In this document: piece after piece, positions 1 through 64,000 of the stretch
Numbering within the stretch: position 1 is the stretch's first letter
Layout of the letters: every line of letters begins with the position of its first letter
IMG/VR virus record: IMGVR_UViG_2531839010_000002
Span: 1 to 64,000 of that record
Reading direction: 5' to 3' (one strand)
From: a virus
Lineage: Duplodnaviria > Caudoviricetes
Length of the DNA stretch: 64,000 nucleotides
The notes under the pieces: model-generated
Seen by the model: only the letters and a program-made list of their open reading frames with translations
What the model was told of the DNA's origin: nothing
Database searches by the model: none
Program-made: the position numbers and the translations under genes

Positions 1-330
1 GTCTGCCAGGGGCATAACCGGTTCCGCGATGAAATTCTGCGGGCCAGGGAACATGGAATTGAAATCATCATTCTGTGTGAACACGGCCGGGGGATTGAAT
101 GCCTGGAGGATGTGATATGGTGGAGGAATCCCAGACGGGTAGAACGATATAAGGATCCGCATACAGGCAGATGGATGGAGCGGGAGACGAAGGCTACAAC
201 CGGGGATAAGCTTTATAAAATTCTATGCACATTTGAACGCAAGTATGGCTGCCGGTTCCTGTTCTGCGAGAAGAAGGACACTGGGAAACGGATCATAGAG
301 CTGCTGGGCGGTGATTGCCATGACCAGTGA
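1..330 (+). CDS. ERCC4-domain phage nuclease/resolvase, 3' part (5' truncated by window)
   Basis: Frame open from base 1: VCQGHNRFRDEILRAREHGIEIIILCEHG...DVIWWRNPR...ERKYGCRFLFCEK, typical of phage ERCC4 proteins. Confidence 0.75.
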   Translation, partial: VCQGHNRFRDEILRAREHGIEIIILCEHGRGIECLEDVIWWRNPRRVERYKDPHTGRWMERETKATTGDKLYKILCTFERKYGCRFLFCEKKDTGKRIIELLGGDCHDQ

Positions 331-811
331 GGAAATTAAGGCAACATACAGCATGAGGAATGTGGTGGAGCGGTATGGGTTCCAGCCCAACCGTGCCGGC
401 TTTATTAGCTGTCCCTTCCATGGCGGAGACCGGGAGCCATCACTCAAGGTATATGATCGGGACTTCCACTGCCATTCCTGCGGCAAGCATGGTGATATCT
501 TTGACTTTGTTATGATGATGGATGAGGTCTCCTTCAAAGAGGCATTCCACAGACTTGGCGGAGAATATCAGAAGCCGACATTTTCCAGCCGGCTGGCGGT
601 CTACCAGGCACGGAAGCAGCGCATTATGCGTCAAAAGGAGGCGGACCGGGAACGGGAGAAGCGCCGGCTGAACAACAGGCTCATAAGCATCTACAGGGCC
701 TATATGGAGCATTCAGAGCCGCTAAGCGATACCTGGTGTGACTGTTACAATGCCCTGCAGTACCAGCTGTATGTGCAGGCAGAGTTAAGCGGATTGGAAG
801 CGAGGTGGTAG
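320..811 (+). CDS. CHC2 zinc-finger primase-like protein
   Basis: CPFHGGDREPSLKVY...FHCHSCGKHGDIFDFV CHC2 motif. Confidence 0.9.
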   Translation: MTSEEIKATYSMRNVVERYGFQPNRAGFISCPFHGGDREPSLKVYDRDFHCHSCGKHGDIFDFVMMMDEVSFKEAFHRLGGEYQKPTFSSRLAVYQARKQRIMRQKEADREREKRRLNNRLISIYRAYMEHSEPLSDTWCDCYNALQYQLYVQAELSGLEARW

Positions 812-812
812 C

Positions 813-2693
813 ATGGTGCCGTTGAAGGAGCTGACGGCTGAAACAGTATTGTCGGATGATGTGCTGACAGAAGTGTTTGACCAGGAGGACGAGCTGTACA
901 AGTCAAGGCTGCTGCTGTCACTGGAGGACCGGGCCGGAGAGCTGGGGGTGAAAAAGAAGTTCCAGGAACTGGTCAAGGCCTATAAACGTGTGGAGCGGGA
1001 GATGCGGCGCCGGGAACGGGATAAGAAAAACCAGCCCTGCACGCTGGAGCAATGGACCAATTTTGATGGACCCTATGACCGGATGCAGTGTAAAGAGTGG
1101 ATTGCCGGCGAGGGAGGGATATTCCTTCGGAACCCCACCACGGGATACACGGACATCCTGGCCTGCTATCATCCTATCCTGCCCATTGAGCGGCTGAAGA
1201 ACCTGGAGACTGGGGAGGAGCAGATAAAGCTGGCCTACAAACGCAACGGGCGTTGGGACGAAATCATTGTGCCTAAAACCATGGTTACGTCCGCCAATAA
1301 GATAGTAAGCCTGTCTGGTCGTGGGATAGCGGTCACCAGCGAGAATGCAAAATACCTGGTGCGTTACCTGGCTGATGTAGAGAACGCCAACGAGGAGCAT
1401 ATAGCGGTTCAGTATTCCACGTCCAAGCTGGGATGGATCCGCGGTGGGTTCCTGCCCTATGACACGGACATTGTGTTCGATGGGGACGTGCGGTTCCGCC
1501 AGATAGCGGAGAGCATTGGGCCATCCGGAAGCCGTAATAAGTGGTATGAGCATGTGCTGGAGCTGCGCCGGATTGGCCGGCTGGAGGTTAAGTTTATGCT
1601 GGCGGCATCCTTTTCAAGTGTCCTGGTGCAGCTCCTGGGCGGTCTGCCGTACTTTGTGGACCTCTGGGGAGAAACGGAAGGTGGAAAGACAGTGGATCTG
1701 ATGCTGGCTGCGTCTGTCTGGGCGGATCCGGACGAGAGCGCCTATATTAAGGATTATAAGGGGACAGAGGTCGGGCTGGAAGCAATCTGCGACCTGCTGA
1801 ATAACCTGCCCCTCATTCTGGATGATACCAGCAAGAAGAACCGGAAGATAGAGGACAACTTTGAGGGGCTGGTCTATGACCTGTGCTCCGGAAAGGGCAA
1901 AACCCGCTCCAACAAGGAGCTGGGACTGAACCGGGAGAACCACTGGAAGAACTGTATTCTGACCAATGGAGAACGGCCTTTGAGCTCCTATGTGACCCAG
2001 GGTGGCGCTATCAACCGAATACTGGAAATTGAGTGCGGTCAGCGGGTTTTTGACGATCCTGGGGCCACTGCGGAGCTGGTCAAACACAATTATGGCCATG
2101 CCGGCCAGGAGTTTGTGGATGTCGTCAAAGACATTGGGGTTGAGCAGATCCGCGAAATACAGCGGGGCTTCCTGCGCCAGCTGGCAGATGATGAGAAGAT
2201 GCAGAAGCAGAGCCTGTCCCTGTCAATCATCCTGACGGCCGACAAGCTGGCCACGGACTATCTGTTCAAGGACGGGCAGTACATAAGTCTGGAGGAGGCC
2301 AGAGAGGTCCTGGTGGACCGTGATGAGCTGTCCGACAATGAGAGGTGCTACCAGTACGTGCTGGACAAGGTGGCTATGAATCCGGCCAGATTTGACGGTA
2401 AAGTGGAGAACGTGGAAAAGTGGGGCACGATTGAGAATGGATATGCCATCATCTATGCCACGGCCTTTACGGCTTTGTGCAAGGAAGGCGGGTTTTCGCG
2501 TACATCTTTCCTGTCCTGGGCGAACCGGAAGGGCATTATCCAGGTGGAAGGGAGCGGGAAACGGATGGACAAGGTGAAAAGCTTCAATGGGAATAAGATA
2601 CGGTGCATTTTTCTCAAGTTAAATGACAACACGGACAGGGATGGATTTGTGAAAATAGAGGATGACGGCCAGGAACGGCTGCCGTTCAACTGA
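813..2693 (+). CDS. DUF927-family phage replication helicase/ATPase
   Basis: 626 aa; Walker A-like GETEGGKT, Walker B LILDD, LTNGE motif; follows the CHC2 primase gene. Confidence 0.8.
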   Translation: MVPLKELTAETVLSDDVLTEVFDQEDELYKSRLLLSLEDRAGELGVKKKFQELVKAYKRVEREMRRRERDKKNQPCTLEQWTNFDGPYDRMQCKEWIAGEGGIFLRNPTTGYTDILACYHPILPIERLKNLETGEEQIKLAYKRNGRWDEIIVPKTMVTSANKIVSLSGRGIAVTSENAKYLVRYLADVENANEEHIAVQYSTSKLGWIRGGFLPYDTDIVFDGDVRFRQIAESIGPSGSRNKWYEHVLELRRIGRLEVKFMLAASFSSVLVQLLGGLPYFVDLWGETEGGKTVDLMLAASVWADPDESAYIKDYKGTEVGLEAICDLLNNLPLILDDTSKKNRKIEDNFEGLVYDLCSGKGKTRSNKELGLNRENHWKNCILTNGERPLSSYVTQGGAINRILEIECGQRVFDDPGATAELVKHNYGHAGQEFVDVVKDIGVEQIREIQRGFLRQLADDEKMQKQSLSLSIILTADKLATDYLFKDGQYISLEEAREVLVDRDELSDNERCYQYVLDKVAMNPARFDGKVENVEKWGTIENGYAIIYATAFTALCKEGGFSRTSFLSWANRKGIIQVEGSGKRMDKVKSFNGNKIRCIFLKLNDNTDRDGFVKIEDDGQERLPFN

Positions 2694-2706
2694 CAGGGAC
2701 CATGGA

Positions 2707-2997
2707 GTAACCAAGGCATGGTTACCGCAAAAAGCTAGGTTTCATGCGGGTTTGCGGGTGTTTTTAGGGGTGAGTAACCATGGAACCATCCAAAAACCCT
2801 ATCTATATACAGAAAAAATATTTTACAATCTTTGTATATATTTTAACAAAGATTTAGAAAAAATGCCTCGCGCGTAAGGGAACCTAAAAACATGGTTACT
2901 TTGGTTGCCGTGGCTGACAAAGCCTTATTTTATGAGGGTTTGAGCGGTATCCAATGAGTATAAAAAGATGGTTACTGTAACCATGAAAAGTGGTTAC
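2707..2997. repeat. Cluster of GTAACCA/TGGTTAC heptamers around an AT-rich tract; putative phage replication origin
   Basis: Copies at 2707, 2719, 2774, 2893, 2902 (TGGTTGC), 2969, 2977 and 2991; AT-rich 2790-2860; directly after the primase/helicase genes. Confidence 0.65.
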
Positions 2998-3540
2998 TTG
3001 GAGGAAATCATGACGGACGAAGTAAGAGAATATGCCGAAAGGAAGATATGGGAGAGCGGAATACGAATGGTTCCGGGGCATTATCCAGAATTTGAAAACA
3101 AAGAGCAGGTGGATGACTGGCTGTATATCTCAGAATACATGTTCATAAAATCATTCGGTCAGGAAATGCCAGAGATTATCAGTGTTGATATCCAAGGATA
3201 TAAAGACCTGCTGTGGAAACTTAAAAAGAATGAGGATAATGTTCCACTGGAAATCCTCCGGACAAAACACAGAATGGCATACAACAACCTTCGGCAGGAA
3301 CTAAAGGACATGACGGAAGCAATCATTCATGAAGTAGTGCATAGAAACCTGTATATAAAATGGTCAGACGCAGAGCATAGCCTGCAGAAAATCAACCAGG
3401 CTGTAGCGGATTCGGGGATGTGCGAATTAATCAGCAAAGCCTTGTATCAGGAAAAGTGCTATGGCAGCGTCATAGCAGGCATTATGAAATTAAGAAAACT
3501 TGTTTTAGAAGCCGCAGAAGAGGAGGACAAAGGTGCCTAG
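2968..3540 (+). CDS. Hypothetical phage protein
   Basis: 190-aa ORF in operon orientation. Confidence 0.6.
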   Translation: MVTVTMKSGYLEEIMTDEVREYAERKIWESGIRMVPGHYPEFENKEQVDDWLYISEYMFIKSFGQEMPEIISVDIQGYKDLLWKLKKNEDNVPLEILRTKHRMAYNNLRQELKDMTEAIIHEVVHRNLYIKWSDAEHSLQKINQAVADSGMCELISKALYQEKCYGSVIAGIMKLRKLVLEAAEEEDKGA

Positions 3541-3706
3541 AGGGAAAGAAAAGAAAACAACTGAAAAACCCAAGGTCTATATCTGCAGCCAGTGCGGACA
3601 GGAGATAAGCGGGGATCATGTGTATATCAAGACAAGGCGGCGGACGGAGCTCCACATTCATTTCGGATGCATGCCGGTGGGAAGGAGAGAACAGGATGAA
3701 AGTTAG
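3533..3706 (+). CDS. Small zinc-binding protein (57 aa, CxxC...HxxC), absent from the ORF track
   Basis: AGGAGG SD at 3521, GTG start, MPRGKEKKTTEKPKVYICSQCGQEISGDHVYIKTRRRTELHIHFGC...; overlaps both neighbours. Confidence 0.7.
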   Translation: MPRGKEKKTTEKPKVYICSQCGQEISGDHVYIKTRRRTELHIHFGCMPVGRREQDES

Positions 3707-4244
3707 GATATCAATGCCAGGAGCATATATGGTGATGGACATGGAGGAGGGCCAGGCGCGGACGGCGTTCCACAAATTGGCAGAATCACTGTGGCTGATT
3801 GGAAGCAGGGGACAGAAGCTGCAGGAAGGCGTGGCTGTGGCACCGGTTCAGGAATCGACAGAAACAGTCTATCCAGGTCAGGAAAGACAGGAGGCTGAGA
3901 CGGTGGTGGAAGCAGCAGAGATTCCGGAAAAGGAAGGCGGAGAACCGGCGCCTAACATCATCTCCGCAGGGTATGGCGGGTATCTGTACATGAAATGCCC
4001 TGCCTGTGGAAAGACCAGGGGATTCTGTGCCAAGACACGGCTGAATCATTACCGGTGTGAATGCGGGGCCGTGACAAGGATGGAGCGTATGGTTCCGCTG
4101 TACATGAAATGTGAATGCGGCAGGCAGGCCAGGTATCTGACCAACATGACAGAGACTGAATTTGACGTGGACTGCTATGACTGCGGGGCGCCGGTGGCTG
4201 TTGCGTGGAATGAGAAGAAGTGGATATATGAGACGATGAAGTAG
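3696..4244 (+). CDS. Cys-rich zinc-ribbon phage protein
   Basis: CPACG, CECG x2, CYDCG motifs; ATG at 3696 after GGAGA. Confidence 0.75.
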   Translation: MKVRISMPGAYMVMDMEEGQARTAFHKLAESLWLIGSRGQKLQEGVAVAPVQESTETVYPGQERQEAETVVEAAEIPEKEGGEPAPNIISAGYGGYLYMKCPACGKTRGFCAKTRLNHYRCECGAVTRMERMVPLYMKCECGRQARYLTNMTETEFDVDCYDCGAPVAVAWNEKKWIYETMK

Positions 4245-4254
4245 GAGGGCCACG

Positions 4255-6271
4255 ATGAATGAAGTAATGCAGTGGTATGAACGTGACATGACCCTGGCAC
4301 AGGCCATGGATGGTATAGAAACCAATATGTGGGCCTCAGTCAGGAATTACATAGCGGTTGGTTGGGTTTTATCTTAAGGCCATCCGAGACAGAAAACTCT
4401 TCCAGGAGGCTGGATATCAGAATTTTGAGGAATTCGTCCGTGACAAATATGACCGGGATAAGGGATGGGCCAGCCGGTGCATCAAGGTCAATGATCAGTT
4501 GAGTAAGGACGGGAACAGCCCGGTGCTGGCGGAAGAGTATAGGGAGTATAAAATTTCCCAGCTGGTGGAGCTGGCTTACCTGACGGAAGAACAGCGGACC
4601 CTGGTTAATCCGGATATGACAGTGAAGCAGCTGCAGGCTATCCGGAAGCCGGAACCTCAGCTGGAAAAAGAAGTTGTGACATTACAACCAGAGCTGAAGG
4701 AACATGAGGGAGAGCTGAGCGGGAAAGTTGTAACATCGCAACTGGATGAAGGAGCTGAAAGAGAGCCGGAGGTAATACATTTCACTGCTGGAAACAGGAC
4801 GATAGACAATGCGTATGGTGCCGCCCTTGCCGTGGTTGTAGGAGCATACCTGGATGCCGGATATGCCAGGCCCGAAAAAGAGTGTGAAGTTACTGCTTTT
4901 GGACTATCATACAAAGTTCTTAAACGGCAGGACGTTACAGTTTTTTACACGGATTCGGGACGGACCGTATTCGACGTAGAAAATACCCGTCTGGAGGAAG
5001 AATACCAATTCCGACACAGAGTAAAGACGGAGCCGGAACTTGTGACGCCACAAGTTGAACCGGAGCCTGAGCCGGAACTACCAAAGTCAGAACAGGCTCA
5101 TCCAGAGAAGTCCGGGAAGTGCATCCACCGGCCGGAATTTGACTGCACCCTGGAGGAGGCCCATAAGCTCATCCCGGGAACCGGGGAGGACTGCAGCCGG
5201 GTGTGCTGCTGGGAATGCGTCAGGCGCGGTGACTGTGAGTTGGAATGTTATAGTTCGCAGCGGCGCCCGGAGCATCTGGAAACCCCAAAGGCAGAGCCGG
5301 ATTGTCCGCTACTGGAAGCCGCAGATGTGCAACAGGGGAAAACAGCCATCCCTTCCCAGGAGGAATGTGTTCTGGACTTCTATCAGCATCACATGTCCAA
5401 GCCGTGTGCGCAGGCCGTCAATGACGGGAACGTGAAACTGCTGAGGCAGGAGCTGATAATCAATTACGGAGAACCCCATGACAGCGGGTCAACGGAGTAC
5501 GGCTTTTATCAATGCGGCCCGGAACGGATTCATTTCCAGGATAATATGTGCGAGACATTTCTGAGCTTGACCTGGAGCAAGTACGTAAAGGAATTACTCA
5601 GCCTCTTGGGAAGCGCTGAGGATGAGGCATCAGAACATGAAGACGATGTTCCTGGCATGCCGGAATCCCAGGATACCGTGATTGATGGTGAATTCACGGA
5701 GATTTCAGAAACGGAGGATGACATCCGGGCCCCGGAGGAACCCATGACCGAGCTGCAGATTGCCCAGGATGAGCTGGAACGTGCGAAAAACCTGCTTAAG
5801 GCAGGACTGGAATGTGGGGTAGACGAAAATGACATCTATATCCGCCGGCTGAAACTAAAGGTTTGTGCCCTGGCCAGCTATGTATGCGATTTGGATGACA
5901 TCGTGAATCCGCCGCCGAGGCCAGAGCAGCCGGAACTGCCAGTGCTAAAGAACAATGACCAACGGGCTGCCTTCGTGGATGCATATGAGACGTGGCCGTT
6001 ATGGATTGAGACGAAACAGACCGGGGAACGGTACTATCGGTATGACCTGGAGGACGGCACCAGCATGGTGGTCAAGGTGTATCACGCAAGGATATTCGAT
6101 GGATATGCGTCAGGAAGCTATGAGGCCCAATATCATGATGGTTACGGCCGGCATGAGTACTATCTGCTGCGGGATGGGAAGTTCTTCCGGGATTGCGATA
6201 TGAACCGGTCGTTGCTGATTGAGAAACTGAAAGAAATTCAGAAGGTGAAAAAAGGCTGTAACCAGAATTAG
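4255..6271 (+). pseudogene. Large phage protein gene frameshifted near its 5' end by a 4-bp GTTG duplication
   Basis: AGGAGG + ATG 4255 reads ...RNYIAV, then GTTG GTTG (4357-4364) shifts to a stop at 4375; removing one GTTG restores ...YIAVGFYLKAIRD and joins the 4358-6271 ORF. Confidence 0.75.
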
Positions 6272-6303
6272 GATTTCTGGGAGAACCGGAGAAAGGAGCC
6301 TGG

Positions 6304-6663
6304 ATGGAAAGAGATTTTGAAAAAGACATCATAGAGCTGGATGCTGCAATAAAGTCCAACGCGGAACGGGATAATACTTTTACGTTGTCGGTACTGCAAC
6401 GGGTGAAGGCAATCATGCTGCAACAGAAAGAAAAGCTGAAAGCCTATGAGGATACCGGCCTGACGCCAGGAGAAGTCCAGTATTTAAAAGACAAAAGCGA
6501 GCCGAGAATGGTGGTGTGGACACCAGCATATCAATCATATTATTCAGCTGGTGATGAAGCAGAGTGCCTCTGTCCGGTATGTGATTCAGATGTGGTTGAG
6601 GATGATGATTATTTCTGTCCAACTTGCGGCCAGGCATTGAAATATCATGATGAACCAAACTGA
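6304..6663 (+). CDS. Hypothetical protein with C-terminal CxxC...CxxC zinc ribbon
   Basis: CPVCD...CPTCGQ; SD AAGGAG. Confidence 0.75.
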   Translation: MERDFEKDIIELDAAIKSNAERDNTFTLSVLQRVKAIMLQQKEKLKAYEDTGLTPGEVQYLKDKSEPRMVVWTPAYQSYYSAGDEAECLCPVCDSDVVEDDDYFCPTCGQALKYHDEPN

Positions 6664-6832
6664 AACTTTGATACGAAAGGAGAATCAGGAGATGTGCAAG
6701 GAGTGTATTAAAAAGGTACTTGAATGGTACAGCTTTGGCATCATCGTAGGAGCAGGATTTTATATAGGACTGAATCTTGCAGTACAGCTCCTAAAGGTGG
6801 TAACAGACGTAATGAGGCAGTGGTGTCTATGA
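6647..6832 (+). CDS. Small membrane protein
   Basis: Hydrophobic stretch FGIIVGAGFYIGLNLAVQLL; overlaps neighbours. Confidence 0.55.
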   Translation: MMNQTETLIRKENQEMCKECIKKVLEWYSFGIIVGAGFYIGLNLAVQLLKVVTDVMRQWCL

Positions 6833-7059
6833 GAAAGAAAGACAGTAAGCAGTCCAAGGTCAGCCGCATCGACCACAGCAAGGCTCTGGCCGCCCAAACG
6901 GACGAGGCAATCAAGGAGCGCATACGGACGGCGCCGGCCTACATGTACACCAGCCTGTGCCCGGTTCCGGAGCTGCGGGAGCCGCCCGTGAGGGTACAGC
7001 TGGCAAGGCTGCGGATGTGGTATAAAAGAGAGTTTGGAGGTGGAGCCAATAATATTTGA
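6829..7059 (+). CDS. Hypothetical phage protein
   Basis: ATG 6829 overlapping the previous stop; MRKKDSKQSKVSRIDHSKALAAQTDEAIKERIR... Confidence 0.6.
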   Translation: MRKKDSKQSKVSRIDHSKALAAQTDEAIKERIRTAPAYMYTSLCPVPELREPPVRVQLARLRMWYKREFGGGANNI

Positions 7060-7185
7060 AATAATTAGAACCACTGTATTGTTGGGGAATCTTCTGATGG
7101 CATGGTACTATTGTCGAAAGAAAGATGTCTGTGCAGTTATCTTTTACTGTACTCTGGTGGGAATACTGACGGGGAGGTGATTCCG

Positions 7186-7629
7186 ATGGACAAGGATATG
7201 CCGATGGACAAGGATATTTTGAGCCAATACATAGACGCCTGCGAGCTGATAAAGGAAACTGAGGAAGATATACGGAGGGTTAAGCGGCAGCGTAAGACTA
7301 TTTTACAGGACAGAGTTCATGGGTCCATGAAAGAGTTCCCTTATACGGCCCAGAGCTTTAAGATTCAGGGGATGGCCTATTCGGTTGTGAGCGAGCCAGG
7401 AGCACTGGAGACCTATGAGCATCTGTTAGAGGAGCGAAAAGCGGATGCGGAAAGAATCAAGGTTCGGGTGGAGACTTGGATGAATGCAATACCTCAGAGG
7501 ATGCAGCGGATTATTAGATATGCGATATTTCAGAAGATGTCCTGGAGTGAAGTTGCGATTAAATTGGGAAGAAAGGCCACAGCGGACAGCGTGAGAATGG
7601 AATTTCAGCGATTTATGGAAGAAAAGTAA
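7186..7629 (+). CDS. ArpU/RinA-like (sigma70 region-4 HTH) late transcription activator
   Basis: C-terminal ...IIRYAIFQKMSWSEVAIKLG... HTH; last gene before the packaging module; SD GGAGGTG. Confidence 0.8.
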   Translation: MDKDMPMDKDILSQYIDACELIKETEEDIRRVKRQRKTILQDRVHGSMKEFPYTAQSFKIQGMAYSVVSEPGALETYEHLLEERKADAERIKVRVETWMNAIPQRMQRIIRYAIFQKMSWSEVAIKLGRKATADSVRMEFQRFMEEK

Positions 7630-7633
7630 TGTT

Positions 7634-7675
7634 TGTTCGTTTTGTTCGCACTGTTCGTTTTCAAAATGTTATAGT
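7634..7675 (+). promoter_or_regulatory. Putative late promoter: three TGTTCG direct repeats (9-bp period) plus extended -10 TGtTATAGT
   Basis: TGTTCG at 7634, 7643, 7652; TG at 7667, TATAGT at 7670-7675; directly after the activator gene. Confidence 0.65.
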
Positions 7676-7897
7676 ATAGGCTGGAAGTGGTGTAAGAGCC
7701 GTTTCCTCCTCCCACATTGATTAACGGCCGCCAGGTGCCATACCCTGGTGGCTAATTAGAAGCTGACGTTCTCCTGTCTCTTCATAGCTTCGCAAATCGG
7801 ATAGAGAGCAGCTCCCAGTTGATACCATACTGGTGCAAGGTATCCGTAAGCCAACCGCGGTGTGAGTTGGAACATACCGGTGACGAGCCGGTATTGA

Positions 7898-7971
7898 TGC
7901 GGGGTAGAGCAGTCTGGCAGCTCGCCGGGCCCATAACCCGGAGGTCGCAGGTTCAAATCCTGCCCCCGCTA
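7898..7971 (+). tRNA. tRNA-Met(CAU), initiator-type; CCA not encoded
   Basis: Cloverleaf: acceptor GCGGGG/CCCCGC with 1:72 mismatch, D arm AGCAGTCTGGCAGCT, anticodon stem CCGGG/CCCGG (three G-C pairs), loop CCCATAA, T arm GCAGG-TTCAAAT-CCTGC. Confidence 0.92.
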
Positions 7972-8010
7972 TTCGGACAGATACATTTGACATTGATTTT
8001 CCCCTTAAGG

Positions 8011-8037
8011 GCCTCCGCCGAGATGTGGAGGCTTTTT
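8011..8037 (+). terminator. Intrinsic terminator-like hairpin between tRNA and terS
   Basis: GCCTCCGC-cgagat-GTGGAGGC followed by TTTTT. Confidence 0.65.
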
Positions 8038-8063
8038 CCTGCGCAGAAAGAAGGTGAGCCTGA

Positions 8064-8633
8064 TTGACGAAGAAACAGAAGCGATTTTGTGAGGAATACT
8101 TGATTGGCCTGAATGCCACCAGGGCTTACAAGGTTGCGTATCCGAGCTGCAAGAAGGATGAGGCTGCGGCGGTCAACGGTAGTAAGCTGCTAAGAAATAC
8201 TAAGGTTGCGGAATATATCCAGGAGCGCATGAAGGACCGGGAAAAGCGTACTGAGATTACCCAAGATTGGGTGCTGGAGGAGCTGCGGAAGATTGCCAGT
8301 GCAAACGGCACCGATTTTGCACATGTTGTGCGGGAGCCGGTTATCCGGAACAACTCTTATGTGGTGGATCCAGATACCGGTCAGATGCAGACAAGGGATG
8401 TGGTTCGAATAATCCCGACTGAAGAACTGCCAGAGGAGAAGCGGGCGGCTATCTCCGCAATCAAAGAAACTAAGTTTGGGATAAACGTGGAAACCTATGA
8501 CAGGGTAAGAGCCCTGGAGCTCCTGGGGCGCCATCTGGGGATGTTTAAGGATAAGGTGGAGCTGTCCGGCGGCTTGGATACCGAAAAGACCAAGCTTGAC
8601 GACCTGCTCCAGCAGATGCGTGGTGGTGGGTAA
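8064..8633 (+). CDS. terS: Terminase small subunit
   Basis: TTG start after AAGGTGA; KQKRFCEEYLIGLNATRAY...KVRALELLGRHLGMF motifs. Confidence 0.93.
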   Translation: MTKKQKRFCEEYLIGLNATRAYKVAYPSCKKDEAAAVNGSKLLRNTKVAEYIQERMKDREKRTEITQDWVLEELRKIASANGTDFAHVVREPVIRNNSYVVDPDTGQMQTRDVVRIIPTEELPEEKRAAISAIKETKFGINVETYDRVRALELLGRHLGMFKDKVELSGGLDTEKTKLDDLLQQMRGGG

Positions 8634-9982
8634 TGAGCGCGGGTAGATTACTGCTGTCGGATAAGTACAAGGCGTTCCTGCGCTGTGATGCCCCGGTGGA
8701 GTTCCTGGAGGGTACCACGGCGGCCGGCAAGACCACGGTGGGGTTATTCAAATTCATGCTAAAGGTAGCGGAATCGCCCAAAAAGCTGCACATCCTGGCT
8801 GCGGATGACACCGGCGCCGCCGAGAAGAACATCATCCAGAAGGACCTGGGCATCCTGGATGACTTCGGCGTGCTGGTGGAGTACAAAGGCAACGGCGGCG
8901 GTGGATATAACATGCCTCACATCCTATTCCACACATCCGGCGGCGATAAGATAATCTTTGTTGTCGGCTACGGCAACAAGCGCAAGTGGAAGGATGCCCT
9001 GGGCGGCCAGTACGGATGCCTGTACATTGATGAGATTAACACGGCCGACATAGAGTTTGTGCGTGAGGCCGCCATGAGAAGCGATTACCTGATGGCCACG
9101 CTCAACCCGGATGACCCGGGCCTGGATGTGTATAAGGAGTATATCAACTGTTCCAGGCCACTGCCTGAGTGGGAAGATGAAACACCAAAAGAGATAATGG
9201 ATGAATTACAGGAGGAACCAAAACCCGGTTGGGTGCATTGGTTCTTTTCTTTTGCCCATAATCTGGGCCTGTCCAAGGAGAAGTTGGACCAGATCATGAC
9301 CAACACGCCGAAGGGCACAAAGATCTGGAAAAACAAGATCCAGGGCTTGAGAGGCAAGGCAACCGGCCTGATCTTCAGCAACTTCGAGCGGTCTAAGCAT
9401 GTCATCACAGTCAAGCAGGCCAAGGCACTGAAATTCAAAAAGTTCACTGCCGCCCTGGACACATCCTACTCCTCTAAGTCCCCAGATACCATAGCTATGA
9501 TATTCCAGGGCATCACGGAGGACAGAAAGCTTGTTACCCTGGCTGAGAAGGTCTACAACAATGCCAAGCTTGACATCCCGCTTGCCCCTAGCGACACGGC
9601 GGTTAAGTTCGTGGCCTTCTTGGAGCAGTGCCGTAAGGACTGGGGATTTGCCAAGGATGTGTATATAGATAATGCGGACCAGGCGACCATTACGGAGCTG
9701 CGCAAGTACAAGCGGCTTAAGGGCTGCCTGTATAATTTTTATGACTCCTACAAGCGACCGGAGATTTTGGACCGTATCAACCTGCAGCTGGGCTGGATAC
9801 AGCAGGGCTGTTACCTGGTAGTTGATACCTGCATGGAGCATCTGTCCGAGTTGGACCGGTACAGCTGGGATGATGAGAAGGACAAGCCAGAGGACAGGAA
9901 CGACCATACCATTAATGCCAATCAGTATGCATGGATACCATACCGGAACCTGATTGGATTTGAGGAGGCTGAGAAGAAATGA
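8633..9982 (+). CDS. terL: Terminase large subunit
   Basis: GTTAAGKT Walker A variant, YIDE Walker B, ATLNP, RNase H-like ALDTSY...DRNDH. Confidence 0.92.
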   Translation: MSAGRLLLSDKYKAFLRCDAPVEFLEGTTAAGKTTVGLFKFMLKVAESPKKLHILAADDTGAAEKNIIQKDLGILDDFGVLVEYKGNGGGGYNMPHILFHTSGGDKIIFVVGYGNKRKWKDALGGQYGCLYIDEINTADIEFVREAAMRSDYLMATLNPDDPGLDVYKEYINCSRPLPEWEDETPKEIMDELQEEPKPGWVHWFFSFAHNLGLSKEKLDQIMTNTPKGTKIWKNKIQGLRGKATGLIFSNFERSKHVITVKQAKALKFKKFTAALDTSYSSKSPDTIAMIFQGITEDRKLVTLAEKVYNNAKLDIPLAPSDTAVKFVAFLEQCRKDWGFAKDVYIDNADQATITELRKYKRLKGCLYNFYDSYKRPEILDRINLQLGWIQQGCYLVVDTCMEHLSELDRYSWDDEKDKPEDRNDHTINANQYAWIPYRNLIGFEEAEKK

Positions 9983-11571
9983 GGTGGCTGAACAACATGA
10001 ATGAGACAATTAAGCGTGGCATTCGTACCTGGCTGAATGTGGTGCCGGCCAGCGGGAACTGCATCCAGATTAACGAGGTCCTGGACTTCGAGGCTAATGC
10101 CATCCGGAACCGGATTTGGTACCGCGGGGATGGCAATGAGCTGGAACAGATGTACCAGCAGGCTCCCGAGTACGCTGACAAATACAAATTCTGGGCCAGC
10201 AGGTGCACTCCGGGTATGGAGATGCGCAAGATACATACCGGTCTGCCTGGGCTGATTATCCGCATCCTCTCAGGCATTGTCCTGGATGATATGAATGACT
10301 TTGACTTTGCGGATAATGACCGGCAGCGGCAACTGTGGGAGGACATTGCAAAAGATAATAAGTTCACTCGTAAAATGGAGAAGGCTTTAAAGGAGGTCCT
10401 ATACATCGGGGATGGAGCCTTTAAGGTCACGATTGATACGACTGTCAGCGAGTACCCTATTCTGGAATGGTATCCAGGGGAACGCATTGAGATTGCCCGG
10501 AACCGGGACCGGGTGAAGGAGGTCGTGTTCAAGACGCCGTATAAGGCTGGCCATCAGCAGTATGTCCTATATGAGCATTATGGATATGGTTACATATACA
10601 ACGAGTTGTACAAGGGTGACACTTCGGTGCCCCTCAATGCTATCGACGCCACCAAGGGCATCAAGGACACGAAGTTTGATGATAATGTCATCCTGGCAGT
10701 ACCCTTGCAGGTGTATGAGTCCACCAAATATGAAGGACGCGGCGGCAGCATCTTTGATGGTAAGCTGGACAGCTTTGACGCCTTTGACGAGGCTTGGTCC
10801 CAGTGGATGGATGCCCTACGCGCTGGACGAGCCAGGACATATATTCCTGAGTGCCTGATACCGCACGACCCAGCGACCGGGCAGATTATTCGCCCCAATT
10901 CTTTTGATAATCAGTATTTTGCCTCTGATAACGACATGTCAGAAAGTGCGGATAACAAGGTCAACGTGGTGCAGCCGGCAATACCCCATGACAGTTATCT
11001 TGCATCTTACTGTACAGCTCTGGACCTTTGTCTGCAGGGGGTCATAAGTCCCAGCACTTTGGGCATTGATGTCAAGAAGCTGGATAATGCTGAGGCTCAG
11101 CGTGAGAAAGAAAAAGCTACCCTGTATACCCGGAACGCTATCGTGGAGGCGCTGCAGGAAACCCTGCCTGAGCTGGTGGGGGCAACCATCAACGCATATA
11201 ACTTCCTGCATGGAAAGGCTGCGGAGGAGGTCAAGGTAGACATCCCATTTGGAGAGTATGCAAACCCATCCTTTGAGAGCCAGGTGGAGACCCTGGCTAA
11301 GGCAAGGCCGGGTGTCCCTATGATGAGCATTGAGGCCCAGGTAGAAGAGCTGTATGGGGACAGCAAGGATGATGCATGGAAACAAGAGGAGATAGCGCGG
11401 CTGAAGGCAGAGCAGGGCATTGCGGAAGTGGAGGAACCCGGAATCAGTACGTCTGCCGGTGGCTTCCAACTGAACATGGAGGGAGGAAAGGCAGATGAAG
11501 GTCAAGGTAATGAACCGCCTGTACCAGATGAACCAGAAGGAGTACCAGGGGCTGCTGCAGGTGGCAAGTGA
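9979..11571 (+). CDS. Portal protein (SPP1 gp6-like)
   Basis: 530 aa after terL; A118/SPP1-type sequence (DALRAGR...YIPE, GVISPSTLGID). Confidence 0.88.
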   Translation: MRWLNNMNETIKRGIRTWLNVVPASGNCIQINEVLDFEANAIRNRIWYRGDGNELEQMYQQAPEYADKYKFWASRCTPGMEMRKIHTGLPGLIIRILSGIVLDDMNDFDFADNDRQRQLWEDIAKDNKFTRKMEKALKEVLYIGDGAFKVTIDTTVSEYPILEWYPGERIEIARNRDRVKEVVFKTPYKAGHQQYVLYEHYGYGYIYNELYKGDTSVPLNAIDATKGIKDTKFDDNVILAVPLQVYESTKYEGRGGSIFDGKLDSFDAFDEAWSQWMDALRAGRARTYIPECLIPHDPATGQIIRPNSFDNQYFASDNDMSESADNKVNVVQPAIPHDSYLASYCTALDLCLQGVISPSTLGIDVKKLDNAEAQREKEKATLYTRNAIVEALQETLPELVGATINAYNFLHGKAAEEVKVDIPFGEYANPSFESQVETLAKARPGVPMMSIEAQVEELYGDSKDDAWKQEEIARLKAEQGIAEVEEPGISTSAGGFQLNMEGGKADEGQGNEPPVPDEPEGVPGAAAGGK

Positions 11572-11773
11572 TCAGGTGCCATTCGGGATATACGCCATTG
11601 AGAAGCAGGGATATGCAGAGCTGCGCTGTGATAAGTGTAGCAGCGTCACACAGCTTAAGAGTCTGACACGACAATTTAAGGCCCAGGGATACAGAGTGTA
11701 TTCCAACAAAGGTGGTCAACTGATGGAAAGTGGCACCCTGGGTGCGGAAGGGGCGCTGATGAGTGCAACATAA
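11495..11773 (+). CDS. Small phage protein overlapping the portal 3' end
   Basis: Strong SD GGAGGGAGGAAAGG before ATG 11495; 92 aa; overlaps the portal gene by 77 nt and the next gene by 11 nt. Confidence 0.65.
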   Translation: MKVKVMNRLYQMNQKEYQGLLQVASDQVPFGIYAIEKQGYAELRCDKCSSVTQLKSLTRQFKAQGYRVYSNKGGQLMESGTLGAEGALMSAT

Positions 11774-13358
11774 TGAGTATAATATCGGTGCCGCCTTCCA
11801 GGCCATAGAGGATGAGCTTATCAAATGCATGATTCGCAACATGGACAGGCATCGGGCCGAGGAGACCAAGGAAGGTATTGAGTGGTCCATGTGGCAAACG
11901 GAACAGCTGAAAGCCCTGGAGAGGTACAAAAAGGACAACCAGAAGCGGTATGGAAAGCAATTTCGGAACCTAAACAAGGAAATGGGTGAGCTTATCCAGA
12001 TTGCCCGGCAGAAGGGGAACATGCAGCAGGAAATACAAATTCTGAACGCGATCCGGAATGGGTTCCCGGCAAAGAAAGTCAGCCAGGGAGCCACGGCAGA
12101 GTTCTTCCGGATGAATGACCGGAAGTTAGAGGCACTAATTCAGGCCACGACCAATGATATGCAGCGAGCTGAAACGGCAGTCCTCAGGATGGCTAATGAT
12201 GATTACCGGAAGGCCATTTTCAACGCCCAGGTATATGCCAATTCAGGCGCCGGCACCTATGAGAAGGCTGTGGACATGGCCACCAAGGACCTGCTTTCCC
12301 GCGGGTTGAACTGTGTGGAGTATGCCAATGGTGCCCGTCATACCCTGGCAGATTATGCAGACATGGCCATCCGGACGGCATCCAAGCGGGCCTACCTGCA
12401 GGGTGAAGGAGAGAAGCGGCAGGAATGGGGGATTACCACGGTTATCATGGCTAAGCGCGGGAATCCGTGCCCTAAGTGCCTGCCCTTTGTCGGTAAAGTC
12501 CTGATTGACGACGTCTGGTCCGGCGGAAAGAAATCCGATGGGCCGTATCCCCTCATGAGTAAGGCCATAGCATCTGGACTGTATCACCCCAGATGCAAGG
12601 ACAGCCATACAACCTATTTCCCTGGCATCTCCACGGCGGACGATACCTGGACTGAGAAGGAACTGGAGGCGGTTGGTCAGGCCAATAAGCAGGAGGCCGG
12701 GCAGCAGTATGTATCAAGGCAGGCGGAAAAGTATGGGAGGCTGGCAGAACACTCATTATCTCCTGAAAACAAGACTATGTATACGGCAAAAGAAAAAGAC
12801 TGGAAACGAAGGCTTGCCAAGTATCAGGACTCTGGTATAATTAAAACAGAGGGGTGGTCGGATGATGCAATTGAAAGACGTAGGCTTGACGAGGCTTCCA
12901 TTGCTGGACATAAAAATGAATATGGGATATTGTACGATTCCCAAGGAAAGCGTATCCTAAAGAAACGCGGAGAAAAAGACAGGATTGTGTATACCGATGA
13001 AGAGACAGCGCTAATGTTAGGTGGTGTGTTAACCCACAATCATCCAAGTGGAGCTACCTTTTCAGTGGATGATATTGATATGATGGGCAGAACTGGTGTC
13101 ACAGAGTTGCGTGCCATTGGTCGTGATGGGGTGTATGTCATAAGACAGCCTGCGGAATGGCCGGAAGGAATCAATTCCTTTGAAAAGTTGGAAAAAGAAT
13201 ATTCTGAGATCCAGTTATCGTTACAGAATGAAATGTATGAAGAGGTATTGTCTGGTCGGATTACAACAGATAATGACTACTCAATTGAATATCAGAGACG
13301 CATCCTAGATAAACTGACATCAAAGTATGGTTTTACATATTTTATGGAGGAAAAATGA
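11763..13358 (+). CDS. MuF-type minor capsid protein (phage minor capsid 2) with C-terminal JAB/MPN-like domain
   Basis: N-terminal ~350 aa with CPKCLPFVGKV and YHPRCKDSHTTYFPG MuF motifs; AT-richer C-terminal part with E...THNHPSGATFSVDD. Confidence 0.85.
   Translation: MQHNEYNIGAAFQAIEDELIKCMIRNMDRHRAEETKEGIEWSMWQTEQLKALERYKKDNQKRYGKQFRNLNKEMGELIQIARQKGNMQQEIQILNAIRNGFPAKKVSQGATAEFFRMNDRKLEALIQATTNDMQRAETAVLRMANDDYRKAIFNAQVYANSGAGTYEKAVDMATKDLLSRGLNCVEYANGARHTLADYADMAIRTASKRAYLQGEGEKRQEWGITTVIMAKRGNPCPKCLPFVGKVLIDDVWSGGKKSDGPYPLMSKAIASGLYHPRCKDSHTTYFPGISTADDTWTEKELEAVGQANKQEAGQQYVSRQAEKYGRLAEHSLSPENKTMYTAKEKDWKRRLAKYQDSGIIKTEGWSDDAIERRRLDEASIAGHKNEYGILYDSQGKRILKKRGEKDRIVYTDEETALMLGGVLTHNHPSGATFSVDDIDMMGRTGVTELRAIGRDGVYVIRQPAEWPEGINSFEKLEKEYSEIQLSLQNEMYEEVLSGRITTDNDYSIEYQRRILDKLTSKYGFTYFMEEK
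12814..12841 (+). promoter_or_regulatory. Internal sigmaA-type promoter at the MuF/C-terminal-domain junction
   Basis: TTGCCA-16 bp-TATAAT with extended -10 TG (ctggTATAAT). Confidence 0.6.
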
Positions 13359-13519
13359 AAGAAAAGCATATAGTAAGTTTTCGGGACGTTGATCGTCCAA
13401 TCGGCGAGTATCCAAAAGGGACGTTTTTTGCTCAGGATCATGATGATATTGTGATTCCGATGCCGACAAAAGAAGAGCTGGAAGAATATAAAAAGAAACA
13501 TGATACCACCAGTCAGTAA
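13355..13519 (+). CDS. 54-aa micro-ORF coupled to the MuF-JAB gene (candidate immunity/partner)
   Basis: ATGA overlap, SD GGAGG; MKEKHIVSFRDVDRPIGEYPKGTFFAQDHDDIVIPMPTKEELEEYKKKHDTTSQ; below the ORF-track cutoff. Confidence 0.7.
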   Translation: MKEKHIVSFRDVDRPIGEYPKGTFFAQDHDDIVIPMPTKEELEEYKKKHDTTSQ

Positions 13520-13538
13520 TGGCCGGTGGTATTTTATT
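13503..13538 (+). terminator. Intrinsic terminator after the micro-ORF
   Basis: ATACCACC...GGTGGTAT stem followed by TTTATTT. Confidence 0.6.
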
Positions 13539-13540
13539 TG

Positions 13541-13954
13541 TTGCGATATCGCAACGGAAAGAGAGGATAAGAATGAAATACAGAAAGAAACCAGTGGTAA
13601 TTGAGGCTTTTCAATGGACAGGAGGACCAGAGCAGGAGGATGACCCTGAATGGATTATCGAGGCTATCAAAAGCAAGGTGGCGTGGTTTGAAAATGCAGG
13701 GACGCCGGATGTAAAATTCATGATTCAGACTCTGGAAGGTGTACATGAGGCCAGTGTGGGGGATTATATTATCCGTGGTATAGCAGGAGAGATATATCCG
13801 TGTAAGCCGGATATCTTCCTTGCAACTTACGAGCCGGCTGTGACGAAAGTTTCCATGGATGTTACGGAACATCTGGATGAAGATGAAATCATTAATGCTG
13901 TAACAAAAAACATGAAACGGACAGGTTATAATTTGCGATATCGCAACGGAAAGA
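13541..13954. repeat. 22-bp direct repeat TTGCGATATCGCAACGGAAAGA (13541-13562, 13933-13954) flanking one gene; contains a palindrome
   Basis: Exact copies read in the sequence, each followed by an SD (GAGG/AGGTGG) and a start codon. Confidence 0.9.
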
Positions 13955-13968
13955 AGGTGGAGATATGA
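13573..13968 (+). CDS. Conserved phage hypothetical protein (MKYRKKPVVIEA...TLEG...GDYII...YPCKPDIF family)
   Basis: Recognisable widespread phage family of unknown function; ATG 13573 after GAGAGG. Confidence 0.8.
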   Translation: MKYRKKPVVIEAFQWTGGPEQEDDPEWIIEAIKSKVAWFENAGTPDVKFMIQTLEGVHEASVGDYIIRGIAGEIYPCKPDIFLATYEPAVTKVSMDVTEHLDEDEIINAVTKNMKRTGYNLRYRNGKKVEI

Positions 13969-14042
13969 CCCCGGCAGTACAGATTACGGCAATTATATGC
14001 CTGACACTTATTATATTGTGTTGGAATGGAAAGAAGAAATGA
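13965..14042 (+). CDS. 25-aa single-TM peptide MTPAVQITAIICLTLIILCWNGKKK
   Basis: SD AGGTGG, ATGA overlap, hydrophobic core with basic tail. Confidence 0.55.
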   Translation: MTPAVQITAIICLTLIILCWNGKKK

Positions 14043-14046
14043 GTGA

Positions 14047-14078
14047 AGCACGCGGGACTATCCCGGGTGTTATTTTTA
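14047..14078 (+). terminator. Intrinsic terminator-like hairpin
   Basis: CAC-GCGGGA-cta-TCCCG-G-GTG then TTATTTTT. Confidence 0.55.
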
Positions 14079-14182
14079 CGCCCAAACACGAGCATGGCTT
14101 AAAACTGCTGCGTGGCCAGCGACACTGATGACAATGGATGCAATAAAAATTACAGGGTGACACCCTTAAAATGGAGGTATGG

Positions 14183-14797
14183 ATGATGAAACGTATGAAC
14201 TTACAGTTATTTGCTGAGCCCGCAGGTGGAGCAGAGCCGCCGGCAGGAGGTCAGAATCAGCAGCAGACACAAACTCAAACAGGACAGCAGGCATCCCCCG
14301 CAATTGATTATGCTAAAATCCAGCAAATGCTGGAAGGAACTCTGGCCGCTAAGGAGGACACGGCCTTGAAAGCCTACTTCAAGCAGCAGGGGCTCAGCCA
14401 GGAAGAAATGGAACAGGCAATTGCCACATTTAAGCAGCAGAAGGCGGCCCAGCAGCCAGATGTAGGTGCAATCCAGCAGCAGCTCACCCAGGCTCAGGCA
14501 GTGGCTCAGAAGGCCATGATTGACAGTGCAGCCACCATGGCGGCAGTATCACTGGGGATTGATGCCAAAACAATTCCATATGTCCTTAAGATGGCCGACT
14601 TAAGTCAGGTCATGGGGCAGGATGGGAAAATCAACGATGAGGCGCTTAAAGCGGCTCTGGACAAGGTACTTGAGGACGTGCCGGCGCTGAAACCCCAGGC
14701 ATCAGGCTCCACCGGGTTCATCCAGGTGGGAGCTGCCAGTGGGCAACAGCAGACGCAGGCGACAGACGACGCCCTTAAAAAGGCGTTCGGACTTTAA
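14183..14797 (+). CDS. Head scaffolding protein
   Basis: Q/A-rich coiled coil directly before the capsid gene; N-terminal MKRMNLQLFAE motif. Confidence 0.85.
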   Translation: MMKRMNLQLFAEPAGGAEPPAGGQNQQQTQTQTGQQASPAIDYAKIQQMLEGTLAAKEDTALKAYFKQQGLSQEEMEQAIATFKQQKAAQQPDVGAIQQQLTQAQAVAQKAMIDSAATMAAVSLGIDAKTIPYVLKMADLSQVMGQDGKINDEALKAALDKVLEDVPALKPQASGSTGFIQVGAASGQQQTQATDDALKKAFGL

Positions 14798-14816
14798 TGA
14801 AAGAGAGGATTAAGAA

Positions 14817-15710
14817 ATGGCAGTATATGATTATGCAACAACCTTTACACAGCTGCTCCAGCAGAAGTACGCAAAGGAATTATGCTCGGATGCTTTAACA
14901 CAGAGTAACCAGCAGGTGAAGTTCATCAATGCCCAGACTATCAAACTTCCAAGGATGGCAGTGACTGGGTATAAGGACCATACCAGGACACCGGGATTCA
15001 ATGTAGGCACCCTGAGTAATGACTGGGAGGCAAAGAAGCTGGAACACGACAGGGATGTGGAGTTCTGGATTGACCCCATGGACATTGACGAAACAAACCT
15101 GACCTTATCCGTGGCAAACATACAGAACACGTTTGAGACCGAACAGGCTATCCCGGAAAAAGATTCCTACCGCTATTCTAAACTTCATGCAGAGCTGACC
15201 ACCTATTCAGGCCGTATTAGTACTGATGTGATTACGGCAGCCAATTTCTTGGAAGCATTTGACGAGGAAATGGCGAGGATGGACGAGGCCGGTGTTCCGG
15301 AGGAGGGGAGGATGCTGTATGTTACCCCAACCATGAATAAGATTGTGAAGGAGGCAGAAGGACTCCAGAGGGTTATGACCGTCGCATCCCCGTCCACAAT
15401 CAACCGTAAGGTACATAGCTTGGATGATGTGACCATAAAGATGGTTCCGGCAGCCAGGATGAAGACGAAGTATGACTTTACAACCGGCTGTGTAGCTTCC
15501 GCTGACGCCAAGCAGATTAACTGGATTCTGATTCACACATCCTGTGTGGTCTGCCGCGACAAATACAGCTACATCAAGCTGTTCACCCCAGGAACGGATT
15601 CAAGAACGGCGGACGGATATTTGTATCAGAACCGTTGCTATGGCGACCTGTTCCTTCTGGAAAAGAAGGTGGAGGGATGTGCCATGAACGTAGAGGCAGC
15701 CGGAGCGTAA
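14817..15710 (+). CDS. Major capsid protein
   Basis: 297 aa; TIKLPRMAVTGYKDHTR...LEHDRDVEFWIDPMDIDET...PEKDSYRYSKL; position after scaffold. Confidence 0.9.
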   Translation: MAVYDYATTFTQLLQQKYAKELCSDALTQSNQQVKFINAQTIKLPRMAVTGYKDHTRTPGFNVGTLSNDWEAKKLEHDRDVEFWIDPMDIDETNLTLSVANIQNTFETEQAIPEKDSYRYSKLHAELTTYSGRISTDVITAANFLEAFDEEMARMDEAGVPEEGRMLYVTPTMNKIVKEAEGLQRVMTVASPSTINRKVHSLDDVTIKMVPAARMKTKYDFTTGCVASADAKQINWILIHTSCVVCRDKYSYIKLFTPGTDSRTADGYLYQNRCYGDLFLLEKKVEGCAMNVEAAGA

Positions 15711-15719
15711 GGAGGTAGT

Positions 15720-16013
15720 ATGAGAGCAGTTAAGGGAAATAAAGAGTACACCATTGGTGAAAGCCAGCAGAAGTCCTATCAGGATGCTGGTTTTGATATT
15801 GTGGGTGATGACGGCCGGGTGACTGCGTATGGACGCGGAAAGACAGTGCCTTATGATGAATACATGAAGGCGGTTAAAGAGATTGAGCATCTGCAGAACA
15901 TAGCGGCTGAAAGATATACTGAAAACGAAGCATTGAAAGCAGAGATTGCAGCCCTCCAGGCCCCAAAGCAGGAACCGGCAAAGAAAGCAGAGAGTAAAAA
16001 GGCGGGTGAATGA
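15720..16013 (+). CDS. Hypothetical head-associated protein
   Basis: 97 aa, SD AAGGAGG, syntenic position. Confidence 0.7.
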   Translation: MRAVKGNKEYTIGESQQKSYQDAGFDIVGDDGRVTAYGRGKTVPYDEYMKAVKEIEHLQNIAAERYTENEALKAEIAALQAPKQEPAKKAESKKAGE

Positions 16014-16014
16014 C

Positions 16015-16401
16015 ATGCCCTATGAACCCTATGTCACCTATGAGTACTACTGTGACGCATACAAGGGGGATGTTATCCCTATGGACGAACTGGACAAGGC
16101 CCTTAAGCAGGCCAGCCGCCACGTTGATTCCCTGACCTACAACCGTATTGTGGGCCGGGGATTTTCTAATCTGACAGCCTTCCAGCAGGATGTTATCCAA
16201 GAAGTGGTCTGCCAGCAGGCGGACTTTGAATGGGAAAACGCAGACGAGATTAACACCATCCTGCAGGGCTACAGCATCAACGGGGTGTCGGCACAGTTTG
16301 GCAGCAGCTGGAACGTATTTACGGATAAGGGCGTGGCTATGAAGCGGGATGTGTATGCTCTGCTGTCCCAGGCAGGCCTGTGCTGCCGGTTAGCGAGGTG
16401 A
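16015..16401 (+). CDS. Head-tail connector protein
   Basis: YVTYEYY...KQASRHVDSLTYNRI...VCQQADF...YSINGVS motif, synteny. Confidence 0.75.
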   Translation: MPYEPYVTYEYYCDAYKGDVIPMDELDKALKQASRHVDSLTYNRIVGRGFSNLTAFQQDVIQEVVCQQADFEWENADEINTILQGYSINGVSAQFGSSWNVFTDKGVAMKRDVYALLSQAGLCCRLAR

Positions 16402-16404
16402 ACC

Positions 16405-16743
16405 ATGAAATATCCATGCTTAGTTCCAAAACGGCTATGTAAGACAGATATACATGTCCATCTGGAGTCGGAGGACACGGATAACCATGGTCAGCCGGAG
16501 AAGGCGCTGGACCTGGAATTGAAATGTAATTTCCAGGACAGAGCTAAGACCATTCTTACCGCGGAAAAGAAGCTGGTGCAAATAACCGGTACGGCCCTGT
16601 TTCCTGGGGACATTGCCCCGGACTTCCCAACCTTAAGCGGGGGTACCGTTACCATATTCGGGGAAGAGCGGAGGATTGAGCAGGGGATGAAGGCCAGAAA
16701 TCCGGATGGGACGGTGAACTATTGTCAGTTAGAGGTGGTCTGA
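16405..16743 (+). CDS. Head closure/adaptor protein
   Basis: Synteny; ARNPDGTVNY C-terminus. Confidence 0.65.
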   Translation: MKYPCLVPKRLCKTDIHVHLESEDTDNHGQPEKALDLELKCNFQDRAKTILTAEKKLVQITGTALFPGDIAPDFPTLSGGTVTIFGEERRIEQGMKARNPDGTVNYCQLEVV

Positions 16744-17123
16744 TGCAGGTTAAATCAACCGTAAAGATGAATTTCCCGCGAATTAAGCAGCTTACACAGG
16801 CGGCAGTGACTGCCTTGGAGATGACAGCGGAGGCAATGCACACGGAAGTTGTCCAGGCCCAGGTGATGCCATTTGACACAGGCCACCTGGAGGAGGACAG
16901 CTTTTTTGCGGATTACAAAGAATGTGGTCAAGGGAAAGCGACGCTGGTGGTAAACACGCCCTATGCGCGGCGTCTGTATTTTCATCCGGAATACAATTTC
17001 CAGACGGATGAGAACCCGTTTGCAGGCGGTGAATGGTATGAACCGTGGCTGCCCGGCGGCGTCAGTCAGGATTTTGCAAAGAATGCATTTAAGCGATTTT
17101 ACAGGAAAGTAGGTGGTGTATGA
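16743..17123 (+). CDS. Minor capsid/neck protein (HK97 gp10-like position)
   Basis: PFDTGHLEEDS...NTPYARRLYFHPEY motif. Confidence 0.75.
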   Translation: MQVKSTVKMNFPRIKQLTQAAVTALEMTAEAMHTEVVQAQVMPFDTGHLEEDSFFADYKECGQGKATLVVNTPYARRLYFHPEYNFQTDENPFAGGEWYEPWLPGGVSQDFAKNAFKRFYRKVGGV

Positions 17124-17527
17124 TGCTGACCTTGGATGACATCCGGGGATACTTAGGAGGCCTGGGAATTACGGCTGAAAGGAATGTCTATATCGGGAAG
17201 CTGAACAGCAAGAAGGACCATTCCATTGGTGTATATCACCGGCAGGGCAGCGGTCCTCCCGTGATGGCCCTGGGCGGCCATGACTACAGCAGCTACGATG
17301 TCCGGCGCATTTCCCTGCTGGTCCATTGGGACAGGGACGTACAGGCATCAGAGCGGGCCGCCTATGAGCTGTATGAGAAAATTAAAAACGTATCCAGCCT
17401 GTCCATAGGGGATACACCCATTAATTGTATCATCCTCCAGGTACCGGAACCGGTTGACGTGGGAACGGATGAAAAGGGTGTATATGAATATGCGATACGG
17501 CTGGATTTTGTGTATCAGAGAAAGTGA
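17120..17527 (+). CDS. Tail terminator/minor capsid protein
   Basis: Synteny before the major tail gene; DVGTDEKGVYEY motif. Confidence 0.7.
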   Translation: MMLTLDDIRGYLGGLGITAERNVYIGKLNSKKDHSIGVYHRQGSGPPVMALGGHDYSSYDVRRISLLVHWDRDVQASERAAYELYEKIKNVSSLSIGDTPINCIILQVPEPVDVGTDEKGVYEYAIRLDFVYQRK

Positions 17528-17537
17528 GGAATGAGAT

Positions 17538-17999
17538 ATGGCAGATGTAGCAGGAAGAGTTTATCCGGTGCATAACAATGTGTTTAAGTTTGGCATAAAA
17601 GGCCTCGAAAGCACAGAGGAGGATATGGCTGTACCGTTAGATTTGGAGAATTTCGCTCCGTCCATTGACGGTACCGTAGAGGAATGGTATGCCATGGATG
17701 CGAAGGGCTGGGCAAAAGCAGCCATGACAGGAAAGAAGCTGGGATTTTCCTTCAAAGGAAAGAGGTCAGTAGGTGACCCGACCAATGACTATATTGCCGG
17801 CCTGGCCTGGAAGTTCGGACAGGACGTCATGACGAAGTTTGAGTGGACCATGGTATCCGGCGCAAAGCTGGCCTGTGACGTGGTTGTGAATGTGACCACT
17901 CCGGGCGGCGGTGATACAACCAACATTGACACCCTGGAATTTGAAGTGACGGGATATGGCGCCCCGACTTTTACACCGGCACCCACACCAGGAGCATAA
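17538..17999 (+). CDS. Major tail tube protein
   Basis: 153 aa, synteny, beta-rich, SFKGKRSVGDP motif. Confidence 0.8.
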   Translation: MADVAGRVYPVHNNVFKFGIKGLESTEEDMAVPLDLENFAPSIDGTVEEWYAMDAKGWAKAAMTGKKLGFSFKGKRSVGDPTNDYIAGLAWKFGQDVMTKFEWTMVSGAKLACDVVVNVTTPGGGDTTNIDTLEFEVTGYGAPTFTPAPTPGA

Positions 18000-18012
18000 G
18001 GAGGAATAACGA

Positions 18013-18315
18013 ATGGCAAGGAAAGTAGATATCACAGATAAATTGAGTTTTGAAGGGAATCCATCCCTGGTAATCAAGGGAAAGGCCATAGAAGTGAATG
18101 CGGATGCCCCGACCATGCTTAAGGTCATGGGACTGATGTCAGCGAATGACCCTGGTGCACAGGAAATTCTGGAGGCCTACGACATGATGTTCCCAGAAAA
18201 GTCCAAGAAAGAGATAGAGAGGATGAAACTGGGATTCAATGACTTGGTTATTGTAGTGCAGGAAGCGGTCCAGCTCATTTCCGGCATGGAGGAACCTGCC
18301 GCGGGAGAGCAGTGA
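18013..18315 (+). CDS. Tail assembly chaperone (first ORF)
   Basis: Between major tail and tape measure; ends GCG GGA GAG CAG TGA. Confidence 0.75.
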   Translation: MARKVDITDKLSFEGNPSLVIKGKAIEVNADAPTMLKVMGLMSANDPGAQEILEAYDMMFPEKSKKEIERMKLGFNDLVIVVQEAVQLISGMEEPAAGEQ

Positions 18316-18328
18316 CCCGTACTACGAT

Positions 18329-18649
18329 ATGTTTGAGGACTGGGACCTGATAGTCTCCAGTTTTTTGTCGCAGTACGGGTTAAGAATCAGAACGAAGGAA
18401 TTTGAAACAGTCTCCTGGGACGAATTCAAGGCACTGATTGCCGGCCTGTCCCCGGAGACTGCATTAGGCCGTGTGGTAGCCATCCGGTCCGAAACAGATA
18501 AGGATATCATCAAACATTATACAAAGGACCAGCGCCAGATATATGACGATTGGCGCAACCGGGAAATGAAAGAAATGGATGAGAAAACCTTCGAGAAGGA
18601 AATGGCCGGCCTGGAGAAGATGTTTGCGGCTATGTGCGGAGGTGGTTAA
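18329..18649 (+). CDS. Tail assembly chaperone second ORF (Gp15-like), probably reached by frameshift
   Basis: Frame open upstream of the ATG (SSDPYYD-MFEDWDLIVSSF...); no SD before ATG 18329. Confidence 0.7.
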   Translation: MFEDWDLIVSSFLSQYGLRIRTKEFETVSWDEFKALIAGLSPETALGRVVAIRSETDKDIIKHYTKDQRQIYDDWRNREMKEMDEKTFEKEMAGLEKMFAAMCGGG

Positions 18650-18794
18650 GATTGAGAAAGTAAGATGTGTAAGATGTGGACAGACCCTTCTCCTGGCGGA
18701 ATACGTTAAGGGGGAAATTAAATGTCCCAGATGTAAAACCATAAACAGGTTGGATATAAAAATGACAGAGCCTAGAGCCGCACCAAAGGAGTAG
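18642..18794 (+). CDS. Mu Com-like zinc-finger micro-protein (~47-50 aa)
   Basis: KVRCVRCGQTLLLAEYVKGEIKCPRCKTIN; start either GTG 18642 or ATT 18651 (8 nt after GGAGG). Confidence 0.8.
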   Translation: MVKIEKVRCVRCGQTLLLAEYVKGEIKCPRCKTINRLDIKMTEPRAAPKE

Positions 18795-18836
18795 CGAGCC
18801 AGAGCCTGCTTTTGAATTAAAAGGCAGGTGATATGT

Positions 18837-21800
18837 ATGGCAGCTGACAGCGTAGGCCAGATTGGCCTTGACCTTGTGGTCAACCAGAATCAATTTAAAC
18901 AGCAGATGGCCGGAATACAGGGACTGGCTAAAAAGGCGGGAGCTGCTCTGGCGGCGGCGTTTGCAGTAAAGAAAATCATAGATTTCGGCGCACAGTGTAT
19001 TGAATTGGGTTCCGACCTGGCGGAAGTACAGAACGTGGTAGATGTCACATTCCCGCGGATGTCCAAACAGGTGGATGACTTTGCTAAGAACGCCATAACC
19101 TCCTTCGGCCTGTCCGAGACCATGGCTAAGAAATTCACGGGTACATTCGGTGCGATGGCCAAGGCATTCGGCTTTGGTGAGCAGCAGGCCTATGAGATGG
19201 CCACGGCTTTAACTGGACTGTCTGGTGATGTGGCATCATTCTATAACATCAGCCAAGATGAAGCCTATACAAAGCTGAAATCCGTGTTCACGGGTGAGAC
19301 GGAGACCCTTAAGGACCTGGGCATCGTCATGACCCAGAGCGCCCTGGACAGTTATGCCCTGGCGAACGGCTATGGCAAGGTAACGGCTAAGATGTCTGAG
19401 GCTGAGAAGGTGGCCCTGCGGTATAAGTTCGTGCAGGACCAGCTGTCCCTGGCATCCGGTGACTTCATCCGGACGGCGGATGGCTGGGCAAACCAGGTAC
19501 GCGTCCTGAAGCTGCAGTTTGACAGCCTCAAGGCCACAATCGGTCAGGGGCTCATCAATGTGCTGACCCCGGTCATCCAGGTAATCAACCGCATCATCAG
19601 TAAGCTGATGAGCCTGGCCAATGCCTTCAAGGCATTTACGGAGATGGTGACCGGGAAGAAGGGTGGAGGAGGCACATCCGCAGCCACGGCCGGTATGGAT
19701 GCGATGGCCCAGTCTGCGGATAAGGCCGGGGCGGCCGCCGGAGGAGCCGGCGGGGCTGCTAAGAAGGCCGCTAAAGACATGAAAAGTGTCAGCACAGGCA
19801 TTGATGAGCTTAATATCATTAATCCTGATACCGATTCCGGAGGCGGTGGTTCCGGAGGTGGAGCTGATGGAGGGTATTCTGCGGACGAGTTCGATATGGG
19901 TGAGCTTGATACATCGGCCGTGGATGAGATGGACAGCAAGTATGCAGGACTGATTGAAAAGGCCAGAGAGCTTGCGGGACTGTTCAGGGAAGGATTCTGG
20001 GATGGTTTTGGCGATACGTCCGTCTTTGATAGTATACAGTCATCCATAGACAGCATCAAAGGCAGCCTGAGGGATATATTCACATCGCCGGAGGTGTTGG
20101 CTTCGGCTAATTCATTTGCTGACCAGGTTGCCTATAGCCTGGGACAGGTTGCAGGCTCCATGGCGAGCATCGGGACATCCATAGCGGATAACCTGCTGGG
20201 TGGGATTAGCCTGTTCCTGCAGCAGAATAAGGACCGTGTCATTGAGTATATTGTGTCCATGTTTGATATTGGCTCACGCATCGCGGAGATAAGCGGGAAT
20301 TTTTCCAAAGCACTTGCAACTGTATTTTCATCTCTACGGAGTAACAGCGCCAAGCAGATTACAGCAGATATTATTGGGATATTTTCCGAGGCCTTCATGG
20401 GTGCCACGGAATTGGCAGGGACATTTGCGGCAGATGTACTGGACACCATTACAGCTCCGTTCATCGAAAATGCGGATTACATCAAGACAACCCTGGAGGA
20501 TACATTCAGTGCTGTAGAACCTGTCTTTTCTACGGTTAAAGATTTGGTTACAGAAACTTTTGAAAAGATTGGTACAACATATGATGAGCATGTAGCCCCC
20601 ATGCTGGCAACTTTCAAACAAGGGTTCACGGAAATCGGCACCCTGCTGCTTGATGTCTACAACACATATTTCCTGCCGGTATTACAGAACCTGTCATCTC
20701 GATTCGTTGAATTTAAGGACCAGTACCTGAGCCCGCTGATTGATAAGTTCCTGGAGTTTGGTGGAAAAGTAGCTGATGCGGTCACCAAATTGTGGACCGG
20801 AGCTCTACAGCCATTCATTGAATGGTTTATGTCCAATGTGGCACCGGTCATAGCTTCATGCCTACAAGCCGCCATTGATACATTCTTTGGTTTCTGGGAA
20901 TCCGTTTCGGGTATCATAGAAGGATTGCTCACAGCACTTGGCGGTGTAATTGACTTCGTTGTTGGTGTGTTCACTGGTGACTGGAGTCTTGCGTGGGAAG
21001 GAATCAAGGAAATATTCACCGGTATTTGGGAGACATTGAAAGAGCTCGTTTCTGGTGCAGTAACATTCATTCAAAATGTTGTTAACCTGGCGTGGACTGC
21101 TATATCTGGAGCAACCAGTACCATCTGGAACGGAATCAAGACACTTTTGAATACTCTTTGGAACTGGCTTAAGTCTCTGGCCAATACATTATTCAATGCT
21201 ATCAAGACATCCATCAGCACGGCCTGGGAGAATGTCAAGAGTAAGACATCAGAAATATGGGAATCCATTAAGGAATTCGTATCAAATCTGTGGGATACAA
21301 TCAAGACAGCAGTGGATGAGAAGTTCACGGCCATGAAAGATGCTATTGCCGGGGTCTGGGATACGGTGAGAACAAAGACAAAAGAAACCTGGGACGGTAT
21401 CTGGGCAGATATAAAGGGTATCATTAACATGATTATCAATGGTGTAGAGAGCATGGCCAACAGGGTTATTGATGCGATTAATGCCATGATAGACGCCGTA
21501 AATGAGGTGGCGGATAAGGTACCAGGCATCGGCGCTGATTTTATCCCGAATATACCAAACATCCATCTTCCGCGTCTGGCCCAAGGCGGTTTTGTCCGCG
21601 CCAACACCCCGCAGCTGGCCATGATAGGTGATAACCGACACTATGGTGAGATTGTGGCTCCTGAGGATAAGATGCAGGCCATGGTAGACCGGGCGGTAGC
21701 TTTAGCTTCCCAAACAAGCAGTAATGGCATGAGTGAGCAGTATCTGTCCATCATGGTAGACCTGCTACAGCGTATCATTGACCTGATAGAGCAGATGGAC

Positions 21801-21887
21801 TTGACGGTCAATATCGACATCCGGGAGATAAAGAAGAAATTAGTGGAACTGGATAAGCGTAATGGATACACCATGCGGACTACATAA
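18837..21887 (+). CDS. Tail tape measure protein
   Basis: ~1016 aa Ala-rich helical protein with W/F periodic repeats; C-terminal PRLAQGG; SD AGGTGA at 18826. Confidence 0.93.
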   Translation: MAADSVGQIGLDLVVNQNQFKQQMAGIQGLAKKAGAALAAAFAVKKIIDFGAQCIELGSDLAEVQNVVDVTFPRMSKQVDDFAKNAITSFGLSETMAKKFTGTFGAMAKAFGFGEQQAYEMATALTGLSGDVASFYNISQDEAYTKLKSVFTGETETLKDLGIVMTQSALDSYALANGYGKVTAKMSEAEKVALRYKFVQDQLSLASGDFIRTADGWANQVRVLKLQFDSLKATIGQGLINVLTPVIQVINRIISKLMSLANAFKAFTEMVTGKKGGGGTSAATAGMDAMAQSADKAGAAAGGAGGAAKKAAKDMKSVSTGIDELNIINPDTDSGGGGSGGGADGGYSADEFDMGELDTSAVDEMDSKYAGLIEKARELAGLFREGFWDGFGDTSVFDSIQSSIDSIKGSLRDIFTSPEVLASANSFADQVAYSLGQVAGSMASIGTSIADNLLGGISLFLQQNKDRVIEYIVSMFDIGSRIAEISGNFSKALATVFSSLRSNSAKQITADIIGIFSEAFMGATELAGTFAADVLDTITAPFIENADYIKTTLEDTFSAVEPVFSTVKDLVTETFEKIGTTYDEHVAPMLATFKQGFTEIGTLLLDVYNTYFLPVLQNLSSRFVEFKDQYLSPLIDKFLEFGGKVADAVTKLWTGALQPFIEWFMSNVAPVIASCLQAAIDTFFGFWESVSGIIEGLLTALGGVIDFVVGVFTGDWSLAWEGIKEIFTGIWETLKELVSGAVTFIQNVVNLAWTAISGATSTIWNGIKTLLNTLWNWLKSLANTLFNAIKTSISTAWENVKSKTSEIWESIKEFVSNLWDTIKTAVDEKFTAMKDAIAGVWDTVRTKTKETWDGIWADIKGIINMIINGVESMANRVIDAINAMIDAVNEVADKVPGIGADFIPNIPNIHLPRLAQGGFVRANTPQLAMIGDNRHYGEIVAPEDKMQAMVDRAVALASQTSSNGMSEQYLSIMVDLLQRIIDLIEQMDLTVNIDIREIKKKLVELDKRNGYTMRTT

Positions 21888-21901
21888 AGGAGGTGGACTA
21901 A

Positions 21902-22276
21902 GTGCCAATCTATATCAATGGACATGAATATCCAAACTATGATCGGGGTCCAGGCCTAACCATTGCTACGAACGTGAACCAGGGCAAGAATGCCCTGGGG
22001 GAATTCGTAGGGCAGCGCGTGGGCCGTGACCAGGATAAGATTGACGGCCTGCAGTGGTCCTATCTGGATGCGGCGACCTGGAGCAGCATCCTTAAAGAGT
22101 TTGAGGAGTTTGTGGTGACGGTCAAGTTTCCGGACATGAAAAACAACTGCTGGAAAACAGAGCGGATGTATCCGGGGAACCGGACGGCCAAGATAGACGA
22201 GATAGGTCCGGATGGGCTGCCCACCATGTATAAAGACTGTAAGGTGAACCTGATAGACTGCGGGGTGATGGAGTAG
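21902..22276 (+). CDS. Distal tail (Dit-like) protein
   Basis: GTG start after GGAGGTG; position after the tape measure gene. Confidence 0.65.
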   Translation: MPIYINGHEYPNYDRGPGLTIATNVNQGKNALGEFVGQRVGRDQDKIDGLQWSYLDAATWSSILKEFEEFVVTVKFPDMKNNCWKTERMYPGNRTAKIDEIGPDGLPTMYKDCKVNLIDCGVME

Positions 22277-25041
22277 TGCAGGCGGCAAGTAATGAATATA
22301 AGGACATGATGCGCAGGAAGTGGAGAAACCCACTGTCTTACCTGCGTGTCACCATCGGCCTGATTAACCAGCAGGCCCAGGCATCCGCTTACATACCTGA
22401 GCGGGATGTGTATACCTATTATTCCGACCTAGTAAAGCCCATGGATAACTACAAGGTACAGGAGCTATATGCAACCTGTGACCAGGACTATACCACGGTG
22501 GATGGCAGCATGTATTTCCTTCCCAAGGATGCAGCAGACGTGGTGCTCAATCAGGGAATCGTGACGGATGGTCTTCAGGGGGAAATTGAAATCCGGTTTC
22601 CCGTTCAATATGACATTAAGGGGCTGACCGTGGAATTTGGCAAGGCATATCCCGTAGATTTTACCATCATTTCAGACAACCGGACCTTGAATGTAACGAA
22701 TAATGCGGATGGCCATTATGTGACGGAGGAGATTTTTGAGGGAGCCACTTACCTGAGGTTTGTGCCTGCAGCCATGGTCAATGGACGGAGCCGGTTCCAC
22801 ATCAATCAGATTACCATGGGTATTGGCGTCTATTTTGACAGCAAAAAAATACTGTCCGCAACCAAAAAAGAACATATCAGTCCTATATCGGAGGAGTTGA
22901 CAACCATAGATTTTTCCGTAACGGTGGATAATAAGGACCGGGCCTATGATGTGGAGAATGAAGAAAGTACAGTGAACTTCTTGGAAATTGGTCAGAGTAT
23001 CGAGGCGCTTTACGGCCAGGCCATGGATGATGGAACGATTGAGTGGATACCGGGAACGTCACTTGCACTGAAATCATGGTCAGCTGATGATACGGAGATG
23101 GACTTCCAGGCATCAGACTGTTTTGAGGGGATGGACGGCACATATTACCGTGGCCGGTATCATCCGGACGGTATGAGCCTGTATGACATGGCTGTGGATG
23201 TCCTTGCGGATGCCCAGGTGGATTACCGGGACTACTGGATAGATCCATATCTTAAGGACGTTCTGGTGGTTAATCCGATGCCGGTGGTAGCGCATAAGGA
23301 AGCCCTGCAGCTGATTGCTAATGCCGGCAGATGTATCCTGTACCAGGACCGGACCGGCAGGATAATCCTTAAGTCCAGTTTTGTACCGGATATGGAGGCG
23401 GCGTCTGATAACGAGACATACTTTTCCCATGCGTCAGCCATACTTGACCACGCGGAAAAGGAAGCGTATGCCCTGCCTGGTCAGGATTACACAGGCACAT
23501 CCGGCGCACAGTATTTCCTTCCCAGGCAGACGACCAATGGAGCCACATATCTCAATACGGGCTATGTGTCTGAGGCCGTCGCCGAGGAAGACGGGCTGTT
23601 TACGGACAATCCCACAGTGGAAATAACTACGGAGGCGGCATACAAGTGTTTTGGACTAACCCTGGAATTTGGTCGCAACTGGCCGGATACAGTTATCTTC
23701 CATGCCTACTACAATAACGCGGCTATGGAAGATTATACAGTCCCTGGATTGACACAGACTTACGTGGTCAGCCATGAGTTCCCAGAGTTTGACCGGTTGG
23801 TGCTGGAATTTTCCAAGGGATGTCCCAATAACCGTGTAGTGCTGGACAATATAATCTTCGGCGACAGCACTGATTATGTCCTGGAATATGGTGTAGAGTT
23901 GACCAAGACCCCAAAGGGCACGCAACTGACCAAGGTTAGGGAACTGCAGGTCGTACGCACCATATACAATCTCAGTACAGAGGATGCAAAGGAGCTGGCA
24001 AGGGAGACCATAAGTGTAACCGCTTTAGACAACCGATATACGTTTTATTTTTCTAATCCATCCTATGATTTAAAGACATACGTCCCGGTTTATGTGGAGG
24101 CAACCAATATGGTTCAGAACGGGTCTTTTGATACCGGCGTGACCGGATGGATCAACGCACAGTATGACGCAGCCAGAAAATGCACATACGTTGTCTCGGA
24201 AGATGGAAACGCAGTCCACATAGTACAAACTGTACAGATGATATCCGGACATAAATATTACTTGCGGGGGAATTTCATGCGGGAGGAATCGCCCGGTGAG
24301 TATTCGGGAAATGATGAATGCGATTTGGTCAGGGCGATTGCCAATAGAGAATCATTTAATATTAATCTACGTCCAGAGACTATTGCGCCAGATGGAGTGT
24401 GGCATACCAAATCAGCCATTGACACGGTTGAGGCAACAGGAGAGTGGGACCTAAGGATTTATACCTATGGAAACAAAAGGCTTTATATAGATTCAATTCT
24501 TTTGGTAGATTTGACAGCAGCTTGGGGAATCGGGAATGAACCGGATATAGAGTGGTGTGATAAGTTCATCGGCTATTTCACTGGTATTGCAAGTATCCCG
24601 AAATATGGGTGTGAGATTGTGGATAGTAGTGCCTATTACGCAACGGTGGAGCTTACAGGAATCACAGGGCCGACAGAGGTGGTCGTTACAGGCAGGGAAT
24701 ATGTTACTACCCAGCCCAAGGTAAGCAGACAGCTAAATCCTACCGGCAGCCTGGAGGCGTGGAATAATCCGCTTGTGTCCGACACGGTCCATGCCGCGAA
24801 CCTGGCGGATTGGATTGGGGACTACATGAAATCAGACCGGGAATATGACCTGTCATACCGGGGAGAGCCACGGATTGATGCCAACGACATAGCATTCCTG
24901 GAAAATAAGTATGTGCCTGACCTACTGATACGGGTAACGGACCATACCCTGAAATTTAATGGTGGGCTTAGCGGTACCATCAAGGCAAGGAGGGACATGA
25001 GTTATGTGGCAACAGCCAAAAACAGACTGGCAGGCCAGTGA
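22276..25041 (+). CDS. Baseplate hub/Tal-like tail protein with duplicated beta modules and an inserted carbohydrate-binding-like domain
   Basis: 921 aa; internal repeat (QDYTTVDGSMYFLP / QDYTGTSGAQYFLP); NMVQNGSF...DLTAAWGIGNEPDIEWCD insert. Confidence 0.75.
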   Translation: MQAASNEYKDMMRRKWRNPLSYLRVTIGLINQQAQASAYIPERDVYTYYSDLVKPMDNYKVQELYATCDQDYTTVDGSMYFLPKDAADVVLNQGIVTDGLQGEIEIRFPVQYDIKGLTVEFGKAYPVDFTIISDNRTLNVTNNADGHYVTEEIFEGATYLRFVPAAMVNGRSRFHINQITMGIGVYFDSKKILSATKKEHISPISEELTTIDFSVTVDNKDRAYDVENEESTVNFLEIGQSIEALYGQAMDDGTIEWIPGTSLALKSWSADDTEMDFQASDCFEGMDGTYYRGRYHPDGMSLYDMAVDVLADAQVDYRDYWIDPYLKDVLVVNPMPVVAHKEALQLIANAGRCILYQDRTGRIILKSSFVPDMEAASDNETYFSHASAILDHAEKEAYALPGQDYTGTSGAQYFLPRQTTNGATYLNTGYVSEAVAEEDGLFTDNPTVEITTEAAYKCFGLTLEFGRNWPDTVIFHAYYNNAAMEDYTVPGLTQTYVVSHEFPEFDRLVLEFSKGCPNNRVVLDNIIFGDSTDYVLEYGVELTKTPKGTQLTKVRELQVVRTIYNLSTEDAKELARETISVTALDNRYTFYFSNPSYDLKTYVPVYVEATNMVQNGSFDTGVTGWINAQYDAARKCTYVVSEDGNAVHIVQTVQMISGHKYYLRGNFMREESPGEYSGNDECDLVRAIANRESFNINLRPETIAPDGVWHTKSAIDTVEATGEWDLRIYTYGNKRLYIDSILLVDLTAAWGIGNEPDIEWCDKFIGYFTGIASIPKYGCEIVDSSAYYATVELTGITGPTEVVVTGREYVTTQPKVSRQLNPTGSLEAWNNPLVSDTVHAANLADWIGDYMKSDREYDLSYRGEPRIDANDIAFLENKYVPDLLIRVTDHTLKFNGGLSGTIKARRDMSYVATAKNRLAGQ

Positions 25042-25405
25042 TTATTTTAATATCGGTGACTACAACCGCATCAAGGGCAACATCAATGAGATACGGACCC
25101 AGGCGCTTACTCTGTGGCCGGACTTTAAGTTTGAGGAGATGGGAGAGGATAAGACCTATCAGGATTATGGGTTTTATGCCGATGAAATTAACCGCTTTGA
25201 GGCCAATATAGACCACGTCTGCGTAGGGACATTCCCCTTCAATGTAGGAGAGAGGCAGTTTTATCATGACAACGGCCCATTCATTGACTGGCAAGAGCTG
25301 AACCGTATTGAATCCGCCTGCCTGAAGATATACAGGAACATATTAGGAAGGGCCGAAGGAATCAGACGCCTGGCTTTCACACTTAATGGAGGTGCATTTG
25401 AGTGA
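25004..25405 (+). CDS. Baseplate/tail protein
   Basis: MWQQPKTDW...DYNRIKGN...ELNRIESA motif, synteny. Confidence 0.65.
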   Translation: MWQQPKTDWQASDYFNIGDYNRIKGNINEIRTQALTLWPDFKFEEMGEDKTYQDYGFYADEINRFEANIDHVCVGTFPFNVGERQFYHDNGPFIDWQELNRIESACLKIYRNILGRAEGIRRLAFTLNGGAFE

Positions 25406-25848
25406 TGAGTTTAAAAACAGATTATAGGGACGATATATATGAGGGTTCCAGACGATGGAGGTTGACCCAGAACGAGGATGGCACCTATGGTATATCAGAT
25501 GCCACTACCTATACACAAAAGGGCGACAGTTTTGGACAGAATGACATTAACGCTACGAATAAGGCAGTGAATGCCCTGAACCATGTTGTACCCGTCACAC
25601 TTCAAGCATCCGGGTGGAGCACTGCGGCCCCATATATCCAGACTGTGCCGATAGAGGGGCTGACAACGGAGGACAACCCCATACTGGTAAAGGTGATTGC
25701 AGACGGGGCGACGCCGGAACAGGTGAAAGCGTATAACAAGGCATTTGGGATGATTGACGATGGGGACACGGCAGATGGCCAGGCAACATTTAAATGTTAC
25801 AATAAGAAACCCACGATTGACCTAACCGTGGGCTTGAAAGGAGTGTAA
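25402..25848 (+). CDS. Tail-associated (upper baseplate-like) protein
   Basis: LKTDYRDD...GDSFGQNDINATN and LQASGWSTAAPYIQTV motifs. Confidence 0.65.
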   Translation: MMSLKTDYRDDIYEGSRRWRLTQNEDGTYGISDATTYTQKGDSFGQNDINATNKAVNALNHVVPVTLQASGWSTAAPYIQTVPIEGLTTEDNPILVKVIADGATPEQVKAYNKAFGMIDDGDTADGQATFKCYNKKPTIDLTVGLKGV

Positions 25849-25854
25849 AGACAA

Positions 25855-27042
25855 ATGGGTGAAATATTGATGACAGGCGGGAGCGGAGGCATCACTTCAG
25901 ATGATGTGACCGTGGTAAAGGCCCATATACTAAAGGGCGAGACTGCATTAACAGCGGACAGCAATGATGAAGTCATAGAGGGTGAGATGGATGTACAGAG
26001 TATACTGTCTTTTAATGGTGCCGTGTACTCTTCCACGGCAATCATGTTTACATGGCAAAATCCATTGAAGGGGCCGTTTTCAGGAGTAATCATCGTGGGA
26101 AAAACAGACGGTTATCCAGAAAACGTTGATGATGGAACAAGATATTATAAAGGTTATGGCAGTAATGTCATGGCCTCTGGGATATCCAATGCAGTCGTAA
26201 ATGGTTTCGTATCAAATAAGACCTATTATCTTAAGGCATTCAGTTATGTTTCAAAGAATAATATCGAATGGATACATCCAGATGCATTTTCCTGTGTTGA
26301 GGTAATAGCGAAAGGAATAAAGACATTCACATCCTCGGGAGAGTTCACTGTTCCAGAAGGCGTTGGTGCTATTGATATATTTGGTGTTGGTGGAGGCGCG
26401 GGCGGAGGTTCTGGCGGAAATAGTCGGTACGGTAATGGTTCTGGTGGAGGCGGTGGATACACCGTCACTGTTAAAGATGTTAAAGTTACCCCAGGTCAGA
26501 AAATACCGGTGACCATTGGAAATGGAGGGGCAGCAGGTATATATAATGGGTCTGGAAATAACGGAGGAGCTGGGGGAAATACAGTTGTGGGAAATTATCT
26601 TACGGCAAAAGGGGGAGGGGCAGGACAGGGAAGAAATGGCGGTGGAAATGATGGTGGAAGTGGTGGTTCCGGTGGTGGTGGGGGGTCCTATTACGCACCG
26701 GGTGTAACACTTTGCGGCGGAGGAGATGGTGGGAGCAATGGCGGTGCAGGAGTTAACAGCCATGGTAATGTCGTTTATTTAGGTGGCAGTGGACAGGGAA
26801 GAACAACGCGCGCCTTCGGGGAATCTTCAGGAACCCTATATTCCGCAGGCGGTGGGGGTGCGGGAGCGGATTACAGTGGCCGTGGTGGAGCTGATGGCGG
26901 CGGAGCTGGTACCAATTGGAATGCTTCTGGTTCTGGAGGGAACGGAAATACTAACACGGGTTCTGGTGGAGGCGGAGGCTGCAGCTGGTATAACGGTGGC
27001 GCTGGTGGATCTGGCATAGCAATTATCCGATGGGGATATTAG
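25855..27042 (+). CDS. Tail fibre/receptor-binding protein with glycine-rich C-terminal domain
   Basis: FTSSGEFTVPEGV...GVGGGAGGG...GGAGGSGIAIIRW Gly-rich domain; AT-richer than upstream genes. Confidence 0.8.
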   Translation: MGEILMTGGSGGITSDDVTVVKAHILKGETALTADSNDEVIEGEMDVQSILSFNGAVYSSTAIMFTWQNPLKGPFSGVIIVGKTDGYPENVDDGTRYYKGYGSNVMASGISNAVVNGFVSNKTYYLKAFSYVSKNNIEWIHPDAFSCVEVIAKGIKTFTSSGEFTVPEGVGAIDIFGVGGGAGGGSGGNSRYGNGSGGGGGYTVTVKDVKVTPGQKIPVTIGNGGAAGIYNGSGNNGGAGGNTVVGNYLTAKGGGAGQGRNGGGNDGGSGGSGGGGGSYYAPGVTLCGGGDGGSNGGAGVNSHGNVVYLGGSGQGRTTRAFGESSGTLYSAGGGGAGADYSGRGGADGGGAGTNWNASGSGGNGNTNTGSGGGGGCSWYNGGAGGSGIAIIRWGY

Positions 27043-27061
27043 AGAGAGGAGGACAACTGGA

Positions 27062-27370
27062 ATGGTTGCACATACAATTTATGCAATAATATGGGAGGAT
27101 ACAATCAGGAATATAACCCCCTGTGATGATTATGAACTGGCAAATCGCCTGGCAAGAGCAAGCCATGGGAACAATGCGTATGCAGTGGAATGCACACAGT
27201 ATGCATGTAAAATAGGCGGGAGGTATGTTGGTGGTAAATTCTATGAGGAGGATGGCGTGACTCGTGTTAGATACATACCGACTATGGAACAGCAGCTGGC
27301 ACAACTGCAAGCAGAAAATGCGGAACTGACCATTACTTTGGCAGATATGATAGGAGGCGTATCAATATGA
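27062..27370 (+). CDS. Tail fibre assembly-like small protein
   Basis: Follows the fibre gene; C-terminal QLQAENAELTITLADMIGG. Confidence 0.65.
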   Translation: MVAHTIYAIIWEDTIRNITPCDDYELANRLARASHGNNAYAVECTQYACKIGGRYVGGKFYEEDGVTRVRYIPTMEQQLAQLQAENAELTITLADMIGGVSI

Positions 27371-27537
27371 TAAGTAATATTCAAAGAAATATAATTATCC
27401 GGGCATTACGCATTCGGAAGGAGCAGGGGGAAAATCCAGAGGATATTTTGGACAAATATATGAATCTTACGAGCACTGATAAAGCAGAGATTATGGAGAA
27501 ACTGGTAATGACAGCGGATGAACCTATGAGTAGATAG
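27367..27537 (+). CDS. 56-aa phage protein (XkdX-like position)
   Basis: SD AGGAGG, ATGA overlap; MISNIQRNIIIRALRIRKEQGENPEDIL... Confidence 0.65.
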   Translation: MISNIQRNIIIRALRIRKEQGENPEDILDKYMNLTSTDKAEIMEKLVMTADEPMSR

Positions 27538-27565
27538 TGCCAAAAACCATTTTCTATGTTATACT
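27537..27565 (+). promoter_or_regulatory. sigmaA-like promoter of the acyltransferase moron
   Basis: GTGCCA-17 bp-TATACT with extended -10 TG. Confidence 0.5.
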
Positions 27566-27596
27566 TTAGAAAACTTATAGTAGGGGAAAGAAGATT

Positions 27597-28661
27597 ATGA
27601 AAGATAGCAGTGGAGACAAAAGAAAAATTTATTTGGATATTTTAAGGATAATAGCCATTTTTCTCGTCATTTTTAATCATACAGGCACACAAGGCTTTTT
27701 TTTGTTTTCGGTAACCCCGGTCACCGTGGAATATTGGGTCTACTTATCCATGTCTATATTTTGTAAAATAGCAGTGCCATTATTTTTTATGATATCAGGT
27801 GCACTACTTATTGGAAAAGATGACACATTTAGAATTTTGCGTTGGAGAATTTCACGTTTTATTTTAGTGATTTTAGGAGCCTCTTTCTTTTGGTATGTGA
27901 TACTTGTTAGAAATCATATTGAGCCGTTTTCAATATATTCATTTTTTCGCAGGGTGTATTCAAATGACGTGATTGTACCATATTGGTTCTTATACAGCTA
28001 TTTATCTATATTATTGATGCTTCCACTAATAAGAAAAATGGCCCAAAACATGAAAGAAAAGGATTATATGTATTTGATTACCATGTATATCATTTTTTCT
28101 ATGTTAATACCAGTTTTCCAATACTTTGCATTTAATAATACGGTGAATATAAGTATTGAAATTCCGATTATTACTTATATGCCTATTTTTTACTTATGCA
28201 TAGGATACTATCTGGACCATTATTTTGATGAAGCTCGGATAAAAAAGCATAGGGAAATACTGTGGATAGTAGGACTTTTAAGTATTGTAGTGGCATGTTT
28301 TATGGTGCACTATGATTGTATAAATACAGGTATATGCAATGAAAAAAGCTCTCAGATATTTCATTCAACCTTTATCTTAATGCCTGCTATAGGAGTGTTT
28401 TGCGGGGTTAAGTATGCAGCTGGACAGACCAACTTTTCTATATGCCAAAGAAAGTGGATATTATCTCTTAGTCAGTGTGTGTTTGGCATATTTGTGATGG
28501 AACAATACCTTAGGGATAAAATCTTCCCTATTGGTACGAAGATATTTTATTTTCTTCCTCCAATTATAATATGCTGTGTGAATATAATGCTTGTAATAAT
28601 AGTTGGTTTCATGTTAACAAGTATATTGAGGAAAATTCCTATTATACGAAAAGTCATTTGA
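27597..28661 (+). CDS. Acyltransferase family 3 (OafA/WecH-like membrane O-acyltransferase), moron
   Basis: IYLDILRIIAIFLVIFNH...AVPLFFMISGALL...YWFLY motifs; ~10 TM segments; markedly low GC. Confidence 0.9.
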   Translation: MKDSSGDKRKIYLDILRIIAIFLVIFNHTGTQGFFLFSVTPVTVEYWVYLSMSIFCKIAVPLFFMISGALLIGKDDTFRILRWRISRFILVILGASFFWYVILVRNHIEPFSIYSFFRRVYSNDVIVPYWFLYSYLSILLMLPLIRKMAQNMKEKDYMYLITMYIIFSMLIPVFQYFAFNNTVNISIEIPIITYMPIFYLCIGYYLDHYFDEARIKKHREILWIVGLLSIVVACFMVHYDCINTGICNEKSSQIFHSTFILMPAIGVFCGVKYAAGQTNFSICQRKWILSLSQCVFGIFVMEQYLRDKIFPIGTKIFYFLPPIIICCVNIMLVIIVGFMLTSILRKIPIIRKVI

Positions 28662-28679
28662 GAATGGAGCGATAAGATA

Positions 28680-29171
28680 ATGAAAAGAGAATATGTGATT
28701 ACAGTACAGGGGGCACTGGCAGCAGCTGGTGCCTTTTTGAGTGCGAAGTTGGGCTTCCTATATCCGGTTCTTTGCGTTCTGATGGGGACGATGGTGCTGG
28801 ACTACATAACTGGGATGTTGGCCAGTAAAAATGAGGCCATAGACCATCCGGGCGATACCGGCTATGGATGGAGCTCCAGAAAGGGGGCTAAAGGTATTAT
28901 TAAGAAGGTAGGATACCTGTGCGTGATTGCTGCGGCAATGGTGGTTGATTATGTAATTGTATCCGTGTCGGTAGAGCTTGGGATGCAAATATCTGTCAAG
29001 GCATTCTTCGGGCTCTTGGTGGCGGTCTGGTACTTACTCAATGAGTTGTTGTCCATCATTGAGAACGCAGGCCGTATGGGTGCCAATGTGCCGGAATGGC
29101 TACGCAAATATATTGCGGTATTGAAGGATAAGATTGACAATACAGATTATCAGGGAGGCAGCAGGACATAA
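28680..29171 (+). CDS. Phage holin
   Basis: LDYITG...KGIIKK...NELLSIIENAGRMGANVP holin family motifs. Confidence 0.9.
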   Translation: MKREYVITVQGALAAAGAFLSAKLGFLYPVLCVLMGTMVLDYITGMLASKNEAIDHPGDTGYGWSSRKGAKGIIKKVGYLCVIAAAMVVDYVIVSVSVELGMQISVKAFFGLLVAVWYLLNELLSIIENAGRMGANVPEWLRKYIAVLKDKIDNTDYQGGSRT

Positions 29172-29256
29172 AAGGAGGTGGTCCGTATATCTCCCGGCCG
29201 CCAGGGTAATGGCGGTAAACTTATCAACCCCAAAAAAGGAAAGAGAGGTACATATT

Positions 29257-29460
29257 ATGGCAGAATCAACAGGAAAACATGTAGCGCATATTCCGGGAAA
29301 TGGGGGATACCTGGCAGAGGGGCCAGACCTGCAGGAAAAACATCCCACCCCATACCTGTATGATGCACCAACAGACACGCCGCATCCGGGTAAGCACCAG
29401 AGCGGTGTAGGCGGCCCAAGTGACCGTAACAATAATGGCGTAGACGACGAAAAGGAGTAG
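29257..29460 (+). CDS. 67-aa hydrophilic protein between holin and endolysin
   Basis: SD GAGAGG, ATG 29257; MAESTGKHVAHIPGNGGYLAEGPDLQEK... Confidence 0.6.
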   Translation: MAESTGKHVAHIPGNGGYLAEGPDLQEKHPTPYLYDAPTDTPHPGKHQSGVGGPSDRNNNGVDDEKE

Positions 29461-29490
29461 TTGCGATATCGCAACTTGTGACGTCACAAC
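29460..29490. repeat. Two abutting palindromes GTTGCGATATCGCAAC and TTGTGACGTCACAA
   Basis: Read directly; same family as the copies at 13540 and 13933. Confidence 0.9.
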
Positions 29491-29497
29491 TTTTCAT

Positions 29498-29529
29498 GGC
29501 TCAGGGACTATCCTGGGCCTTATTTTTTT
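29498..29529 (+). terminator. Intrinsic terminator-like hairpin before the endolysin gene
   Basis: GGCTCAGG-gactat-CCTGGGCC then TTATTTTTTT. Confidence 0.6.
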
Positions 29530-29546
29530 GATTGGAGGAAAACACT

Positions 29547-30320
29547 ATGAGTAAAACATCAGCAGGATTAATACAGCATTGCAAGGACAAGCTGGGCACC
29601 CCTTACGTCTACGGCGCCAAGGGTGAGATACTGACGCAGGCCAGCCTGGACCGCCTCGCCCGGGAGAACCCAGGCACATACACATCCACCTACAAAGTCA
29701 AGGCGGCTAAGTACATGGGCCAGCGCTGCACGGACTGTTCCGGCCTCATCAGCTGGTACACCGGGCGCATCCGTGGCAGCTACAACTACCATGACACAGC
29801 CGTGGAGCGGGTAGGCATTGACCATCTGGACGAGTCCATGGTCGGCTGGGCGCTCTGGAAGCCGGGCCACATCGGGGTGTACATAGGTGATGGTTGGTGT
29901 ATTGAGGCCAAGGGCATCAACTACGGCACCATCAAGTCCAGAGTGACCGCCACACCCTGGCAGAAGGCCCTCAAGCTCTGCGACATCGACTATACCCCGG
30001 TCCCAGTGACATACACCCAGGGCTTCCAGCCGGCCGCAGATGGTAACCGCTGGTGGTATCAGTTTACAGACGGCAGCTATGCGGCTAACGGCTGGTACTG
30101 GCTCCGGGAGGCCACGGACGGCACCTGTGGTTGGTATCTGTTTGACAGCGAGGGCTACATGCTGACCGGCTACCAGGTGGACCCTGCCGGCGAGGCATTT
30201 TTACTCTGCCCAGTAATAGGCAGTAATGAGGGCAAGTGCATGATTACGGATGCCAGGGGAGCGCTCCGGATTGCAGAAGAATACGACATGGTAAATCGTC
30301 GGTATGTGTTCGAGTGGTGA
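29547..30320 (+). CDS. Endolysin: NlpC/P60-like catalytic domain plus cell-wall-binding repeats
   Basis: LGTPYVYG...DCSGL...GHIGVYIG; GNRWWYQF...GWYWL...GWYLFDSEGYMLTG repeats. Confidence 0.9.
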   Translation: MSKTSAGLIQHCKDKLGTPYVYGAKGEILTQASLDRLARENPGTYTSTYKVKAAKYMGQRCTDCSGLISWYTGRIRGSYNYHDTAVERVGIDHLDESMVGWALWKPGHIGVYIGDGWCIEAKGINYGTIKSRVTATPWQKALKLCDIDYTPVPVTYTQGFQPAADGNRWWYQFTDGSYAANGWYWLREATDGTCGWYLFDSEGYMLTGYQVDPAGEAFLLCPVIGSNEGKCMITDARGALRIAEEYDMVNRRYVFEW

Positions 30321-30505
30321 CACTGATGCCAGATAAGGATGGGGATAACAGAGGAGATGGGTCTAGTCCATAGGACCAGACCCATCCATGTACAAAATAT
30401 TCGGGGGCATAGATGGTGACATCTACGAAAATATTATATCGACTAAATATAGACAAAGTATGAATAGGAAAACTAAAAAGATAACTTAAAAAAATTTTTA
30501 AAATC

Positions 30506-30534
30506 TGCAACTTTTTTGAAATACAATACGTCTA
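30506..30534 (+). promoter_or_regulatory. Possible ECF-sigma promoter (TGCAAC-17 bp-CGTCTA)
   Basis: Resembles the Firmicute ECF consensus TGAAAC/TGCAAC-N16-17-CGTC; upstream of a lipoprotein gene. Confidence 0.5.
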
Positions 30535-30567
30535 ATATTATGAAATTATAAAAAGGAGGATTTGATA

Positions 30568-30963
30568 ATGAAGAAAAGAAATGTATTTGTAGCTACTTGT
30601 GTAACTTTGATGTTGGTTGCGGGATGTTCCGCGCAGAAAGGTGAAGTATCTTCCGCAGCGCCTACACAGATAGTTAGCACTTCGATAGCGGAAAGTACGC
30701 TTGATGTGTCTTCCACTAAAAGCGGTGAAAATAGAATGGCTGAAGAAGAATCCACTCTTACAGGTACTATCAGTGACATTAAGGATTTTATGTTTGTTAT
30801 CACCGATGGGGATGGAGTGGATTATGTTCTTAGCTTTGAAGGAGAAAAACCAGAAGGATTATCTTCTGTCAAAGAAGGAGATACGGTTTCTGTTGTTTAT
30901 ACAGGAAAACTGGAAGAAACAGAAGCATTCACTGGAACTGTGATTTCTGTGACAAAAAAGTAG
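30568..30963 (+). CDS. Lipoprotein moron with a C-terminal OB-fold-like domain
   Basis: Signal peptide with lipobox LVAGC, S/T-rich linker, VKEGDTVSVVYTG. Confidence 0.8.
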   Translation: MKKRNVFVATCVTLMLVAGCSAQKGEVSSAAPTQIVSTSIAESTLDVSSTKSGENRMAEEESTLTGTISDIKDFMFVITDGDGVDYVLSFEGEKPEGLSSVKEGDTVSVVYTGKLEETEAFTGTVISVTKK

Positions 30964-30992
30964 CAGGTTTAATTGTTAACTGGAAAAATTTT

Positions 30993-31018
30993 AAGGCGCC
31001 ATAATGGCGTCTTTTGTT
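30993..31018 (+). terminator. Intrinsic terminator
   Basis: AAGGCGCC-ataat-GGCGTCTT then TTGTT. Confidence 0.6.
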
Positions 31019-31172
31019 ATTAGTAACGAAAAACACCTCAATGTTAATTGAAAATTGAACTGTTGTTCACAGCCACATGCTTACTGAATTTGTCACAAGT
31101 AAAAAATGTATGGAGAAAAATACCGAAAAAAGCGTTTATATATATATATAAACGGTGGGGAGGTATAAAGTT

Positions 31173-31352
31173 ATGATTGAAGGAGCTTATGTACAATATC
31201 AGTCTGCCAAGGCGGCAGAGGACATGTTTTGTGAAATGAGATTGCTTATAAATGATATTATGATGAATCATATTCATTTCATCAGTGACGAGACAGCCGC
31301 TACTGTTTTGGATTTAGCCATCAGGATAGGGGAGGCGGAAGGCGGAGAGTGA
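31173..31352 (+). CDS. Small hypothetical protein at the prophage right end
   Basis: SD GGGGAGG, ATG 31173, 59 aa. Confidence 0.5.
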   Translation: MIEGAYVQYQSAKAAEDMFCEMRLLINDIMMNHIHFISDETAATVLDLAIRIGEAEGGE

Positions 31353-31637
31353 TGGAGGCAGATACCAAATGTTCGGGTGCGCATGTTCTGAAAAAGAGGA
31401 GAGGCTGACAGTTTTCTGCCGGCCTCGTTTATGAGAAAACATGTGCCGGTTGACAATGGGGTTAAAGAAAAGATAGACACATGATTCCAAACATGGAATA
31501 TATCAAACAAATGTGAACAGATTATGAACAAGAAAAAATCATGATGCAGGCGGGTTCCGGAATACCGGGCCCGCCTCATTTGGTAGGCAGTGACTACGAT
31601 TTGCCTACCTTGCACAAGTTTTTCTATAACACGCTTG

Positions 31638-31711
31638 GTTACGCTATAGTACTTCTGGTTTTTCTATTTCTTGAAAATCTCTTATTTTAAAAGATAATAA
31701 GTTACGCTATA
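31638..31711. repeat. 11-bp direct repeat GTTACGCTATA (31638, 31701) next to the att site
   Basis: Exact copies 63 bp apart, the second ending ~40 bp before the att core; possibly recombinase/RDF binding sites. Confidence 0.6.
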
Positions 31712-31748
31712 ATATTGTGTAGCACACATGGTTTTTTGACATCGACTT

Positions 31749-31772
31749 ACGGTGCATGTGGAGACGGTAGTT
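31749..31772 (+). other. att junction in rumA/rlmD-type sequence (ACG GTG CAT GTG GAG ACG GTA GTT)
   Basis: Encodes T-V-H-V-E-T-V-V, the C-terminal motif of 23S rRNA m5U methyltransferases; upstream sequence is not rumA. Confidence 0.75.
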
Positions 31773-32105
31773 CTTTTATCCCACAAAAAAGCCGACAGTT
31801 ATATCCACATTGATGTGGAGTTTGGAGAGGGCGAGGGCAAGATTCCGGTAGATAGTATTGCTAAAAGAGCCGAAGCGTACAAGCCCAAAGAAAAAGTGAC
31901 CTACAAAATGATTAAGGAGTACATAGAAGCGAAATACGGCTTCAAAGTACATACCGCATATATCGCAGAGGTAAAGAGAGATTTAGGCTTGCCGATGTAC
32001 GATGCTCCTAATGCGGTAGAAGAATTGAAACAGCCGAGGAAACATCCGACACCAGAAAAGGTAGAAGCAATCAAAGATGCACTTCGGTATTTTGCAGTGA
32101 TATAA
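31749..32105 (+). pseudogene. rumA: Orphaned 3' fragment of rumA/rlmD with the ICE-supplied C-terminal extension
   Basis: HVETVVLLS...KVTYKMIKEYIEAKYGFKVHTAYIAEVKRDLG...AIKDALRYF, the usual replacement end of rumA-integrating ICEs; no SD or 5' part. Confidence 0.75.
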
Positions 32106-32224
32106 AACTTTACTTACAATCGAATATTTCTTACATAGCCGTTTATTCATTTATTTGAGTAAGCGGCTTTTTTCATCCCTATTTTTCGGAATAGGGATAT
32201 TTTTTGTAGAAGGAGGAGGTTTAT

Positions 32225-33046
32225 TTGAATACACAAATCATTGCCATTGCCAACCAGAAAGGCGGCGTTGGCAAAACAACAACCTGTGCGAACTTGGGAA
32301 TCGGGCTGGCGCAGGCCGGAAAGAAAGTGCTTCTGATCGACGGGGATCCGCAAGGAAGCCTGACAATCAGCTTAGGAAATCCGCAACCAGACAAGCTGCC
32401 ATTTACACTGTCGGATGCAATGGGCAAAATTCTGATGGATCAGCCTATACGCCCCGGAGAAGGTATTCTGAATCATGCAGAAGGCGTTGACCTGTTGCCT
32501 GCGGATATTCAGCTTTCCGGTATGGAGGTTTCTCTGGTAAACGCCATGAGCCGTGAAACGGTTTTACGGCAATATCTGGACACACTAAAGGGACAATATT
32601 CCCATATCCTGATTGACTGTCAGCCCTCGTTGGGGATGCTTACGGTCAATGCGCTGGCGGCTGCGAACAGGATCATCATTCCCGTTCAGGCAGAGTATCT
32701 GCCCGCCAAAGGGCTGGAACAGCTTCTATCTACGGTCAGTAAGGTGAAACGGCAGATCAATCCAAAGCTCCAGATTGACGGTATCCTGCTGACGATGGTG
32801 GATAACCGCACCAACTTTGCAAAAGAGATCTCCGCGCTCCTGCGGGAGACCTATGGCGGCAAAATCAAAGTATTCGGCACAGAGATCCCCCATTCTGTCC
32901 GGGCTAAGGAAATCAGCGCCGAGGGAAAAAGCATTTTTGCCCATGATCCCAGCGGCAAGGTGGCTGAGGGCTACAAAAATCTGACGAAGGAGGTGTTGAA
33001 ACTTGAAAAGCAGCGCGAAAAAAATAGAGCTGGCCTCGGTAGATGA
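32225..33046 (+). CDS. parA: ParA/Soj partition ATPase
   Basis: NQKGGVGKTTT deviant Walker A, LIDGDPQGSL, ILIDCQPSLG. Confidence 0.95.
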   Translation: MNTQIIAIANQKGGVGKTTTCANLGIGLAQAGKKVLLIDGDPQGSLTISLGNPQPDKLPFTLSDAMGKILMDQPIRPGEGILNHAEGVDLLPADIQLSGMEVSLVNAMSRETVLRQYLDTLKGQYSHILIDCQPSLGMLTVNALAAANRIIIPVQAEYLPAKGLEQLLSTVSKVKRQINPKLQIDGILLTMVDNRTNFAKEISALLRETYGGKIKVFGTEIPHSVRAKEISAEGKSIFAHDPSGKVAEGYKNLTKEVLKLEKQREKNRAGLGR

Positions 33047-33932
33047 TCTGTTTTCCACCGAAGAAGGCCGCCAGGATGCAAAGCTGGAAAAGATTCAGGA
33101 AATTCCGCTGTCTGAACTGCATCCCTTTAGGAACCATCCATTCAAAGTCAAGGATGACGAAGCCATGATGGAGACCGCTGACAGTATCAAGCAGTATGGC
33201 GTTCTGGTTCCGGCGATTGCCCGACCAGACCCTGAGGGCGGCTATGAGCTGGTAGCCGGACACAGGCGGCGCAGAGCCAGTGAGCTGGCAGAAAAAGAGA
33301 CCATGCCTGTCATTATTCGGGATTTGGATGATGATGCCGCCACGATCATTATGGTTGACAGCAACTTGCAGCGAGAAAGCCTTCTTCCAAGCGAAAGGGC
33401 TTTTGCCTACAAAATGAAGCTGGAGGCTGTCAAACATCAGGGCGCACGAACCGATTTAACTTCTCGCCAAGTTGGCGAGAAGTCGCAGACCTCTATTCAA
33501 AAGGTTGCAGATCAAGCTGGCGAAAGCCAACGGCAGGTACAGCGTTATATCCGTCTGACAGAGCTGATTCCTGAATTGATGGATATGGTGGATGAAAAGA
33601 AGATTGCCCTGAACCCTGCCTATGAGCTGTCCTTTCTCAAAAAGGAGGAACAGGTAGACCTGCTGGACGCGATGGACAGCGAACAGGCTACCCCTTCCCT
33701 TTCCCAAGCCCAGCGGCTCAAGAAATATAGCCAGGAGGGGCATCTGACCCTCGATATGATGCGTGTCATCATGGGTGAGGAAAAGAAAAGTGATCTGGAC
33801 CGGGTGACATTTACCTCTGACACTTTGCGGAAGTATTTCCCTAAAAGCTATACGCCCCAGCGGATGCAGGAAACCATCATCAAGCTGCTGGAGGCATGGC
33901 AGAAAAAGCGTCAGAGAGACCAGGAACGATGA
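33003..33932 (+). CDS. parB: ParB/RepB/Spo0J family protein
   Basis: YELVAGHRRRRA CTP-binding motif, NLQRESLLPSERA, HTH; TTG start after AGGAGG. Confidence 0.93.
   Translation: MKSSAKKIELASVDDLFSTEEGRQDAKLEKIQEIPLSELHPFRNHPFKVKDDEAMMETADSIKQYGVLVPAIARPDPEGGYELVAGHRRRRASELAEKETMPVIIRDLDDDAATIIMVDSNLQRESLLPSERAFAYKMKLEAVKHQGARTDLTSRQVGEKSQTSIQKVADQAGESQRQVQRYIRLTELIPELMDMVDEKKIALNPAYELSFLKKEEQVDLLDAMDSEQATPSLSQAQRLKKYSQEGHLTLDMMRVIMGEEKKSDLDRVTFTSDTLRKYFPKSYTPQRMQETIIKLLEAWQKKRQRDQER
33459..33483. repeat. Perfect 12-1-12 palindrome ACTTCTCGCCAA-G-TTGGCGAGAAGT inside parB (candidate parS)
   Basis: Arms are exact reverse complements. Confidence 0.8.
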
Positions 33933-33944
33933 AAGGAGCCGCCT

Positions 33945-34214
33945 ATGAGGGATATTTCAGCCCGTGAGCTGAAAGGACACAACATTCTCGCCGTAGAGAG
34001 GTTTTGGGATAACACCCGCTGGATGATCGAGTTTTCCGTCCTGCGTCCCAGCACTGCTTACGGAAGCCCCGGAGATGAAATGCGGCTGTTTTTGACTGAG
34101 GACGGTTATCAGGCCGCCCTGCAAAGCCAGCAGCGCCGGGAGATCAAAATCAAAAGGTACGCCCGTGTAATTGAGGGTCATGTCTTGGATGTAAAGAAAA
34201 AACGGAGAAAATAA
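33945..34214 (+). CDS. ICE hypothetical protein
   Basis: SD AAAGGAG; 89 aa. Confidence 0.75.
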   Translation: MRDISARELKGHNILAVERFWDNTRWMIEFSVLRPSTAYGSPGDEMRLFLTEDGYQAALQSQQRREIKIKRYARVIEGHVLDVKKKRRK

Positions 34215-34215
34215 G

Positions 34216-34719
34216 ATGTTTAGAGAAAAAGAAATTTGCAATGCCATCAGGACGGCGTATCTTTATCTTTTCCCCGACAAAAAGGAGCGGAAAAGGGCGC
34301 TCTCCAGATTGAACATGGAACTTGTGGCGCAGTCTGTCCGCTATCGTGGGGAAAGTGTCCTTGCTTACCAGACCGCGGGAAACCATGAGTGTTCCTTGAA
34401 CTACTATGGGCCAGAGTTGTTTCCACAGCGGGGATTTTGCATTTACCAAAAAACTATCCAGAGTCATTCTACGCAGGTGGATGCTTCTTGCATCCGGGAA
34501 CTATGGCTCTTGGAGGACGGGCGGTTTGTGGATGTCTCCTGCGTGAATACGAAATACCGTTCGGCGTATGAAAGGTTTTCTACCTGTTACCGTACTATCC
34601 ATCATATCGTCAGGGAGCGGGACTGGCAGGACTATCCAGCGGAGGAGGTTGCCGACGCCTTTGAGGACATCAGCCGCTATCCCTTTGATGGGAGACCAGG
34701 AGTTTTCTATGAAGTTTGA
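34216..34719 (+). CDS. ICE hypothetical protein
   Basis: 167 aa, coupled to the previous gene, followed by a terminator-like hairpin at ~34720-34755. Confidence 0.7.
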   Translation: MFREKEICNAIRTAYLYLFPDKKERKRALSRLNMELVAQSVRYRGESVLAYQTAGNHECSLNYYGPELFPQRGFCIYQKTIQSHSTQVDASCIRELWLLEDGRFVDVSCVNTKYRSAYERFSTCYRTIHHIVRERDWQDYPAEEVADAFEDISRYPFDGRPGVFYEV

Positions 34720-34779
34720 GCCGCGTCTTTACTGACAGCGGCTTTTGTTATTTTCTGACCACAGGAAGGAGTGAAGTGA

Positions 34780-35658
34780 ATGGCAGTCTACCGCGTACAA
34801 CGGACACGCGATTACACCGTTATGTCAAATTATCATCTGAAGGATAAGGGGCTGACCTTAAAGTCTAAGGGTCTGCTCTCCATGATCCTGTCGCTCCCAG
34901 AGGAGTGGAATTACACTACAAGAGGGCTTGCTTCCATCTGTAAGGAGGGTGTGGACGCCATTGGCTCTGCGCTCAAAGAGTTGGAAACAGCTGGCTATAT
35001 TGTCCGCAGGCAGCTTCGCGGTGCGAATGGCCGTATTACTGATACCGAGTACATCATTTATGAGCAGCCACAGCCAAAGAAGCTGGATATGCTGCCGTCA
35101 GATGTGGTTTCACCAGATACGGAAAACCCGGATATGGTAAAACCGGATACGGAAAAGCCCGCAGAATTAAATATAGAGAAATCAAATACAGAAAAATCAA
35201 TTACTTATGGATCAAGTACCGATTCCATTCCCTTCCGGGAAACAGCGGCGGCAAGACCGCCGGAACGGAAAGGAAGAGATGCGATGTCTGTCACAGAGAT
35301 AGAAAATTATCGGGAATTGATTTTGGAGAATATCGAGTATGACTGTCTGAAGCAGCGTTATCCTCTCTACCTGGATGACCTGAATGAGATCGTAGAGCTG
35401 TTGGTAGAAACGGTCTGTGCCAGACGAAAGACCACCCGGATCTCTGGGGCAGACTTTCCTCACGAGATCGTGCGTTCCCGTTTTTTGAAACTGGACAGCT
35501 CCCACATCGAGTTTGTCATGGACTGTCTGCAAAAGAACACCACCCAGGTACGCAACATGAAGCAGTACCTGCTTGCGGTGCTGTTCAATGCGCCTACCAC
35601 CATGAATAATCACTTCACTTCATTGGTCAACCACGATATGCACGCAGGCGGCTGGTAA
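34780..35658 (+). CDS. Replication initiator (N-terminal wHTH, phage-replisome-organiser-like)
   Basis: YTVMSNYHLKDKGLTLKSKGLLSMILSLP...LKELETAGYI; C-terminal VRNMKQYLLAVLFNAPTT. Confidence 0.85.
   Translation: MAVYRVQRTRDYTVMSNYHLKDKGLTLKSKGLLSMILSLPEEWNYTTRGLASICKEGVDAIGSALKELETAGYIVRRQLRGANGRITDTEYIIYEQPQPKKLDMLPSDVVSPDTENPDMVKPDTEKPAELNIEKSNTEKSITYGSSTDSIPFRETAAARPPERKGRDAMSVTEIENYRELILENIEYDCLKQRYPLYLDDLNEIVELLVETVCARRKTTRISGADFPHEIVRSRFLKLDSSHIEFVMDCLQKNTTQVRNMKQYLLAVLFNAPTTMNNHFTSLVNHDMHAGGW
35113..35157 (+). repeat. Three 15-bp tandem repeats CCRGATAYGGWAAAV inside rep (iteron-like)
   Basis: ccagatacggaaaac / ccggatatggtaaaa / ccggatacggaaaag. Confidence 0.75.
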
Positions 35659-35692
35659 AGGCCGCCTTTTATCATGCCAAAGGAGGCACGAC

Positions 35693-36439
35693 ATGAACCA
35701 GATGGAAATTTTCAAAAACCCGGAGTTTGGCAGTATCCGGGTCATCGAAGAAAACGGCAAATACCTGTTCTGCGGAACGGATGTGGCCGCTGCGCTGGGG
35801 TACAGCAATTCCCGCGATGCAATTATCCGCCATTGTAGGTATGTCGTGAAACGCGACGCACCTCACCCACAAAGCCCCGACCGCAAAATCAGTATGACTT
35901 TTATCCCCGAAGGAGATTTGTACCGCCTGATTGTTCACAGCAAATTGCCATCGGCAGAACAGTTTGAACAGTGGGTATTCGATGAGGTTCTGCCTACCAT
36001 TCGCAAGCACGGGGCCTATCTCACAAGAGAGAAGCTTTGGGAGGTAGCTACTTCCCCGGAGGCTCTGATGAAGCTCTGCTCAGACTTGTTGGCTGAGCGT
36101 GAAGCAAATATTTCTCTGCGTAAGGAAAATGCACAGCTGGAGGGCAAAGCCGCTTTCTATGACCTGTTCATCGACTTAAAGCACAGCACCAATCTCAGGA
36201 CAACCGCCAAAGAGTTGGATGTCCCGGAGCGCCGGTTTGTTCGGTTTCTGATAGAACGACGGTTTGTGTACCGCACAGCATACGGCAATGTGCTGCCCTA
36301 TGCCAATGTGAAAAATACGGGGCTGTTCTGTGTGAAAGACTACTGCAATCACGGGCATACCGGCTCCTACACGCTGGTTACGCCAAAGGGAAAGCTCTAC
36401 TTTGCTCAGCTGCGGGAGATGATCTTGCTGGTCTCATAA
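35693..36439 (+). CDS. BRO-N / antirepressor-domain protein
   Basis: FKNPEFGSIRV...FIPEGDLYRLIVHSKLPSAEQFEQWVFDEVLPTIRKHGAY; C-terminal KilAC-like part. Confidence 0.9.
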   Translation: MNQMEIFKNPEFGSIRVIEENGKYLFCGTDVAAALGYSNSRDAIIRHCRYVVKRDAPHPQSPDRKISMTFIPEGDLYRLIVHSKLPSAEQFEQWVFDEVLPTIRKHGAYLTREKLWEVATSPEALMKLCSDLLAEREANISLRKENAQLEGKAAFYDLFIDLKHSTNLRTTAKELDVPERRFVRFLIERRFVYRTAYGNVLPYANVKNTGLFCVKDYCNHGHTGSYTLVTPKGKLYFAQLREMILLVS

Positions 36440-36461
36440 GAACGGAAAGGAAGTGGGTTTT

Positions 36462-36773
36462 ATGCAGGAAGGCAAAACAATCGGGCAGCTGATGGAGGAA
36501 ATGCGCCAGAAAGCCGGGGCGCAGAACTATCACGGTCATGACTACATGGATCTCCAGCGATTTACGGAGAACACCCGGCACATGATTATTTTTGATGTAC
36601 TGACGCATGACTCCCCGGTTGGCTGGAAAGGAGAACGCACCCGCCTGTTTTTGTCAGATATAGGCTATGAAAAAGCTCTGGACAGTCAGGCAAATGGGCA
36701 GATCAAGATTCTCAGCCATGCAAAGGTCAGAAATGGAGATTTGTTTTATGACCACAAAGAACAGATACGATAG
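36462..36773 (+). CDS. ICE hypothetical protein
   Basis: 103 aa; similar to 33945-34214 in its ...RLFL...GY.KAL..Q...IKI motif. Confidence 0.7.
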   Translation: MQEGKTIGQLMEEMRQKAGAQNYHGHDYMDLQRFTENTRHMIIFDVLTHDSPVGWKGERTRLFLSDIGYEKALDSQANGQIKILSHAKVRNGDLFYDHKEQIR

Positions 36774-36785
36774 GAGGAATCCGAT

Positions 36786-37205
36786 ATGAATGAGGAAAAG
36801 AAAGTACCCTTTAAGTGGGAATATGGGGAAGAAACCATATCGCTGCAACTTGGAATGTATGCGAATAATCAGCGGCTTTATATCGGCATGATTACCCATA
36901 CAGAAGATGGAGCAGAGGCGTTTGCAGATATGACGGTGAACCTACCAGGATATTCCCTGGACCCCGGAGAGGCGTTTATTTCCGGTGACATCAGCAAGGA
37001 CCTGCTGCGATTCATCAAAGAGAACAAGTTGGGGAAGGTGCTTCCCTATCAGGTGCAGTCCGGTTATGGAAAATATTCTGCCGTTGCCTTTGATCTGGAG
37101 AAGTTGAAGGCATTTGACCCCAAAGGTGTGGCAGAGTTTCGGGAAGAGTGGAATCTGCCGGATAAGAAGCCGGTAAAGAAAAAGAACCGCGGGATGGAGC
37201 GATGA
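36786..37205 (+). CDS. ICE hypothetical protein
   Basis: SD AGGAGG; 139 aa. Confidence 0.75.
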   Translation: MNEEKKVPFKWEYGEETISLQLGMYANNQRLYIGMITHTEDGAEAFADMTVNLPGYSLDPGEAFISGDISKDLLRFIKENKLGKVLPYQVQSGYGKYSAVAFDLEKLKAFDPKGVAEFREEWNLPDKKPVKKKNRGMER

Positions 37206-37289
37206 AGAAATATTTTCTCCGGCGGCTGGTGGTTCCGCCTTAGCAAAAAAAGAGATTCCCTGCAAACTTCGTGGAAAGGAGGCGAGAAA

Positions 37290-37790
37290 ATGCAGGAAGA
37301 AGTGGAAAACAGAACTTTGACGCTGGTTGTCAGTGGAACAAAGTTTACAGGCAGAATGTTTAAGGCTGCCATAAGCAAGTACATGGCACATCGAAAGGAA
37401 AAGAAGCTGGAAAAACAGAGAAGCCGTGATGCGCCGGTTGTTCCGCATGGAAAACAGACTGTGAAGCAGCTTGTCGGGCAGAATCAGGGAATATCCAACA
37501 TTGAGATCACAGACCCCTCTATCAAGGAGTTTGAGAAAATCGCCCGGAAATATGGTGTGGATTATGCGGTGAAAAAGAACCGCAGCAGTTCTCCGCCAAA
37601 GTACCTGATTTTTTTCAAAGGCCGTGATGCAGATGCTCTGACAGCAGCTTTTACAGAGTACACCAACAAAAAGGTCAAAAAGGCAACGAAAACAGAGCGC
37701 CCGTCCGTACTGGCAAAACTTAACCAGTTCAAAGAGATGGTTAAAAATGCTGTGGTGGATCGCACCAAGCGAAAGGAGCTGGAACGATGA
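37290..37790 (+). CDS. PcfB family conjugation protein
   Basis: MQEEVENRTLTL...GKQTVKQL...KYGVDYAV...FFKGRDADALTAAF. Confidence 0.88.
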   Translation: MQEEVENRTLTLVVSGTKFTGRMFKAAISKYMAHRKEKKLEKQRSRDAPVVPHGKQTVKQLVGQNQGISNIEITDPSIKEFEKIARKYGVDYAVKKNRSSSPPKYLIFFKGRDADALTAAFTEYTNKKVKKATKTERPSVLAKLNQFKEMVKNAVVDRTKRKELER

Positions 37791-39616
37791 AAAAGACATT
37801 GGACATCAAAAAGCTCATTTTGCTGAATATGCCGTATATCCTGCTGGGGCTGTTTGCTACCAATTTTGGAGAGGCATGGCGAATGGCACAAGGGGCGGAT
37901 GCTTCAGAAAAGTTTCTTTCGCTGATTGCGGTTCTGCCTGGGGCGCTGCAAAGTTTCTGGCCAAGCCTGCATCCATTGGACTTGTTGGTAGGACTGTGTT
38001 GTGGAGGCAGTCTGAGGCTGGCGGTGTATCTTAAAAGCAAGAACGCCAAGAAATATCGACATGGTTTGGAATATGGTTCGGCCCGCTGGGGAACCCGTGA
38101 GGATATTGCACCTTACGTTGATCCTGTATTTCAGAACAATGTGATCCTGACGAAAACGGAGAGCCTGACCATGAACAGCCGCCCCAAGGACCCCAAGACT
38201 GCCAGAAACAAAAATGTAATGGTGATTGGCGGCTCCGGTTCCGGTAAGACCCGATTCTGGCTGAAACCCAACCTGATGCAGATGCACAGCTCCTATGTTG
38301 TGACGGACCCGAAGGGAACAATTCTGGTGGAGTGCGGAAAAATGCTCCAAAGGGGTGCGCCCAAGCTGGGGAAGGACGGAAAGCCCATGAAGGATAAGCA
38401 CGGCAAGGTCATTTATGAGCCGTACCGAATCAAGGTCCTAAATACAATCAACTTCAAGAAGTCCATGCACTATAACCCTTTCGCCTATATCCATAGCGAA
38501 AAGGACATCTTGAAGCTGGTAACAACGCTGATCGCCAATACCAAAGGCGAAGGCAAGGCCGGAGACGATTTCTGGGTAAAAGCAGAAACCTTGTTGTACT
38601 GCGCGCTTATTGGCTATATCCATTATGAGGCTCCGGTGGAGGAGCAGAACTTCTCCACCCTCATTGAGTTCATCAATGCGATGGAAGTCCGTGAGGATGA
38701 CGAGGAGTTCAAAAACCCCGTAGACCTGATGTTTGATGCACTGGAATCGGAAAAGCCAAACCACTTCGCAGTGCGGCAGTATAAGAAATATAAGCTGGCC
38801 GCCGGCAAAACCGCTAAGTCGATTTTGATTTCCTGCGGTGCGCGTCTGGCCGTATTTGATATTGCGGAGCTGCGCGAGGTTACATCCTACGATGAGTTGG
38901 AACTGGATACGCTGGGAGACAGAAAAACGGCTCTGTTCCTCATTATGAGTGATACGGATGACAGTTTTAACTTTCTCATTTCCATGTGCTACACCCAGTT
39001 ATTCAACCTGCTTTGTGAAAAGGCCGATGATGTGTATGGCGGCAGGCTTCCGGTTCATGTGCGCTGTCTGATTGATGAGTGTGCCAACATCGGGCAGATT
39101 CCGAAGCTGGAAAAGCTGGTGGCCACCATCCGAAGCCGTGAAATCTCTGCCTGTCTGGTGTTGCAGGCACAGAGCCAGCTCAAGGCAATTTACAAAGATA
39201 ATGCCGATACCATCATCGGCAATATGGATACTTCCATCTTCCTGGGTGGCAAAGAGCCAACAACGCTGAAAGAGCTGGCGGCTGTTCTGGGAAAGGAGAC
39301 CATAGACACTTACAACACCGGAGAGAGCCGGGGACGGGAGACCTCCCACTCGCTTAACTATCAGAAATTGGGAAAAGAGCTGATGAGCCAGGACGAGCTG
39401 GCAGTTATGGATGGCGGCAAGTGCATCTTGCAGTTGCGCGGTGTGCGTCCGTTTCTTTCAGACAAGTATGACATTACCAGACACCCTAATTTCAAATACA
39501 CAGCTGATGCAGACAAGCGAAATACCTTTGATATTGAAGCATTTTTGTCTGCCAGACTAAAACTCAAGCCTGATGAGGTCTGCGATGTATATGAAGTAGA
39601 CACGGAGGGCGTGTAA
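37787..39616 (+). CDS. virD4: VirD4/TraG coupling protein
   Basis: EYGSARWG, GGSGSGKT Walker A, LIDECANIG Walker B. Confidence 0.95.
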   Translation: MKKTLDIKKLILLNMPYILLGLFATNFGEAWRMAQGADASEKFLSLIAVLPGALQSFWPSLHPLDLLVGLCCGGSLRLAVYLKSKNAKKYRHGLEYGSARWGTREDIAPYVDPVFQNNVILTKTESLTMNSRPKDPKTARNKNVMVIGGSGSGKTRFWLKPNLMQMHSSYVVTDPKGTILVECGKMLQRGAPKLGKDGKPMKDKHGKVIYEPYRIKVLNTINFKKSMHYNPFAYIHSEKDILKLVTTLIANTKGEGKAGDDFWVKAETLLYCALIGYIHYEAPVEEQNFSTLIEFINAMEVREDDEEFKNPVDLMFDALESEKPNHFAVRQYKKYKLAAGKTAKSILISCGARLAVFDIAELREVTSYDELELDTLGDRKTALFLIMSDTDDSFNFLISMCYTQLFNLLCEKADDVYGGRLPVHVRCLIDECANIGQIPKLEKLVATIRSREISACLVLQAQSQLKAIYKDNADTIIGNMDTSIFLGGKEPTTLKELAAVLGKETIDTYNTGESRGRETSHSLNYQKLGKELMSQDELAVMDGGKCILQLRGVRPFLSDKYDITRHPNFKYTADADKRNTFDIEAFLSARLKLKPDEVCDVYEVDTEGV

Positions 39617-39834
39617 TACGGTTCCGCTGAGAAAGGAGTGATCGTATCTATTTGCCGCAACTGCCTCAGTTGAGGCCATTGGCGTACAAAGCGGACAATC
39701 GCAAGAAAAATAATGAAAAAGGAGGACAGCCGGAATCATGCCCCCGGAAACCGGGCGGCAGATTGTTCCGGCTTTTGTATGCCTATGAAACATGACAAAC
39801 CTATTTTTTAATCAGATTCCGGCTAACAAACTAT

Positions 39835-40053
39835 ATGGCATTTTTTGAACAGGCAATTACCGTTCTTCAGACTCTCGTTATCGCTCTGGGTGCTGGTCTT
39901 GGTATCTGGGGTGTCATCAACCTGTTGGAAGGTTACGGCAACGACAACCCTGGCGCCAAATCTCAGGGCATGAAGCAGCTTATGGCCGGTGCTGGTGTAG
40001 CCGTTGTTGGTATGGTTCTTGTACCTCTGCTCTCCGGGCTGTTCTCTGTCTAA
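39835..40053 (+). CDS. Maff2 family small membrane protein (VirB2-like)
   Basis: GAGLGIWGVINLLEGYGNDNPGAKSQGMKQLMAG. Confidence 0.88.
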   Translation: MAFFEQAITVLQTLVIALGAGLGIWGVINLLEGYGNDNPGAKSQGMKQLMAGAGVAVVGMVLVPLLSGLFSV

Positions 40054-40122
40054 GCGTTCCTGCATGAAATCCTTGCCGCTCCCGCAGCTCTGCGGGGGCG
40101 GCGGAAAGGAGGTTGACACCGT

Positions 40123-40992
40123 ATGGATTTCTTACTTGAAGCCCTGACGAATTGGCTGAAAGAAATGCTGGTGGGCGGTATTATGAGCAACCTTTCGGGG
40201 ATGTTTGACAGTGTAAACCAACAGGTCGCGGATATATCCGTACAGGTAGGACAGACCCCACAGGGATGGAATGGCAGTATTTTCAATATGATTGAGAATC
40301 TGTCAAACTCCATCATGGTGCCGATTGCAGGTGTGATCCTGGCTATCGTGATGACCGTAGACCTGATCCAGATGATTGCAGACAAGAACAACCTGCATGA
40401 TGTGGATACCTGGATGATTTTCAAGTGGGTGTTCAAATCAGCTGCCGCTATCCTCATTGTCACAAACACATGGAATATCGTGATGGGCGTCTTTGATATG
40501 GCGCAGAGCGTGGTGGCGCAGGCGGCAGGGATTATCAATTCGGATGCGTCCATTGACATTTCCTCAGTTATGACCGATCTGGAACCGAGACTGATGGAAA
40601 TGGATTTGGGACCGCTGTTCGGCCTGTGGTTCCAATCCCTCTTTATTGGCATTACCATGTGGGCGTTATATATCTGTATCTTTATCGTTATTTATGGCCG
40701 TATGATCGAGATCTACCTTGTGACTTCGGTGGCTCCCGTTCCAATGGCTGCCATGATGGGCAAAGAATGGGGCGGTATGGGACAGAATTACCTCCGATCC
40801 CTGCTGGCACTGGGCTTTCAAGCGTTTCTCATTATCGTCTGCGTGGCAATTTATGCTGTGCTGGTGCAGAACATCGCTCTGGAAGATGACATCATCATGG
40901 CAATCTGGAGCTGCGTGGGCTACACCGTACTGCTATGTTTTACGCTGTTCAAAACCGGCAGTCTCGCCAAATCAGTCTTTCAGGCGCACTAA
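40123..40992 (+). CDS. VirB6-like T4SS membrane protein
   Basis: Multi-TM; YGRMIEIYL...QNYLRSLLALGFQAFLI. Confidence 0.88.
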   Translation: MDFLLEALTNWLKEMLVGGIMSNLSGMFDSVNQQVADISVQVGQTPQGWNGSIFNMIENLSNSIMVPIAGVILAIVMTVDLIQMIADKNNLHDVDTWMIFKWVFKSAAAILIVTNTWNIVMGVFDMAQSVVAQAAGIINSDASIDISSVMTDLEPRLMEMDLGPLFGLWFQSLFIGITMWALYICIFIVIYGRMIEIYLVTSVAPVPMAAMMGKEWGGMGQNYLRSLLALGFQAFLIIVCVAIYAVLVQNIALEDDIIMAIWSCVGYTVLLCFTLFKTGSLAKSVFQAH

Positions 40993-41012
40993 AACGGAAG
41001 GAGGTTTCCACA

Positions 41013-41468
41013 TTGGCTTATGTACCCGTACCCAAGGACTTAACAAAAGTCAAAACAAAGGTCATGTTCAATCTGACCAAGCGGCAGCTTATCTGCTTTA
41101 CGGGCGGAGCGCTTATTGGCGTACCGCTTTTCTTTTTGCTCAGAAAACCTACCGGAAACAGTGTAGCGGCTATGTGTATGATGCTGGTTATGCTGCCCTT
41201 CTTTATGCTGGCTATGTACGAAAAGCATGGACAGCCCCTGGAAAAGATCGTGGGCAACATTCTCAAAGTAGCTGTGATCCGTCCCAAGCAGCGTCCCTAC
41301 CAGACCAATAACTTTTATGCCGTATTAAAGCGGCAGGAAATGCTCGATAAGGAGGTGTATGACATTGTTCACCGCAATAAAAAAATGGCTGCATCGGATG
41401 TTCGGAAAAACCGAGGAAAAAACTGTGCAGCCGGTAAAGACAAAGAAAAAGCTGTCCCGCGCCGATAA
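41013..41468 (+). CDS. PrgI family (VirB3-like) protein
   Basis: TTG start after AAGGAGG; YVPVPKDLTKVKTKVMFNLTKRQLICF. Confidence 0.88.
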   Translation: MAYVPVPKDLTKVKTKVMFNLTKRQLICFTGGALIGVPLFFLLRKPTGNSVAAMCMMLVMLPFFMLAMYEKHGQPLEKIVGNILKVAVIRPKQRPYQTNNFYAVLKRQEMLDKEVYDIVHRNKKMAASDVRKNRGKNCAAGKDKEKAVPRR

Positions 41469-43827
41469 GAAGCAGATCGAAGCGGCCATTGCCCGCGCTA
41501 ACCGCACGGACAAAAAAGGAAAATCTGCGCAGGACAGTATCCCTTATGAACGGATGTGGCCGGACGGAATCTGCCGCGTATCGGACAGCCACTACACAAA
41601 GACCATCCAGTTTCAGGACATCAACTATCAGCTCTCCCAAAACGAAGATAAGACGGCAATCTTTGAGGGGTGGTGTGATTTCCTCAATTATTTTGACAGC
41701 TCGATTCATTTCCAGCTGTCTTTTTTGAACCTTGCGGCATCGGAGGAGACCTTTGCTAACTCCATTTCCATCCCGCCCCAGAGGGACGCCTTTGACAGTA
41801 TCCGCGAGGAATACACCACAATGCTGCAAAATCAGCTGGCCAGAGGTAACAACGGTCTCATCAAGACCAAATACCTGACCTTTGGTATCGACGCGGACAG
41901 CATCAAAGCCGCCAAGCCCCGTCTGGAGCGTATTGAGACCGATATACTTAATAACTTCAAGCGTCTTGGTGTAGCTGCCAGAACGCTGGACGGTAAAGAA
42001 AGGCTTTTTCAGCTTCATGCGGTATTCCACATGGATGAACAACTCCCGTTTCTGTTTGAATGGGACTGGCTGGCTCCTTCCGGTCTGTCCACAAAGGATT
42101 TTATTGCACCAAGCTCCTTTGAGTTCCGCACCGGCAAGCAGTTCCGTATGGGCAAGAAATACGGGGCTGTTTCTTTTTTGCAGATTCTCGCACCGGAGCT
42201 GAATGACCGTTTGCTGGCTGATTTTCTGGATATGGAAAGCTCGCTCATTGTGAGTATGCACATTCAGTCGGTGGATCAGGTGAAAGCCATCAAAACGGTA
42301 AAGCGAAAGATTACCGACCTTGACCGCAGCAAGATCGAGGAACAGAAAAAAGCAGTCCGTGCCGGATACGACATGGACATCATTCCATCTGACCTTGCTA
42401 CCTACGGCAGTGAAGCGAAAAAACTCTTGCAGGATTTGCAGAGCCGCAACGAGAGAATGTTCCTTTTGACCTTTCTGGTGCTGAACACAGCGGACAATCC
42501 CCGTCAGCTTGGCAACAACATCTTTCAGGCAGGCTCTATTGCCCAGAAGTATAACTGTCAGCTGACCAGGCTGGACTTCCAGCAGGAAGAAGGGCTGATG
42601 AGCTGTCTGCCTCTGGGTCTCAATCAGATTGAGATTCAGCGAGGACTGACCACCAGTTCCACAGCTATCTTTGTGCCCTTCACTACGCAGGAACTGTTCC
42701 AGAACGGGAAAGAAGCTCTGTACTACGGCATCAATGCTCTGTCCAACAACCTCATCATGGTGGACAGAAAGCTGCTGAAAAACCCCAACGGCCTGATTCT
42801 GGGTACGCCGGGTTCCGGTAAGTCCTTCAGCGCAAAACGAGAAATTGCCAACTGCTTTTTGCTTACCAGTGATGATGTTATTATCTGTGACCCGGAAGCG
42901 GAGTACGCACCTCTTGTTGAGCGTCTGCATGGGCAGGTCATCAAGATCTCGCCTACTTCAACTAACTACATCAATCCGATGGATCTGAATCTGGACTATT
43001 CGGATGATGAAAGCCCGCTGTCACTCAAGTCTGACTTTATCCTCAGCTTGTGTGAGCTGATCATGGGCGGTAAGGAGGGCTTGCAGCCGGTGCAGAAAAC
43101 CATTATTGACCGTTGTGTACGGCTGGTTTACAACGAATATCTCAATGACCCAAAGCCGGAGAATATGCCGATTTTGGAGGACCTTTATAACTTGCTGCGG
43201 GAGCAGGAAGAAAAAGAAGCTCAGTACATTGCAACGGCATTGGAAATCTATGTAACGGGTTCTTTGAATGTGTTCAATCATCAGAGCAATGTGGACATTG
43301 ATAACCGGATTGTCTGCTATGACATCAAGGAACTGGGCAAGCAGCTTAAAAAAATCGGTATGCTGGTAGTTCAGGATCAGGTGTGGAACCGCGTTACCAT
43401 CAACCGTGCCGCCCACAAGTCCACCCGTTACTACATCGACGAGATGCACCTGCTTTTGAAGGAGGAGCAGACCGCCGCCTATACGGTGGAAATCTGGAAG
43501 CGATTCAGAAAATGGGGCGGCATCCCCACCGGAATCACGCAGAACGTCAAAGATCTGCTTTCCAGCCGCGAGGTGGAAAATATCTTTGAAAATTCCGACT
43601 TCGTGTATATGCTCAACCAGGCAGGCGGAGACCGTCAGATCCTCGCCAAGCAGCTGGGTATTTCCACACACCAATTATCTTATGTGACCCACTCCGGTGA
43701 GGGCGAGGGCCTGCTGTTTTATGGCTCTACAATCCTGCCTTTCGTGGATCACTTCCCGAAGAATACCGAGCTTTACCGCATTATGACCACCAAACCCCAG
43801 GAACTGAAAAAGAAGGAGGATGAATGA
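41359..43827 (+). CDS. virB4: VirB4-like conjugation ATPase
   Basis: GTPGSGKS Walker A, YYIDEMH Walker B, RKWGGIPTGITQN. Confidence 0.95.
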   Translation: MTLFTAIKKWLHRMFGKTEEKTVQPVKTKKKLSRADKKQIEAAIARANRTDKKGKSAQDSIPYERMWPDGICRVSDSHYTKTIQFQDINYQLSQNEDKTAIFEGWCDFLNYFDSSIHFQLSFLNLAASEETFANSISIPPQRDAFDSIREEYTTMLQNQLARGNNGLIKTKYLTFGIDADSIKAAKPRLERIETDILNNFKRLGVAARTLDGKERLFQLHAVFHMDEQLPFLFEWDWLAPSGLSTKDFIAPSSFEFRTGKQFRMGKKYGAVSFLQILAPELNDRLLADFLDMESSLIVSMHIQSVDQVKAIKTVKRKITDLDRSKIEEQKKAVRAGYDMDIIPSDLATYGSEAKKLLQDLQSRNERMFLLTFLVLNTADNPRQLGNNIFQAGSIAQKYNCQLTRLDFQQEEGLMSCLPLGLNQIEIQRGLTTSSTAIFVPFTTQELFQNGKEALYYGINALSNNLIMVDRKLLKNPNGLILGTPGSGKSFSAKREIANCFLLTSDDVIICDPEAEYAPLVERLHGQVIKISPTSTNYINPMDLNLDYSDDESPLSLKSDFILSLCELIMGGKEGLQPVQKTIIDRCVRLVYNEYLNDPKPENMPILEDLYNLLREQEEKEAQYIATALEIYVTGSLNVFNHQSNVDIDNRIVCYDIKELGKQLKKIGMLVVQDQVWNRVTINRAAHKSTRYYIDEMHLLLKEEQTAAYTVEIWKRFRKWGGIPTGITQNVKDLLSSREVENIFENSDFVYMLNQAGGDRQILAKQLGISTHQLSYVTHSGEGEGLLFYGSTILPFVDHFPKNTELYRIMTTKPQELKKKEDE

Positions 43828-44207
43828 TGATGAACCCCAACATTTTGAATAAAAATCCGCTGATGTTTTTTGACAGGGCGGTAAATGCCCAGCGCAGCCA
43901 GCTGCTTACGGTCATGGCCGATGCGGTCAGCGAGTGTCGCACGGCGGCAGACCAGGCAGCCGAACTGAATGAGACCGGTCAGGTGGGGCTTATCCGTCTG
44001 GCAGAGATCTGGAGCGCCATCCGTGCCAAGGAAGGTATGGGTGGTCTGGTCCTGGAAGGAACCGAAGCGAAGATCCTGTCCGATGTGGTGGCACAGTTTT
44101 ATGCCTACCTGTCCGGCTGTATGTTCAACGATCCGGTGGGAATGGCCATTTATGCAGAGCTGCACTACATGATGTCCTCCCTCATGCTGGGAGAATGGTT
44201 TGAATAA
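43824..44207 (+). CDS. ICE hypothetical protein
   Basis: 127 aa, coupled to virB4 and the next gene. Confidence 0.75.
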   Translation: MMMNPNILNKNPLMFFDRAVNAQRSQLLTVMADAVSECRTAADQAAELNETGQVGLIRLAEIWSAIRAKEGMGGLVLEGTEAKILSDVVAQFYAYLSGCMFNDPVGMAIYAELHYMMSSLMLGEWFE

Positions 44208-45936
44208 GGAACCGCGCCTGCGCTTTACTGATGAGGAACGGTCTGACCCTGCACTGGAAAAGCCGATCCGTAAAGCGGAGAAAGCTGCGGCCAGAGCAGA
44301 TAAGGCGCAGGCCAATATCCCAAAGAAAAAGGTCAGGCAGACGGTCATTGACCCGGATACCGGAAAAAAGACCTCGAAGCTGACCTTTGAGGACAAGAAA
44401 AAGCCACCTTCCAAAGTTTCTCAAGGAGTCAGGGAAGCTCCCGTCCATCTGGTCGTGGGCAAGCTCCACAAAGAGATCCGGGAAACAGAGCAGGACAATG
44501 TGGGCGTGGAAAGCGCCCACAAGTCCGAGGAGGCGGTGGAGACCGGCGCTTATCTGGTGCGGGAGGGCTATCGCAGCCACAAGCTGAAGCCGTACCGCAA
44601 AGCAGCACAGGCAGAGCGTCAACTGGAAAAGGCAAATGTAAATGTTCTGTACCAGAAATCTTTGCAGGAAAATCCCCAGTTTGCCAGCAATCCGCTTTCC
44701 CGCTGGCAGCAAAAGCAGGCCATCAAAAGGCAGTATGCCGCCGCCAAACACGCCGGTCAGACTGCCGGAAATACCGCCCAGGCTGCGTCCAAAACCGGAA
44801 AAGTCGCAAGGACGGTAAAAGAAAAGGCACAGCAGGCAGGGGCATTCGTCATGCGCCACAAGAAGGGTTTCCTGATGGCAGGGGTTTTGTTCCTCATTAC
44901 CTGTATGCTGATGAATACCATGTCCTCCTGCTCCATGATGGCGCAGAGCATCGGTTCCGTTCTCTCCGGCACCACCTATCCGTCGGATGACCCGGAAATG
45001 CTGGCAGTGGAGGCAGATTATGCAGCCAGAGAAGTCCAGTTGCAGAAGGAAATCGACAACATTGAAAGCAGCCACCCAGGGTATGACGAGTATCGCTATG
45101 ACCTTGGTATGATCGGCCATGACCCTCATGAGCTGGCAGCATTTCTGTCTGCCGTCTTGCAAGGTTACACCCAGCAGAGCGCTCAGGCAGAGCTGGCGCG
45201 TGTGTTTGCAGCACAGTATCAGCTGACGCTTACTGAGGAAGTGGAGATTCGCTACCGCACGGAGACCTCCACCGACCCGGAGACCGGCGAGACCACCTCA
45301 GAAGAAGTCCCCTATGAGTATTACATTTTGAATGTGAAACTCACCAGCAAGCCCATTTCCGCTGTGGCGTCGGAGTTACTGACCCCGGAGCAGATGGAAA
45401 TGTATCAGGTTTACCGGCAGACCATGGGCAATAAGCCGCTGTTGTTTGGCGGTGGTTCCCCTGACATGAGCAATTCCGAGGACTTGACCGGTGTACAGTT
45501 CGTAAATGGAACCCGTCCCGGAAATCCGCAGTTGGTGGAGCTGGCCAAGCGTCAGGTCGGCAATGTGGGCGGCTATCCTTATTGGAGCTGGTATGGCTTT
45601 GACAGCCGCGTGGAGTGGTGCGCCTGCTTTGTATCCTGGTGTTATAACCAGGCTGGAAAAAGTGAGCCGCGCTTTGCAGGCTGTGAGTGGCAGGGCGTTC
45701 CGTGGTTCCAGTCTCATGGACAATGGGGTGCAAGAGGCTATAACAATCTGGCTCCCGGAGATGCAATTTTCTTTGATTGGGATTTGGATGGGACAGCAGA
45801 CCATGTGGGTATCGTGATCGGTACGGATGGTAGCCGTGTTTATACGGTGGAGGGAAATTCCGGCGATGCCTGCAAGATCAAAAGTTATGACCTGAATTAT
45901 CAAAGTATTAAGGGCTACGGCCTGATGAACTGGTAA
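44200..45936 (+). CDS. Conjugative peptidoglycan hydrolase with C-terminal CHAP domain
   Basis: EWCACFVSW...DHVGIV...TVEGNS. Confidence 0.9.
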   Translation: MNKEPRLRFTDEERSDPALEKPIRKAEKAAARADKAQANIPKKKVRQTVIDPDTGKKTSKLTFEDKKKPPSKVSQGVREAPVHLVVGKLHKEIRETEQDNVGVESAHKSEEAVETGAYLVREGYRSHKLKPYRKAAQAERQLEKANVNVLYQKSLQENPQFASNPLSRWQQKQAIKRQYAAAKHAGQTAGNTAQAASKTGKVARTVKEKAQQAGAFVMRHKKGFLMAGVLFLITCMLMNTMSSCSMMAQSIGSVLSGTTYPSDDPEMLAVEADYAAREVQLQKEIDNIESSHPGYDEYRYDLGMIGHDPHELAAFLSAVLQGYTQQSAQAELARVFAAQYQLTLTEEVEIRYRTETSTDPETGETTSEEVPYEYYILNVKLTSKPISAVASELLTPEQMEMYQVYRQTMGNKPLLFGGGSPDMSNSEDLTGVQFVNGTRPGNPQLVELAKRQVGNVGGYPYWSWYGFDSRVEWCACFVSWCYNQAGKSEPRFAGCEWQGVPWFQSHGQWGARGYNNLAPGDAIFFDWDLDGTADHVGIVIGTDGSRVYTVEGNSGDACKIKSYDLNYQSIKGYGLMNW

Positions 45937-45964
45937 CAGACTTTGTGGAAAGGAGTGAACGGTT

Positions 45965-46222
45965 ATGGCAAAAAACAAAATTGAACGTATCGACCAGGAA
46001 ATTGAGAAAACCCGTGAGAAGATTGCGGAATATCAGGAAAAGCTCAAGACCCTGGAAGCACAGAAAACGGAGGCAGAGAATCTGGAAATCGTTCAGATGG
46101 TTCGTGCGTTACGCATGACTCCAGCACAGCTGAACGCTATGCTTTCCGGTGGAATGAACCACGGCAGAGATACAGCACTGTCGGAATCAAATAATCAGGA
46201 GGCTACCGCTTATGAAGAATAA
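45965..46222 (+). CDS. Small coiled-coil ICE protein (DUF4315-like)
   Basis: [20 protein letters not shown]...[10 protein letters not shown]. Confidence 0.8.
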
Positions 46223-46976
46223 AAGAATTTGCAAAACACTTTCCGCCCTTTGCCTGACAATGGTTGTGGCATTTGGCTTTACGATCCCTGCTTTCGCACA
46301 GGGGTCAGAACAGGCTCCGGCGGCACCGGCAGAGGATTCTACCAATGACAGCAATGTGATTGTGGAAGAAGCAGAACCGGCACCGGCACTTACACCAGAT
46401 GGCAATGCCGCTCTGGTGGATGATTTTGGTGGCAATAAGCAGCTCATTACCGTTACCACCAAGGCTGGCAACTATTTTTACATTTTGATCGACAGGGCTA
46501 ATGAGGATAAAAAGACTGCTGTTCACTTTCTGAACCAGGTGGATGAAGCAGATTTGATGGCATTGATGGAAGATGAAAATGTCAAAGAGGAGCCGGCTGC
46601 TGTGTGTAGCTGCACGACAAAATGTGAAGCAGGGGCAGTCAATACGGCCTGCCCGGTCTGCGCAACTGATAAGAGTAAATGTACGGGCAAAGCACCGGAA
46701 CCTCCGGCAGAAACATCGGAGCCGGAAAAAGAGAAGCCTGCCGGATTGAACCCGGCTGCGCTGGTCCTTTTGCTGGCTCTGCTTGGTTGCGGTGGCGTAT
46801 TTGCCTACTTGAAGCTCGTTAAGAACAAGCCTAAGACCAAGGGCAATGACAGTCTGGACGATTATGATTATGGCGAGGAGGATTCCGAGGAATGGGAAAC
46901 CGAGGATGAGGAGTCGGACGAGCCGGACGCTGACGGGGGCAGCACAGAAGAAGATGATGAGGACAGTGTGAAATGA
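46212..46976 (+). CDS. Surface/membrane ICE protein (DUF4366-like)
   Basis: Signal peptide, [20 protein letters not shown], Cys cluster, C-terminal TM and acidic tail. Confidence 0.85.
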
Positions 46977-47176
46977 CCCGTTTCACAGACAGTCCCTATG
47001 AACGCATGATGACACGCAGGCCGGAGGGCGGGAAGGAAACTTCCCGTCCTCCTTCTTTACCCCACAGCCACCCCTGCTATGGTTGCGGGAATTATGGAAG
47101 ACCCTGCGTAGGTATCTGTCACCGGGAAATGTCCCGATGGCTCAAAGAGAGGAGGAACCATCATGGCTCAACATAA
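46973..47176 (+). CDS. Small Cys-rich protein
   Basis: [18 protein letters not shown]; overlaps both neighbours. Confidence 0.6.
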
Positions 47177-49271
47177 ATTGGTAATTGCCGAAAAACCATC
47201 AGTTGCCCAGAATTTGGCGGCTGTGATCGGCGCAACCGTCCGTAAGGACGGGTATCTGGAGGGCAACGGCTGGCGTGTCAGCTGGTGCGTGGGCCACCTG
47301 GCCGGTCTTGCGGATGCAGACAGCTATGACCCAAAGTATGCCAAGTGGCGATATGATGATCTGCCTATCCTGCCGGAACATTGGCAGATGGTGGTGGGAA
47401 AAGATAAGAAAAAGCAGTTTGATATTCTCAAAAAGCTGATGAATGCCCCGGAGGTGACGGAAGTGGTAAATGCCTGTGATGCCGGACGCGAGGGTGAGCT
47501 GATCTTCCGTAGCGTCTATGAGCTGGCAGGTTGCAAGAAGCCGATGAAAAGGCTCTGGATTTCTTCGATGGAGGACTCCGCCATAAGGGAAGGCTTTGCA
47601 AACCTGCGCCCCGGTGCGGACTATGACGGACTTCGGGATGCTGCCCTCTGCCGTGCCAAGGCCGACTGGCTGGTGGGGATCAATGCGACAAGGCTTTTTT
47701 CCGTGCTGTATCACCGAACCCTCAACATCGGGCGCGTGATGTCCCCGACGCTGGCGCTTATTGTTCAGCGAGAAGCTGAGATCGACACCTTTCAGCCGAT
47801 TCCCTTTTATACCGTGGCGCTGGAGCTGCCCGGTCTTACCGTATCCGGGGAGCGCATGGCGGATAAGGCTGCTGCTGAGCAGCTGAAAGAAGCCTGTCAG
47901 GGCGTAAATGTCACAATCAAAAAGGTGGAGTGCAAGGAAAAGTCCGAAAAGCCGCCTGCCCTCTATGACCTGACTACTCTGCAAAGAGATGCCAACCGCC
48001 TGCTTGGATTTACAGCCCAGCAGACCCTGGACTATCTGCAAAGCCTGTATGAAAAGAAGCTCTGCACCTATCCCCGTACTGACAGCCGCTATCTGACTGG
48101 CGATATGGCAGACAGCCTGCCGGTGCTGGTGAATCTGGTTGCCAATGCTATGCCGTTTCGCAAAGGAATCGCCATTACCTGTGATCCGCAGACGGTAATC
48201 AACGATAAGAAAGTAACCGACCACCACGCAGTAATCCCTACCAGAAATCTCAAGGATGCAGACCTTTCTGCCCTTCCTGCGGGAGAAAAAGCGGTGCTGG
48301 AGCTGGTGGCCCTGCGTCTGATGTGCGCCGTAGCCCAGCCCCATATCTATTCGGAAACCGTTGTGATTGCAGCGTGTGCCGGTGGGGAGTTTACCACAAA
48401 AGGAAAAACAGTGAAGCACCCCGGATGGAAAGCACTGGAGGACGCTTATCGTGCCAAAATGAAGGATACAGAGCCGAAAAAAGAGGGCGTAGAGAAAGCC
48501 CTGCCGGAGCTGACCGAAGGACAGACACTTTCGGTTTCTGCGGCAATCATCAAAGAAGGCAAAAGCAGTCCGCCTCAGCACTTTACGGAGGACACCCTAT
48601 TGTCCGCAATGGAGACTGCCGGGAAAGATGATATGCCAGAGGATGCTGAGAGAAAAGGTCTGGGGACACCGGCCACCCGTGCCGGTATTTTGGAAAAGCT
48701 GGTATCTGCCGGTTTTCTGGAGCGAAAAAAGAACAGAAAAACGGTGCAGCTTCTTCCTTCCCACGATGCAGTATCCCTTATCACGGTGCTGCCGGAACAA
48801 CTGCAATCGCCGCTTCTGACTGCCGAGTGGGAGTATCGCCTGGGTGAGATCGAGCGCGGGCAGCTTGCCAAAGAGGAGTTTCTGGCCGGGATCAGCACCA
48901 TGCTGAAAGATCTGGTGGGGACTTATCAGGTCATCAAGGGAACTGAGTACCTGTTCACTCCGCCCCACGAGGTGGTGGGCAAATGCCCTCGCTGCGGCGG
49001 TGAAGTTGCAGAACTGCAAAAAGGCTTCTTCTGTCAGAATGATTCTTGCAGATTTGCAATCTGGAAAAACAACAAATGGTGGGCTGCCAAGAAAAAACAG
49101 CCGACCAAGGCTGTGGTGTCTGCGCTGCTGAACGATGGCCGTGTCCGTGTGACGGGGTTATATTCGGAGAAAACCGGCAAGACCTACGATGCCACTGTGG
49201 TTTTGGAGGACGATGGACAGTATGCCAACTTCAAGCTGGAATTTGACCAGCGGAAAGGAGGCAGCCGATGA
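47163..49271 (+). CDS. topB: DNA topoisomerase III (type IA)
   Basis: IAEKPSVA, NACDAGREGELIF, TYPRTDSRYL, GLGTPATRA. Confidence 0.95.
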   Translation: MAQHKLVIAEKPSVAQNLAAVIGATVRKDGYLEGNGWRVSWCVGHLAGLADADSYDPKYAKWRYDDLPILPEHWQMVVGKDKKKQFDILKKLMNAPEVTEVVNACDAGREGELIFRSVYELAGCKKPMKRLWISSMEDSAIREGFANLRPGADYDGLRDAALCRAKADWLVGINATRLFSVLYHRTLNIGRVMSPTLALIVQREAEIDTFQPIPFYTVALELPGLTVSGERMADKAAAEQLKEACQGVNVTIKKVECKEKSEKPPALYDLTTLQRDANRLLGFTAQQTLDYLQSLYEKKLCTYPRTDSRYLTGDMADSLPVLVNLVANAMPFRKGIAITCDPQTVINDKKVTDHHAVIPTRNLKDADLSALPAGEKAVLELVALRLMCAVAQPHIYSETVVIAACAGGEFTTKGKTVKHPGWKALEDAYRAKMKDTEPKKEGVEKALPELTEGQTLSVSAAIIKEGKSSPPQHFTEDTLLSAMETAGKDDMPEDAERKGLGTPATRAGILEKLVSAGFLERKKNRKTVQLLPSHDAVSLITVLPEQLQSPLLTAEWEYRLGEIERGQLAKEEFLAGISTMLKDLVGTYQVIKGTEYLFTPPHEVVGKCPRCGGEVAELQKGFFCQNDSCRFAIWKNNKWWAAKKKQPTKAVVSALLNDGRVRVTGLYSEKTGKTYDATVVLEDDGQYANFKLEFDQRKGGSR

Positions 49272-49546
49272 AGCTCTCTTTAGTGGAACGGGAAACCATT
49301 CTCCTCTATAACCAGGCAGAACCAATGGCTGAGGTCTACACCCACGATCCCCATCTGATGGAGAAGCTGGAACTGCTGGCAAAAAAGCACCCCGACCAGA
49401 TCATCCGAAAGGACGCCCATAACTTTACCGTCCCCAAGCGGTGTGTATCAGTCCGGGAGCCATACAGCGCCGAGCGTCGCAAAGCTGCCAGTGAGCGTGC
49501 GAAAGCCGCCGGATACCAGCCCCCTGTGAAAAAGTCCGGCAGTTAA
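49268..49546 (+). CDS. Hypothetical protein
   Basis: SD AAAGGAGG; 92 aa; ERETILLYNQAE... Confidence 0.7.
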   Translation: MKLSLVERETILLYNQAEPMAEVYTHDPHLMEKLELLAKKHPDQIIRKDAHNFTVPKRCVSVREPYSAERRKAASERAKAAGYQPPVKKSGS

Positions 49547-49552
49547 AGGCAC

Positions 49553-52500
49553 ATGGCAGAGAATGTATTTGAAGCGGTCAAGCAGTCGGTCAGCACCAGA
49601 GAAGCGGCAGCGTTTTATGGGATCGAGGTCAAACGAAATGGTATGGCCTGCTGTCCCTTTCACGATGATAAGAACCCCAGCATGAAGGTAGACCAGCGGT
49701 TCCACTGCTTTGGTTGCGGTGCAGATGGGGATGTGATCGACTTTACCGCAAAGCTCTTTAACCTCTCCCCAAAAGAAGCGGCGGAGAAACTGGCACAGGA
49801 CTTTGGCCTGATCTATGACAGTCAGGCCCCGCCCCGCAGGAGATATGTCCGGCAAAAAACCGAGGCACAGAAGTTTCGGGAGGATCGACAGCGCTGTTAT
49901 CGCGTACTGTCCGATTACTACTATCTGCTGAAAAAATGGGAAGCCGACCGTTCTCCCAGGACACCGGAGGAAGAACCGCACCCCCGTTTTGTGGAAGCAA
50001 TCCAGAAGAAAGCCTATGTAGAGTACCTGCTGGACCTTTTTCTTTATGAAAGTGAAGAAGAACAAAAGGCATGGATTGCAGAACACACAGCAGAAATCAC
50101 ACACTTGGAAAGGAGATTGAAAATCATGGCTGAGAACAAACCCACCAACCGAGAACGGCTAAGGGAAATCACAGATGGCATCGAGCAGGGCATCAAAGAA
50201 CTGTTTGAGAGTGAAAAGTATATGCGCTATCTGTCCGTCATGTCCCGATTTCACCGCTATTCGGTAAACAACACCATGCTCATCTATATGCAGAAGCCGG
50301 ATGCCACTTTGGTAGCCGGATACAATAAGTGGAAAGACCAGTTTGAGCGTCATGTAAAAAAGGGCGAGCATGGCATTACCATCATCGCTCCCACACCGTA
50401 TAAGAAGAAAATCGAGGAGCAGAAGCTGGACCCAGATACCAAGGCTCCGATTCTGGATAAAGACGGAAAGATCGTTACAGAGGAAAAAGAAATCGAGATC
50501 CCCATGTTTCGTCCGGTCAAGGTCTTTGATGTGAGCCAGACCGACGGGAAACCTTTGCCGGAGCTTGCATCATCCCTTTCCGGCAATGTGCCAAATTATG
50601 AGGCATTCATGGAGGCCCTGCGCCGCAGCGCACCGGTGCCGATTACTTTTGAAGCAATGGCTGCTGATACGGACGGCTATTTTTCTGCTGATCATCAGAA
50701 AATTGCCATTCGTCAGGGCATGAGTGAGGTTCAGACGGTTTCAGCCACAGTACACGAGATTGCCCACAGCAAGCTCCACAATCAGAAAAAGATCCAGATT
50801 ACCAATGACGAGCAATATCAGGAGATCGAGCTGTTTGATAAACTTGGTCTGTTCTCCAACGGACGGATTGCTCGCGATAATCTGCCAGAGGGCGTTTATT
50901 GCTATGACCTGCGCGGTTCTGACTACGATCCTGGAGATCCGGTCTGTGTGGAAGAACGAGTGGTTGTAAACCATGCAGGCTCCGTTCTGCTGACAGAGCC
51001 GTTGGAACTGACGGAAGATGGACGCTTGATGCTGACCGAGGAAAAAGGGCTGAATTTTACCGGTGGCTTTTCTACCCTCTCCCAGTTTTTGCAGAAACAG
51101 AGGAAAGATCGTCACACGGAAGAAGTGGAGGCTGAAAGCATCTCCTATGCGGTCTGCAAGTATTTTGGCATCGAGACTGGAGAAAACAGCTTTGGCTATA
51201 TTGCCAGTTGGAGTCAAGGCAAGGAGCTGAAAGAACTGAGAGCCAGTTTGGAGACCATCAACAAAACCTCCGGCACTTTGATCTCCGACATTGAGCGCCA
51301 CTATAAGGAAATCTGCAAAGAGCGCGGAATCGACCCTCATGCAAAGGCAGAGCCGGAAACCGCCCCGATAGAGCAGCCAACTAGCAATCTGACTTACTAT
51401 GTAGCAGAGTGCATGGAATTTCCAAACCTCGGAGAATACCACGATAACTTGTCTTTGGAGGAAGCAATCCGCATTTATCAGGAGATTCCGGCAGAACGAA
51501 TGAACGGGATCAAGGGCATTGGTTTTGAGCTGAAAGACGGAAGCGACTATGAAGGACCTTTTCCGATTTTGACCGGCCAGACCATTGACCTGGACACCAT
51601 CCAGGCAATCGACTATTACCGTGATAATCCTCTGGTGCAAAAAGCGGTAAAGGAACTGGCTGCGGCAATGCCGGAAATGGAAGTGCTGGGGGCGGACGCC
51701 AATCAGCAGGAGGCTTTGTTTCTGATCGACAATGCCACCTATCTTCATATCCAGTCCTGTGACAGCGGCTGGGACTATACCCTTTACGATGCCGCATCCA
51801 TGAAAGAGCTGGATGGTGGTCAGCTGGATATGCCGGAGATTTCCCGCATGAAGGCAGTTCTCCAGATTTGTGATGACAACGATTTGGGCAGAGACTCGGT
51901 AAAATACGCACCGTTGTCCATGATTGAGACCTTGCAGGAAGCTGCCTACCAGCAGATGCAGGCAGAGGTCAGTCAGATGGCTGCTTCTTCCCAGCTGCCG
52001 GAAGCACAGGAGCAGGCACTGGATGAATACCCCATGCCGGATGAGCAGGTCTCCACACCAGATATGCAGGAATACGGCTACTCCTATGATGGGATGTTCC
52101 CTGTTACCAGAGAACGGGCGCTGGAACTGGATGCCGCCGGTTTGACCGTTTATGTGCTGCATGAGGACAATACGGAGAGCATGGTGTTTGACCCGCAGGA
52201 AATCATGGATCATGGCGGTCTTTTTGGCGTGGACCGTGAGGAATGGGAGAAAAGCCCTCAGTTCCACGAAAAGGTCATGGAGCGTCAGGAACATCAGCAG
52301 GAACGCGAACAGGCATTTCTCTCCCAGAACAGAGATTGCTTTGCAATCTATCAGGTAAGCCGTGACGATCCGCAGAATGTGCGCTTTATGAATCTGGATT
52401 GGTTAAAGTCCCATGACATTTCCATAGACCGCAGCAATTATGACCTCATTTACACAGCTCCGCTGAGGGAGTCTGGCACGGTACCGGAGCAGCTGGAAAA

Positions 52501-52921
52501 ACTATATGAGCAGTTTAATCTGCAAAAGCCGGCGGATTTTCACAGTCCTTCTATGAGTGTCAGTGACATCGTTGCGATCAAGCAGGACGGTAAGGTATCC
52601 TGTCATTACTGTGACAGTGTTGGTTTTACCCAGATCCCCGGATTCCTGTCGGAAAATCCGTTGAAAAATGCGGAGATGGCCGTGGAGGACGATTACGGCA
52701 TGATCGACGGTATCATCAACAATGGCGCAAAAGAGCCTACGGTGGCAGAGCTGGAACAGCAGGCCCGCAACGGTCAGCCCATTTCCCTCATGGATTTGGC
52801 TACCGCTGCCCATCGGGAGGAACGGGAAAAGAAAAAGTCCGTCATGGAGCAGCTGAAAAGCCAGCCCAAGGCAGAACACAAAAAGACAGCGCCAAAAAAG
52901 AGTGCGGAAAGGGAGATTTGA
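49553..52921 (+). CDS. Multidomain CHC2 Zn finger + ArdC-like ssDNA-binding/zincin + YodL-like protein
   Basis: CCPFHDDKNPSM; FHRYSVNNTMLIYMQKPDATLVAGY; HEIAH; HSPSMSVSDIV...YCDSVGF. Confidence 0.85.
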   Translation: MAENVFEAVKQSVSTREAAAFYGIEVKRNGMACCPFHDDKNPSMKVDQRFHCFGCGADGDVIDFTAKLFNLSPKEAAEKLAQDFGLIYDSQAPPRRRYVRQKTEAQKFREDRQRCYRVLSDYYYLLKKWEADRSPRTPEEEPHPRFVEAIQKKAYVEYLLDLFLYESEEEQKAWIAEHTAEITHLERRLKIMAENKPTNRERLREITDGIEQGIKELFESEKYMRYLSVMSRFHRYSVNNTMLIYMQKPDATLVAGYNKWKDQFERHVKKGEHGITIIAPTPYKKKIEEQKLDPDTKAPILDKDGKIVTEEKEIEIPMFRPVKVFDVSQTDGKPLPELASSLSGNVPNYEAFMEALRRSAPVPITFEAMAADTDGYFSADHQKIAIRQGMSEVQTVSATVHEIAHSKLHNQKKIQITNDEQYQEIELFDKLGLFSNGRIARDNLPEGVYCYDLRGSDYDPGDPVCVEERVVVNHAGSVLLTEPLELTEDGRLMLTEEKGLNFTGGFSTLSQFLQKQRKDRHTEEVEAESISYAVCKYFGIETGENSFGYIASWSQGKELKELRASLETINKTSGTLISDIERHYKEICKERGIDPHAKAEPETAPIEQPTSNLTYYVAECMEFPNLGEYHDNLSLEEAIRIYQEIPAERMNGIKGIGFELKDGSDYEGPFPILTGQTIDLDTIQAIDYYRDNPLVQKAVKELAAAMPEMEVLGADANQQEALFLIDNATYLHIQSCDSGWDYTLYDAASMKELDGGQLDMPEISRMKAVLQICDDNDLGRDSVKYAPLSMIETLQEAAYQQMQAEVSQMAASSQLPEAQEQALDEYPMPDEQVSTPDMQEYGYSYDGMFPVTRERALELDAAGLTVYVLHEDNTESMVFDPQEIMDHGGLFGVDREEWEKSPQFHEKVMERQEHQQEREQAFLSQNRDCFAIYQVSRDDPQNVRFMNLDWLKSHDISIDRSNYDLIYTAPLRESGTVPEQLEKLYEQFNLQKPADFHSPSMSVSDIVAIKQDGKVSCHYCDSVGFTQIPGFLSENPLKNAEMAVEDDYGMIDGIINNGAKEPTVAELEQQARNGQPISLMDLATAAHREEREKKKSVMEQLKSQPKAEHKKTAPKKSAEREI

Positions 52922-52922
52922 T

Positions 52923-53138
52923 ATGGGAAACTTTACTTTTGAGGAAATGAACCTGATGTGCATTTACAATACCGGCAGCCGCACCGGACTGATCGACAGC
53001 CTACGTGAGATGCGCGGCGAGCTGGCCCCGGAGGAAACCGAGCTGCGGGAGTTGACAGACAGCGCACTGGGCAAGCTCCAGGCCATGAGTGATGCCGAGT
53101 TTGCCGAGCTGGAGTTGTATCCGGATTTTGACCAGTAA
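52923..53138 (+). CDS. Transposon-transfer-assisting family protein
   Basis: FTFEEMNLMCIYNTGSRTGLI...KLQAMSDAEF. Confidence 0.8.
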   Translation: MGNFTFEEMNLMCIYNTGSRTGLIDSLREMRGELAPEETELRELTDSALGKLQAMSDAEFAELELYPDFDQ

Positions 53139-53216
53139 ACACTATAATCGCAGGGATGGGGTGGCAATATGCCACCCCACCTTTTTACCCCAAAACTGAA
53201 AGGAGGACAGAACACT

Positions 53217-56200
53217 ATGCCAACCAAAGCTGAACTATATGCACAGATGGCGGAGAAAGTGGCAACGCAGCTCACGGGAAGCTGGCAGGAATGGGCAGGG
53301 TTTCTCACCACTGCTTCCCGCCTTTACAAGTACCCGTTCCATGAGCAGTTGATGATCTACGCCCAGCGTCCGGACGCTACCGCCTGTGCAGAGTACGATT
53401 TGTGGAATGAAAAGATGGGGCGGTATGTAAGGCGCGGCTCCAAGGGGATCGCTCTGGTGGACGATTCCGGGGACAGACCCCGCCTGCGCTATGTTTTTGA
53501 TATTTCCGACACCGGAACCCGTGAACATTCCCGCACTCCCTGGCTGTGGCAGCTGGAGGAGCGCCATCTGGATTCCGTGCAGGTCATGCTGGAGCGCACC
53601 TATGATGTTTCCGGTGATGACCTTGCCGGACAGCTCACTGAGGTAGCCGGAAAACTGGCTGAGGAATACTGGACGGAGCATCAGCAGGACTTCTTCTATA
53701 TCGTTGACGGTTCCTTTTTGGAGGAATATGATGAGTTTAACATCGGAGTACAGTTCAAGGCAGCAGCCACCGTCAGTATCACTTATGCTTTGATGTCCCG
53801 CTGTGGACTGGAACCGGAACGCTACTTCGACCACGAAGATTTCATGGCGATCTTTGATTTCAATACTCCGGCAACCATCGGAGCGTTGGGAACAGCGGTC
53901 AGCCAGATCAACCAGCAGGTGCTGCGGCAGATCGGCGTTACCGTCCGAAATGCAGAGCGCGAAGCCAACCAAGAAAGGAGCAAACAAGATGAACAATCCC
54001 ATGACCTATATCCAGAACGGAGACTATCTGATTCCCGACCTGAAGCTGAGCCAGCAGCCGGAGAAACCCCTGGGCAAGTACGGCAGGATGAGGAAAACCT
54101 ACCTGAAGGAACACCGTCCCATCCTCTACAACCAGATGTTGCTGAGCGAGAAGCTGTACCCGCACCTTCTGGAGATCGACGAGACCGCCCAGAGCAGACT
54201 GGAGCAGATGATGCCCCAGCTGGCGAAGGAAGCGGGAGCCACCGAGGAACTGAAAGCCAGCGATCCCATGAAGTGGGTGGGGCTGATGAACACCTGCAAA
54301 GCTCAGGCCGAGGAAATCCTGATGACGGAGCTTATCAACAGCTGACTCTAAACCTGTTCCTCTCCGAAGCGGAACAGATCCAATCCATAGATGAAGCAGA
54401 GAATGTAGCGCATACATCCTCTGCTTTTTCTTTTGCCCAAAATGACATCGACCATGTGCTGCGTTTGGGCGGTAATACAGACCGTCAAAGGGAGCGTGTG
54501 GTTGCAGCCTTTGAAAAGCAGAAAACCACCGCTGAGATTGCTGAGATACTGAAAACGCTGTACCACGGCGGTAACGGCCTTGGCAGTGTGAGCGCATGGT
54601 ATGCCGAGGATGGTATCCATCTTTCCCACGGGAAGTCTGTCCGTTATGACAGGTCTGCCCAGGTCATTTCCTGGGAGAGCGCCGCAGAGCGTATCGGGGA
54701 GCTTTTGGAAAGTGGTCAGTTTGCCTCCAATGTGGAGCTTGCAGAAGCGGCAGGCTATGAACGCTCCCTCCTTTCAGAAAAGCTCTGGCATCTGTACCAC
54801 GATTTCAGCGAGGAAGCCAGAGAAGCCGGATATTTGTCCTGCCTGTCAGAGATCAAAGGCAATGGTTTCCCGGAGGAGACCCGCCGCCTGACGGAGCAGC
54901 TGAGTGACCCGGCTTTCCGCCAGACACTCAAGGAAGAATACGCTGCCTTCTGGACTGCCTATCAGCAGGACCGTGACCTGTTGCGTTTTCGCTATCATAG
55001 ACCGAGGGAGATCTGGGAGAACCTGAAGGACCTTGACCTGCCCCGCAGGACCTTTTCTTCAGAGCTTTCCCAAGTGCCAACCGTCCAGCACTTCATTACC
55101 GAGGATGAGATCGACGCCGCTATGACCGGCGGCAGCAGTTTCGCCGGAGGAAAAGGCCGTATCTATGCGTTCTTCATGGCAAACCATACGGATAAGGAGA
55201 AAGTGAGATTCCTCAAAGACGAGTATGGCATTGGCGGACGCTCTCATGCCCTGTCCGGCGCAACACACAGCGGCGAAGATCACGATGGGAAAGGACTGCA
55301 CTATAAAAAGCAGGACTGCCCGGATGTTCACTTGAACTGGGAAAAGGTTGCCAAGCGCATTACCTCTCTTGTCCAGAAAGGCCGCTATCTTACCGAACAG
55401 GAACAGGCGCAGTATGACAAAATCCAGGCTGAAAAGGAATTGGCAGAAGAAGATGCCATCCAAGCCCAGCAGCCGGAGGTGGAGAAAGAAACGCCAAAGC
55501 CTACCCTTCGGGAGCAGTTTGAGCAGTATAAGACTGTGGTGACTGCCGCCATTTCCGAGGATACCGCATACCGCAATGCCTGCGGGCATTCTGACCGTGA
55601 AAATGCTGTCATCGAGGGCAATGCCGCTGTGCGCCGTGCGGTCCTTGGTTCTAAGGATATGGAGCTGATCCGCCTCTATTCGGATGTGCCGGAGTTCCGA
55701 CAGCGACTGCACCGGGAAGTGATCGACGAAACCTATCCAAAGCTCCATGAACTTCTGCGCCCTCTTTCTCAGGAAGATATTGATACTGCCATTTGTGCAT
55801 GGAACGGCAATATCGAGAGTAAACACGCTGTCGTCCGTTATATGAAAGACCATGCAAGAGAGAAAGATACCGCTGCATGGCTGGCTCAGGAATACGGCGG
55901 CAGTAACAGCAACAGCCTGTTCGTTGTCCGTGCCGGAAGCCCGGAGGAAACGCAGCTGCCCTGGCCGAAGGTACAGCGCAGGCTTGCCCAGCTTATTCAG
56001 GAGGATCGGTTCTATACCGAAGAAGAACAGGACCGTTTTGACGACATCGACCCAATCGCCATCCGGGAAGCTCTGGAGGAAAGAGGGATCGTCAACGGCC
56101 AGGTGGCAGACCCGGAAAAACTGGACAATGACCCGTTTATCCAGCAGGTGGTGTCGGATGTAGAGCAGATCGCAGCTGCCGAGACAGAACAGACTTCCGA

Positions 56201-59200
56201 GGTTTCCATTTCCGATGAGGAATATGATGCCGTTCGCCGCCCGACTCCGCAAAGAACCTCCTATGATCCTGCCGCCCCGGTTTATGCCGTGGGCGATACC
56301 GTGTATATCGAGGATGACGCCTATCAGATCACCGAGCTACGGGATGACACCGTGCAGCTTCTGCCTACCGGCATGGTATATCCCATCTATCGGGCAGAGC
56401 GCAAAGAACAGTTCGAGCAGCTGCTTCGGGCAGACCGCCGCAATGCTTACTATACCGAGTTTCTTCCCATTGACCCGGACAAGGCAGATCAAGACCTGCG
56501 GGATGTATTGGCCCATGGACTGATGGATGAAGCGGATAAACAGCAGCTTTCCACGCTACTGCAATCTGGCAGGAGCAACAGTGAGATCGCCTACTGGCTG
56601 AGCAGAGCCTACCCTCATGAGATTGAGACCCTGAATCTGGAGACCGGCGATATTGCCGATTACCGTACCACGGCACAGGGCATGGAGCTGGAAGTCCTGG
56701 ACGCAGAGGAAAAGCGTCTGGCTGTGCTGTATTTCCGCTGGGATGAGGTTGCGCCTTTGCTGCGCGGGATGTATGCCCGTCAGCAGGACGGCTTTGGACA
56801 GGAACAGCCCCAACCGGCTACCGAATCCCCGACCTTCCATTCCGAGACCATGGCCGTCTATCCGGGCGATAAGAACCATCTACCTTATGATGTGGTGGTG
56901 GAACGGTTGCATATTGAGGAGCCGGAGCCGCCAGCCCCTGTAACAGAGCCGGAGAAAACCTTTGAGGAAGTGCTGGATGAACACCCGGTTTCCATTCAGG
57001 TCAACGGCCAGTGGCAGACCTTCCCCAATGCCAAAGCTGCCGAGGAAGCCTCCTATGAGGAATACAAGGCTAACCTGCGCCGCAATGCACAGAACTTCCG
57101 CATTACCGATGAGCATTTGGGCGAAGGCGGTCCAAAAACCAAGTTCCAGGCAAATGTTAATGCCATTCGTTTGCTGAAAGAGCTGGAAGCTGCCGGACAG
57201 CAGGCAAGCCCCGAACAACAGGAGATTCTTTCCCGTTATGTGGGCTGGGGCGGTCTTTCAGATGCCTTTGACTCGGAAAAACTGGCATGGGTTTCCGAGT
57301 ATGCCCAGCTGAAAGAGTTGCTGACCCCGGAGGAATATGCCGCCGCCAGAAGCTCTACCCTCAATGCCCATTACACCAGCCCTACGGTTATCCAGGCAAT
57401 CTATGAAGCGGTGGGGCGCATGGGCTTTGAGACCGGAAATATTTTGGAGCCATCTATGGGTGTGGGCAACTTCTTCGGTATGCTGCCGGAGGAAATGAGA
57501 AACAGCCGTCTATACGGTGTGGAGCTGGACCCGATTTCCGGGCGCATCGCAAAGCAGCTCTATCCCAAGGCGGACATCACAGTAGGCGGCTTTGAGACCA
57601 CTGACAGGCGGGACTTCTTTGACCTTGCCATCGGCAATGTGCCTTTCGGTCAGTATCAGGTCAACGACAAAACTTACAACAAGTTAAACTTTAGTATTCA
57701 CAACTACTTTTTCGCCAAAGCACTGGATCAGGTGCGCCCCGGCGGTGTGGTAGCTTTTGTGACCTCCCGCTATACCATGGACGCCAAGGATTCCACCGTG
57801 CGCCGCTATCTTGCCCAGCGTGCCGAGCTGCTGGGAGCGATCCGTCTGCCTAATGACGCGTTCAAAAAGAATGCCGGTGCCGAGGTTGTATCGGACATCA
57901 TCTTTCTCCAAAAGCGGGACCGTCCGCTGGACATTGCACCAGAGTGGACGCAGACCGGACAAACGGAGGATGGGTTTGCCATCAACCGGTATTTTATCGA
58001 CCACCCGGAAATGGTGCTGGGCAGACAGGAGCCGGTAAGCACTGCTCATGGTATGGATTACACCGTGAACCCTATCGAGGGACTGGAGCTTTCCGACCAG
58101 CTGCATGATGCGGTGAAGTACATTCATGGCACTTATCAGGAGGCAGAGCTGCCGGAGCTGGGCGAAGGCGAAGCCATTGACACCTCCATTCCTGCCGACC
58201 CAAATGTGAAGAACTATTCCTATGCCATTGTAGACGGGCAGGTGTACTATCGGGAAAACAGCCGCATGGTGCGCCCTGACCTCAACGCCACCGCCGAAGC
58301 CCGCGTGAAAGGTCTTGTGGGACTGCGTGATTGTGTGCAGGAACTGATCGACCTTCAGATGGATGCAGCGGTTCCAGACAGCACCATTACCCAAAAACAG
58401 GCGGAACTGAACCGGCTCTATGACAGCTTTTCTGCCAAATACGGTCTCATCAATGACCGTGCAAACCGCCTGGCCTATGCAGACGATTCTTCCTATTACC
58501 TGCTCTGTGCGCTGGAAGTTATTGACGAGGACGGAAAGCTGGAGCGCAAGGCGGATATGTTCACCAAACGAACCATCAAGCCCCATCAGGCAGTGGCTGC
58601 TGTGGATACGGCAAGCGAAGCACTGGCGGTGTCCATCTCGGAAAAAGCCTGCGTAGATATGGGCTATATGAGCCAGCTTAGCGGAAAAACAAAAGAAGAA
58701 CTGGAGGGAGAACTGCAAGGTGTGATCTTCCGTGTACCGGGACAGCTGGAACAGGACGGATCGCCCCATTATGTGACTGCTGATGAATACCTTTCCGGCA
58801 ATGTACGCCGCAAACTGCGTCAGGCACAGAGGGCGGCACAGCAGGACCCGGTTTATGCAGTCAATGTGGAAGCCCTTACCGCCGCCCAGCCCAAAGACCT
58901 GAATGCGTCGGAGATCGAGGTGCGTCTGGGCGCTACCTGGATTGACAAGGAGTACATCCAGCAGTTTATGTATGAGACCTTCAACACCCCGGTTTATCTC
59001 CAGCGCAGCATTGAGGTCAACTATTCCTCCTTTACTGCTGAATGGCAGATCAAGGGGAAATCTTCTGTATCCTACAACGATGTGGCAGCCTACACCACCT
59101 ACGGAACCAGCCGTGCCAATGCCTACAAGATTTTGGAGGACAGCCTGAACCTGCGGGATGTCCGTATCTATGACACCATAGAGGACGCAGACGGAAAAGA

Positions 59201-61094
59201 GCGCCGCGTGCTGAATGCCAAGGAGACCACTCTGGCTGCCCAACAACAGCAGGCTATCCGGGAAGCCTTTAGGGACTGGATCTGGAGAGACCCGGAGCGC
59301 CGCCAGACTTTGGTGCGCCAGTATAACGAAGAAATGAACGCTACCCGTCCCCGCGAGTATGATGGCAGCCATATCACTTTTGGCGGCATGAACCCGGCCA
59401 TTACCCTGCGGGAACACCAAAAAAGCGCTATCGCCCATGTGCTGTATGGCGGAAATACCCTGCTGGCACACGAAGTAGGCGCGGGCAAAACCTTTGAGAT
59501 GGTGGCCGCTGCGATGGAAGCCAAACGCCTGGGCTTGTGCCAGAAATCTCTCTTTGTGGTTCCCAACCACCTGACTGAGCAGTGGGCATCGGAGTTTCTG
59601 CGCCTCTATCCTTCTGCCAACATCTTAGTCACAACCAAAAAGGACTTTGAGACCCATAACCGCAAGAAGTTCTGCGCCCGTATTGCGACCGGTGACTACG
59701 ACGCCATCATCATGGGACACAGTCAGTTTGAGCGTATCCCCATCAGCCGGGAGCGTCAGGAACGGCTTCTCTATGAGCAGATCGACGAGATCACCGAGGG
59801 GATTGCAGAGGTACAGGCCAGCGGCGGCGAGCGTTTTACCGTCAAGCAGCTGGAGCGTACCAGAAAGTCTCTGGAAGCCAGACTGGAAAAGCTGCAAGCC
59901 GAAGGGCGAAAAGACGATGTGGTAACCTTCGAGCAGCTGGGTGTGGACCGTTTGTTTGTGGACGAGGCCCACAACTATAAAAACCTGTTTCTATACACAA
60001 AAATGCGGAATGTGGCTGGTCTGTCCACATCGGACGCGCAGAAATCCTCCGATATGTTTGCCAAGTGCCGCTATATGGATGAGATCACCGGAAACCGTGG
60101 CGTGATTTTTGCCACCGGCACCCCGGTCAGCAACTCCATGACCGAGCTTTACACCATGCAGCGTTATCTTCAGTATGAACGCCTGCAAGAACTGAACATG
60201 ACCCACTTCGACTGCTGGGCTTCCCGATTTGGAGAGACCGTCACAGCATTGGAGCTGGCACCGGAAGGCACCGGCTACCGGGCAAGAACGAGATTCAGCA
60301 AGTTCTTTAATCTGCCGGAGCTGATGAACCTGTTCAAAGAAGTGGCGGACATCAAGACCGCCGACCAACTGAACCTGCCCACCCCGGAGGTGGAATACCA
60401 CAACATCGTGGCGCAGCCTACCGAACATCAGCAGGAAATGGTCAAGGCTCTTTCGGAGCGTGCATCGCTGGTACACAGCGGAACCGTTGACCCGTCTCAG
60501 GACAATATGCTCAAGATTACCTCGGATGGCCGTAAGCTGGGGCTTGACCAGAGGATCGTCAACCAGATGCTGCCGGACGAATCTGGCACAAAGGTCAATC
60601 AGTGTGTGGACAACATCATGCAGATCTGGCGGGACGGCAAAGCTGACAAGCTGACCCAGTTGGTGTTCTGCGACATTTCCACGCCCCAGTCAGCTCTCTC
60701 CAAAAAGGCAGCCAAACAGCTGGACAATCCGCTGCTTCACGGGTTGGAAGAAGCAATCCCACTGGATGAACCGGAGCCTGCCTTTACCATCTATGAGGAC
60801 ATCCGCCAGAAGCTCATCGCCCAGGGGATGCCTGCCGAGCAGATCGCCTTTATCCACGAAGCCAACACAGAGGTACGGAAAAAGGAACTGTTCTCCAAGG
60901 TCCGCACCGGGCAGGTGCGTGTCCTATTAGGAAGCACTGCCAAGATGGGTGCTGGCACCAATGTGCAGGACCGCCTTGTGGCGTTGCATGATTTGGACTG
61001 TCCGTGGCGTCCGGGAGATGTAGGACGGATTTTGCGGACATTCAAAATAAAAAAGAATGTGGAGGTAACAGACAATGGCAAAATCATTATTTGA
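53217..61094 (+). CDS. Giant N6-adenine methyltransferase/SNF2-family helicase (DarB-like), C-terminally truncated by an insertion at ~61020
   Basis: LEPSMGVGNF and IGNVPF MTase motifs; AHEVGAGKT, FVDEAH, ATGTP helicase motifs; sequence diverges right after DCPWRPGD, motif VI missing. Confidence 0.9.
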   Translation: MPTKAELYAQMAEKVATQLTGSWQEWAGFLTTASRLYKYPFHEQLMIYAQRPDATACAEYDLWNEKMGRYVRRGSKGIALVDDSGDRPRLRYVFDISDTGTREHSRTPWLWQLEERHLDSVQVMLERTYDVSGDDLAGQLTEVAGKLAEEYWTEHQQDFFYIVDGSFLEEYDEFNIGVQFKAAATVSITYALMSRCGLEPERYFDHEDFMAIFDFNTPATIGALGTAVSQINQQVLRQIGVTVRNAEREANQERSKQDEQSHDLYPERRLSDSRPEAEPAAGETPGQVRQDEENLPEGTPSHPLQPDVAEREAVPAPSGDRRDRPEQTGADDAPAGEGSGSHRGTESQRSHEVGGADEHLQSSGRGNPDDGAYQQLTLNLFLSEAEQIQSIDEAENVAHTSSAFSFAQNDIDHVLRLGGNTDRQRERVVAAFEKQKTTAEIAEILKTLYHGGNGLGSVSAWYAEDGIHLSHGKSVRYDRSAQVISWESAAERIGELLESGQFASNVELAEAAGYERSLLSEKLWHLYHDFSEEAREAGYLSCLSEIKGNGFPEETRRLTEQLSDPAFRQTLKEEYAAFWTAYQQDRDLLRFRYHRPREIWENLKDLDLPRRTFSSELSQVPTVQHFITEDEIDAAMTGGSSFAGGKGRIYAFFMANHTDKEKVRFLKDEYGIGGRSHALSGATHSGEDHDGKGLHYKKQDCPDVHLNWEKVAKRITSLVQKGRYLTEQEQAQYDKIQAEKELAEEDAIQAQQPEVEKETPKPTLREQFEQYKTVVTAAISEDTAYRNACGHSDRENAVIEGNAAVRRAVLGSKDMELIRLYSDVPEFRQRLHREVIDETYPKLHELLRPLSQEDIDTAICAWNGNIESKHAVVRYMKDHAREKDTAAWLAQEYGGSNSNSLFVVRAGSPEETQLPWPKVQRRLAQLIQEDRFYTEEEQDRFDDIDPIAIREALEERGIVNGQVADPEKLDNDPFIQQVVSDVEQIAAAETEQTSEVSISDEEYDAVRRPTPQRTSYDPAAPVYAVGDTVYIEDDAYQITELRDDTVQLLPTGMVYPIYRAERKEQFEQLLRADRRNAYYTEFLPIDPDKADQDLRDVLAHGLMDEADKQQLSTLLQSGRSNSEIAYWLSRAYPHEIETLNLETGDIADYRTTAQGMELEVLDAEEKRLAVLYFRWDEVAPLLRGMYARQQDGFGQEQPQPATESPTFHSETMAVYPGDKNHLPYDVVVERLHIEEPEPPAPVTEPEKTFEEVLDEHPVSIQVNGQWQTFPNAKAAEEASYEEYKANLRRNAQNFRITDEHLGEGGPKTKFQANVNAIRLLKELEAAGQQASPEQQEILSRYVGWGGLSDAFDSEKLAWVSEYAQLKELLTPEEYAAARSSTLNAHYTSPTVIQAIYEAVGRMGFETGNILEPSMGVGNFFGMLPEEMRNSRLYGVELDPISGRIAKQLYPKADITVGGFETTDRRDFFDLAIGNVPFGQYQVNDKTYNKLNFSIHNYFFAKALDQVRPGGVVAFVTSRYTMDAKDSTVRRYLAQRAELLGAIRLPNDAFKKNAGAEVVSDIIFLQKRDRPLDIAPEWTQTGQTEDGFAINRYFIDHPEMVLGRQEPVSTAHGMDYTVNPIEGLELSDQLHDAVKYIHGTYQEAELPELGEGEAIDTSIPADPNVKNYSYAIVDGQVYYRENSRMVRPDLNATAEARVKGLVGLRDCVQELIDLQMDAAVPDSTITQKQAELNRLYDSFSAKYGLINDRANRLAYADDSSYYLLCALEVIDEDGKLERKADMFTKRTIKPHQAVAAVDTASEALAVSISEKACVDMGYMSQLSGKTKEELEGELQGVIFRVPGQLEQDGSPHYVTADEYLSGNVRRKLRQAQRAAQQDPVYAVNVEALTAAQPKDLNASEIEVRLGATWIDKEYIQQFMYETFNTPVYLQRSIEVNYSSFTAEWQIKGKSSVSYNDVAAYTTYGTSRANAYKILEDSLNLRDVRIYDTIEDADGKERRVLNAKETTLAAQQQQAIREAFRDWIWRDPERRQTLVRQYNEEMNATRPREYDGSHITFGGMNPAITLREHQKSAIAHVLYGGNTLLAHEVGAGKTFEMVAAAMEAKRLGLCQKSLFVVPNHLTEQWASEFLRLYPSANILVTTKKDFETHNRKKFCARIATGDYDAIIMGHSQFERIPISRERQERLLYEQIDEITEGIAEVQASGGERFTVKQLERTRKSLEARLEKLQAEGRKDDVVTFEQLGVDRLFVDEAHNYKNLFLYTKMRNVAGLSTSDAQKSSDMFAKCRYMDEITGNRGVIFATGTPVSNSMTELYTMQRYLQYERLQELNMTHFDCWASRFGETVTALELAPEGTGYRARTRFSKFFNLPELMNLFKEVADIKTADQLNLPTPEVEYHNIVAQPTEHQQEMVKALSERASLVHSGTVDPSQDNMLKITSDGRKLGLDQRIVNQMLPDESGTKVNQCVDNIMQIWRDGKADKLTQLVFCDISTPQSALSKKAAKQLDNPLLHGLEEAIPLDEPEPAFTIYEDIRQKLIAQGMPAEQIAFIHEANTEVRKKELFSKVRTGQVRVLLGSTAKMGAGTNVQDRLVALHDLDCPWRPGDVGRILRTFKIKKNVEVTDNGKIII
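53989..54345 (+). CDS. tnpV: TnpV-family protein nested in the +1 frame of the helicase gene
   Basis: SD GAAAGGAG, ATG 53989; MNNPMTYIQNGDYLIPDL...GKYGRMRKTYLK...EIDETAQSR...GATEELKA...W.GLMN, alignable with TnpV at 61075. Confidence 0.8.
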   Translation: MNNPMTYIQNGDYLIPDLKLSQQPEKPLGKYGRMRKTYLKEHRPILYNQMLLSEKLYPHLLEIDETAQSRLEQMMPQLAKEAGATEELKASDPMKWVGLMNTCKAQAEEILMTELINS

Positions 61095-61449
61095 GGAACT
61101 GGGCGGCAAATACGAAAGGCAAGGCGATTATCTAATTCCATGTATAACTTTACCCGCCGAAGAAGAACAGGCAATAGGTATCTGGGGGCAGCGGCATTTG
61201 GATTATCTGAAGCATCACTGTAAAGTTACATACACCAATCTTCTTACAAGCGGCAGACTTAACGCTTACCTTGCCGACATTGACAGACAGGCACAGGAAC
61301 GCTTTGAAAGGCTCATAGAGGGTATGAAACAGGCACAGGGCATAACGGAACAGCTAAAGGCAGAAAACGCCTTAGAATGGACAGGATGCCTCAATAACAT
61401 AAGGGCTTGTGCGAGGGAGATTGTGGAAAAGGAAATTATTTTTGCATAA
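61075..61449 (+). CDS. tnpV: TnpV protein
   Basis: MAKSLFEELGGKYERQGDYLIPCITLP...IGIWGQRHLDYLK. Confidence 0.93.
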   Translation: MAKSLFEELGGKYERQGDYLIPCITLPAEEEQAIGIWGQRHLDYLKHHCKVTYTNLLTSGRLNAYLADIDRQAQERFERLIEGMKQAQGITEQLKAENALEWTGCLNNIRACAREIVEKEIIFA

Positions 61450-61506
61450 ACAGATGATTAGTGGCAGGGTGAAATCCTGCCGCTTTTTTTGCTTTAGTTT
61501 GTCAGC

Positions 61507-61535
61507 TTGACAAATAAAGGGTTAAGGAATATAAT
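61507..61535 (+). promoter_or_regulatory. tet(O) promoter
   Basis: TTGACA-17 bp-TATAAT. Confidence 0.85.
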
Positions 61536-61744
61536 TAGATTCAGTTTTATACAAGGAGTTAATAAATATGCGGCAAGGTATTCTTAAATAAACTGTCAAT
61601 TTGATAGTGGGAACAAAAAGTAGCAGTCCCGTTTCACTTTTAATATGGGGCTTAGTTTTTTGTACCCAGTTTAAGAATACTTTTATCATGTAATTTTATA
61701 TGCCCGAAAACATATAAGTGTTTTGGGGCTATTGGAGTTATTTG

Positions 61745-61780
61745 CCCAGTGATAGGAGTATTTATCACTGGGTATTTTTA
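61745..61780 (+). promoter_or_regulatory. Attenuator-like hairpin in the tet(O) leader
   Basis: CCCAGTGATA-ggagtatt-TATCACTGGG followed by TATTTTTA. Confidence 0.7.
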
Positions 61781-61815
61781 TGCCCTTTTTTGGGTGTTGA
61801 TAGGAGGAAAATCAC

Positions 61816-63735
61816 ATGAAAATAATTAACTTAGGTATTCTGGCTCACGTTGACGCAGGAAAGACAACATTAACGGAGAGTTTATTGTATACCAGTGGTG
61901 CAATTGCAGAACTAGGGAGCGTAGATAAAGGCACAACAAGGACAGATACAATGAATTTGGAGCGTCAAAGGGGAATCACTATCCAGACAGCAGTGACATC
62001 TTTTCAGTGGGAGGATGTAAAAGTCAACATTATAGATACGCCAGGCCATATGGATTTTTTGGCGGAAGTATACCGTTCTTTATCCGTATTAGACGGAGCA
62101 GTATTATTAGTTTCTGCAAAGGATGGCATACAGGCACAGACCCGTATACTGTTTCATGCATTACAGACAATGAAGATTCCGACAATTTTTTTCATCAATA
62201 AAATTGACCAAGAGGGGATTGATTTGCCAATGGTATATCGGGAAATGAAAGCAAAGCTTTCTTCGGAAATTATAGTGAAGCAAAAGGTTGGGCAGCATCC
62301 CCATATAAATGTAACGGACAATGACGATATGGAACAGTGGGATGCGGTAATTATGGGAAACGATGAACTATTAGAGAAATATATGTCAGGGAAACCGTTT
62401 AAAATGTCAGAACTGGAACAGGAAGAAAACAGGAGATTCCAAAACGGAACGTTATTTCCCGTTTATCACGGAAGCGCTAAAAACAATCTGGGGATTCGGC
62501 AGCTTATAGAAGTGATTGCCAGTAAATTTTATTCATCAACGCCTGAAGGTCAATCTGAACTATGCGGGCAGGTTTTTAAGATTGAATATTCAGAGAAAAG
62601 GCGGCGTTTTGTTTATGTGCGTATATATAGCGGAACATTGCATTTGAGGGATGTCATTAGAATATCTGAAAAAGAGAAAATAAAAATCACAGAGATGTGT
62701 GTTCCGACAAACGGTGAATTATATCCATCCGATACAGCCTGCTCTGGTGATATTGTAATTTTACCAAATGATGTTTTGCAGCTAAACAGTATTTTGGGGA
62801 ACGAAATGCTGTTGCCGCAGAGAAAATTTATTGAAAATCCTCTCCCTATGCTCCAAACAACGATTGCAGTAAAGAAATCTGAACAGCGGGAAATATTGCT
62901 TGGGGCACTTACAGAAATTTCAGATGGCGACCCTCTTTTAAAATATTATGTGGATACTACAACGCATGAGATTATACTTTCTTTTTTGGGGAATGTGCAG
63001 ATGGAAGTCATTTGTGCCATCCTTGAGGAAAAATATCATGTGGAGGCAGAAATAAAAGAGCCTACTGTTATATATATGGAAAGACCGCTTAGAAAAGCAG
63101 AATATACCATCCACATAGAAGTCCCGCCAAATCCTTTCTGGGCTTCTGTCGGGTTGTCCATAGAGCCGCTCCCTATTGGAAGCGGAGTGCAGTATGAAAG
63201 CAGAGTTTCACTTGGATATTTAAACCAATCGTTCCAAAATGCGGTTATGGAGGGGGTTCTCTATGGCTGCGAGCAGGGGCTGTATGGATGGAAAGTGACA
63301 GACTGTAAAATCTGTTTTGAATATGGATTGTATTATAGTCCTGTAAGTACCCCCGCAGACTTTCGGCTGCTTTCCCCTATCGTATTGGAGCAGGCTTTAA
63401 AAAAAGCAGGGACAGAACTATTAGAGCCATATCTCCACTTTGAAATTTATGCACCGCAGGAATATCTCTCACGGGCGTATCATGATGCCCCAAGGTATTG
63501 TGCAGATATTGTAAGTACTCAGATAAAGAATGACGAGGTCATTCTGAAAGGAGAAATCCCTGCCAGATGTATTCAAGAATACAGGAACGATTTAACTTAT
63601 TTCACAAATGGGCAGGGAGTCTGCTTGACGGAGTTAAAAGGATACCAGCCAGCTATTGGTAAATTTATTTGCCAACCCCGCCGCCCGAATAGCCGTATAG
63701 ATAAGGTTCGGCATATGTTCCACAAGTTAGCTTAA
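61816..63735 (+). CDS. tet(O): Tetracycline ribosomal protection protein Tet(O)
   Basis: 639 aa; [20 protein letters not shown]; N- and C-termini match the Tet(O) sequence as recalled. Confidence 0.95.
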
Positions 63736-63786
63736 CAGCTTGCAAAAGTCGTATAAAATGAGATTTGAAAGGATTAGAGACTAATT

Positions 63787-63960
63787 ATGATGAAATGCGA
63801 ATGGATATTGTGTCCTGTTTGTGGGAGCAAAACCCGTAATAAAATTAGGAAGGACACTGTTTTGAAGAATTATCCCCTTTATTGTCCAAAATGCAGACAG
63901 GAAAGATTGATTAAAGTTGACAACTTGAAGATAACTGTCATCAAAGAGCCAGACGCTTAA
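63787..63960 (+). CDS. Cysteine-rich KTR peptide (cpp2-like, 57 aa)
   Basis: MMKCEWILCPVCGSKTRNKIRKDTVLKNYPLYCPKCRQERLIKVDNLKITVIKEPDA. Confidence 0.88.
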   Translation: MMKCEWILCPVCGSKTRNKIRKDTVLKNYPLYCPKCRQERLIKVDNLKITVIKEPDA

Positions 63961-64000
63961 GACGCAGAGCCGATGAAATTGTGGAACAATTCACGAATCA

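Follow-up and report, generated by a model that had tools for sequence, protein, structure and literature searches.

A Com-family zinc-ribbon gene and an RNA element of two covarying hairpins lie immediately upstream of the tail tape-measure protein (TMP) gene in the window, a 64,000-nucleotide stretch of caudoviral DNA (IMG/VR record IMGVR_UViG_2531839010_000002), and many phages of gut Firmicutes carry the same module. The module probably constitutes a Com/mom-type translational switch that has been retargeted to a core tail gene, TMP, a reading to which a probability of roughly 0.6 is assigned. The module-bearing provirus is 74 kb in length and has its nearest match in Enterocloster aldenensis; the features discussed below are listed in Table 1.

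Table 1. Coordinates of the Com-like module and its flanking genes in the window, with the basis of each assignment.
Feature	Position	Strand	Size or placement	Basis
Tail-chaperone ORF, Gp15-like C-terminal half	18329..18649	+		PF06854 (2.4e-9), phrog_8355, sequence
Com Shine-Dalgarno (SD), GGAGGUG	18638..18644	+	6 nt before AUU	sequence
Com-like zinc-ribbon gene	18651..18794	+	47 aa, AUU start	PF10122, phrog_6417, invariant residues
AGAG box (core of first GAGCC)	18767..18770	+		at least 95% conserved in 68 aligned relatives
Hairpin P1, putative Com operator	18777..18799	+	7 bp	pairing and compensatory changes, RNAalifold, loop pattern
Hairpin P2, putative translation-inhibition structure	18804..18829	+	10 bp	folding, pairing, opening energy
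TMP SD, AGGUGA	18826..18831	+	5 nt before ATG	sequence
TMP gene, putative regulated target	18837..21887	+	1016 aa	phrog_1535 (2.4e-155)

A small gene with a CxxC...CPxC layout had been predicted between the tail chaperones and the TMP gene, and it is found at that place, in frame 0 and with the cysteines arranged as CxxC...CPRC. The TAA stop of the chaperone (18647-49) lies 1 nt upstream of its start, while its own TAG stop (18792-94) falls within the 3′ arm of P1, 42 nt from the TMP ATG on the same strand; a site scan of the interval between that stop and the ATG lists no promoter-like or terminator-like sites. The encoded protein is a member of the Com family. It matches the PF10122 (Zn_ribbon_Com) profile over residues 6-38 with 27.4 bits (E 2.4e-6), above the curated cut-off of 22.9 bits, as well as phrog_6417 (‘translational regulator’, 3.7e-10) and phrog_13819 (‘gpCom’, 7.3e-5), and tblastn matches the annotated gpCom of Escherichia phage Chuche. 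The four cysteines C6, C9, C25 and C28, together with P26 and R27, do not vary among 12 lineages, and the tail is unalignable, which gives the N-terminal CCCC knuckles (a putative zinc site) and the variable, disordered tail of the Com family. An AF2 model (pLDDT 74) predicts four short strands and a tail with pLDDT below 50. Searches of the PDB returned generic matches only, to zinc-binding proteins at E above 0.005 when the PDB sequences were searched with the family profile, and to zinc ribbons when the model was compared with the PDB by Foldseek, where nothing was found at E up to 0.001.

The original prediction also proposed a non-canonical ATT start at 18651, and the start-codon statistics of the relatives strongly bear this out. 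AUU or AUA is the start codon in 59 of a comparative set of 68 distinct relatives, and the spacing from SD to start is 6 nt in 44 of them. Seven lineages carry an in-frame stop with no canonical start codon between it and the first Cys, and in three of these the stop lies 0-3 nt upstream of the AUU. The GTG at 18642 was rejected as a start, being the 3′ end of the SD, lacking an SD of its own and missing from a group of relatives (L037). A conserved AUU start behind a good SD is also a property of infC, the gene for IF3, where initiation is weak and IF3 discriminates against the codon; infC has no homology with the Com-like gene, and an autoregulatory-type link of the Com AUU start to IF3 is speculative. 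Because the gene is short and begins with AUU or AUA, it is systematically missed by annotation, and its slot is left empty in two deposited phage genomes. The same comparisons bear on the notion that the zinc ribbon extends the upstream chaperone by a frameshift, or that its motifs arose by chance. The frame is indeed open upstream to 18570, overlapping the chaperone end, but the two ORFs stand 13-130 nt apart in 37/68 relatives, in most cases with a hairpin resembling a terminator in the gap, and these gaps together with the in-frame stops before the AUU rule out a fusion, while chance motifs are excluded by the covariation described below; the comparative data thus contradict this explanation and make it scarcely credible.

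Across the 68 sequences, both hairpins are conserved as an RNA element. Taken together, the two helices are paired in 96.1% of alignment cells, against 37-49% in slid controls, with compensatory changes at 8 pairs, figures to be read with the caveat that covariance-model alignments lean toward the model's own structure and that kinship among the sequences inflates shuffle tests. A structure-blind MAFFT alignment gives 94.6% paired cells against 35-45% in slid controls, with 6 compensatory pairs, and RNAalifold, unaided, recovers the core of P1, and P2 as well. The covariance model found all TMP-linked loci, including 17 outside the seed, and 0 proteobacterial loci. The position of the Com stop varies among relatives, ranging from upstream of P1 through its 5′ arm and loop to its 3′ arm, and the AGAG box, within which G31 of the alignment is invariant, occurs in each of the three reading phases of Com; the conserved bases are therefore those of an RNA-level element. 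No match was found for 18500-19000 in Rfam 15 at E up to 10.

P1 has arms at 18777-83 and 18791-99 with bulged A18793 and A18797, and a C-G pair closes a 7-nt loop, CAAAGGA. This second hairpin had been overlooked by the original prediction. It is paired in 98.7% of cells, with compensatory changes in 5 of its 7 pairs, and a linker of 3-4 nt separates it from P2. The loop follows the pattern C-NNN-GA in 47 of the 68 relatives and has GA as its last two bases in 64; the GA is missing from some lineages, among them the L037 group, whose loop is CGUUGUA. In the published Mu-type Com site, a short hairpin whose 6-nt loop begins with C and closes with GA stands just upstream of the inhibitory hairpin (PMC6483171), and a hairpin of this kind directly 5′ of P2 is present in the family, with a loop of 7 nt in the window. 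Because its C-G closing pair and C-NNN-GA loop resemble the published Mu Com operator, P1, rather than the GAGCC repeats, is likely to be the Com binding site. A C[CNNNGA]G hairpin also precedes the methyltransferase start in 11/33 proteobacterial com loci, compared with 1.1% of random segments.

The GAGCC repeats themselves had been proposed as part of the switch. All four copies are present where they had been placed, at 18768, 18775, 18796 and 18802, and four within 40 nt occurred in none of 300 simulated windows, where the maximum of three was reached in 19. Over the whole window, GAGCC is observed 121 times against 140 expected, so there is no overall enrichment. Sites 1-4 are kept in 34, 49, 49 and 10% of the 68 relatives, respectively, so neither conserved GAGCC pairs nor a conserved repeated operator can be maintained; the fourfold repeat is specific to the source clade, copies 2 and 3 are the base of P1 and thus bases of a covarying helix, and invariance is confined to the AGAG core of the first copy. 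Pairing of this box with GCUUU in the 5′ arm of P2 is possible; the corresponding alternative helix, AGAGC:GCUUU, is paired in 93.8% of cells but is nearly invariant, with a single covarying pair at which there are also 17 mismatches, and its existence is purely hypothetical. An alternative upstream helix, CAAAG:CUUUG, had seemed plausible from 24 sequences but was discarded because its pairing across 68 does not exceed that of shuffles or slid controls.

P2 was predicted as a 9-bp hairpin at 18805-18828; the hairpin exists, its length having been underestimated by one G-U pair, and its arms span 18804-13 and 18820-29. The further expectation that homologues would carry a covarying hairpin over the next SD holds, with compensatory changes, in every relative examined. 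P2 is paired in 94.4% of cells, and its covariation rests on three pairs because six positions, at the P2 base and in the SD, barely vary; AGGUG of the TMP SD shows conservation of 95% or more across the family. P2 alone folds at -13.5 kcal/mol in the window, within a range of -9.6 to -17.5 kcal/mol. Its 3′ arm sequesters AGGU, only four of the seven SD bases, and the start codon lies outside the helix. The TMP ribosome-binding site (RBS) is unusually costly to open, at 11.7 kcal/mol, which is also the family median, whereas seven of the nine other tail-module ORF starts tested require 1.1-8.0 kcal/mol (the exceptions are 18329 at 12.1 and 22276 at 9.8) and the related, Com-less Streptococcus phage Javan351 requires 5.1 kcal/mol at its TMP RBS. 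As relatives such as Javan351 manage without it, the module is not essential for tail making. P2 was dismissed as an intrinsic terminator, as no U-run follows it and a terminator scan lists nothing there.

The position of the Com stop close to P2 raises a quite improbable alternative in which the small ORF is a leader, such that ribosomes reaching its stop unwind P2 at a frequency set by the AUU. The stop in the window is only 9 nt before P2, it lies 4-9 nt before P2 in 27/68 relatives, and the ORF is coupled to the stop of the upstream gene in 19/68; in 28/68, however, the stop lies 22-36 nt before P2, beyond the reach of a terminating ribosome, and an ORF serving only as a leader would have no reason to preserve an invariant four-Cys, Pro-Arg protein under synonymous change. 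A leader effect may add to the trans effect in the source clade.

The protein gene and the RNA element travel together. The Com-then-TMP gene order is identical in all relatives checked, and the close Clostridia relatives (GTDB genomes and IMG/VR) are all followed directly by an ORF of ~700 aa or more whose N-terminus is TMP-like; the target in the window matches a PHROG labelled ‘tail length tape measure protein’, and three tested downstream ORFs belong to the TMP PHROG families 1535, 58/1686 and 1533. A scan by RNA pattern only yielded 54 true elements, all 54 with a zinc-ribbon gene upstream, and gene and element occur together across at least three TMP PHROG families and two different upstream contexts. 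This association, along with the absence of the two hairpins from Com-less relatives and the agreement of the P1 loop with the Com operator consensus, argues against the RNA acting in cis only, with P2 damping TMP for stoichiometry, P1 and the AGAG box serving folding or a host factor, and the zinc ribbon acting elsewhere (e.g., in tail assembly or nucleic-acid binding elsewhere). Such an arrangement is unlikely, though the high RBS opening energy would suit it, SD-masking hairpins commonly set expression ratios, and the NCBI name of the protein family is ‘DNA-binding transcriptional regulator’.

The module shares with com-mom of Mu and D108 a small four-Cys zinc-ribbon gene that adjoins its target on the 5′ side within one operon, and a short operator-like hairpin, closed by a C-G pair and with the loop C-NNN-GA, directly 5′ of a start-sequestering hairpin (PMC6483171). 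It differs in that the target is a structural tail gene rather than a DNA-modification gene, the hosts are Clostridia rather than Proteobacteria, the start is AUU/AUA rather than AUG, and the genes do not overlap. P1 also has a longer stem than the Mu operator, two bulged A residues and, in the window, a 7-nt loop, the inhibitory hairpin holds half the SD rather than the start codon, and there is an extra invariant AGAG box. As the target is TMP (phrog_1535) and not mom or a methyltransferase, the module is classed as a variant and not as a com-mom operon. The proteobacterial homologues precede DNA methyltransferases of ~260 aa, as in the known Com system. Com homologues precede the non-specific adenine methyltransferases hin1523 of FluMu and nma1821 of Pnm1 (PMC3299994), a layout seen here in 30-odd proteobacterial loci. 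These resemble the present module in that Com has been redirected to another, non-homologous gene downstream, whose 5′ end carries candidate binding sites (PMC3299994), but their targets are still host-harming DNA-modification enzymes, and their genes overlap and start at ATG. In Pseudomonas, com-like genes precede llpA bacteriocin, tailocin cargo, lysis and levansucrase genes, in a role stated to be unexplored (PMC6240691); these too are unannotated PF10122 genes of ~60 aa before varied cargo, although the cargo is accessory rather than a core virion gene, and neither an RNA element nor a start-codon peculiarity is described there (PMC6240691). Literature searches for Com with tape measure returned nothing relevant and no paper describing the module.

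In the proposed switch, the late tail mRNA would fold P2 and bury the 5′ half of the TMP SD, so that TMP initiation would by default be off or very low. The zinc-ribbon protein, from the adjoining upstream gene and presumably scarce because of its AUU start, would bind the adjacent P1, probably together with the invariant AGAG box, and thereby shift the RNA away from P2, freeing the RBS. From the comparison with Mu, we infer RNA binding, activation rather than repression, and this manner of P2 opening; any timing role of the Com-like protein would be equally presumptive. Of the switch as originally predicted, the conserved hairpin, the association of gene and element and the ATT start survive, while the GAGCC repeats as a conserved element do not. 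The protein might instead be a repressor or autoregulator that binds P1 and stabilizes P1 and P2 or blocks the 30S subunit, capping TMP at a few copies per tail. The protein/RNA pair fits this equally well, the sign of regulation cannot be read from sequence alone, far fewer copies are needed of TMP than of the major tail protein, whose gene lies upstream, and a weak AUU start suits a repressor more obviously than a catalytic-like activator, although not decisively. A repressor would add little, however, because P2 is already stable alone, and the only characterized Com-family member is an activator whose operator hairpin lies next to an inhibitory hairpin in the same layout (PMC6483171), which leaves repression improbable.

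A doubtful elaboration of the activating switch is a two-state RNA timer, in which the AGAG box and the SD arm would compete for GCUUU and P1-bound Com would lock the RNA open, licensing TMP. Com would start at an IF3-discriminated AUU/AUA, in some phages coupled to the chaperone stop, and TMP would be made only after chaperone synthesis, or once the initiation fidelity of the infected cell relaxes. Com-type switches would then be an overlooked general translational layer for late genes of Firmicutes phages (TMP, capsid, lysin).

The missed AUU/AUA Com genes offer a concrete fix for annotation pipelines, and the RNA element, ~65 nt with two covarying helices and absent from Rfam, is ready for description as a family. 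To our knowledge, there is no complex structure for Mu Com, and the dozens of natural Com/operator pairs are material on RNA recognition by a minimal zinc finger. The balance among phage late structural genes is usually ascribed to promoter strength, RBS strength and G/GT frameshifting, and the tape-measure protein, of which few copies are needed, sets tail length. If the proposed switch is true, a dedicated trans-acting activator of TMP translation would be a new control point in tail assembly.

The window derives from a 73.8-kb provirus record whose nearest genome match is Enterocloster aldenensis (small protein, 98% identity), and its 17.5-25 kb region encodes, on the + strand, a tail module of siphovirus type. 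A sequence check located all features of the original prediction at the positions given, including a zinc-finger gene, GAGCC repeats and a hairpin over the Shine-Dalgarno (SD) sequence of the tape-measure protein (TMP). The frame-0 ORF closing at TAG 18792-94 scores 27.4 bits against PF10122 (Zn_ribbon_Com; cut-off 22.9) and also matches the PHROG families 'translational regulator' and 'gpCom control of modification'.

Features of the tail module and of the Com-like gene-TMP junction
Feature	Position	Strand	Match or detail
Major tail protein	17538-17999	+	phrog_820
First chaperone ORF	18013-18315	+	
Second chaperone ORF	18329-18649	+	C-terminal half of Pfam Phage_Gp15
Small zinc-ribbon (Com-like) ORF	18651-18794, between second chaperone ORF and TMP	+	47 aa; SD 18638-18644
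AGAG box	18767-18770	+	core of first GAGCC
P1 hairpin	18777-18799	+	loop CAAAGGA
P2 hairpin	18804-18829	+	3' arm over AGGU of TMP SD (18826-18831)
TMP	ATG 18837	+	1016 aa; phrog_1535, 2.4e-155
Distal tail genes	3' of TMP	+	

Among deposited phages, tblastn recovers this ORF at the corresponding place in Anaerostipes phage AC844P1-3 (64% identity) and Clostridium phage LPCPA58, where it is unannotated and lies just 5' of a long tail gene (3637-3822 and 2945-3201 of the fetched loci L001 and L002), and IMG/VR holds 261 relatives. A scan of GTDB genomes divides cleanly into Clostridia loci (Lachnospiraceae, Blautia, Mediterraneibacter, Clostridium, Terrisporobacter, Acutalibacter and others), in which the small gene lies 5' of an ORF whose N-terminus is TMP-like and whose length is about 700 aa or more, and proteobacterial loci, in which it overlaps a ~260-aa DNA methyltransferase in the known Mu-like arrangement.

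Conservation at the nucleotide level extends from about 25 nt 5' of P1 to the TMP start, while the protein stop shifts, falling before P1 in 26 of 68 distinct relatives, in its 5' arm in 2, in its loop in 15 and in its 3' arm in 25. The AGAG box is invariant and is read in all three phases. The P2 helix (18804-13/18820-29) alone is worth -13.5 kcal/mol and covers AGGU of the SD, AGGUGA. In a MAFFT alignment of 24 sequences that was not fitted to structure, the two-helix model pairs 94.6% of cells, against 35-45% in slid controls, with compensatory changes in six pairs, and RNAalifold independently recovers P2 and the P1 core. From this alignment a covariance model was built, which found 35/35 TMP-linked loci searched, 17 of them outside the seed, with no match among the proteobacterial loci; Rfam holds no matching family. 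Aligning the 68 sequences to the model gives 96.1% paired cells (P1 98.7%, with 5/7 pairs covarying and one showing six pair types; P2 94.4%, with three covarying). Such model-fitted counts are biased towards structure, and the shuffle test is inflated by relatedness; the alignment not fitted to structure and its slid controls agree with them. The proposed hairpin over the next SD is conserved with covariation.

The GAGCC pentamers, proposed as a repeated signal, are present as four copies (18768, 18775, 18796 and 18802) but are not conserved as such beyond the AGAG of copy 1, the only invariant part. Four copies within 40 nt occurred in 0/300 simulated windows; the motif is not enriched across the whole window. 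Copies 2 and 3 form base pairs at the P1 foot (G77-C99, C78-G98, C79-G96) at positions that covary in relatives, and copy 4, spanning the linker and P2 foot, is kept in only 10%.

Predicted masking of the TMP ribosome-binding site was assessed by its opening cost, the energy required to make positions -15 to +2 single-stranded, which is 11.7 kcal/mol in the window, equal to the family median (range 4.0-16.7), and 5.1 kcal/mol in Streptococcus phage Javan351, which lacks the small gene. Of nine further ORF starts tested in the module, seven cost 1.1-8.0 kcal/mol; the remaining two are those at 22276 (9.8) and 18329 (12.1). The latter has no SD and is probably not initiated independently. The frame of this second chaperone ORF is open from 18257 (window 18257-18345), and its homology to Javan351 (PYYD[ML]FED...) extends 5' of the ATG to just past the first-chaperone TGA (18313-15). 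The junction CAGTGA(C/G)CC(G/A)TACTA, common to both phages, suggests a G-T fusion through a +1 (or -2) shift or stop bypass and not the usual -1 slip.

Gene and element also occur together. Scanning IMG/VR with a pattern of RNA features only (P1 3' arm, P2 5' arm and SD arm) returned 56 distinct sequences, of which 54 are true elements, every one with the zinc-ribbon gene upstream, and two are chance matches within coding region. Javan351, whose chaperone and TMP N-terminus are both related, has neither hairpin; its chaperone stop runs straight into GGAGGUGA and the TMP start. That the RNA acts in cis only is considered unlikely.

The non-canonical ATT proposed as the start of the small gene is borne out, since the aligned first codon is ATT in 45 of the 68 members and ATA in 14 (ATG 6, ATC 1, TTG 1, TTT 1), and in seven lineages the stretch from the preceding in-frame stop to the first zinc-binding Cys contains no canonical in-frame start. 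In 44/68 a strong SD stands 6 nt 5' of this codon; in loci L181 and L194 a TAA immediately abuts the ATT, and in the L037 group the start is overlapped by the TGA of the upstream gene, as AATTGA. The codon changes to other start codons, not to other hydrophobic codons, which is the signature of an initiation codon. The GTG that many members carry 9 nt 5' of it was rejected as a start, being the end of the SD. Coupling to the chaperone stop occurs in 19/68; in 37/68 the gene stands 13-130 nt from the one upstream, in most cases with a terminator-like hairpin and T-run between them, so the AUU start is not merely an artefact of reinitiation. In Clostridium-type relatives (L081 2953-2976; L002 about 2945-2985) such a hairpin and T-run stand immediately 5' of the Com SD in mid tail operon, placing the Com-TMP unit behind a probably leaky terminator.

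TMP starts in the family are likewise frequently non-ATG (TTG in many, GTG in locus L101). In L038 (about 3206-3219) the codon aligned with the ATG of other members is ATA, which that phage also has for Com, and in L120 it is CTT. The window TMP (18837-21887) covers positions 134-1112 of the phrog_1535 profile, so many members have, or are annotated with, ~130 extra N-terminal residues, part of which may be over-extended gene calls through the Com region. The sole tRNA in the window (7898-7971), in the same phage as the AUU-started gene, resembles an initiator tRNA-Met (CAU): its anticodon stem has three G-C pairs, it carries U1:U72, and position 33 is C, not U (loop CCCAUAA).

In Mu, the Com site, a short hairpin whose loop has six residues, adjoins a translation-inhibition hairpin that contains the mom start; Com footprints map to the loop's initial C and final GA, the native 19-mer closes with a C-G pair around a CUGCGA loop, and in a designed binder the loop reads CAGAGA (Nowacka et al. 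2019, PMC6483171). P1 likewise has an invariant C-G closing pair, a loop of six nt in 50/68 relatives (C-NNN-GA in 47, GA-terminal in 64, CAGAGA itself in two) and a 3-4 nt linker to P2, and is for these reasons the best candidate operator. A C[CNNNGA]G hairpin also lies within 90 nt 5' of the methyltransferase start in 11/33 of the proteobacterial com-methyltransferase loci fetched, against 1.1% of random segments. Three Methylophaga-type loci (L098, L102, L115) carry two such hairpins (AGGC...GCCU and GCAC...GUGC), 23 nt apart, 5' of the methyltransferase start, recalling the bipartite SELEX motif reported for Com. In Methylophaga thiooxydans DMS010 a single com-methyltransferase locus recurs on at least 13 scaffolds (L102-L114), several times at scaffold ends, as would be expected of a Mu-like transposable prophage in multiple copies or of an assembly repeat.

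The best-supported model from this analysis is that TMP initiation would be off by default until the small protein, bound at P1, relieves the block, as in Mu; repression by the protein instead is considered unlikely. Ribosomes terminating on the small ORF could also unwind P2 mechanically and may contribute in the window's clade, where the stop is only 9 nt 5' of P2, but the stop lies 22-36 nt upstream in 28/68 relatives and the protein sequence is clearly constrained, so it cannot be the conserved mechanism. Pairing of AGAG(C) with GCUUU in the P2 5' arm would create a two-state switch, a weak proposal (93.8% of cells paired; one pair CG 37, UA 12, mismatched 17); the first candidate, a CAAAG:CUUUG helix, failed on the larger alignment.

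Com genes before methyltransferases have already been described (PMC3299994), as have unannotated com-like genes, their 'role to be explored', before Pseudomonas bacteriocin, tailocin-cargo, lysis and levansucrase genes (PMC6240691); our literature search found nothing on the RNA element, on the AUU start or on tape-measure genes as Com targets. The TMPs 3' of the small gene belong to at least three PHROG families (1535, 58/1686 and 1533), and the gene therefore tracks the function 'tape measure' rather than a single TMP lineage.

Follow-up and report, generated by a model that had tools for sequence, protein, structure and literature searches.

A probably ancient tnpV gene nested in an alternative frame of a giant polyvalent gene on a Tn5252-related conjugative element

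Small genes with a start of their own are known to occupy another frame of a giant multidomain gene and share its strand; in Bacillus subtilis, comS lies within srfAB in this way. comS has 46 codons, is restricted in lineage and is the younger of the two frames. Embedded +1-frame genes in which two frames are functional and one product is rich in disorder are also found in phages, such as Rz/Rz1 of lambda and the overlaps of phiX174; the spanin pair and the phiX174 overlaps come from phages whose small genomes are under pressure to stay compact, and the two products of each pair serve a common pathway. Long out-of-frame overlaps with strong evolutionary backing are rare in bacteria once phages are set aside. 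Gene overlap in general has been reviewed (PMC8227390, PMC6195259). TnpV is known from Tn4451/Tn4453, where it has been postulated to aid excision from its similarity to lambda Xis (PMC3158075), and in Tn5252-related ICEs a tet(O) fragment has been described as integrating within the SNF2 helicase gene (PMC5704250). The 2017 paper by Iyer et al. on polyvalent proteins (PMC5512222) contains no occurrence of TnpV or of an overlapping reading frame, and our literature search found no paper describing a tnpV nested in a giant gene.

Here we analyzed a window of 64,000 nucleotides, positions 1 to 64,000 of the IMG/VR record IMGVR_UViG_2531839010_000002, in which a tnpV gene overlaps such a giant gene (Table 1). 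We consider it very probable that the two genes form a real and ancient nested pair, encoded on one strand of a Tn5252-related conjugative element.

Table 1. Coordinates of the giant gene, the nested tnpV and associated features in the window
Feature	Position	Strand	Remarks
Terminator-like hairpin and T-run	53157..53179	+	Follows the TTRAP gene (52902-53138) and precedes the giant gene
SD of giant gene, GAAAGGAGG	53198..53206	+	10 nt 5' of the likely ATG at 53217
Giant polyvalent gene	53217..61094	+	ArdC-N-like head, linker, Eco57I-type methylase, SNF2/ResIII helicase
N-terminal head domain	53217..53960	+	ArdC-N-like, Pfam match sub-threshold
SD of nested tnpV, GAAAGGAG	53973..53980	+	8 nt 5' of the ATG
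Giant-frame reading of the overlap	53988..54344	+	119 stop-free codons; E/G/P/D/S/R/A-rich linker
Nested tnpV	53989..54345	+	118 codons and TGA; +1 frame of giant gene; PF14198 match
Disordered stretch of giant protein	53991..54428	+	Model residues 259-404; AF2
First folded domain past the linker	54429..54848	+	AF2: helices and beta-sheet
Standalone tnpV of tet(O) element	61075..61449	+	Internal control

The giant gene belongs to the polyvalent proteins of conjugative elements, in which a number of effector or DNA-handling domains, unrelated to one another, are combined in a single polypeptide. Its mechanically called open reading frame (53169-61094) has 2641 codons and starts within the terminator-like hairpin. 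We placed the likely true start at 53217, since homologues align only from residue 17 (MPTK) onward. Databases hold more than 8,000 relatives of the gene, and intact relatives of the protein are about 2,930 aa long. Pfam searches of the giant protein returned an Eco57I methylase (27.3 bits, cut-off 25.3), SNF2-rel_dom (47.7 bits) and ResIII (37.3 bits). The head domain reached 17.6 bits against Pfam ArdcN, under the cut-off of 22.6; its AF2 model has a pLDDT of about 85-95, and the top Foldseek match is ArdC of R388 (6sna), with an E-value of only 0.22. The first folded domain past the linker starts just beyond a conserved LF(L/P)SE.EQI motif. Neighbors of the giant gene encode TTRAP (PF14203, E 2.5e-26) and an LPD28/LPD16/YodL/ArdcN protein. 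TnpV, TTRAP, the head domain and the domain past the linker had no match in NCBIfam, and seven further alternative-frame ORFs of the giant gene (78-103 aa) had no Pfam match.

A preliminary description of this DNA had proposed that the giant gene contains, wholly in its +1 frame, a complete TnpV homologue that has its own SD and aligns with the TnpV encoded at 61075, and we found both points to be accurate. The nested ORF (53989-54345) is contained entirely within 53217-61094, on the same strand and at an offset of +1, and runs from an ATG at 53989 to a TGA at 54343-54345, giving 118 aa. It matches PF14198, the Pfam TnpV family, over model positions 1-111 of 111 with an E-value of 2.5e-44 and 150.2 bits (cut-off 27), and the match was seen again in a six-frame search of the record. 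Its identity to the TnpV at 61075 is 37% over 110 aa (E 3e-28). An AF2 model of TnpV, built from an alignment of 23 sequences, has a pLDDT of 87 and consists of a beta-hairpin and a helical bundle. The closest PDB matches of this model reached only Z ~5 or had Foldseek E-values above 4, with excisionases absent from the list; Foldseek against the PDB and a wide VIA-align search gave no match above Z ~5, and a sequence profile searched against the PDB gave none.

The start of the nested gene is conserved independently of its surroundings. Read in the giant frame, GAAAGGAG encodes E-R-S and includes the rare Arg codon AGG, which makes up 7% of the Arg codons in the remainder of the giant gene. 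The SD and ATG of tnpV are unchanged and at fixed spacing in 81 sequences with variable flanks, and most distant loci have an SD-like sequence 5' of the tnpV ATG. We found no conserved RNA structure masking the tnpV start (z-score -0.69). As a candidate internal promoter for tnpV, a single sigma-70-like site was seen at 53704-53732; we rejected it, as the number of such sites is not above chance, and its -10 hexamer TATGAT is TACGAT in about one-third of close relatives.

Programmed +1 ribosomal frameshifting could in principle give an ArdC-N-TnpV fusion, with tnpV serving as a C-terminal domain reached by the shift, and three database proteins (P0246, P0264 and P0279) do run the head domain in frame into TnpV, with a fourth (P0233) running the opposite way. 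However, these chimeras change frame at differing positions, as indels or assembly errors would, and the invariant SD and ATG of tnpV also speak against this explanation. An informal look noticed no conserved slippery site, and the second frame does not run open from a fixed shift point as a frameshift gene would require. In many lineages a stop 3-30 nt 5' of the ATG closes the tnpV frame, so that no fusion could include the whole TnpV. We therefore regard frameshifting as extremely improbable.

Both frames of the overlap are open, with zero stops in the tnpV frame and zero in the giant frame compared to 15 in the third. The preliminary description had held that third-position G/C bias favors the tnpV frame and that the helicase frame reads as a disordered linker, and the data agree on both counts: GC3 in the overlap is 0.83 in the tnpV frame versus 0.32 in the giant frame (0.63 in the remainder of the giant gene), and 81% of the giant-frame peptide consists of E/P/R/G/D/S/Q/A/K. 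In AF2 models this linker has a pLDDT of 25-37 and no secondary structure. For the standalone tnpV at 61075, the -1 frame contains 6 stops, and GC3 and T3 are 0.44 and 0.23.

The open giant frame is not what tnpV coding would leave behind by chance. When tnpV codons were resampled synonymously using the giant gene's own codon usage, the giant frame acquired a mean of 6.1 stops, with a probability of 0.0004 of acquiring none. Among 213 sliding windows of 119 codons elsewhere in the giant gene, none was stop-free in the equivalent frame (mean 5.0 stops, minimum 2), and 20 standalone tnpV genes used as controls carry 2-12 stops in the -1 frame (mean 6.25); L091, another control, has 12. At the 40 places where a tnpV codon precedes AA, AG or GA, no codon ends in T, though 28 could do so synonymously.

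Stop depletion and dN/dS, which had been suggested as a check on the two frames, point the same way. On a tree of 59 distinct sequences, we counted 271 tnpV-synonymous substitutions, about 12% of the opportunities being stop-creating, so that about 37 stop-creating changes were expected and 0 were observed. The 176 nonsynonymous changes give a rough omega of ~0.16 for tnpV; both omega and the expected stops are parsimony counts, uncorrected for multiple hits or recombination. Variable sites in the tnpV frame are most frequent at codon position 3, followed by 1 and then 2, and the same 59 DNA sequences encode 58 distinct linker peptides. Together, these counts indicate purifying selection on the TnpV protein and, for the host frame, a constraint against stops alone, its amino acid sequence being otherwise free.

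Stops in the overlap are not common among homologues either. At all 80 of 80 close loci, a complete TnpV of 118 aa (83-99% identical) coexists with an open giant frame. In about 20 distant lineages of ICEs and plasmids, where TnpV identity is 25-57%, both frames are also open, with one exception (L089), where a single host-frame stop lies within the overlap. At seven loci whose giant protein is 34-40% identical over the N-terminal 644 aa, 0 host-frame stops were found versus 5.5-10.3 expected (P <= 0.002 each), and at seven still remoter genomic loci and four plasmid loci tnpV likewise occupies the +1 frame. The nested copy is present even where the head domain is only 25-30% identical, for example on plasmids of Clostridium botulinum, Clostridium perfringens and Cohnella, which were not chosen for bearing any tnpV-bearing element. 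The word-index search gave only relatives of at least 96% identity, the distant ones coming from a representative search, and megablast against annotated plasmids and phages gave no match.

Across 78 representative protein clusters (clustered at 50% identity), the linker is at least 102 aa long in 77. In a sample of 150 Clostridia species genomes, TnpV was present in 61, and it lay directly 3' of the head domain on the same strand in 34 of the 37 head-domain matches. The loci L085/P0165, P0177 and L091 have neither a nested tnpV nor a long linker; in L085 and P0177 both have been lost, and the giant gene of L085 is split into 618 aa and more than 1685 aa. These comparisons indicate that lineages of ICEs and plasmids from all over the Bacillota have retained the nested layout. 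The loci point to strains of Enterocloster, Hungatella, Roseburia and Faecalibacterium as carriers of this ICE family. With more than 100 independent loci, a chance open frame or an assembly artefact is ruled out.

We propose that a single mRNA is read in two frames. Ribosomes starting at 53217 would make the giant polyvalent protein, crossing the tnpV DNA in frame 0, where it would encode a disordered tether of ~120-145 residues between the ArdC-N-like head and the methylase/helicase body. Separate ribosomes would initiate at the strong SD and the ATG within the gene (53973-53991) and make the folded 118-aa TnpV in the +1 frame. Judging from the sequence evidence, TnpV and the giant-frame product are probably both made. 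RNA-library contigs from three runs span 53217-55200 without indels, a weak sign of transcription, as DNA carry-over is possible. One mouse-gut metatranscriptome contig corresponds to 53909-54342 only; a break in the assembly at conserved sequence would explain this equally well, and we counted the contig as no evidence for a separate tnpV transcript.

On the other hand, it may be that only uninterrupted translation matters. The open frame would then serve to bring ribosomes downstream, avoiding polarity or supplying a start-less cistron, and the head and body would need no covalent join or would be cleaved after synthesis. We judge this decidedly unlikely in either form. It fits the unconstrained linker sequence (58 peptides from 59 DNA sequences) and the split variants, namely the stop in the overlap of L089 and the two-part giant gene of L085, and Iyer et al. 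suggest that ArdC-N domains may be freed by proteolysis (PMC5512222). However, split forms are rare: there is one among the ~20 distant loci and one among the 78 clusters. Sequence does not separate this alternative from a tether, because the two predict the same signature.

Since tnpV is constrained, whereas the host frame only avoids stops and is disordered, we infer that tnpV is the older frame and the linker an overprint. The giant gene may have arisen, or been re-joined, by read-through of an intervening tnpV cistron in an alternative frame, after which stops in that frame would have been purged. In an unrooted TnpV tree, nested copies span the deepest branches and most standalone copies form one shallower clade; a single split between nested and standalone copies is also compatible with the tree (p-AU 0.19). 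The preliminary description had taken tnpV to be ancestral and absorbed as a linker: dual coding, a constrained tnpV and a free host frame fit that account, and we put forward this direction of evolution tentatively.

A more far-reaching scenario is that all of the TnpV family originated at the nested site and that standalone copies of the Tn4451 and tet(O) types are escapees. TnpV would then act with the ArdC-N header, for example in loading or escorting the polyvalent protein with the transferred strand, and mobilizable elements would carry a tnpV of their own in order to draw on the host ICE's transfer machinery. Taken as a whole, we consider this combination rather unlikely. The scenario takes its cue from the deep nested branches, the shallower standalone clade and the adjacency in 34 of 37 matches.

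The preliminary description had further suggested a regulatory link with the tnpV-bearing element that targets the helicase gene, or a domesticated relic of an earlier insertion, and this part did not hold up. It is true that in this window the giant gene has also received an insertion of a tet(O) element with a tnpV, that the nested and standalone TnpVs are homologous and that one relative (L088) carries a second, standalone tnpV directly 3' of the giant gene. However, the nested copy is older than the diversification of these elements, and the TnpV at 61075 groups with a separate, mostly standalone clade. The tet(O) insertion site lies ~7 kb downstream of the nested tnpV and is a known serine-recombinase target (PMC5704250). 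Beside the nested tnpV we found neither a recombinase remnant nor element ends, and host domains flank it directly. We therefore regard it as highly unlikely that a TnpV-bearing mobilizable element, once inserted in the helicase gene, left the nested tnpV behind as a relic, or that the nested tnpV regulates such elements. An ancient insertion as its ultimate origin is possible.

The pair that we propose has consequences for how such loci are read. Each of four annotated plasmid records that we inspected lists just one of the two genes, the giant gene or tnpV, and tnpV counts, pseudogene calls and domain architectures may therefore mislead. The ICEs concerned are widespread and carry antibiotic resistance. 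The overlap also suggests that two genes can fuse via read-through of a third gene's alternative frame, and TnpV, an uncharacterized family, now has a fixed partner gene, so that its function can be tested.

Compared to known systems, the nested TnpV is of the same family as that of Tn4451/Tn4453 and related mobilizable transposons, with a full-length HMM match. There, tnpV is a standalone cistron beside a TnpX-type serine recombinase, and in standalone tnpV genes the -1 frame is broken by 2-12 stops, whereas nested copies lack such stops and in every case come after an ArdC-N-like head domain. With the polyvalent proteins (PMC5512222), the giant gene shares the methylase, the SNF2 helicase and a putative ArdC-N-like header at the N terminus, and its neighbors, an LPD/YodL/DUF4316 protein and TTRAP, match that setting as well. 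Unlike the lambda and phiX174 overlaps, the tnpV pair is carried by an ICE or plasmid of large size. Unlike comS, the nested tnpV belongs to a widespread Pfam family, is constrained over its 118 codons and is apparently the older frame, with the host frame as an unconstrained overprint. The overlap is long, old and extremely common, and it would reverse the usual pattern, the embedded frame being old and folded and the enclosing frame young and disordered.

The preliminary description placed a complete tnpV gene with its own SD in the +1 frame of the giant gene, and we confirm this from the ORF coordinates, the SD and a match of the product to the whole Pfam TnpV model (E 2.5e-44). The alignment that it proposed with the product of the free-standing tnpV at 61075 was also recovered: that ORF matches the whole Pfam TnpV model too and shares 37% identity with nested TnpV. 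In the giant protein, Pfam found Eco57I-type methylase and SNF2/ResIII helicase domains. Because homologues of this protein align from residue 17, the true start of the giant gene is likely the ATG at 53217, behind GAAAGGAGG. The giant gene and nested tnpV have GAAAGGAGG in common as an SD core, and the start of the mechanical ORF falls within a terminator-like hairpin.

Features of the window around the giant gene and nested tnpV
Feature	Position	Strand	Details
TTRAP gene	upstream of giant gene		78 aa
Second polyvalent protein gene	49553-52921, upstream		1122 aa; CHC2 zinc finger, ArdcN, LPD28, LPD16, YodL, DUF4316
Terminator-like hairpin with T-run	53157-53179	+	between TTRAP gene and giant gene
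Giant ORF	53169-61094	+	2641 codons, mechanical ORF call
SD of nested tnpV, GAAAGGAG	53973-53980	+	8 nt before ATG 53989
Nested tnpV	ATG 53989, ends 54345	+	118 codons, offset +1 vs giant ORF
Standalone tnpV, then TetM/W/O/S-family ribosomal protection gene	61075-63735		ribosomal protection protein 639 aa, 1310 bits

Within 53989-54342, the frames of tnpV and of the giant gene are both free of stops, and the third has 15. A giant-frame stop requires a T-ending tnpV codon followed by a codon beginning AA, AG or GA; in the 40 such contexts the preceding codon never ends in T (0/40), a T-ending synonym is possible in 28, and T3 is 22% in the giant gene outside the overlap. Synonymous resampling with the codon usage of the giant gene produced a mean of 6.1 giant-frame stops, and zero stops in 0.04% of trials. 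In the equivalent frame, every window of 119 codons had a stop, both in the giant gene outside the overlap and in the neighbouring 1122-codon gene. As controls, the standalone tnpV at 61075 carries 6 stops in the equivalent frame, and 20 more such genes, taken from other genomes, carry 2-12 (mean 6.25).

A back-translated scan of species genomes gave 80 close loci (83-99% TnpV identity), spread over numerous genera of gut Clostridia along with a few others, and in all of them tnpV is intact (118 codons, ATG) with the giant frame open across it. Of the sites that vary across the 59 distinct sequences, 45 fall on first, 28 on second and 77 on third positions of tnpV codons, and parsimony on the tree of these sequences counted 271 tnpV-synonymous vs 176 nonsynonymous changes (rough omega 0.16). 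Since a giant-frame stop would arise from about 12% of the possible tnpV-synonymous mutations, these counts lead one to expect about 37 stop-creating changes, and 0 are present. The depletion of stop codons for which the preliminary description proposed to look in homologues is found. Since the giant-frame peptide differs between almost all sequences (58 versions among the 59), selection on this frame acts against stops only.

Predicted structures were obtained for TnpV and for the N-terminal part of the giant protein. The TnpV model (pLDDT 87) is a beta-hairpin followed by a helical bundle, with no clear match among solved structures. Residues 1-544 of the giant protein gave a confident head domain, predicted to be ArdC-N-like at a similarity below formal thresholds, and a confident post-linker domain; the 146 residues between them, at pLDDT 25-37, correspond precisely to the overlap together with some 28 further residues. 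In constraint, fold and codon pattern alike, tnpV shows itself to be the older of the two frames in the overlap DNA. On a tree of 45 TnpV sequences, nested and standalone labels are strongly clustered (4 changes vs 15.4 in shuffles), the deepest branches are nested copies, and a single clade unites most of the standalone ones, including that of the tet(O) element in the window. The test of a tree with only one nested/standalone split gave no rejection (p-AU 0.19), and because the tree is unrooted it does not give the order of the two states.

To reach distant relatives, we ran HMMER in full over 1.84 billion representatives with the first 644 giant-protein residues as query and obtained 5,423 relatives; 102-378 residues separate the flanking domains in 77 of the 78 clusters holding both. 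The linker motifs ERS, GQVR, GDRxD and ES.R.D..G..DE seem conserved only because they are what the tnpV SD and the TnpV motifs give when reading begins one base earlier. The linker is kept in 7 of 8 distant loci taken from encoding contigs, and in all 7 tnpV occupies the +1 frame and starts with ATG, in most cases after an SD-like purine-rich sequence, and the giant frame has 0 stops vs 5.5-10.3 expected. We found tnpV at the same +1 position in 7 still more distant genomic loci (head 27-36%, TnpV 25-45% identical) and in plasmids of C. botulinum, C. perfringens, Cohnella and Monoglobus, with the giant frame open across it except in Monoglobus and the locus L089. For these RefSeq plasmids, PLSDB gene tables, which omit pseudogenes, list either TnpV only (Cohnella, Monoglobus) or a giant SNF2/helicase-related protein only (C. 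botulinum, C. perfringens). Across 150 sampled Clostridia species genomes, TnpV is present in 61, and the head domain has 37 matches in 27 genomes, 34 of them with a TnpV match directly downstream on the same strand. In the 3.1-Mb genome of Faecalibacterium prausnitzii UT1 (G003, source of locus L029) there are 15 TnpV matches, a number suggestive of many ICE or IME copies.

Stops or indels in the tnpV frame of homologues, which the preliminary description said would count against it if common, are absent from all 80 close loci. Two distant loci have a closed giant frame. In the Monoglobus plasmid this frame is closed within the head domain. L089 (reverse strand), alone among the distant loci, has a giant-frame stop inside the overlap, at about 1155-1157 in reversed coordinates, which splits off a head frame of 292 codons from a body of >1048 codons and leaves tnpV intact. 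Both tnpV and the long linker are lost in L085/P0165 and P0177. At L091, a giant gene (1837-4001) with a linker of only about 60 residues is preceded, at a distance of 1 kb, by a standalone tnpV (515-874), which has 12 stops in its -1 frame. On the tree the L091 TnpV nevertheless falls among nested copies, so this may be an un-nesting event. Separately, L088 has a nested copy and a second, standalone tnpV beginning about 110 nt after the giant-gene stop (region 8373-8562), with no tet(O) element seen within the part of the locus fetched.

The SD and ATG of nested tnpV are invariant in 81 sequences, and the adjoining bases vary. In the giant frame this SD reads Glu-Arg-Ser with AGG for Arg, a codon used for 7% of the Arg residues in the rest of the gene. 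A stop closes the tnpV frame 3-195 nt ahead of its ATG, at no more than 30 nt in many distant lineages, which rules out a conserved frameshift fusion of head and TnpV. Four database proteins are frame-shifted chimeras with differing switch points, as indels would produce. Neither a conserved RNA structure for tnpV expression nor a conserved promoter for the nested gene was found. RNA-library contigs span the region and are silent on translation and transcript ends; one 434-nt contig from a mouse-gut metatranscriptome run (53909-54342) covers just the tnpV SD and ORF, and may be a short transcript or no more than a point, within the best-conserved sequence, at which the assembly broke.

Although IMG/VR classes the source record of the window as a provirus, the region studied belongs to a conjugative element of the Tn5252/ICESp2905 type, and a tet(O) element sits within its helicase gene. 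The ArdC-N of the upstream 1122-aa protein (50213-50410) is a weak paralogue of the giant-gene head (29% identity). Full-text literature searches found no papers linking TnpV to overprinting, nested genes or polyvalent proteins, and a survey of polyvalent proteins mentions neither TnpV nor overlapping frames (PMC5512222). TnpV is known in two settings only: as a postulated Xis-like factor in Tn4451-type elements (PMC3158075) and, in Roseburia, as the gene that precedes tet(O). The SNF2 helicase gene was already described as the target of the tet(O) fragment (PMC5704250). The tnpV-tet(O) order of the window agrees with that in Roseburia intestinalis (PMC11913394).

Follow-up and report, generated by a model that had tools for sequence, protein, structure and literature searches.

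A KTR zinc-ribbon gene, a row of four pentamers and a terminator: a probable protein-controlled stop signal of conjugative elements and phages

Genes for KTR proteins, among them orf6 of Tn916, are annotated everywhere beside tet(M), tet(O) and other cargo of conjugative elements, yet they have no known function; our literature search, with most subscription journals outside its reach, found no paper on KTR function, the role of orf6 or GAGCC arrays. One such gene lies near the end of the DNA analysed here, positions 1 to 64,000 of the viral record IMGVR_UViG_2531839010_000002 (the window). A sequence-only reading of this stretch had drawn attention to GAGCC repeats at the end of the gene that run into a hairpin, in a layout seen also at a Com-like zinc-ribbon gene elsewhere in the window. 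The locus therefore raises the question of what the repeats, the hairpin and the protein have to do with one another. Sequence comparison shows the unit of gene, repeats and terminator to recur both in conjugative elements and in phages, and suggests that its stop signal is probably controlled by a protein. More specifically, we propose that the KTR gene and the approximately 65 nt at and after its end make up one regulatory unit of zinc-ribbon protein, four pentamers and intrinsic terminator, in which the KTR protein would bind the repeats in the nascent RNA and control the terminator, and to this proposal we give an even chance of being right.

The KTR gene (63787-63960, plus strand) encodes 57 amino acids and follows, after a spacer of 51 nt, a tet(O)-type ribosomal-protection gene (61816-63735, plus strand), the cargo 5' of the KTR unit, whose 639-residue product has EF-G/EF-Tu domains. 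Just 5' of the KTR gene, a consensus scan scored a promoter-like site, TTAACA-16-TAAAAT, at 10/12 (63732-63759, plus strand; 1733-1760 of locus L001), a consensus match alone that carries no sign of function. Over the 3' end of tet(O) and the next 400 nt, identity is 99.3% with tet(O) of Campylobacter pTet and 98% with plasmids from Enterococcus and Salmonella, and the entire tet(O)-KTR-terminator stretch is found at 98-100% identity in 186 plasmids (Campylobacter pTet, Enterococcus, Streptococcus and Salmonella among them). A near-identical tet(O)-KTR module is also present in the best 80 genome loci, from many phyla. Since these copies are too alike for comparison, diverged KTR genes were sampled instead, from viral contigs and from 400 genomes of one class, 41 of which were KTR-positive.

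The translated ORF matches the Pfam family PF14205 (Cys_rich_KTR) over profile positions 2-54 of 54 with 109 bits (E 9.9e-32; gathering cut-off 25.5 bits), and its relatives fill the orf6 slot of Tn916. It carries two Cys pairs, CPVCGSKTR and CPKC, with KTR after the first pair; in an alignment of KTR proteins (A1) the residues C9, C12, C33 and C36 are invariant, as are K15, T16 and R17. The family comprises about 2,000 clusters at 50% identity, the profile search giving 2160 clusters at E <= 1e-3. At the top of that search stood a protein of 4564 residues (P0136) in which 43 separate stretches match KTR-profile positions 14-32; it may be a repeat protein or an artefact. An AF2 model built from 69 sequences is a five-strand zinc beta-ribbon (pLDDT 85), an earlier model from 20 sequences (pLDDT 59) having been too poor for use. 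Foldseek comparison of the model with the PDB gave nothing better than E 0.5, the nearest folds (E >= 0.5) being LysW, small ribosomal zinc-ribbon proteins and RNA polymerase I ribbons, and matches in the ESM Atlas were limited to the KTR family itself. The fold is thus a generic zinc beta-ribbon and speaks neither for nor against RNA binding.

What sets the gene apart is its end, where four pentamers stand in a row on the plus strand. Unit 1, GAGCC (63946-63950), forms codons Glu54-Pro55, and unit 2, GACGC (63952-63956), forms codons Asp56-Ala57. The stop codon TAA (63958-63960) lies between units 2 and 3; unit 3, GACGC (63961-63965), is non-coding here and in most relatives forms codons of an xTQSR tail (alignment A6). 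Unit 4, GAGCC (63967-63971), is the base of the 5' arm of the terminator, and the last unit opens the stem in every cassette seen. Everything that the sequence-only reading had stated about these letters, namely GAGCC at 63946 and 63967 with GACGC repeated between them (63952 and 63961), is correct. The order GAGCC-GACGC-GACGC-GAGCC has a spacing of 6/9/6 in the window and of 6/8/6 in most conjugative elements, whose type reads GAGCC-A-GACGC-NNN-GACGC-A-GAGCC. Phage arrays read GAGCC-NN-GAGCC-NNN-GAGCC-NN-GAGCC, with a spacing of 7/8/7, or 6/7/6 in other copies. The two types are bridged by the array of locus L162, GAGCC-AA-GACGC-ATT-GACGC-AA-GAGCC, which has the inner GACGC units with phage-type spacing. 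In all cases the stem begins with the five bases of unit 4, and GGCTC closes the 3' arm before a T-run.

The hairpin itself (63966-64000, plus strand) continues beyond the window, whose edge cuts the 3' arm. The record runs on to 73764 bases, the next bases being TCGGCTCTTTTTGTTT, and these supply what had been predicted, a completing arm and a U-tract past position 64000: the outer 3' arm TCATCGGCTCT (63998-64008) pairs with the outer 5' arm AGAGCCGATGA (63966-63976), the inner helix is formed by 63979-63985 with 63990-63996, and TTTTTGTTT follows, the T-run extending to about 64016. That the second GAGCC runs into a hairpin arm also held up, 63967-63971 lying inside the 5' arm. The stem of 11 outer and 7 inner base pairs is G+C-rich and is directly followed by the T-run, as expected of an intrinsic terminator, and the RNA folds with -29.2 kcal/mol (z -4.25; 0/200 shuffles as stable). 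A simple terminator scanner did not list this hairpin, which is explained by its loop limit of 8 nt and by the two-tier stem. A search of the region with Rfam gave chance-level matches alone, and an integron attC-like site was rejected because the arms, as read from the sequences, do not fit RYYYAAC/GTTRRRY. The hairpin does not mask the start signals of the next gene: a T-run lies 3' of it and the next gene begins approximately 440 nt further on.

Across relatives, the hairpin is kept by compensatory change. In alignment A6, which holds the sequences of 26 distinct relatives, the outer stem is nearly invariant, with G-U variants, and T or C in the 3' arm covaries with the second base of the stop codon (TAA or TGA) in three lineages. 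The inner helix is wholly different among lineages and yet always paired, both sides having changed in 6-12 of the 26 sequences per pair; in all, both-sided changes affect 5 of the 15 hairpin pairs. G-U pairs outnumber A-C mismatches, which points to folded RNA of the sense strand. Sequence conservation at the stem base and over about 25 nt before it extends across lineages in which the inner stem and the synonymous sites have fully diverged. Conservation of the 5' arm could come in part from a double constraint, coding and pairing.

What is conserved in the pentamer row is the nucleic acid and not the peptide that is read from it. In 29 KTR representatives with a mean nucleotide divergence of 30%, synonymous sites are scrambled (four codons for Pro29, 9/8/6/6, and six for Leu26) while the final codons are fixed: AAA in 21/21, GAG in 29/29, CCA in 26/29 and GAC in 26/27. 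By contrast with the GAC at the tail, Asp18 in the same genes is GAT in 23/26, and Glu elsewhere in KTR genes is encoded by GAA 79 times and by GAG 18 times (81% GAA). The peptide beyond the invariant EPDA differs widely among 173 family members: xTQSR in 79, an immediate stop in 30, xDAEP... in 15, EPI... in 3, and other tails or read-through in 46. One DNA is therefore read in at least five C-terminal ways (EPDA-stop, EPDAxTQSR, EPDAxDAEPMNL, EPDAEPIT... and read-through). The inner units form a tandem 8-nt repeat (CAGACGCA twice, in L171 and other loci), and changes in its copy number, together with 1-nt changes, shift the frame of the KTR tail, which accounts for the many C-termini in databases; L171 has one CAGACGCA unit fewer and its ORF continues through the hairpin. 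Intact arrays also occur where they are non-coding (L188, L162, L208 and L211/L212). The array of L162 lies about 270 nt 3' of its KTR gene, and those of L208 and L211/L212 lie past the stop codon.

Two rearranged loci may be described here in their own right. In L188 (G198:C1; array 2252759-2252783) the KTR core (...VIK) is parted from unit 1 by a gene, approximately 600 nt long, that has been inserted precisely at this junction, so that the KTR tail is replaced and the four-unit array and terminator stand intact and non-coding behind the inserted gene. In L202 (G067:C57), compared with L001 2318-2345, array unit 4 is directly followed by a stretch that in the window's element does not come until 330 nt later (GAGCC|TTTGCGGTTTTTCTTTTGTCG); this looks like a deletion between two CAGAGCC sites by which the KTR terminator was lost.

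The simplest account of the locus would be that tet(O) and KTR are followed by a plain intrinsic terminator, the GAGCC units arising from Glu-Pro codons (GAG-CCN) and from a handy GAGCC/GGCTC stem base, and that the resemblance to the Com-like gene is coincidental. The hairpin with its T-run is indeed of the textbook kind, unit 1 does consist of Glu-Pro codons, and GAGCC is not enriched over the window as a whole, with 121 found against 140 expected. This account is already strained by the data: synonymous sites are scrambled through the gene but frozen in its last five codons, arrays stay intact where they encode nothing, arrays of four units with fixed spacing stand in unrelated phage contexts, and array and KTR gene go together both in an unbiased scan and across genomes, as described below. 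The element is more than a plain terminator, and we consider the simplest account quite unlikely.

Alternatively, the protein might be irrelevant and the hairpin governed by translation, a ribosome finishing the KTR ORF masking the 5' arm and read-through being tied to the status of the ribosome under tetracycline. In most conjugative-element copies the KTR stop does lie inside the 5' arm, where TAA/TGA pairs and covaries with the 3' arm, and the stops of phage cassettes overlap unit 1. Ribosome-dependent attenuation is, moreover, already established upstream of tet(M) in Tn916 (PMC7288454). Against this stand the tet(O) copy and several others, in which the stop precedes the stem, and L188, L162 and L208, in which the array is far from any stop; four regular pentamers and the conservation of the zinc ribbon would also be left unexplained. 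Control by translation alone is, in our judgement, very improbable.

Enrichment of GAGCC at KTR gene ends had been named as a check. At least two GAGCC within -30 to +55 of the stop are found at 35 of 66 distinct KTR gene ends and in 4 of 1680 background windows of KTR loci; the enrichment is thus borne out, with several clades lacking the repeats. The conjugative-element array occurs in 20 of 401 genomes, of which 19 are KTR-positive (Fisher P 3e-20), and in the twentieth the array lies 50 nt from the contig end; the reversed pattern, used as a control, occurs in 0/401. The exact outer-arm motif was found at KTR ends only (5 genomes). A dispersed repeat was considered and rejected, because exact outer-arm copies stand solely at KTR ends and six one-mismatch matches elsewhere, without hairpin or KTR, are attributable to chance. 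In an unbiased scan for GAGCC arrays in viral contigs, which used no protein reference, a zinc-ribbon micro-ORF had its stop no more than 60 nt from the array at 10 of 80 loci, compared with 1.0% of random positions (P 9e-9). Eight of these micro-ORFs were run through Pfam; four scored above the PF14205 cut-off and two more below it. In phages the array-linked ORFs stand before scaffold/capsid, major-tail, tape-measure-like or terminase blocks. The array is therefore specific to KTR genes. It is absent near the gene in 4 of 8 KTR clusters (60% core identity), so that whatever binding specificity there is does not extend to the whole family.

Full cassettes, with hairpin and T-run, make up 11 of 98 array matches; nine of them abut a zinc-ribbon ORF, and the other two are the second copy in L345 and the cassette of L304. 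L345 has two complete GAGCC x4 terminator cassettes (236-255 and 444-463), 200 nt apart, with one zinc-ribbon gene on their 5' side and a 476-residue ORF on their 3' side; the pair hints that one protein can serve several cassettes. L304 has a full GAGCC x4 cassette on its minus strand (array at 3152), behind a tRNA-gene-like stretch, and a KTR-like ORF, in which the first Cys pair is seemingly C-x3-H (ITCDKMHRKL...YCKGCKED), lies about 250 nt upstream.

Small RNAs derived from transcript 3' ends usually have a conserved single-stranded segment just ahead of a terminator hairpin, as is the case here. The pentamers could accordingly be an RNA element that owes nothing to KTR, either the seed of such a small RNA or a place at which a host factor or an RNase would set the stability of the mRNA. 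The cassette of L304 and the second copy in L345 do look like orphans. However, the element is almost never without a nearby KTR gene, even L304 having its KTR-like ORF, and a host-factor site need not travel with one small protein family. Inspection by eye of the leader directly 3' of the terminator gave no segment complementary to the pentamers, and hence neither an antiterminator partner nor a partner for a seed there. A KTR-independent role seems to us quite improbable.

The pentamers could also be bound as double-stranded DNA, by KTR or another protein acting as a transcription factor or roadblock, with an ordinary terminator abutting. Direct repeats are typical of operators, two cassettes in one phage (L345) are what operators show, and the NCBI name of the possibly related Com family is 'DNA-binding transcriptional regulator'. 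Yet the stem base and the last unit always coincide exactly, the array invariably occupies the sense strand on the 5' side of the hairpin, periods of 6-8 bp put successive sites on different faces of B-DNA, and the excess of G-U pairs over A-C mismatches indicates folded sense-strand RNA. A period of 6-8 nt would suit the binding of single-stranded RNA and be awkward for one face of double-stranded DNA; together with the constant strand and the precise coincidence of unit 4 with the stem base, it makes RNA a likelier target than duplex DNA. We consider a DNA operator unlikely, and none of the four alternatives explains all the evidence from sequence conservation, array, hairpin and specificity as well as a KTR protein acting on nascent RNA does.

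The sequence-only reading had gone further and suggested that the KTR and Com families may form one class of regulators. Its starting point, a zinc-ribbon micro-gene followed by GAGCC repeats and a hairpin at two elements of one window, is confirmed: the Com-like gene (18642-18791, plus strand; PF10122 at 23.5-27.4 bits), which with its repeats and hairpin occupies 18642-18839 before a tape-measure gene, has GAGCC at 18768, 18775, 18796 and 18802, that is, GAGCC-TA-GAGCC, 16 nt and GAGCC-A-GAGCC, leading into the hairpin. The layout is common to both families, and sometimes the niche is as well, for L300 has, directly 5' of an 808-residue gene with a tape-measure-like start (no Pfam match), a KTR-type gene that carries a terminator-like hairpin and two GAGCC units; this is the niche of the window's Com-like gene. 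On the other hand, GAGCC repeats within the Com-like family are confined to one clade, the close relatives of the window's gene, and the KTR protein has no match to PF10122 at E <= 0.01, so that the single class is only partly upheld. Profile similarity between KTR and Com-like proteins is weak and falls short of establishing homology: hhalign gave a probability of 60% (E 8.7e-5) from shallow alignments and of 19% (E 1.2e-3) from 69 sequences, and both groups have a weak match to phrog_5602. The com-mom region of Mu has zero GAGCC. Distant Com-like genes before tape-measure genes (L244-L292) keep an RBS-covering hairpin, GCCTACTTTG...CAAGGTAGGTG, with one GAGCC or none; the stretch 5' of that hairpin has scattered AGC-containing motifs, GAGCC repeats being absent.

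How, then, might a KTR protein control the terminator next to its own gene? We suppose that the protein would bind the pentamers of the nascent transcript, in a manner akin to HutP and TRAP on short repeats or to Com of Mu on RNA. Once on the fourth pentamer, it would block formation of the stem base, and RNA polymerase would read through. As the KTR gene lies upstream of its own target, read-through would occur only after the protein had accumulated, so that the unit would work as a threshold or delay switch. Of these steps the sign of the effect is the least secure, and KTR could instead promote termination. In the window's element, the genes 3' of KTR are two sigma-70-region-4 genes, and the unit would gate transcription from tet(O) and KTR into these regulators, the presumed counterparts of orf7 and orf8, which turn on excision in the model for Tn916.

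The leader between the KTR terminator and the first sigma-like gene (record bases 64009-64450; L001 2010-2450) measures about 440 nt, a distance that uses the annotated start in a 98%-identical plasmid copy. A 255-residue ORF is called in this leader, and its true start is probably about 250 nt later, as in the annotation of plasmid pE509-3. Two further terminator-like hairpins with T-runs lie there, at L001 2092-2121 and 2303-2332, the second of which includes CACAGAGCC. With two more such hairpins before the sigma-like gene, passing the KTR terminator alone may not suffice.

The diverged loci place this unit in a constant order: cargo (tet(M), tet(O), an ABC transporter, a histidine kinase or others), KTR, hairpin and regulators. 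The regulators 3' of the hairpin are either a convergent helix-turn-helix gene (DBD_HTH) with a sigma-70-region-4 gene, or sigma-like genes directly; L124 has an orf9-like helix-turn-helix gene and an orf7-like sigma gene. In pCF10 (NC_006827) the order is tet(M), KTR and a helix-turn-helix regulator, and in Tn916 orf6 lies between tet(M) and orf9 (PMC7288454); from this gene order, KTR is the homologue of orf6. In the published model, transcription past tet(M) yields antisense orf9 RNA, orf7 is de-repressed and excision follows (Su 1992, Celli and Trieu-Cuot 1998, in PMC7288454). The KTR hairpin sits exactly on this read-through path. Some Tn916-like elements lack orf6 entirely (PMC7288454), and it is thus not essential for transfer.

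A broader view is tentative, and we hold it with somewhat less than even confidence: KTR proteins (PF14205, including Orf6 of Tn916) may be previously unrecognised zinc-ribbon RNA-binding antiterminators, whose site would be the GAGCC/GACGC array of four pentamers fused to a terminator, and which would time late-gene blocks in gut phages and set the leakage of tet(M) and tet(O) transcription into excision regulators. In phages, the unit would, if this is true, be a new and compact device for late-gene timing. If KTR controls the terminator between a resistance gene and the excision regulators, it would belong to the circuit that links the spread of the element with exposure to antibiotics. Since the sequence evidence defines a candidate RNA site of 25-35 nt and a protein of 57 residues, the idea is directly testable.

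Comparison with known systems helps to place the unit. Like ordinary intrinsic terminators, the KTR hairpin has a G+C-rich stem, a T-run and compensatory changes; unlike them, it is conserved in sequence at the stem base and over the approximately 25 nt upstream, across diverged lineages. The Com-mom system of Mu is similar in that a zinc-ribbon protein of about 60 residues is encoded immediately 5' of its own RNA target, a hairpin, but the hairpin that Com opens covers a ribosome-binding site, and that of KTR is a terminator followed by its T-run. Short repeats of fixed period over the 5' half of a terminator are the anatomy by which proteins of the HutP, TRAP and BglG type decide termination. 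The KTR array shares with the sites of HutP (UAG repeats), TRAP (G/UAG repeats) and BglG/SacY (RAT) this arrangement of short motifs overlapping the 5' half of the terminator. It differs in comprising four pentamers only and in having the gene of its protein directly upstream in cis; the folds of those proteins are unrelated to the KTR zinc beta-ribbon, and for KTR no ligand is known. The closest parallel in gene content is the Tn916 module, which likewise consists of a ribosomal-protection gene, KTR/orf6, a terminator and sigma-70-region-4 regulators. The window's element differs from it in carrying tet(O) and in having no convergent orf9-like gene right after KTR. The published model of tetracycline-induced transfer assigns no role to orf6 and its terminator, and the antiterminator reading would, if true, add a missing component to this 30-year-old model.
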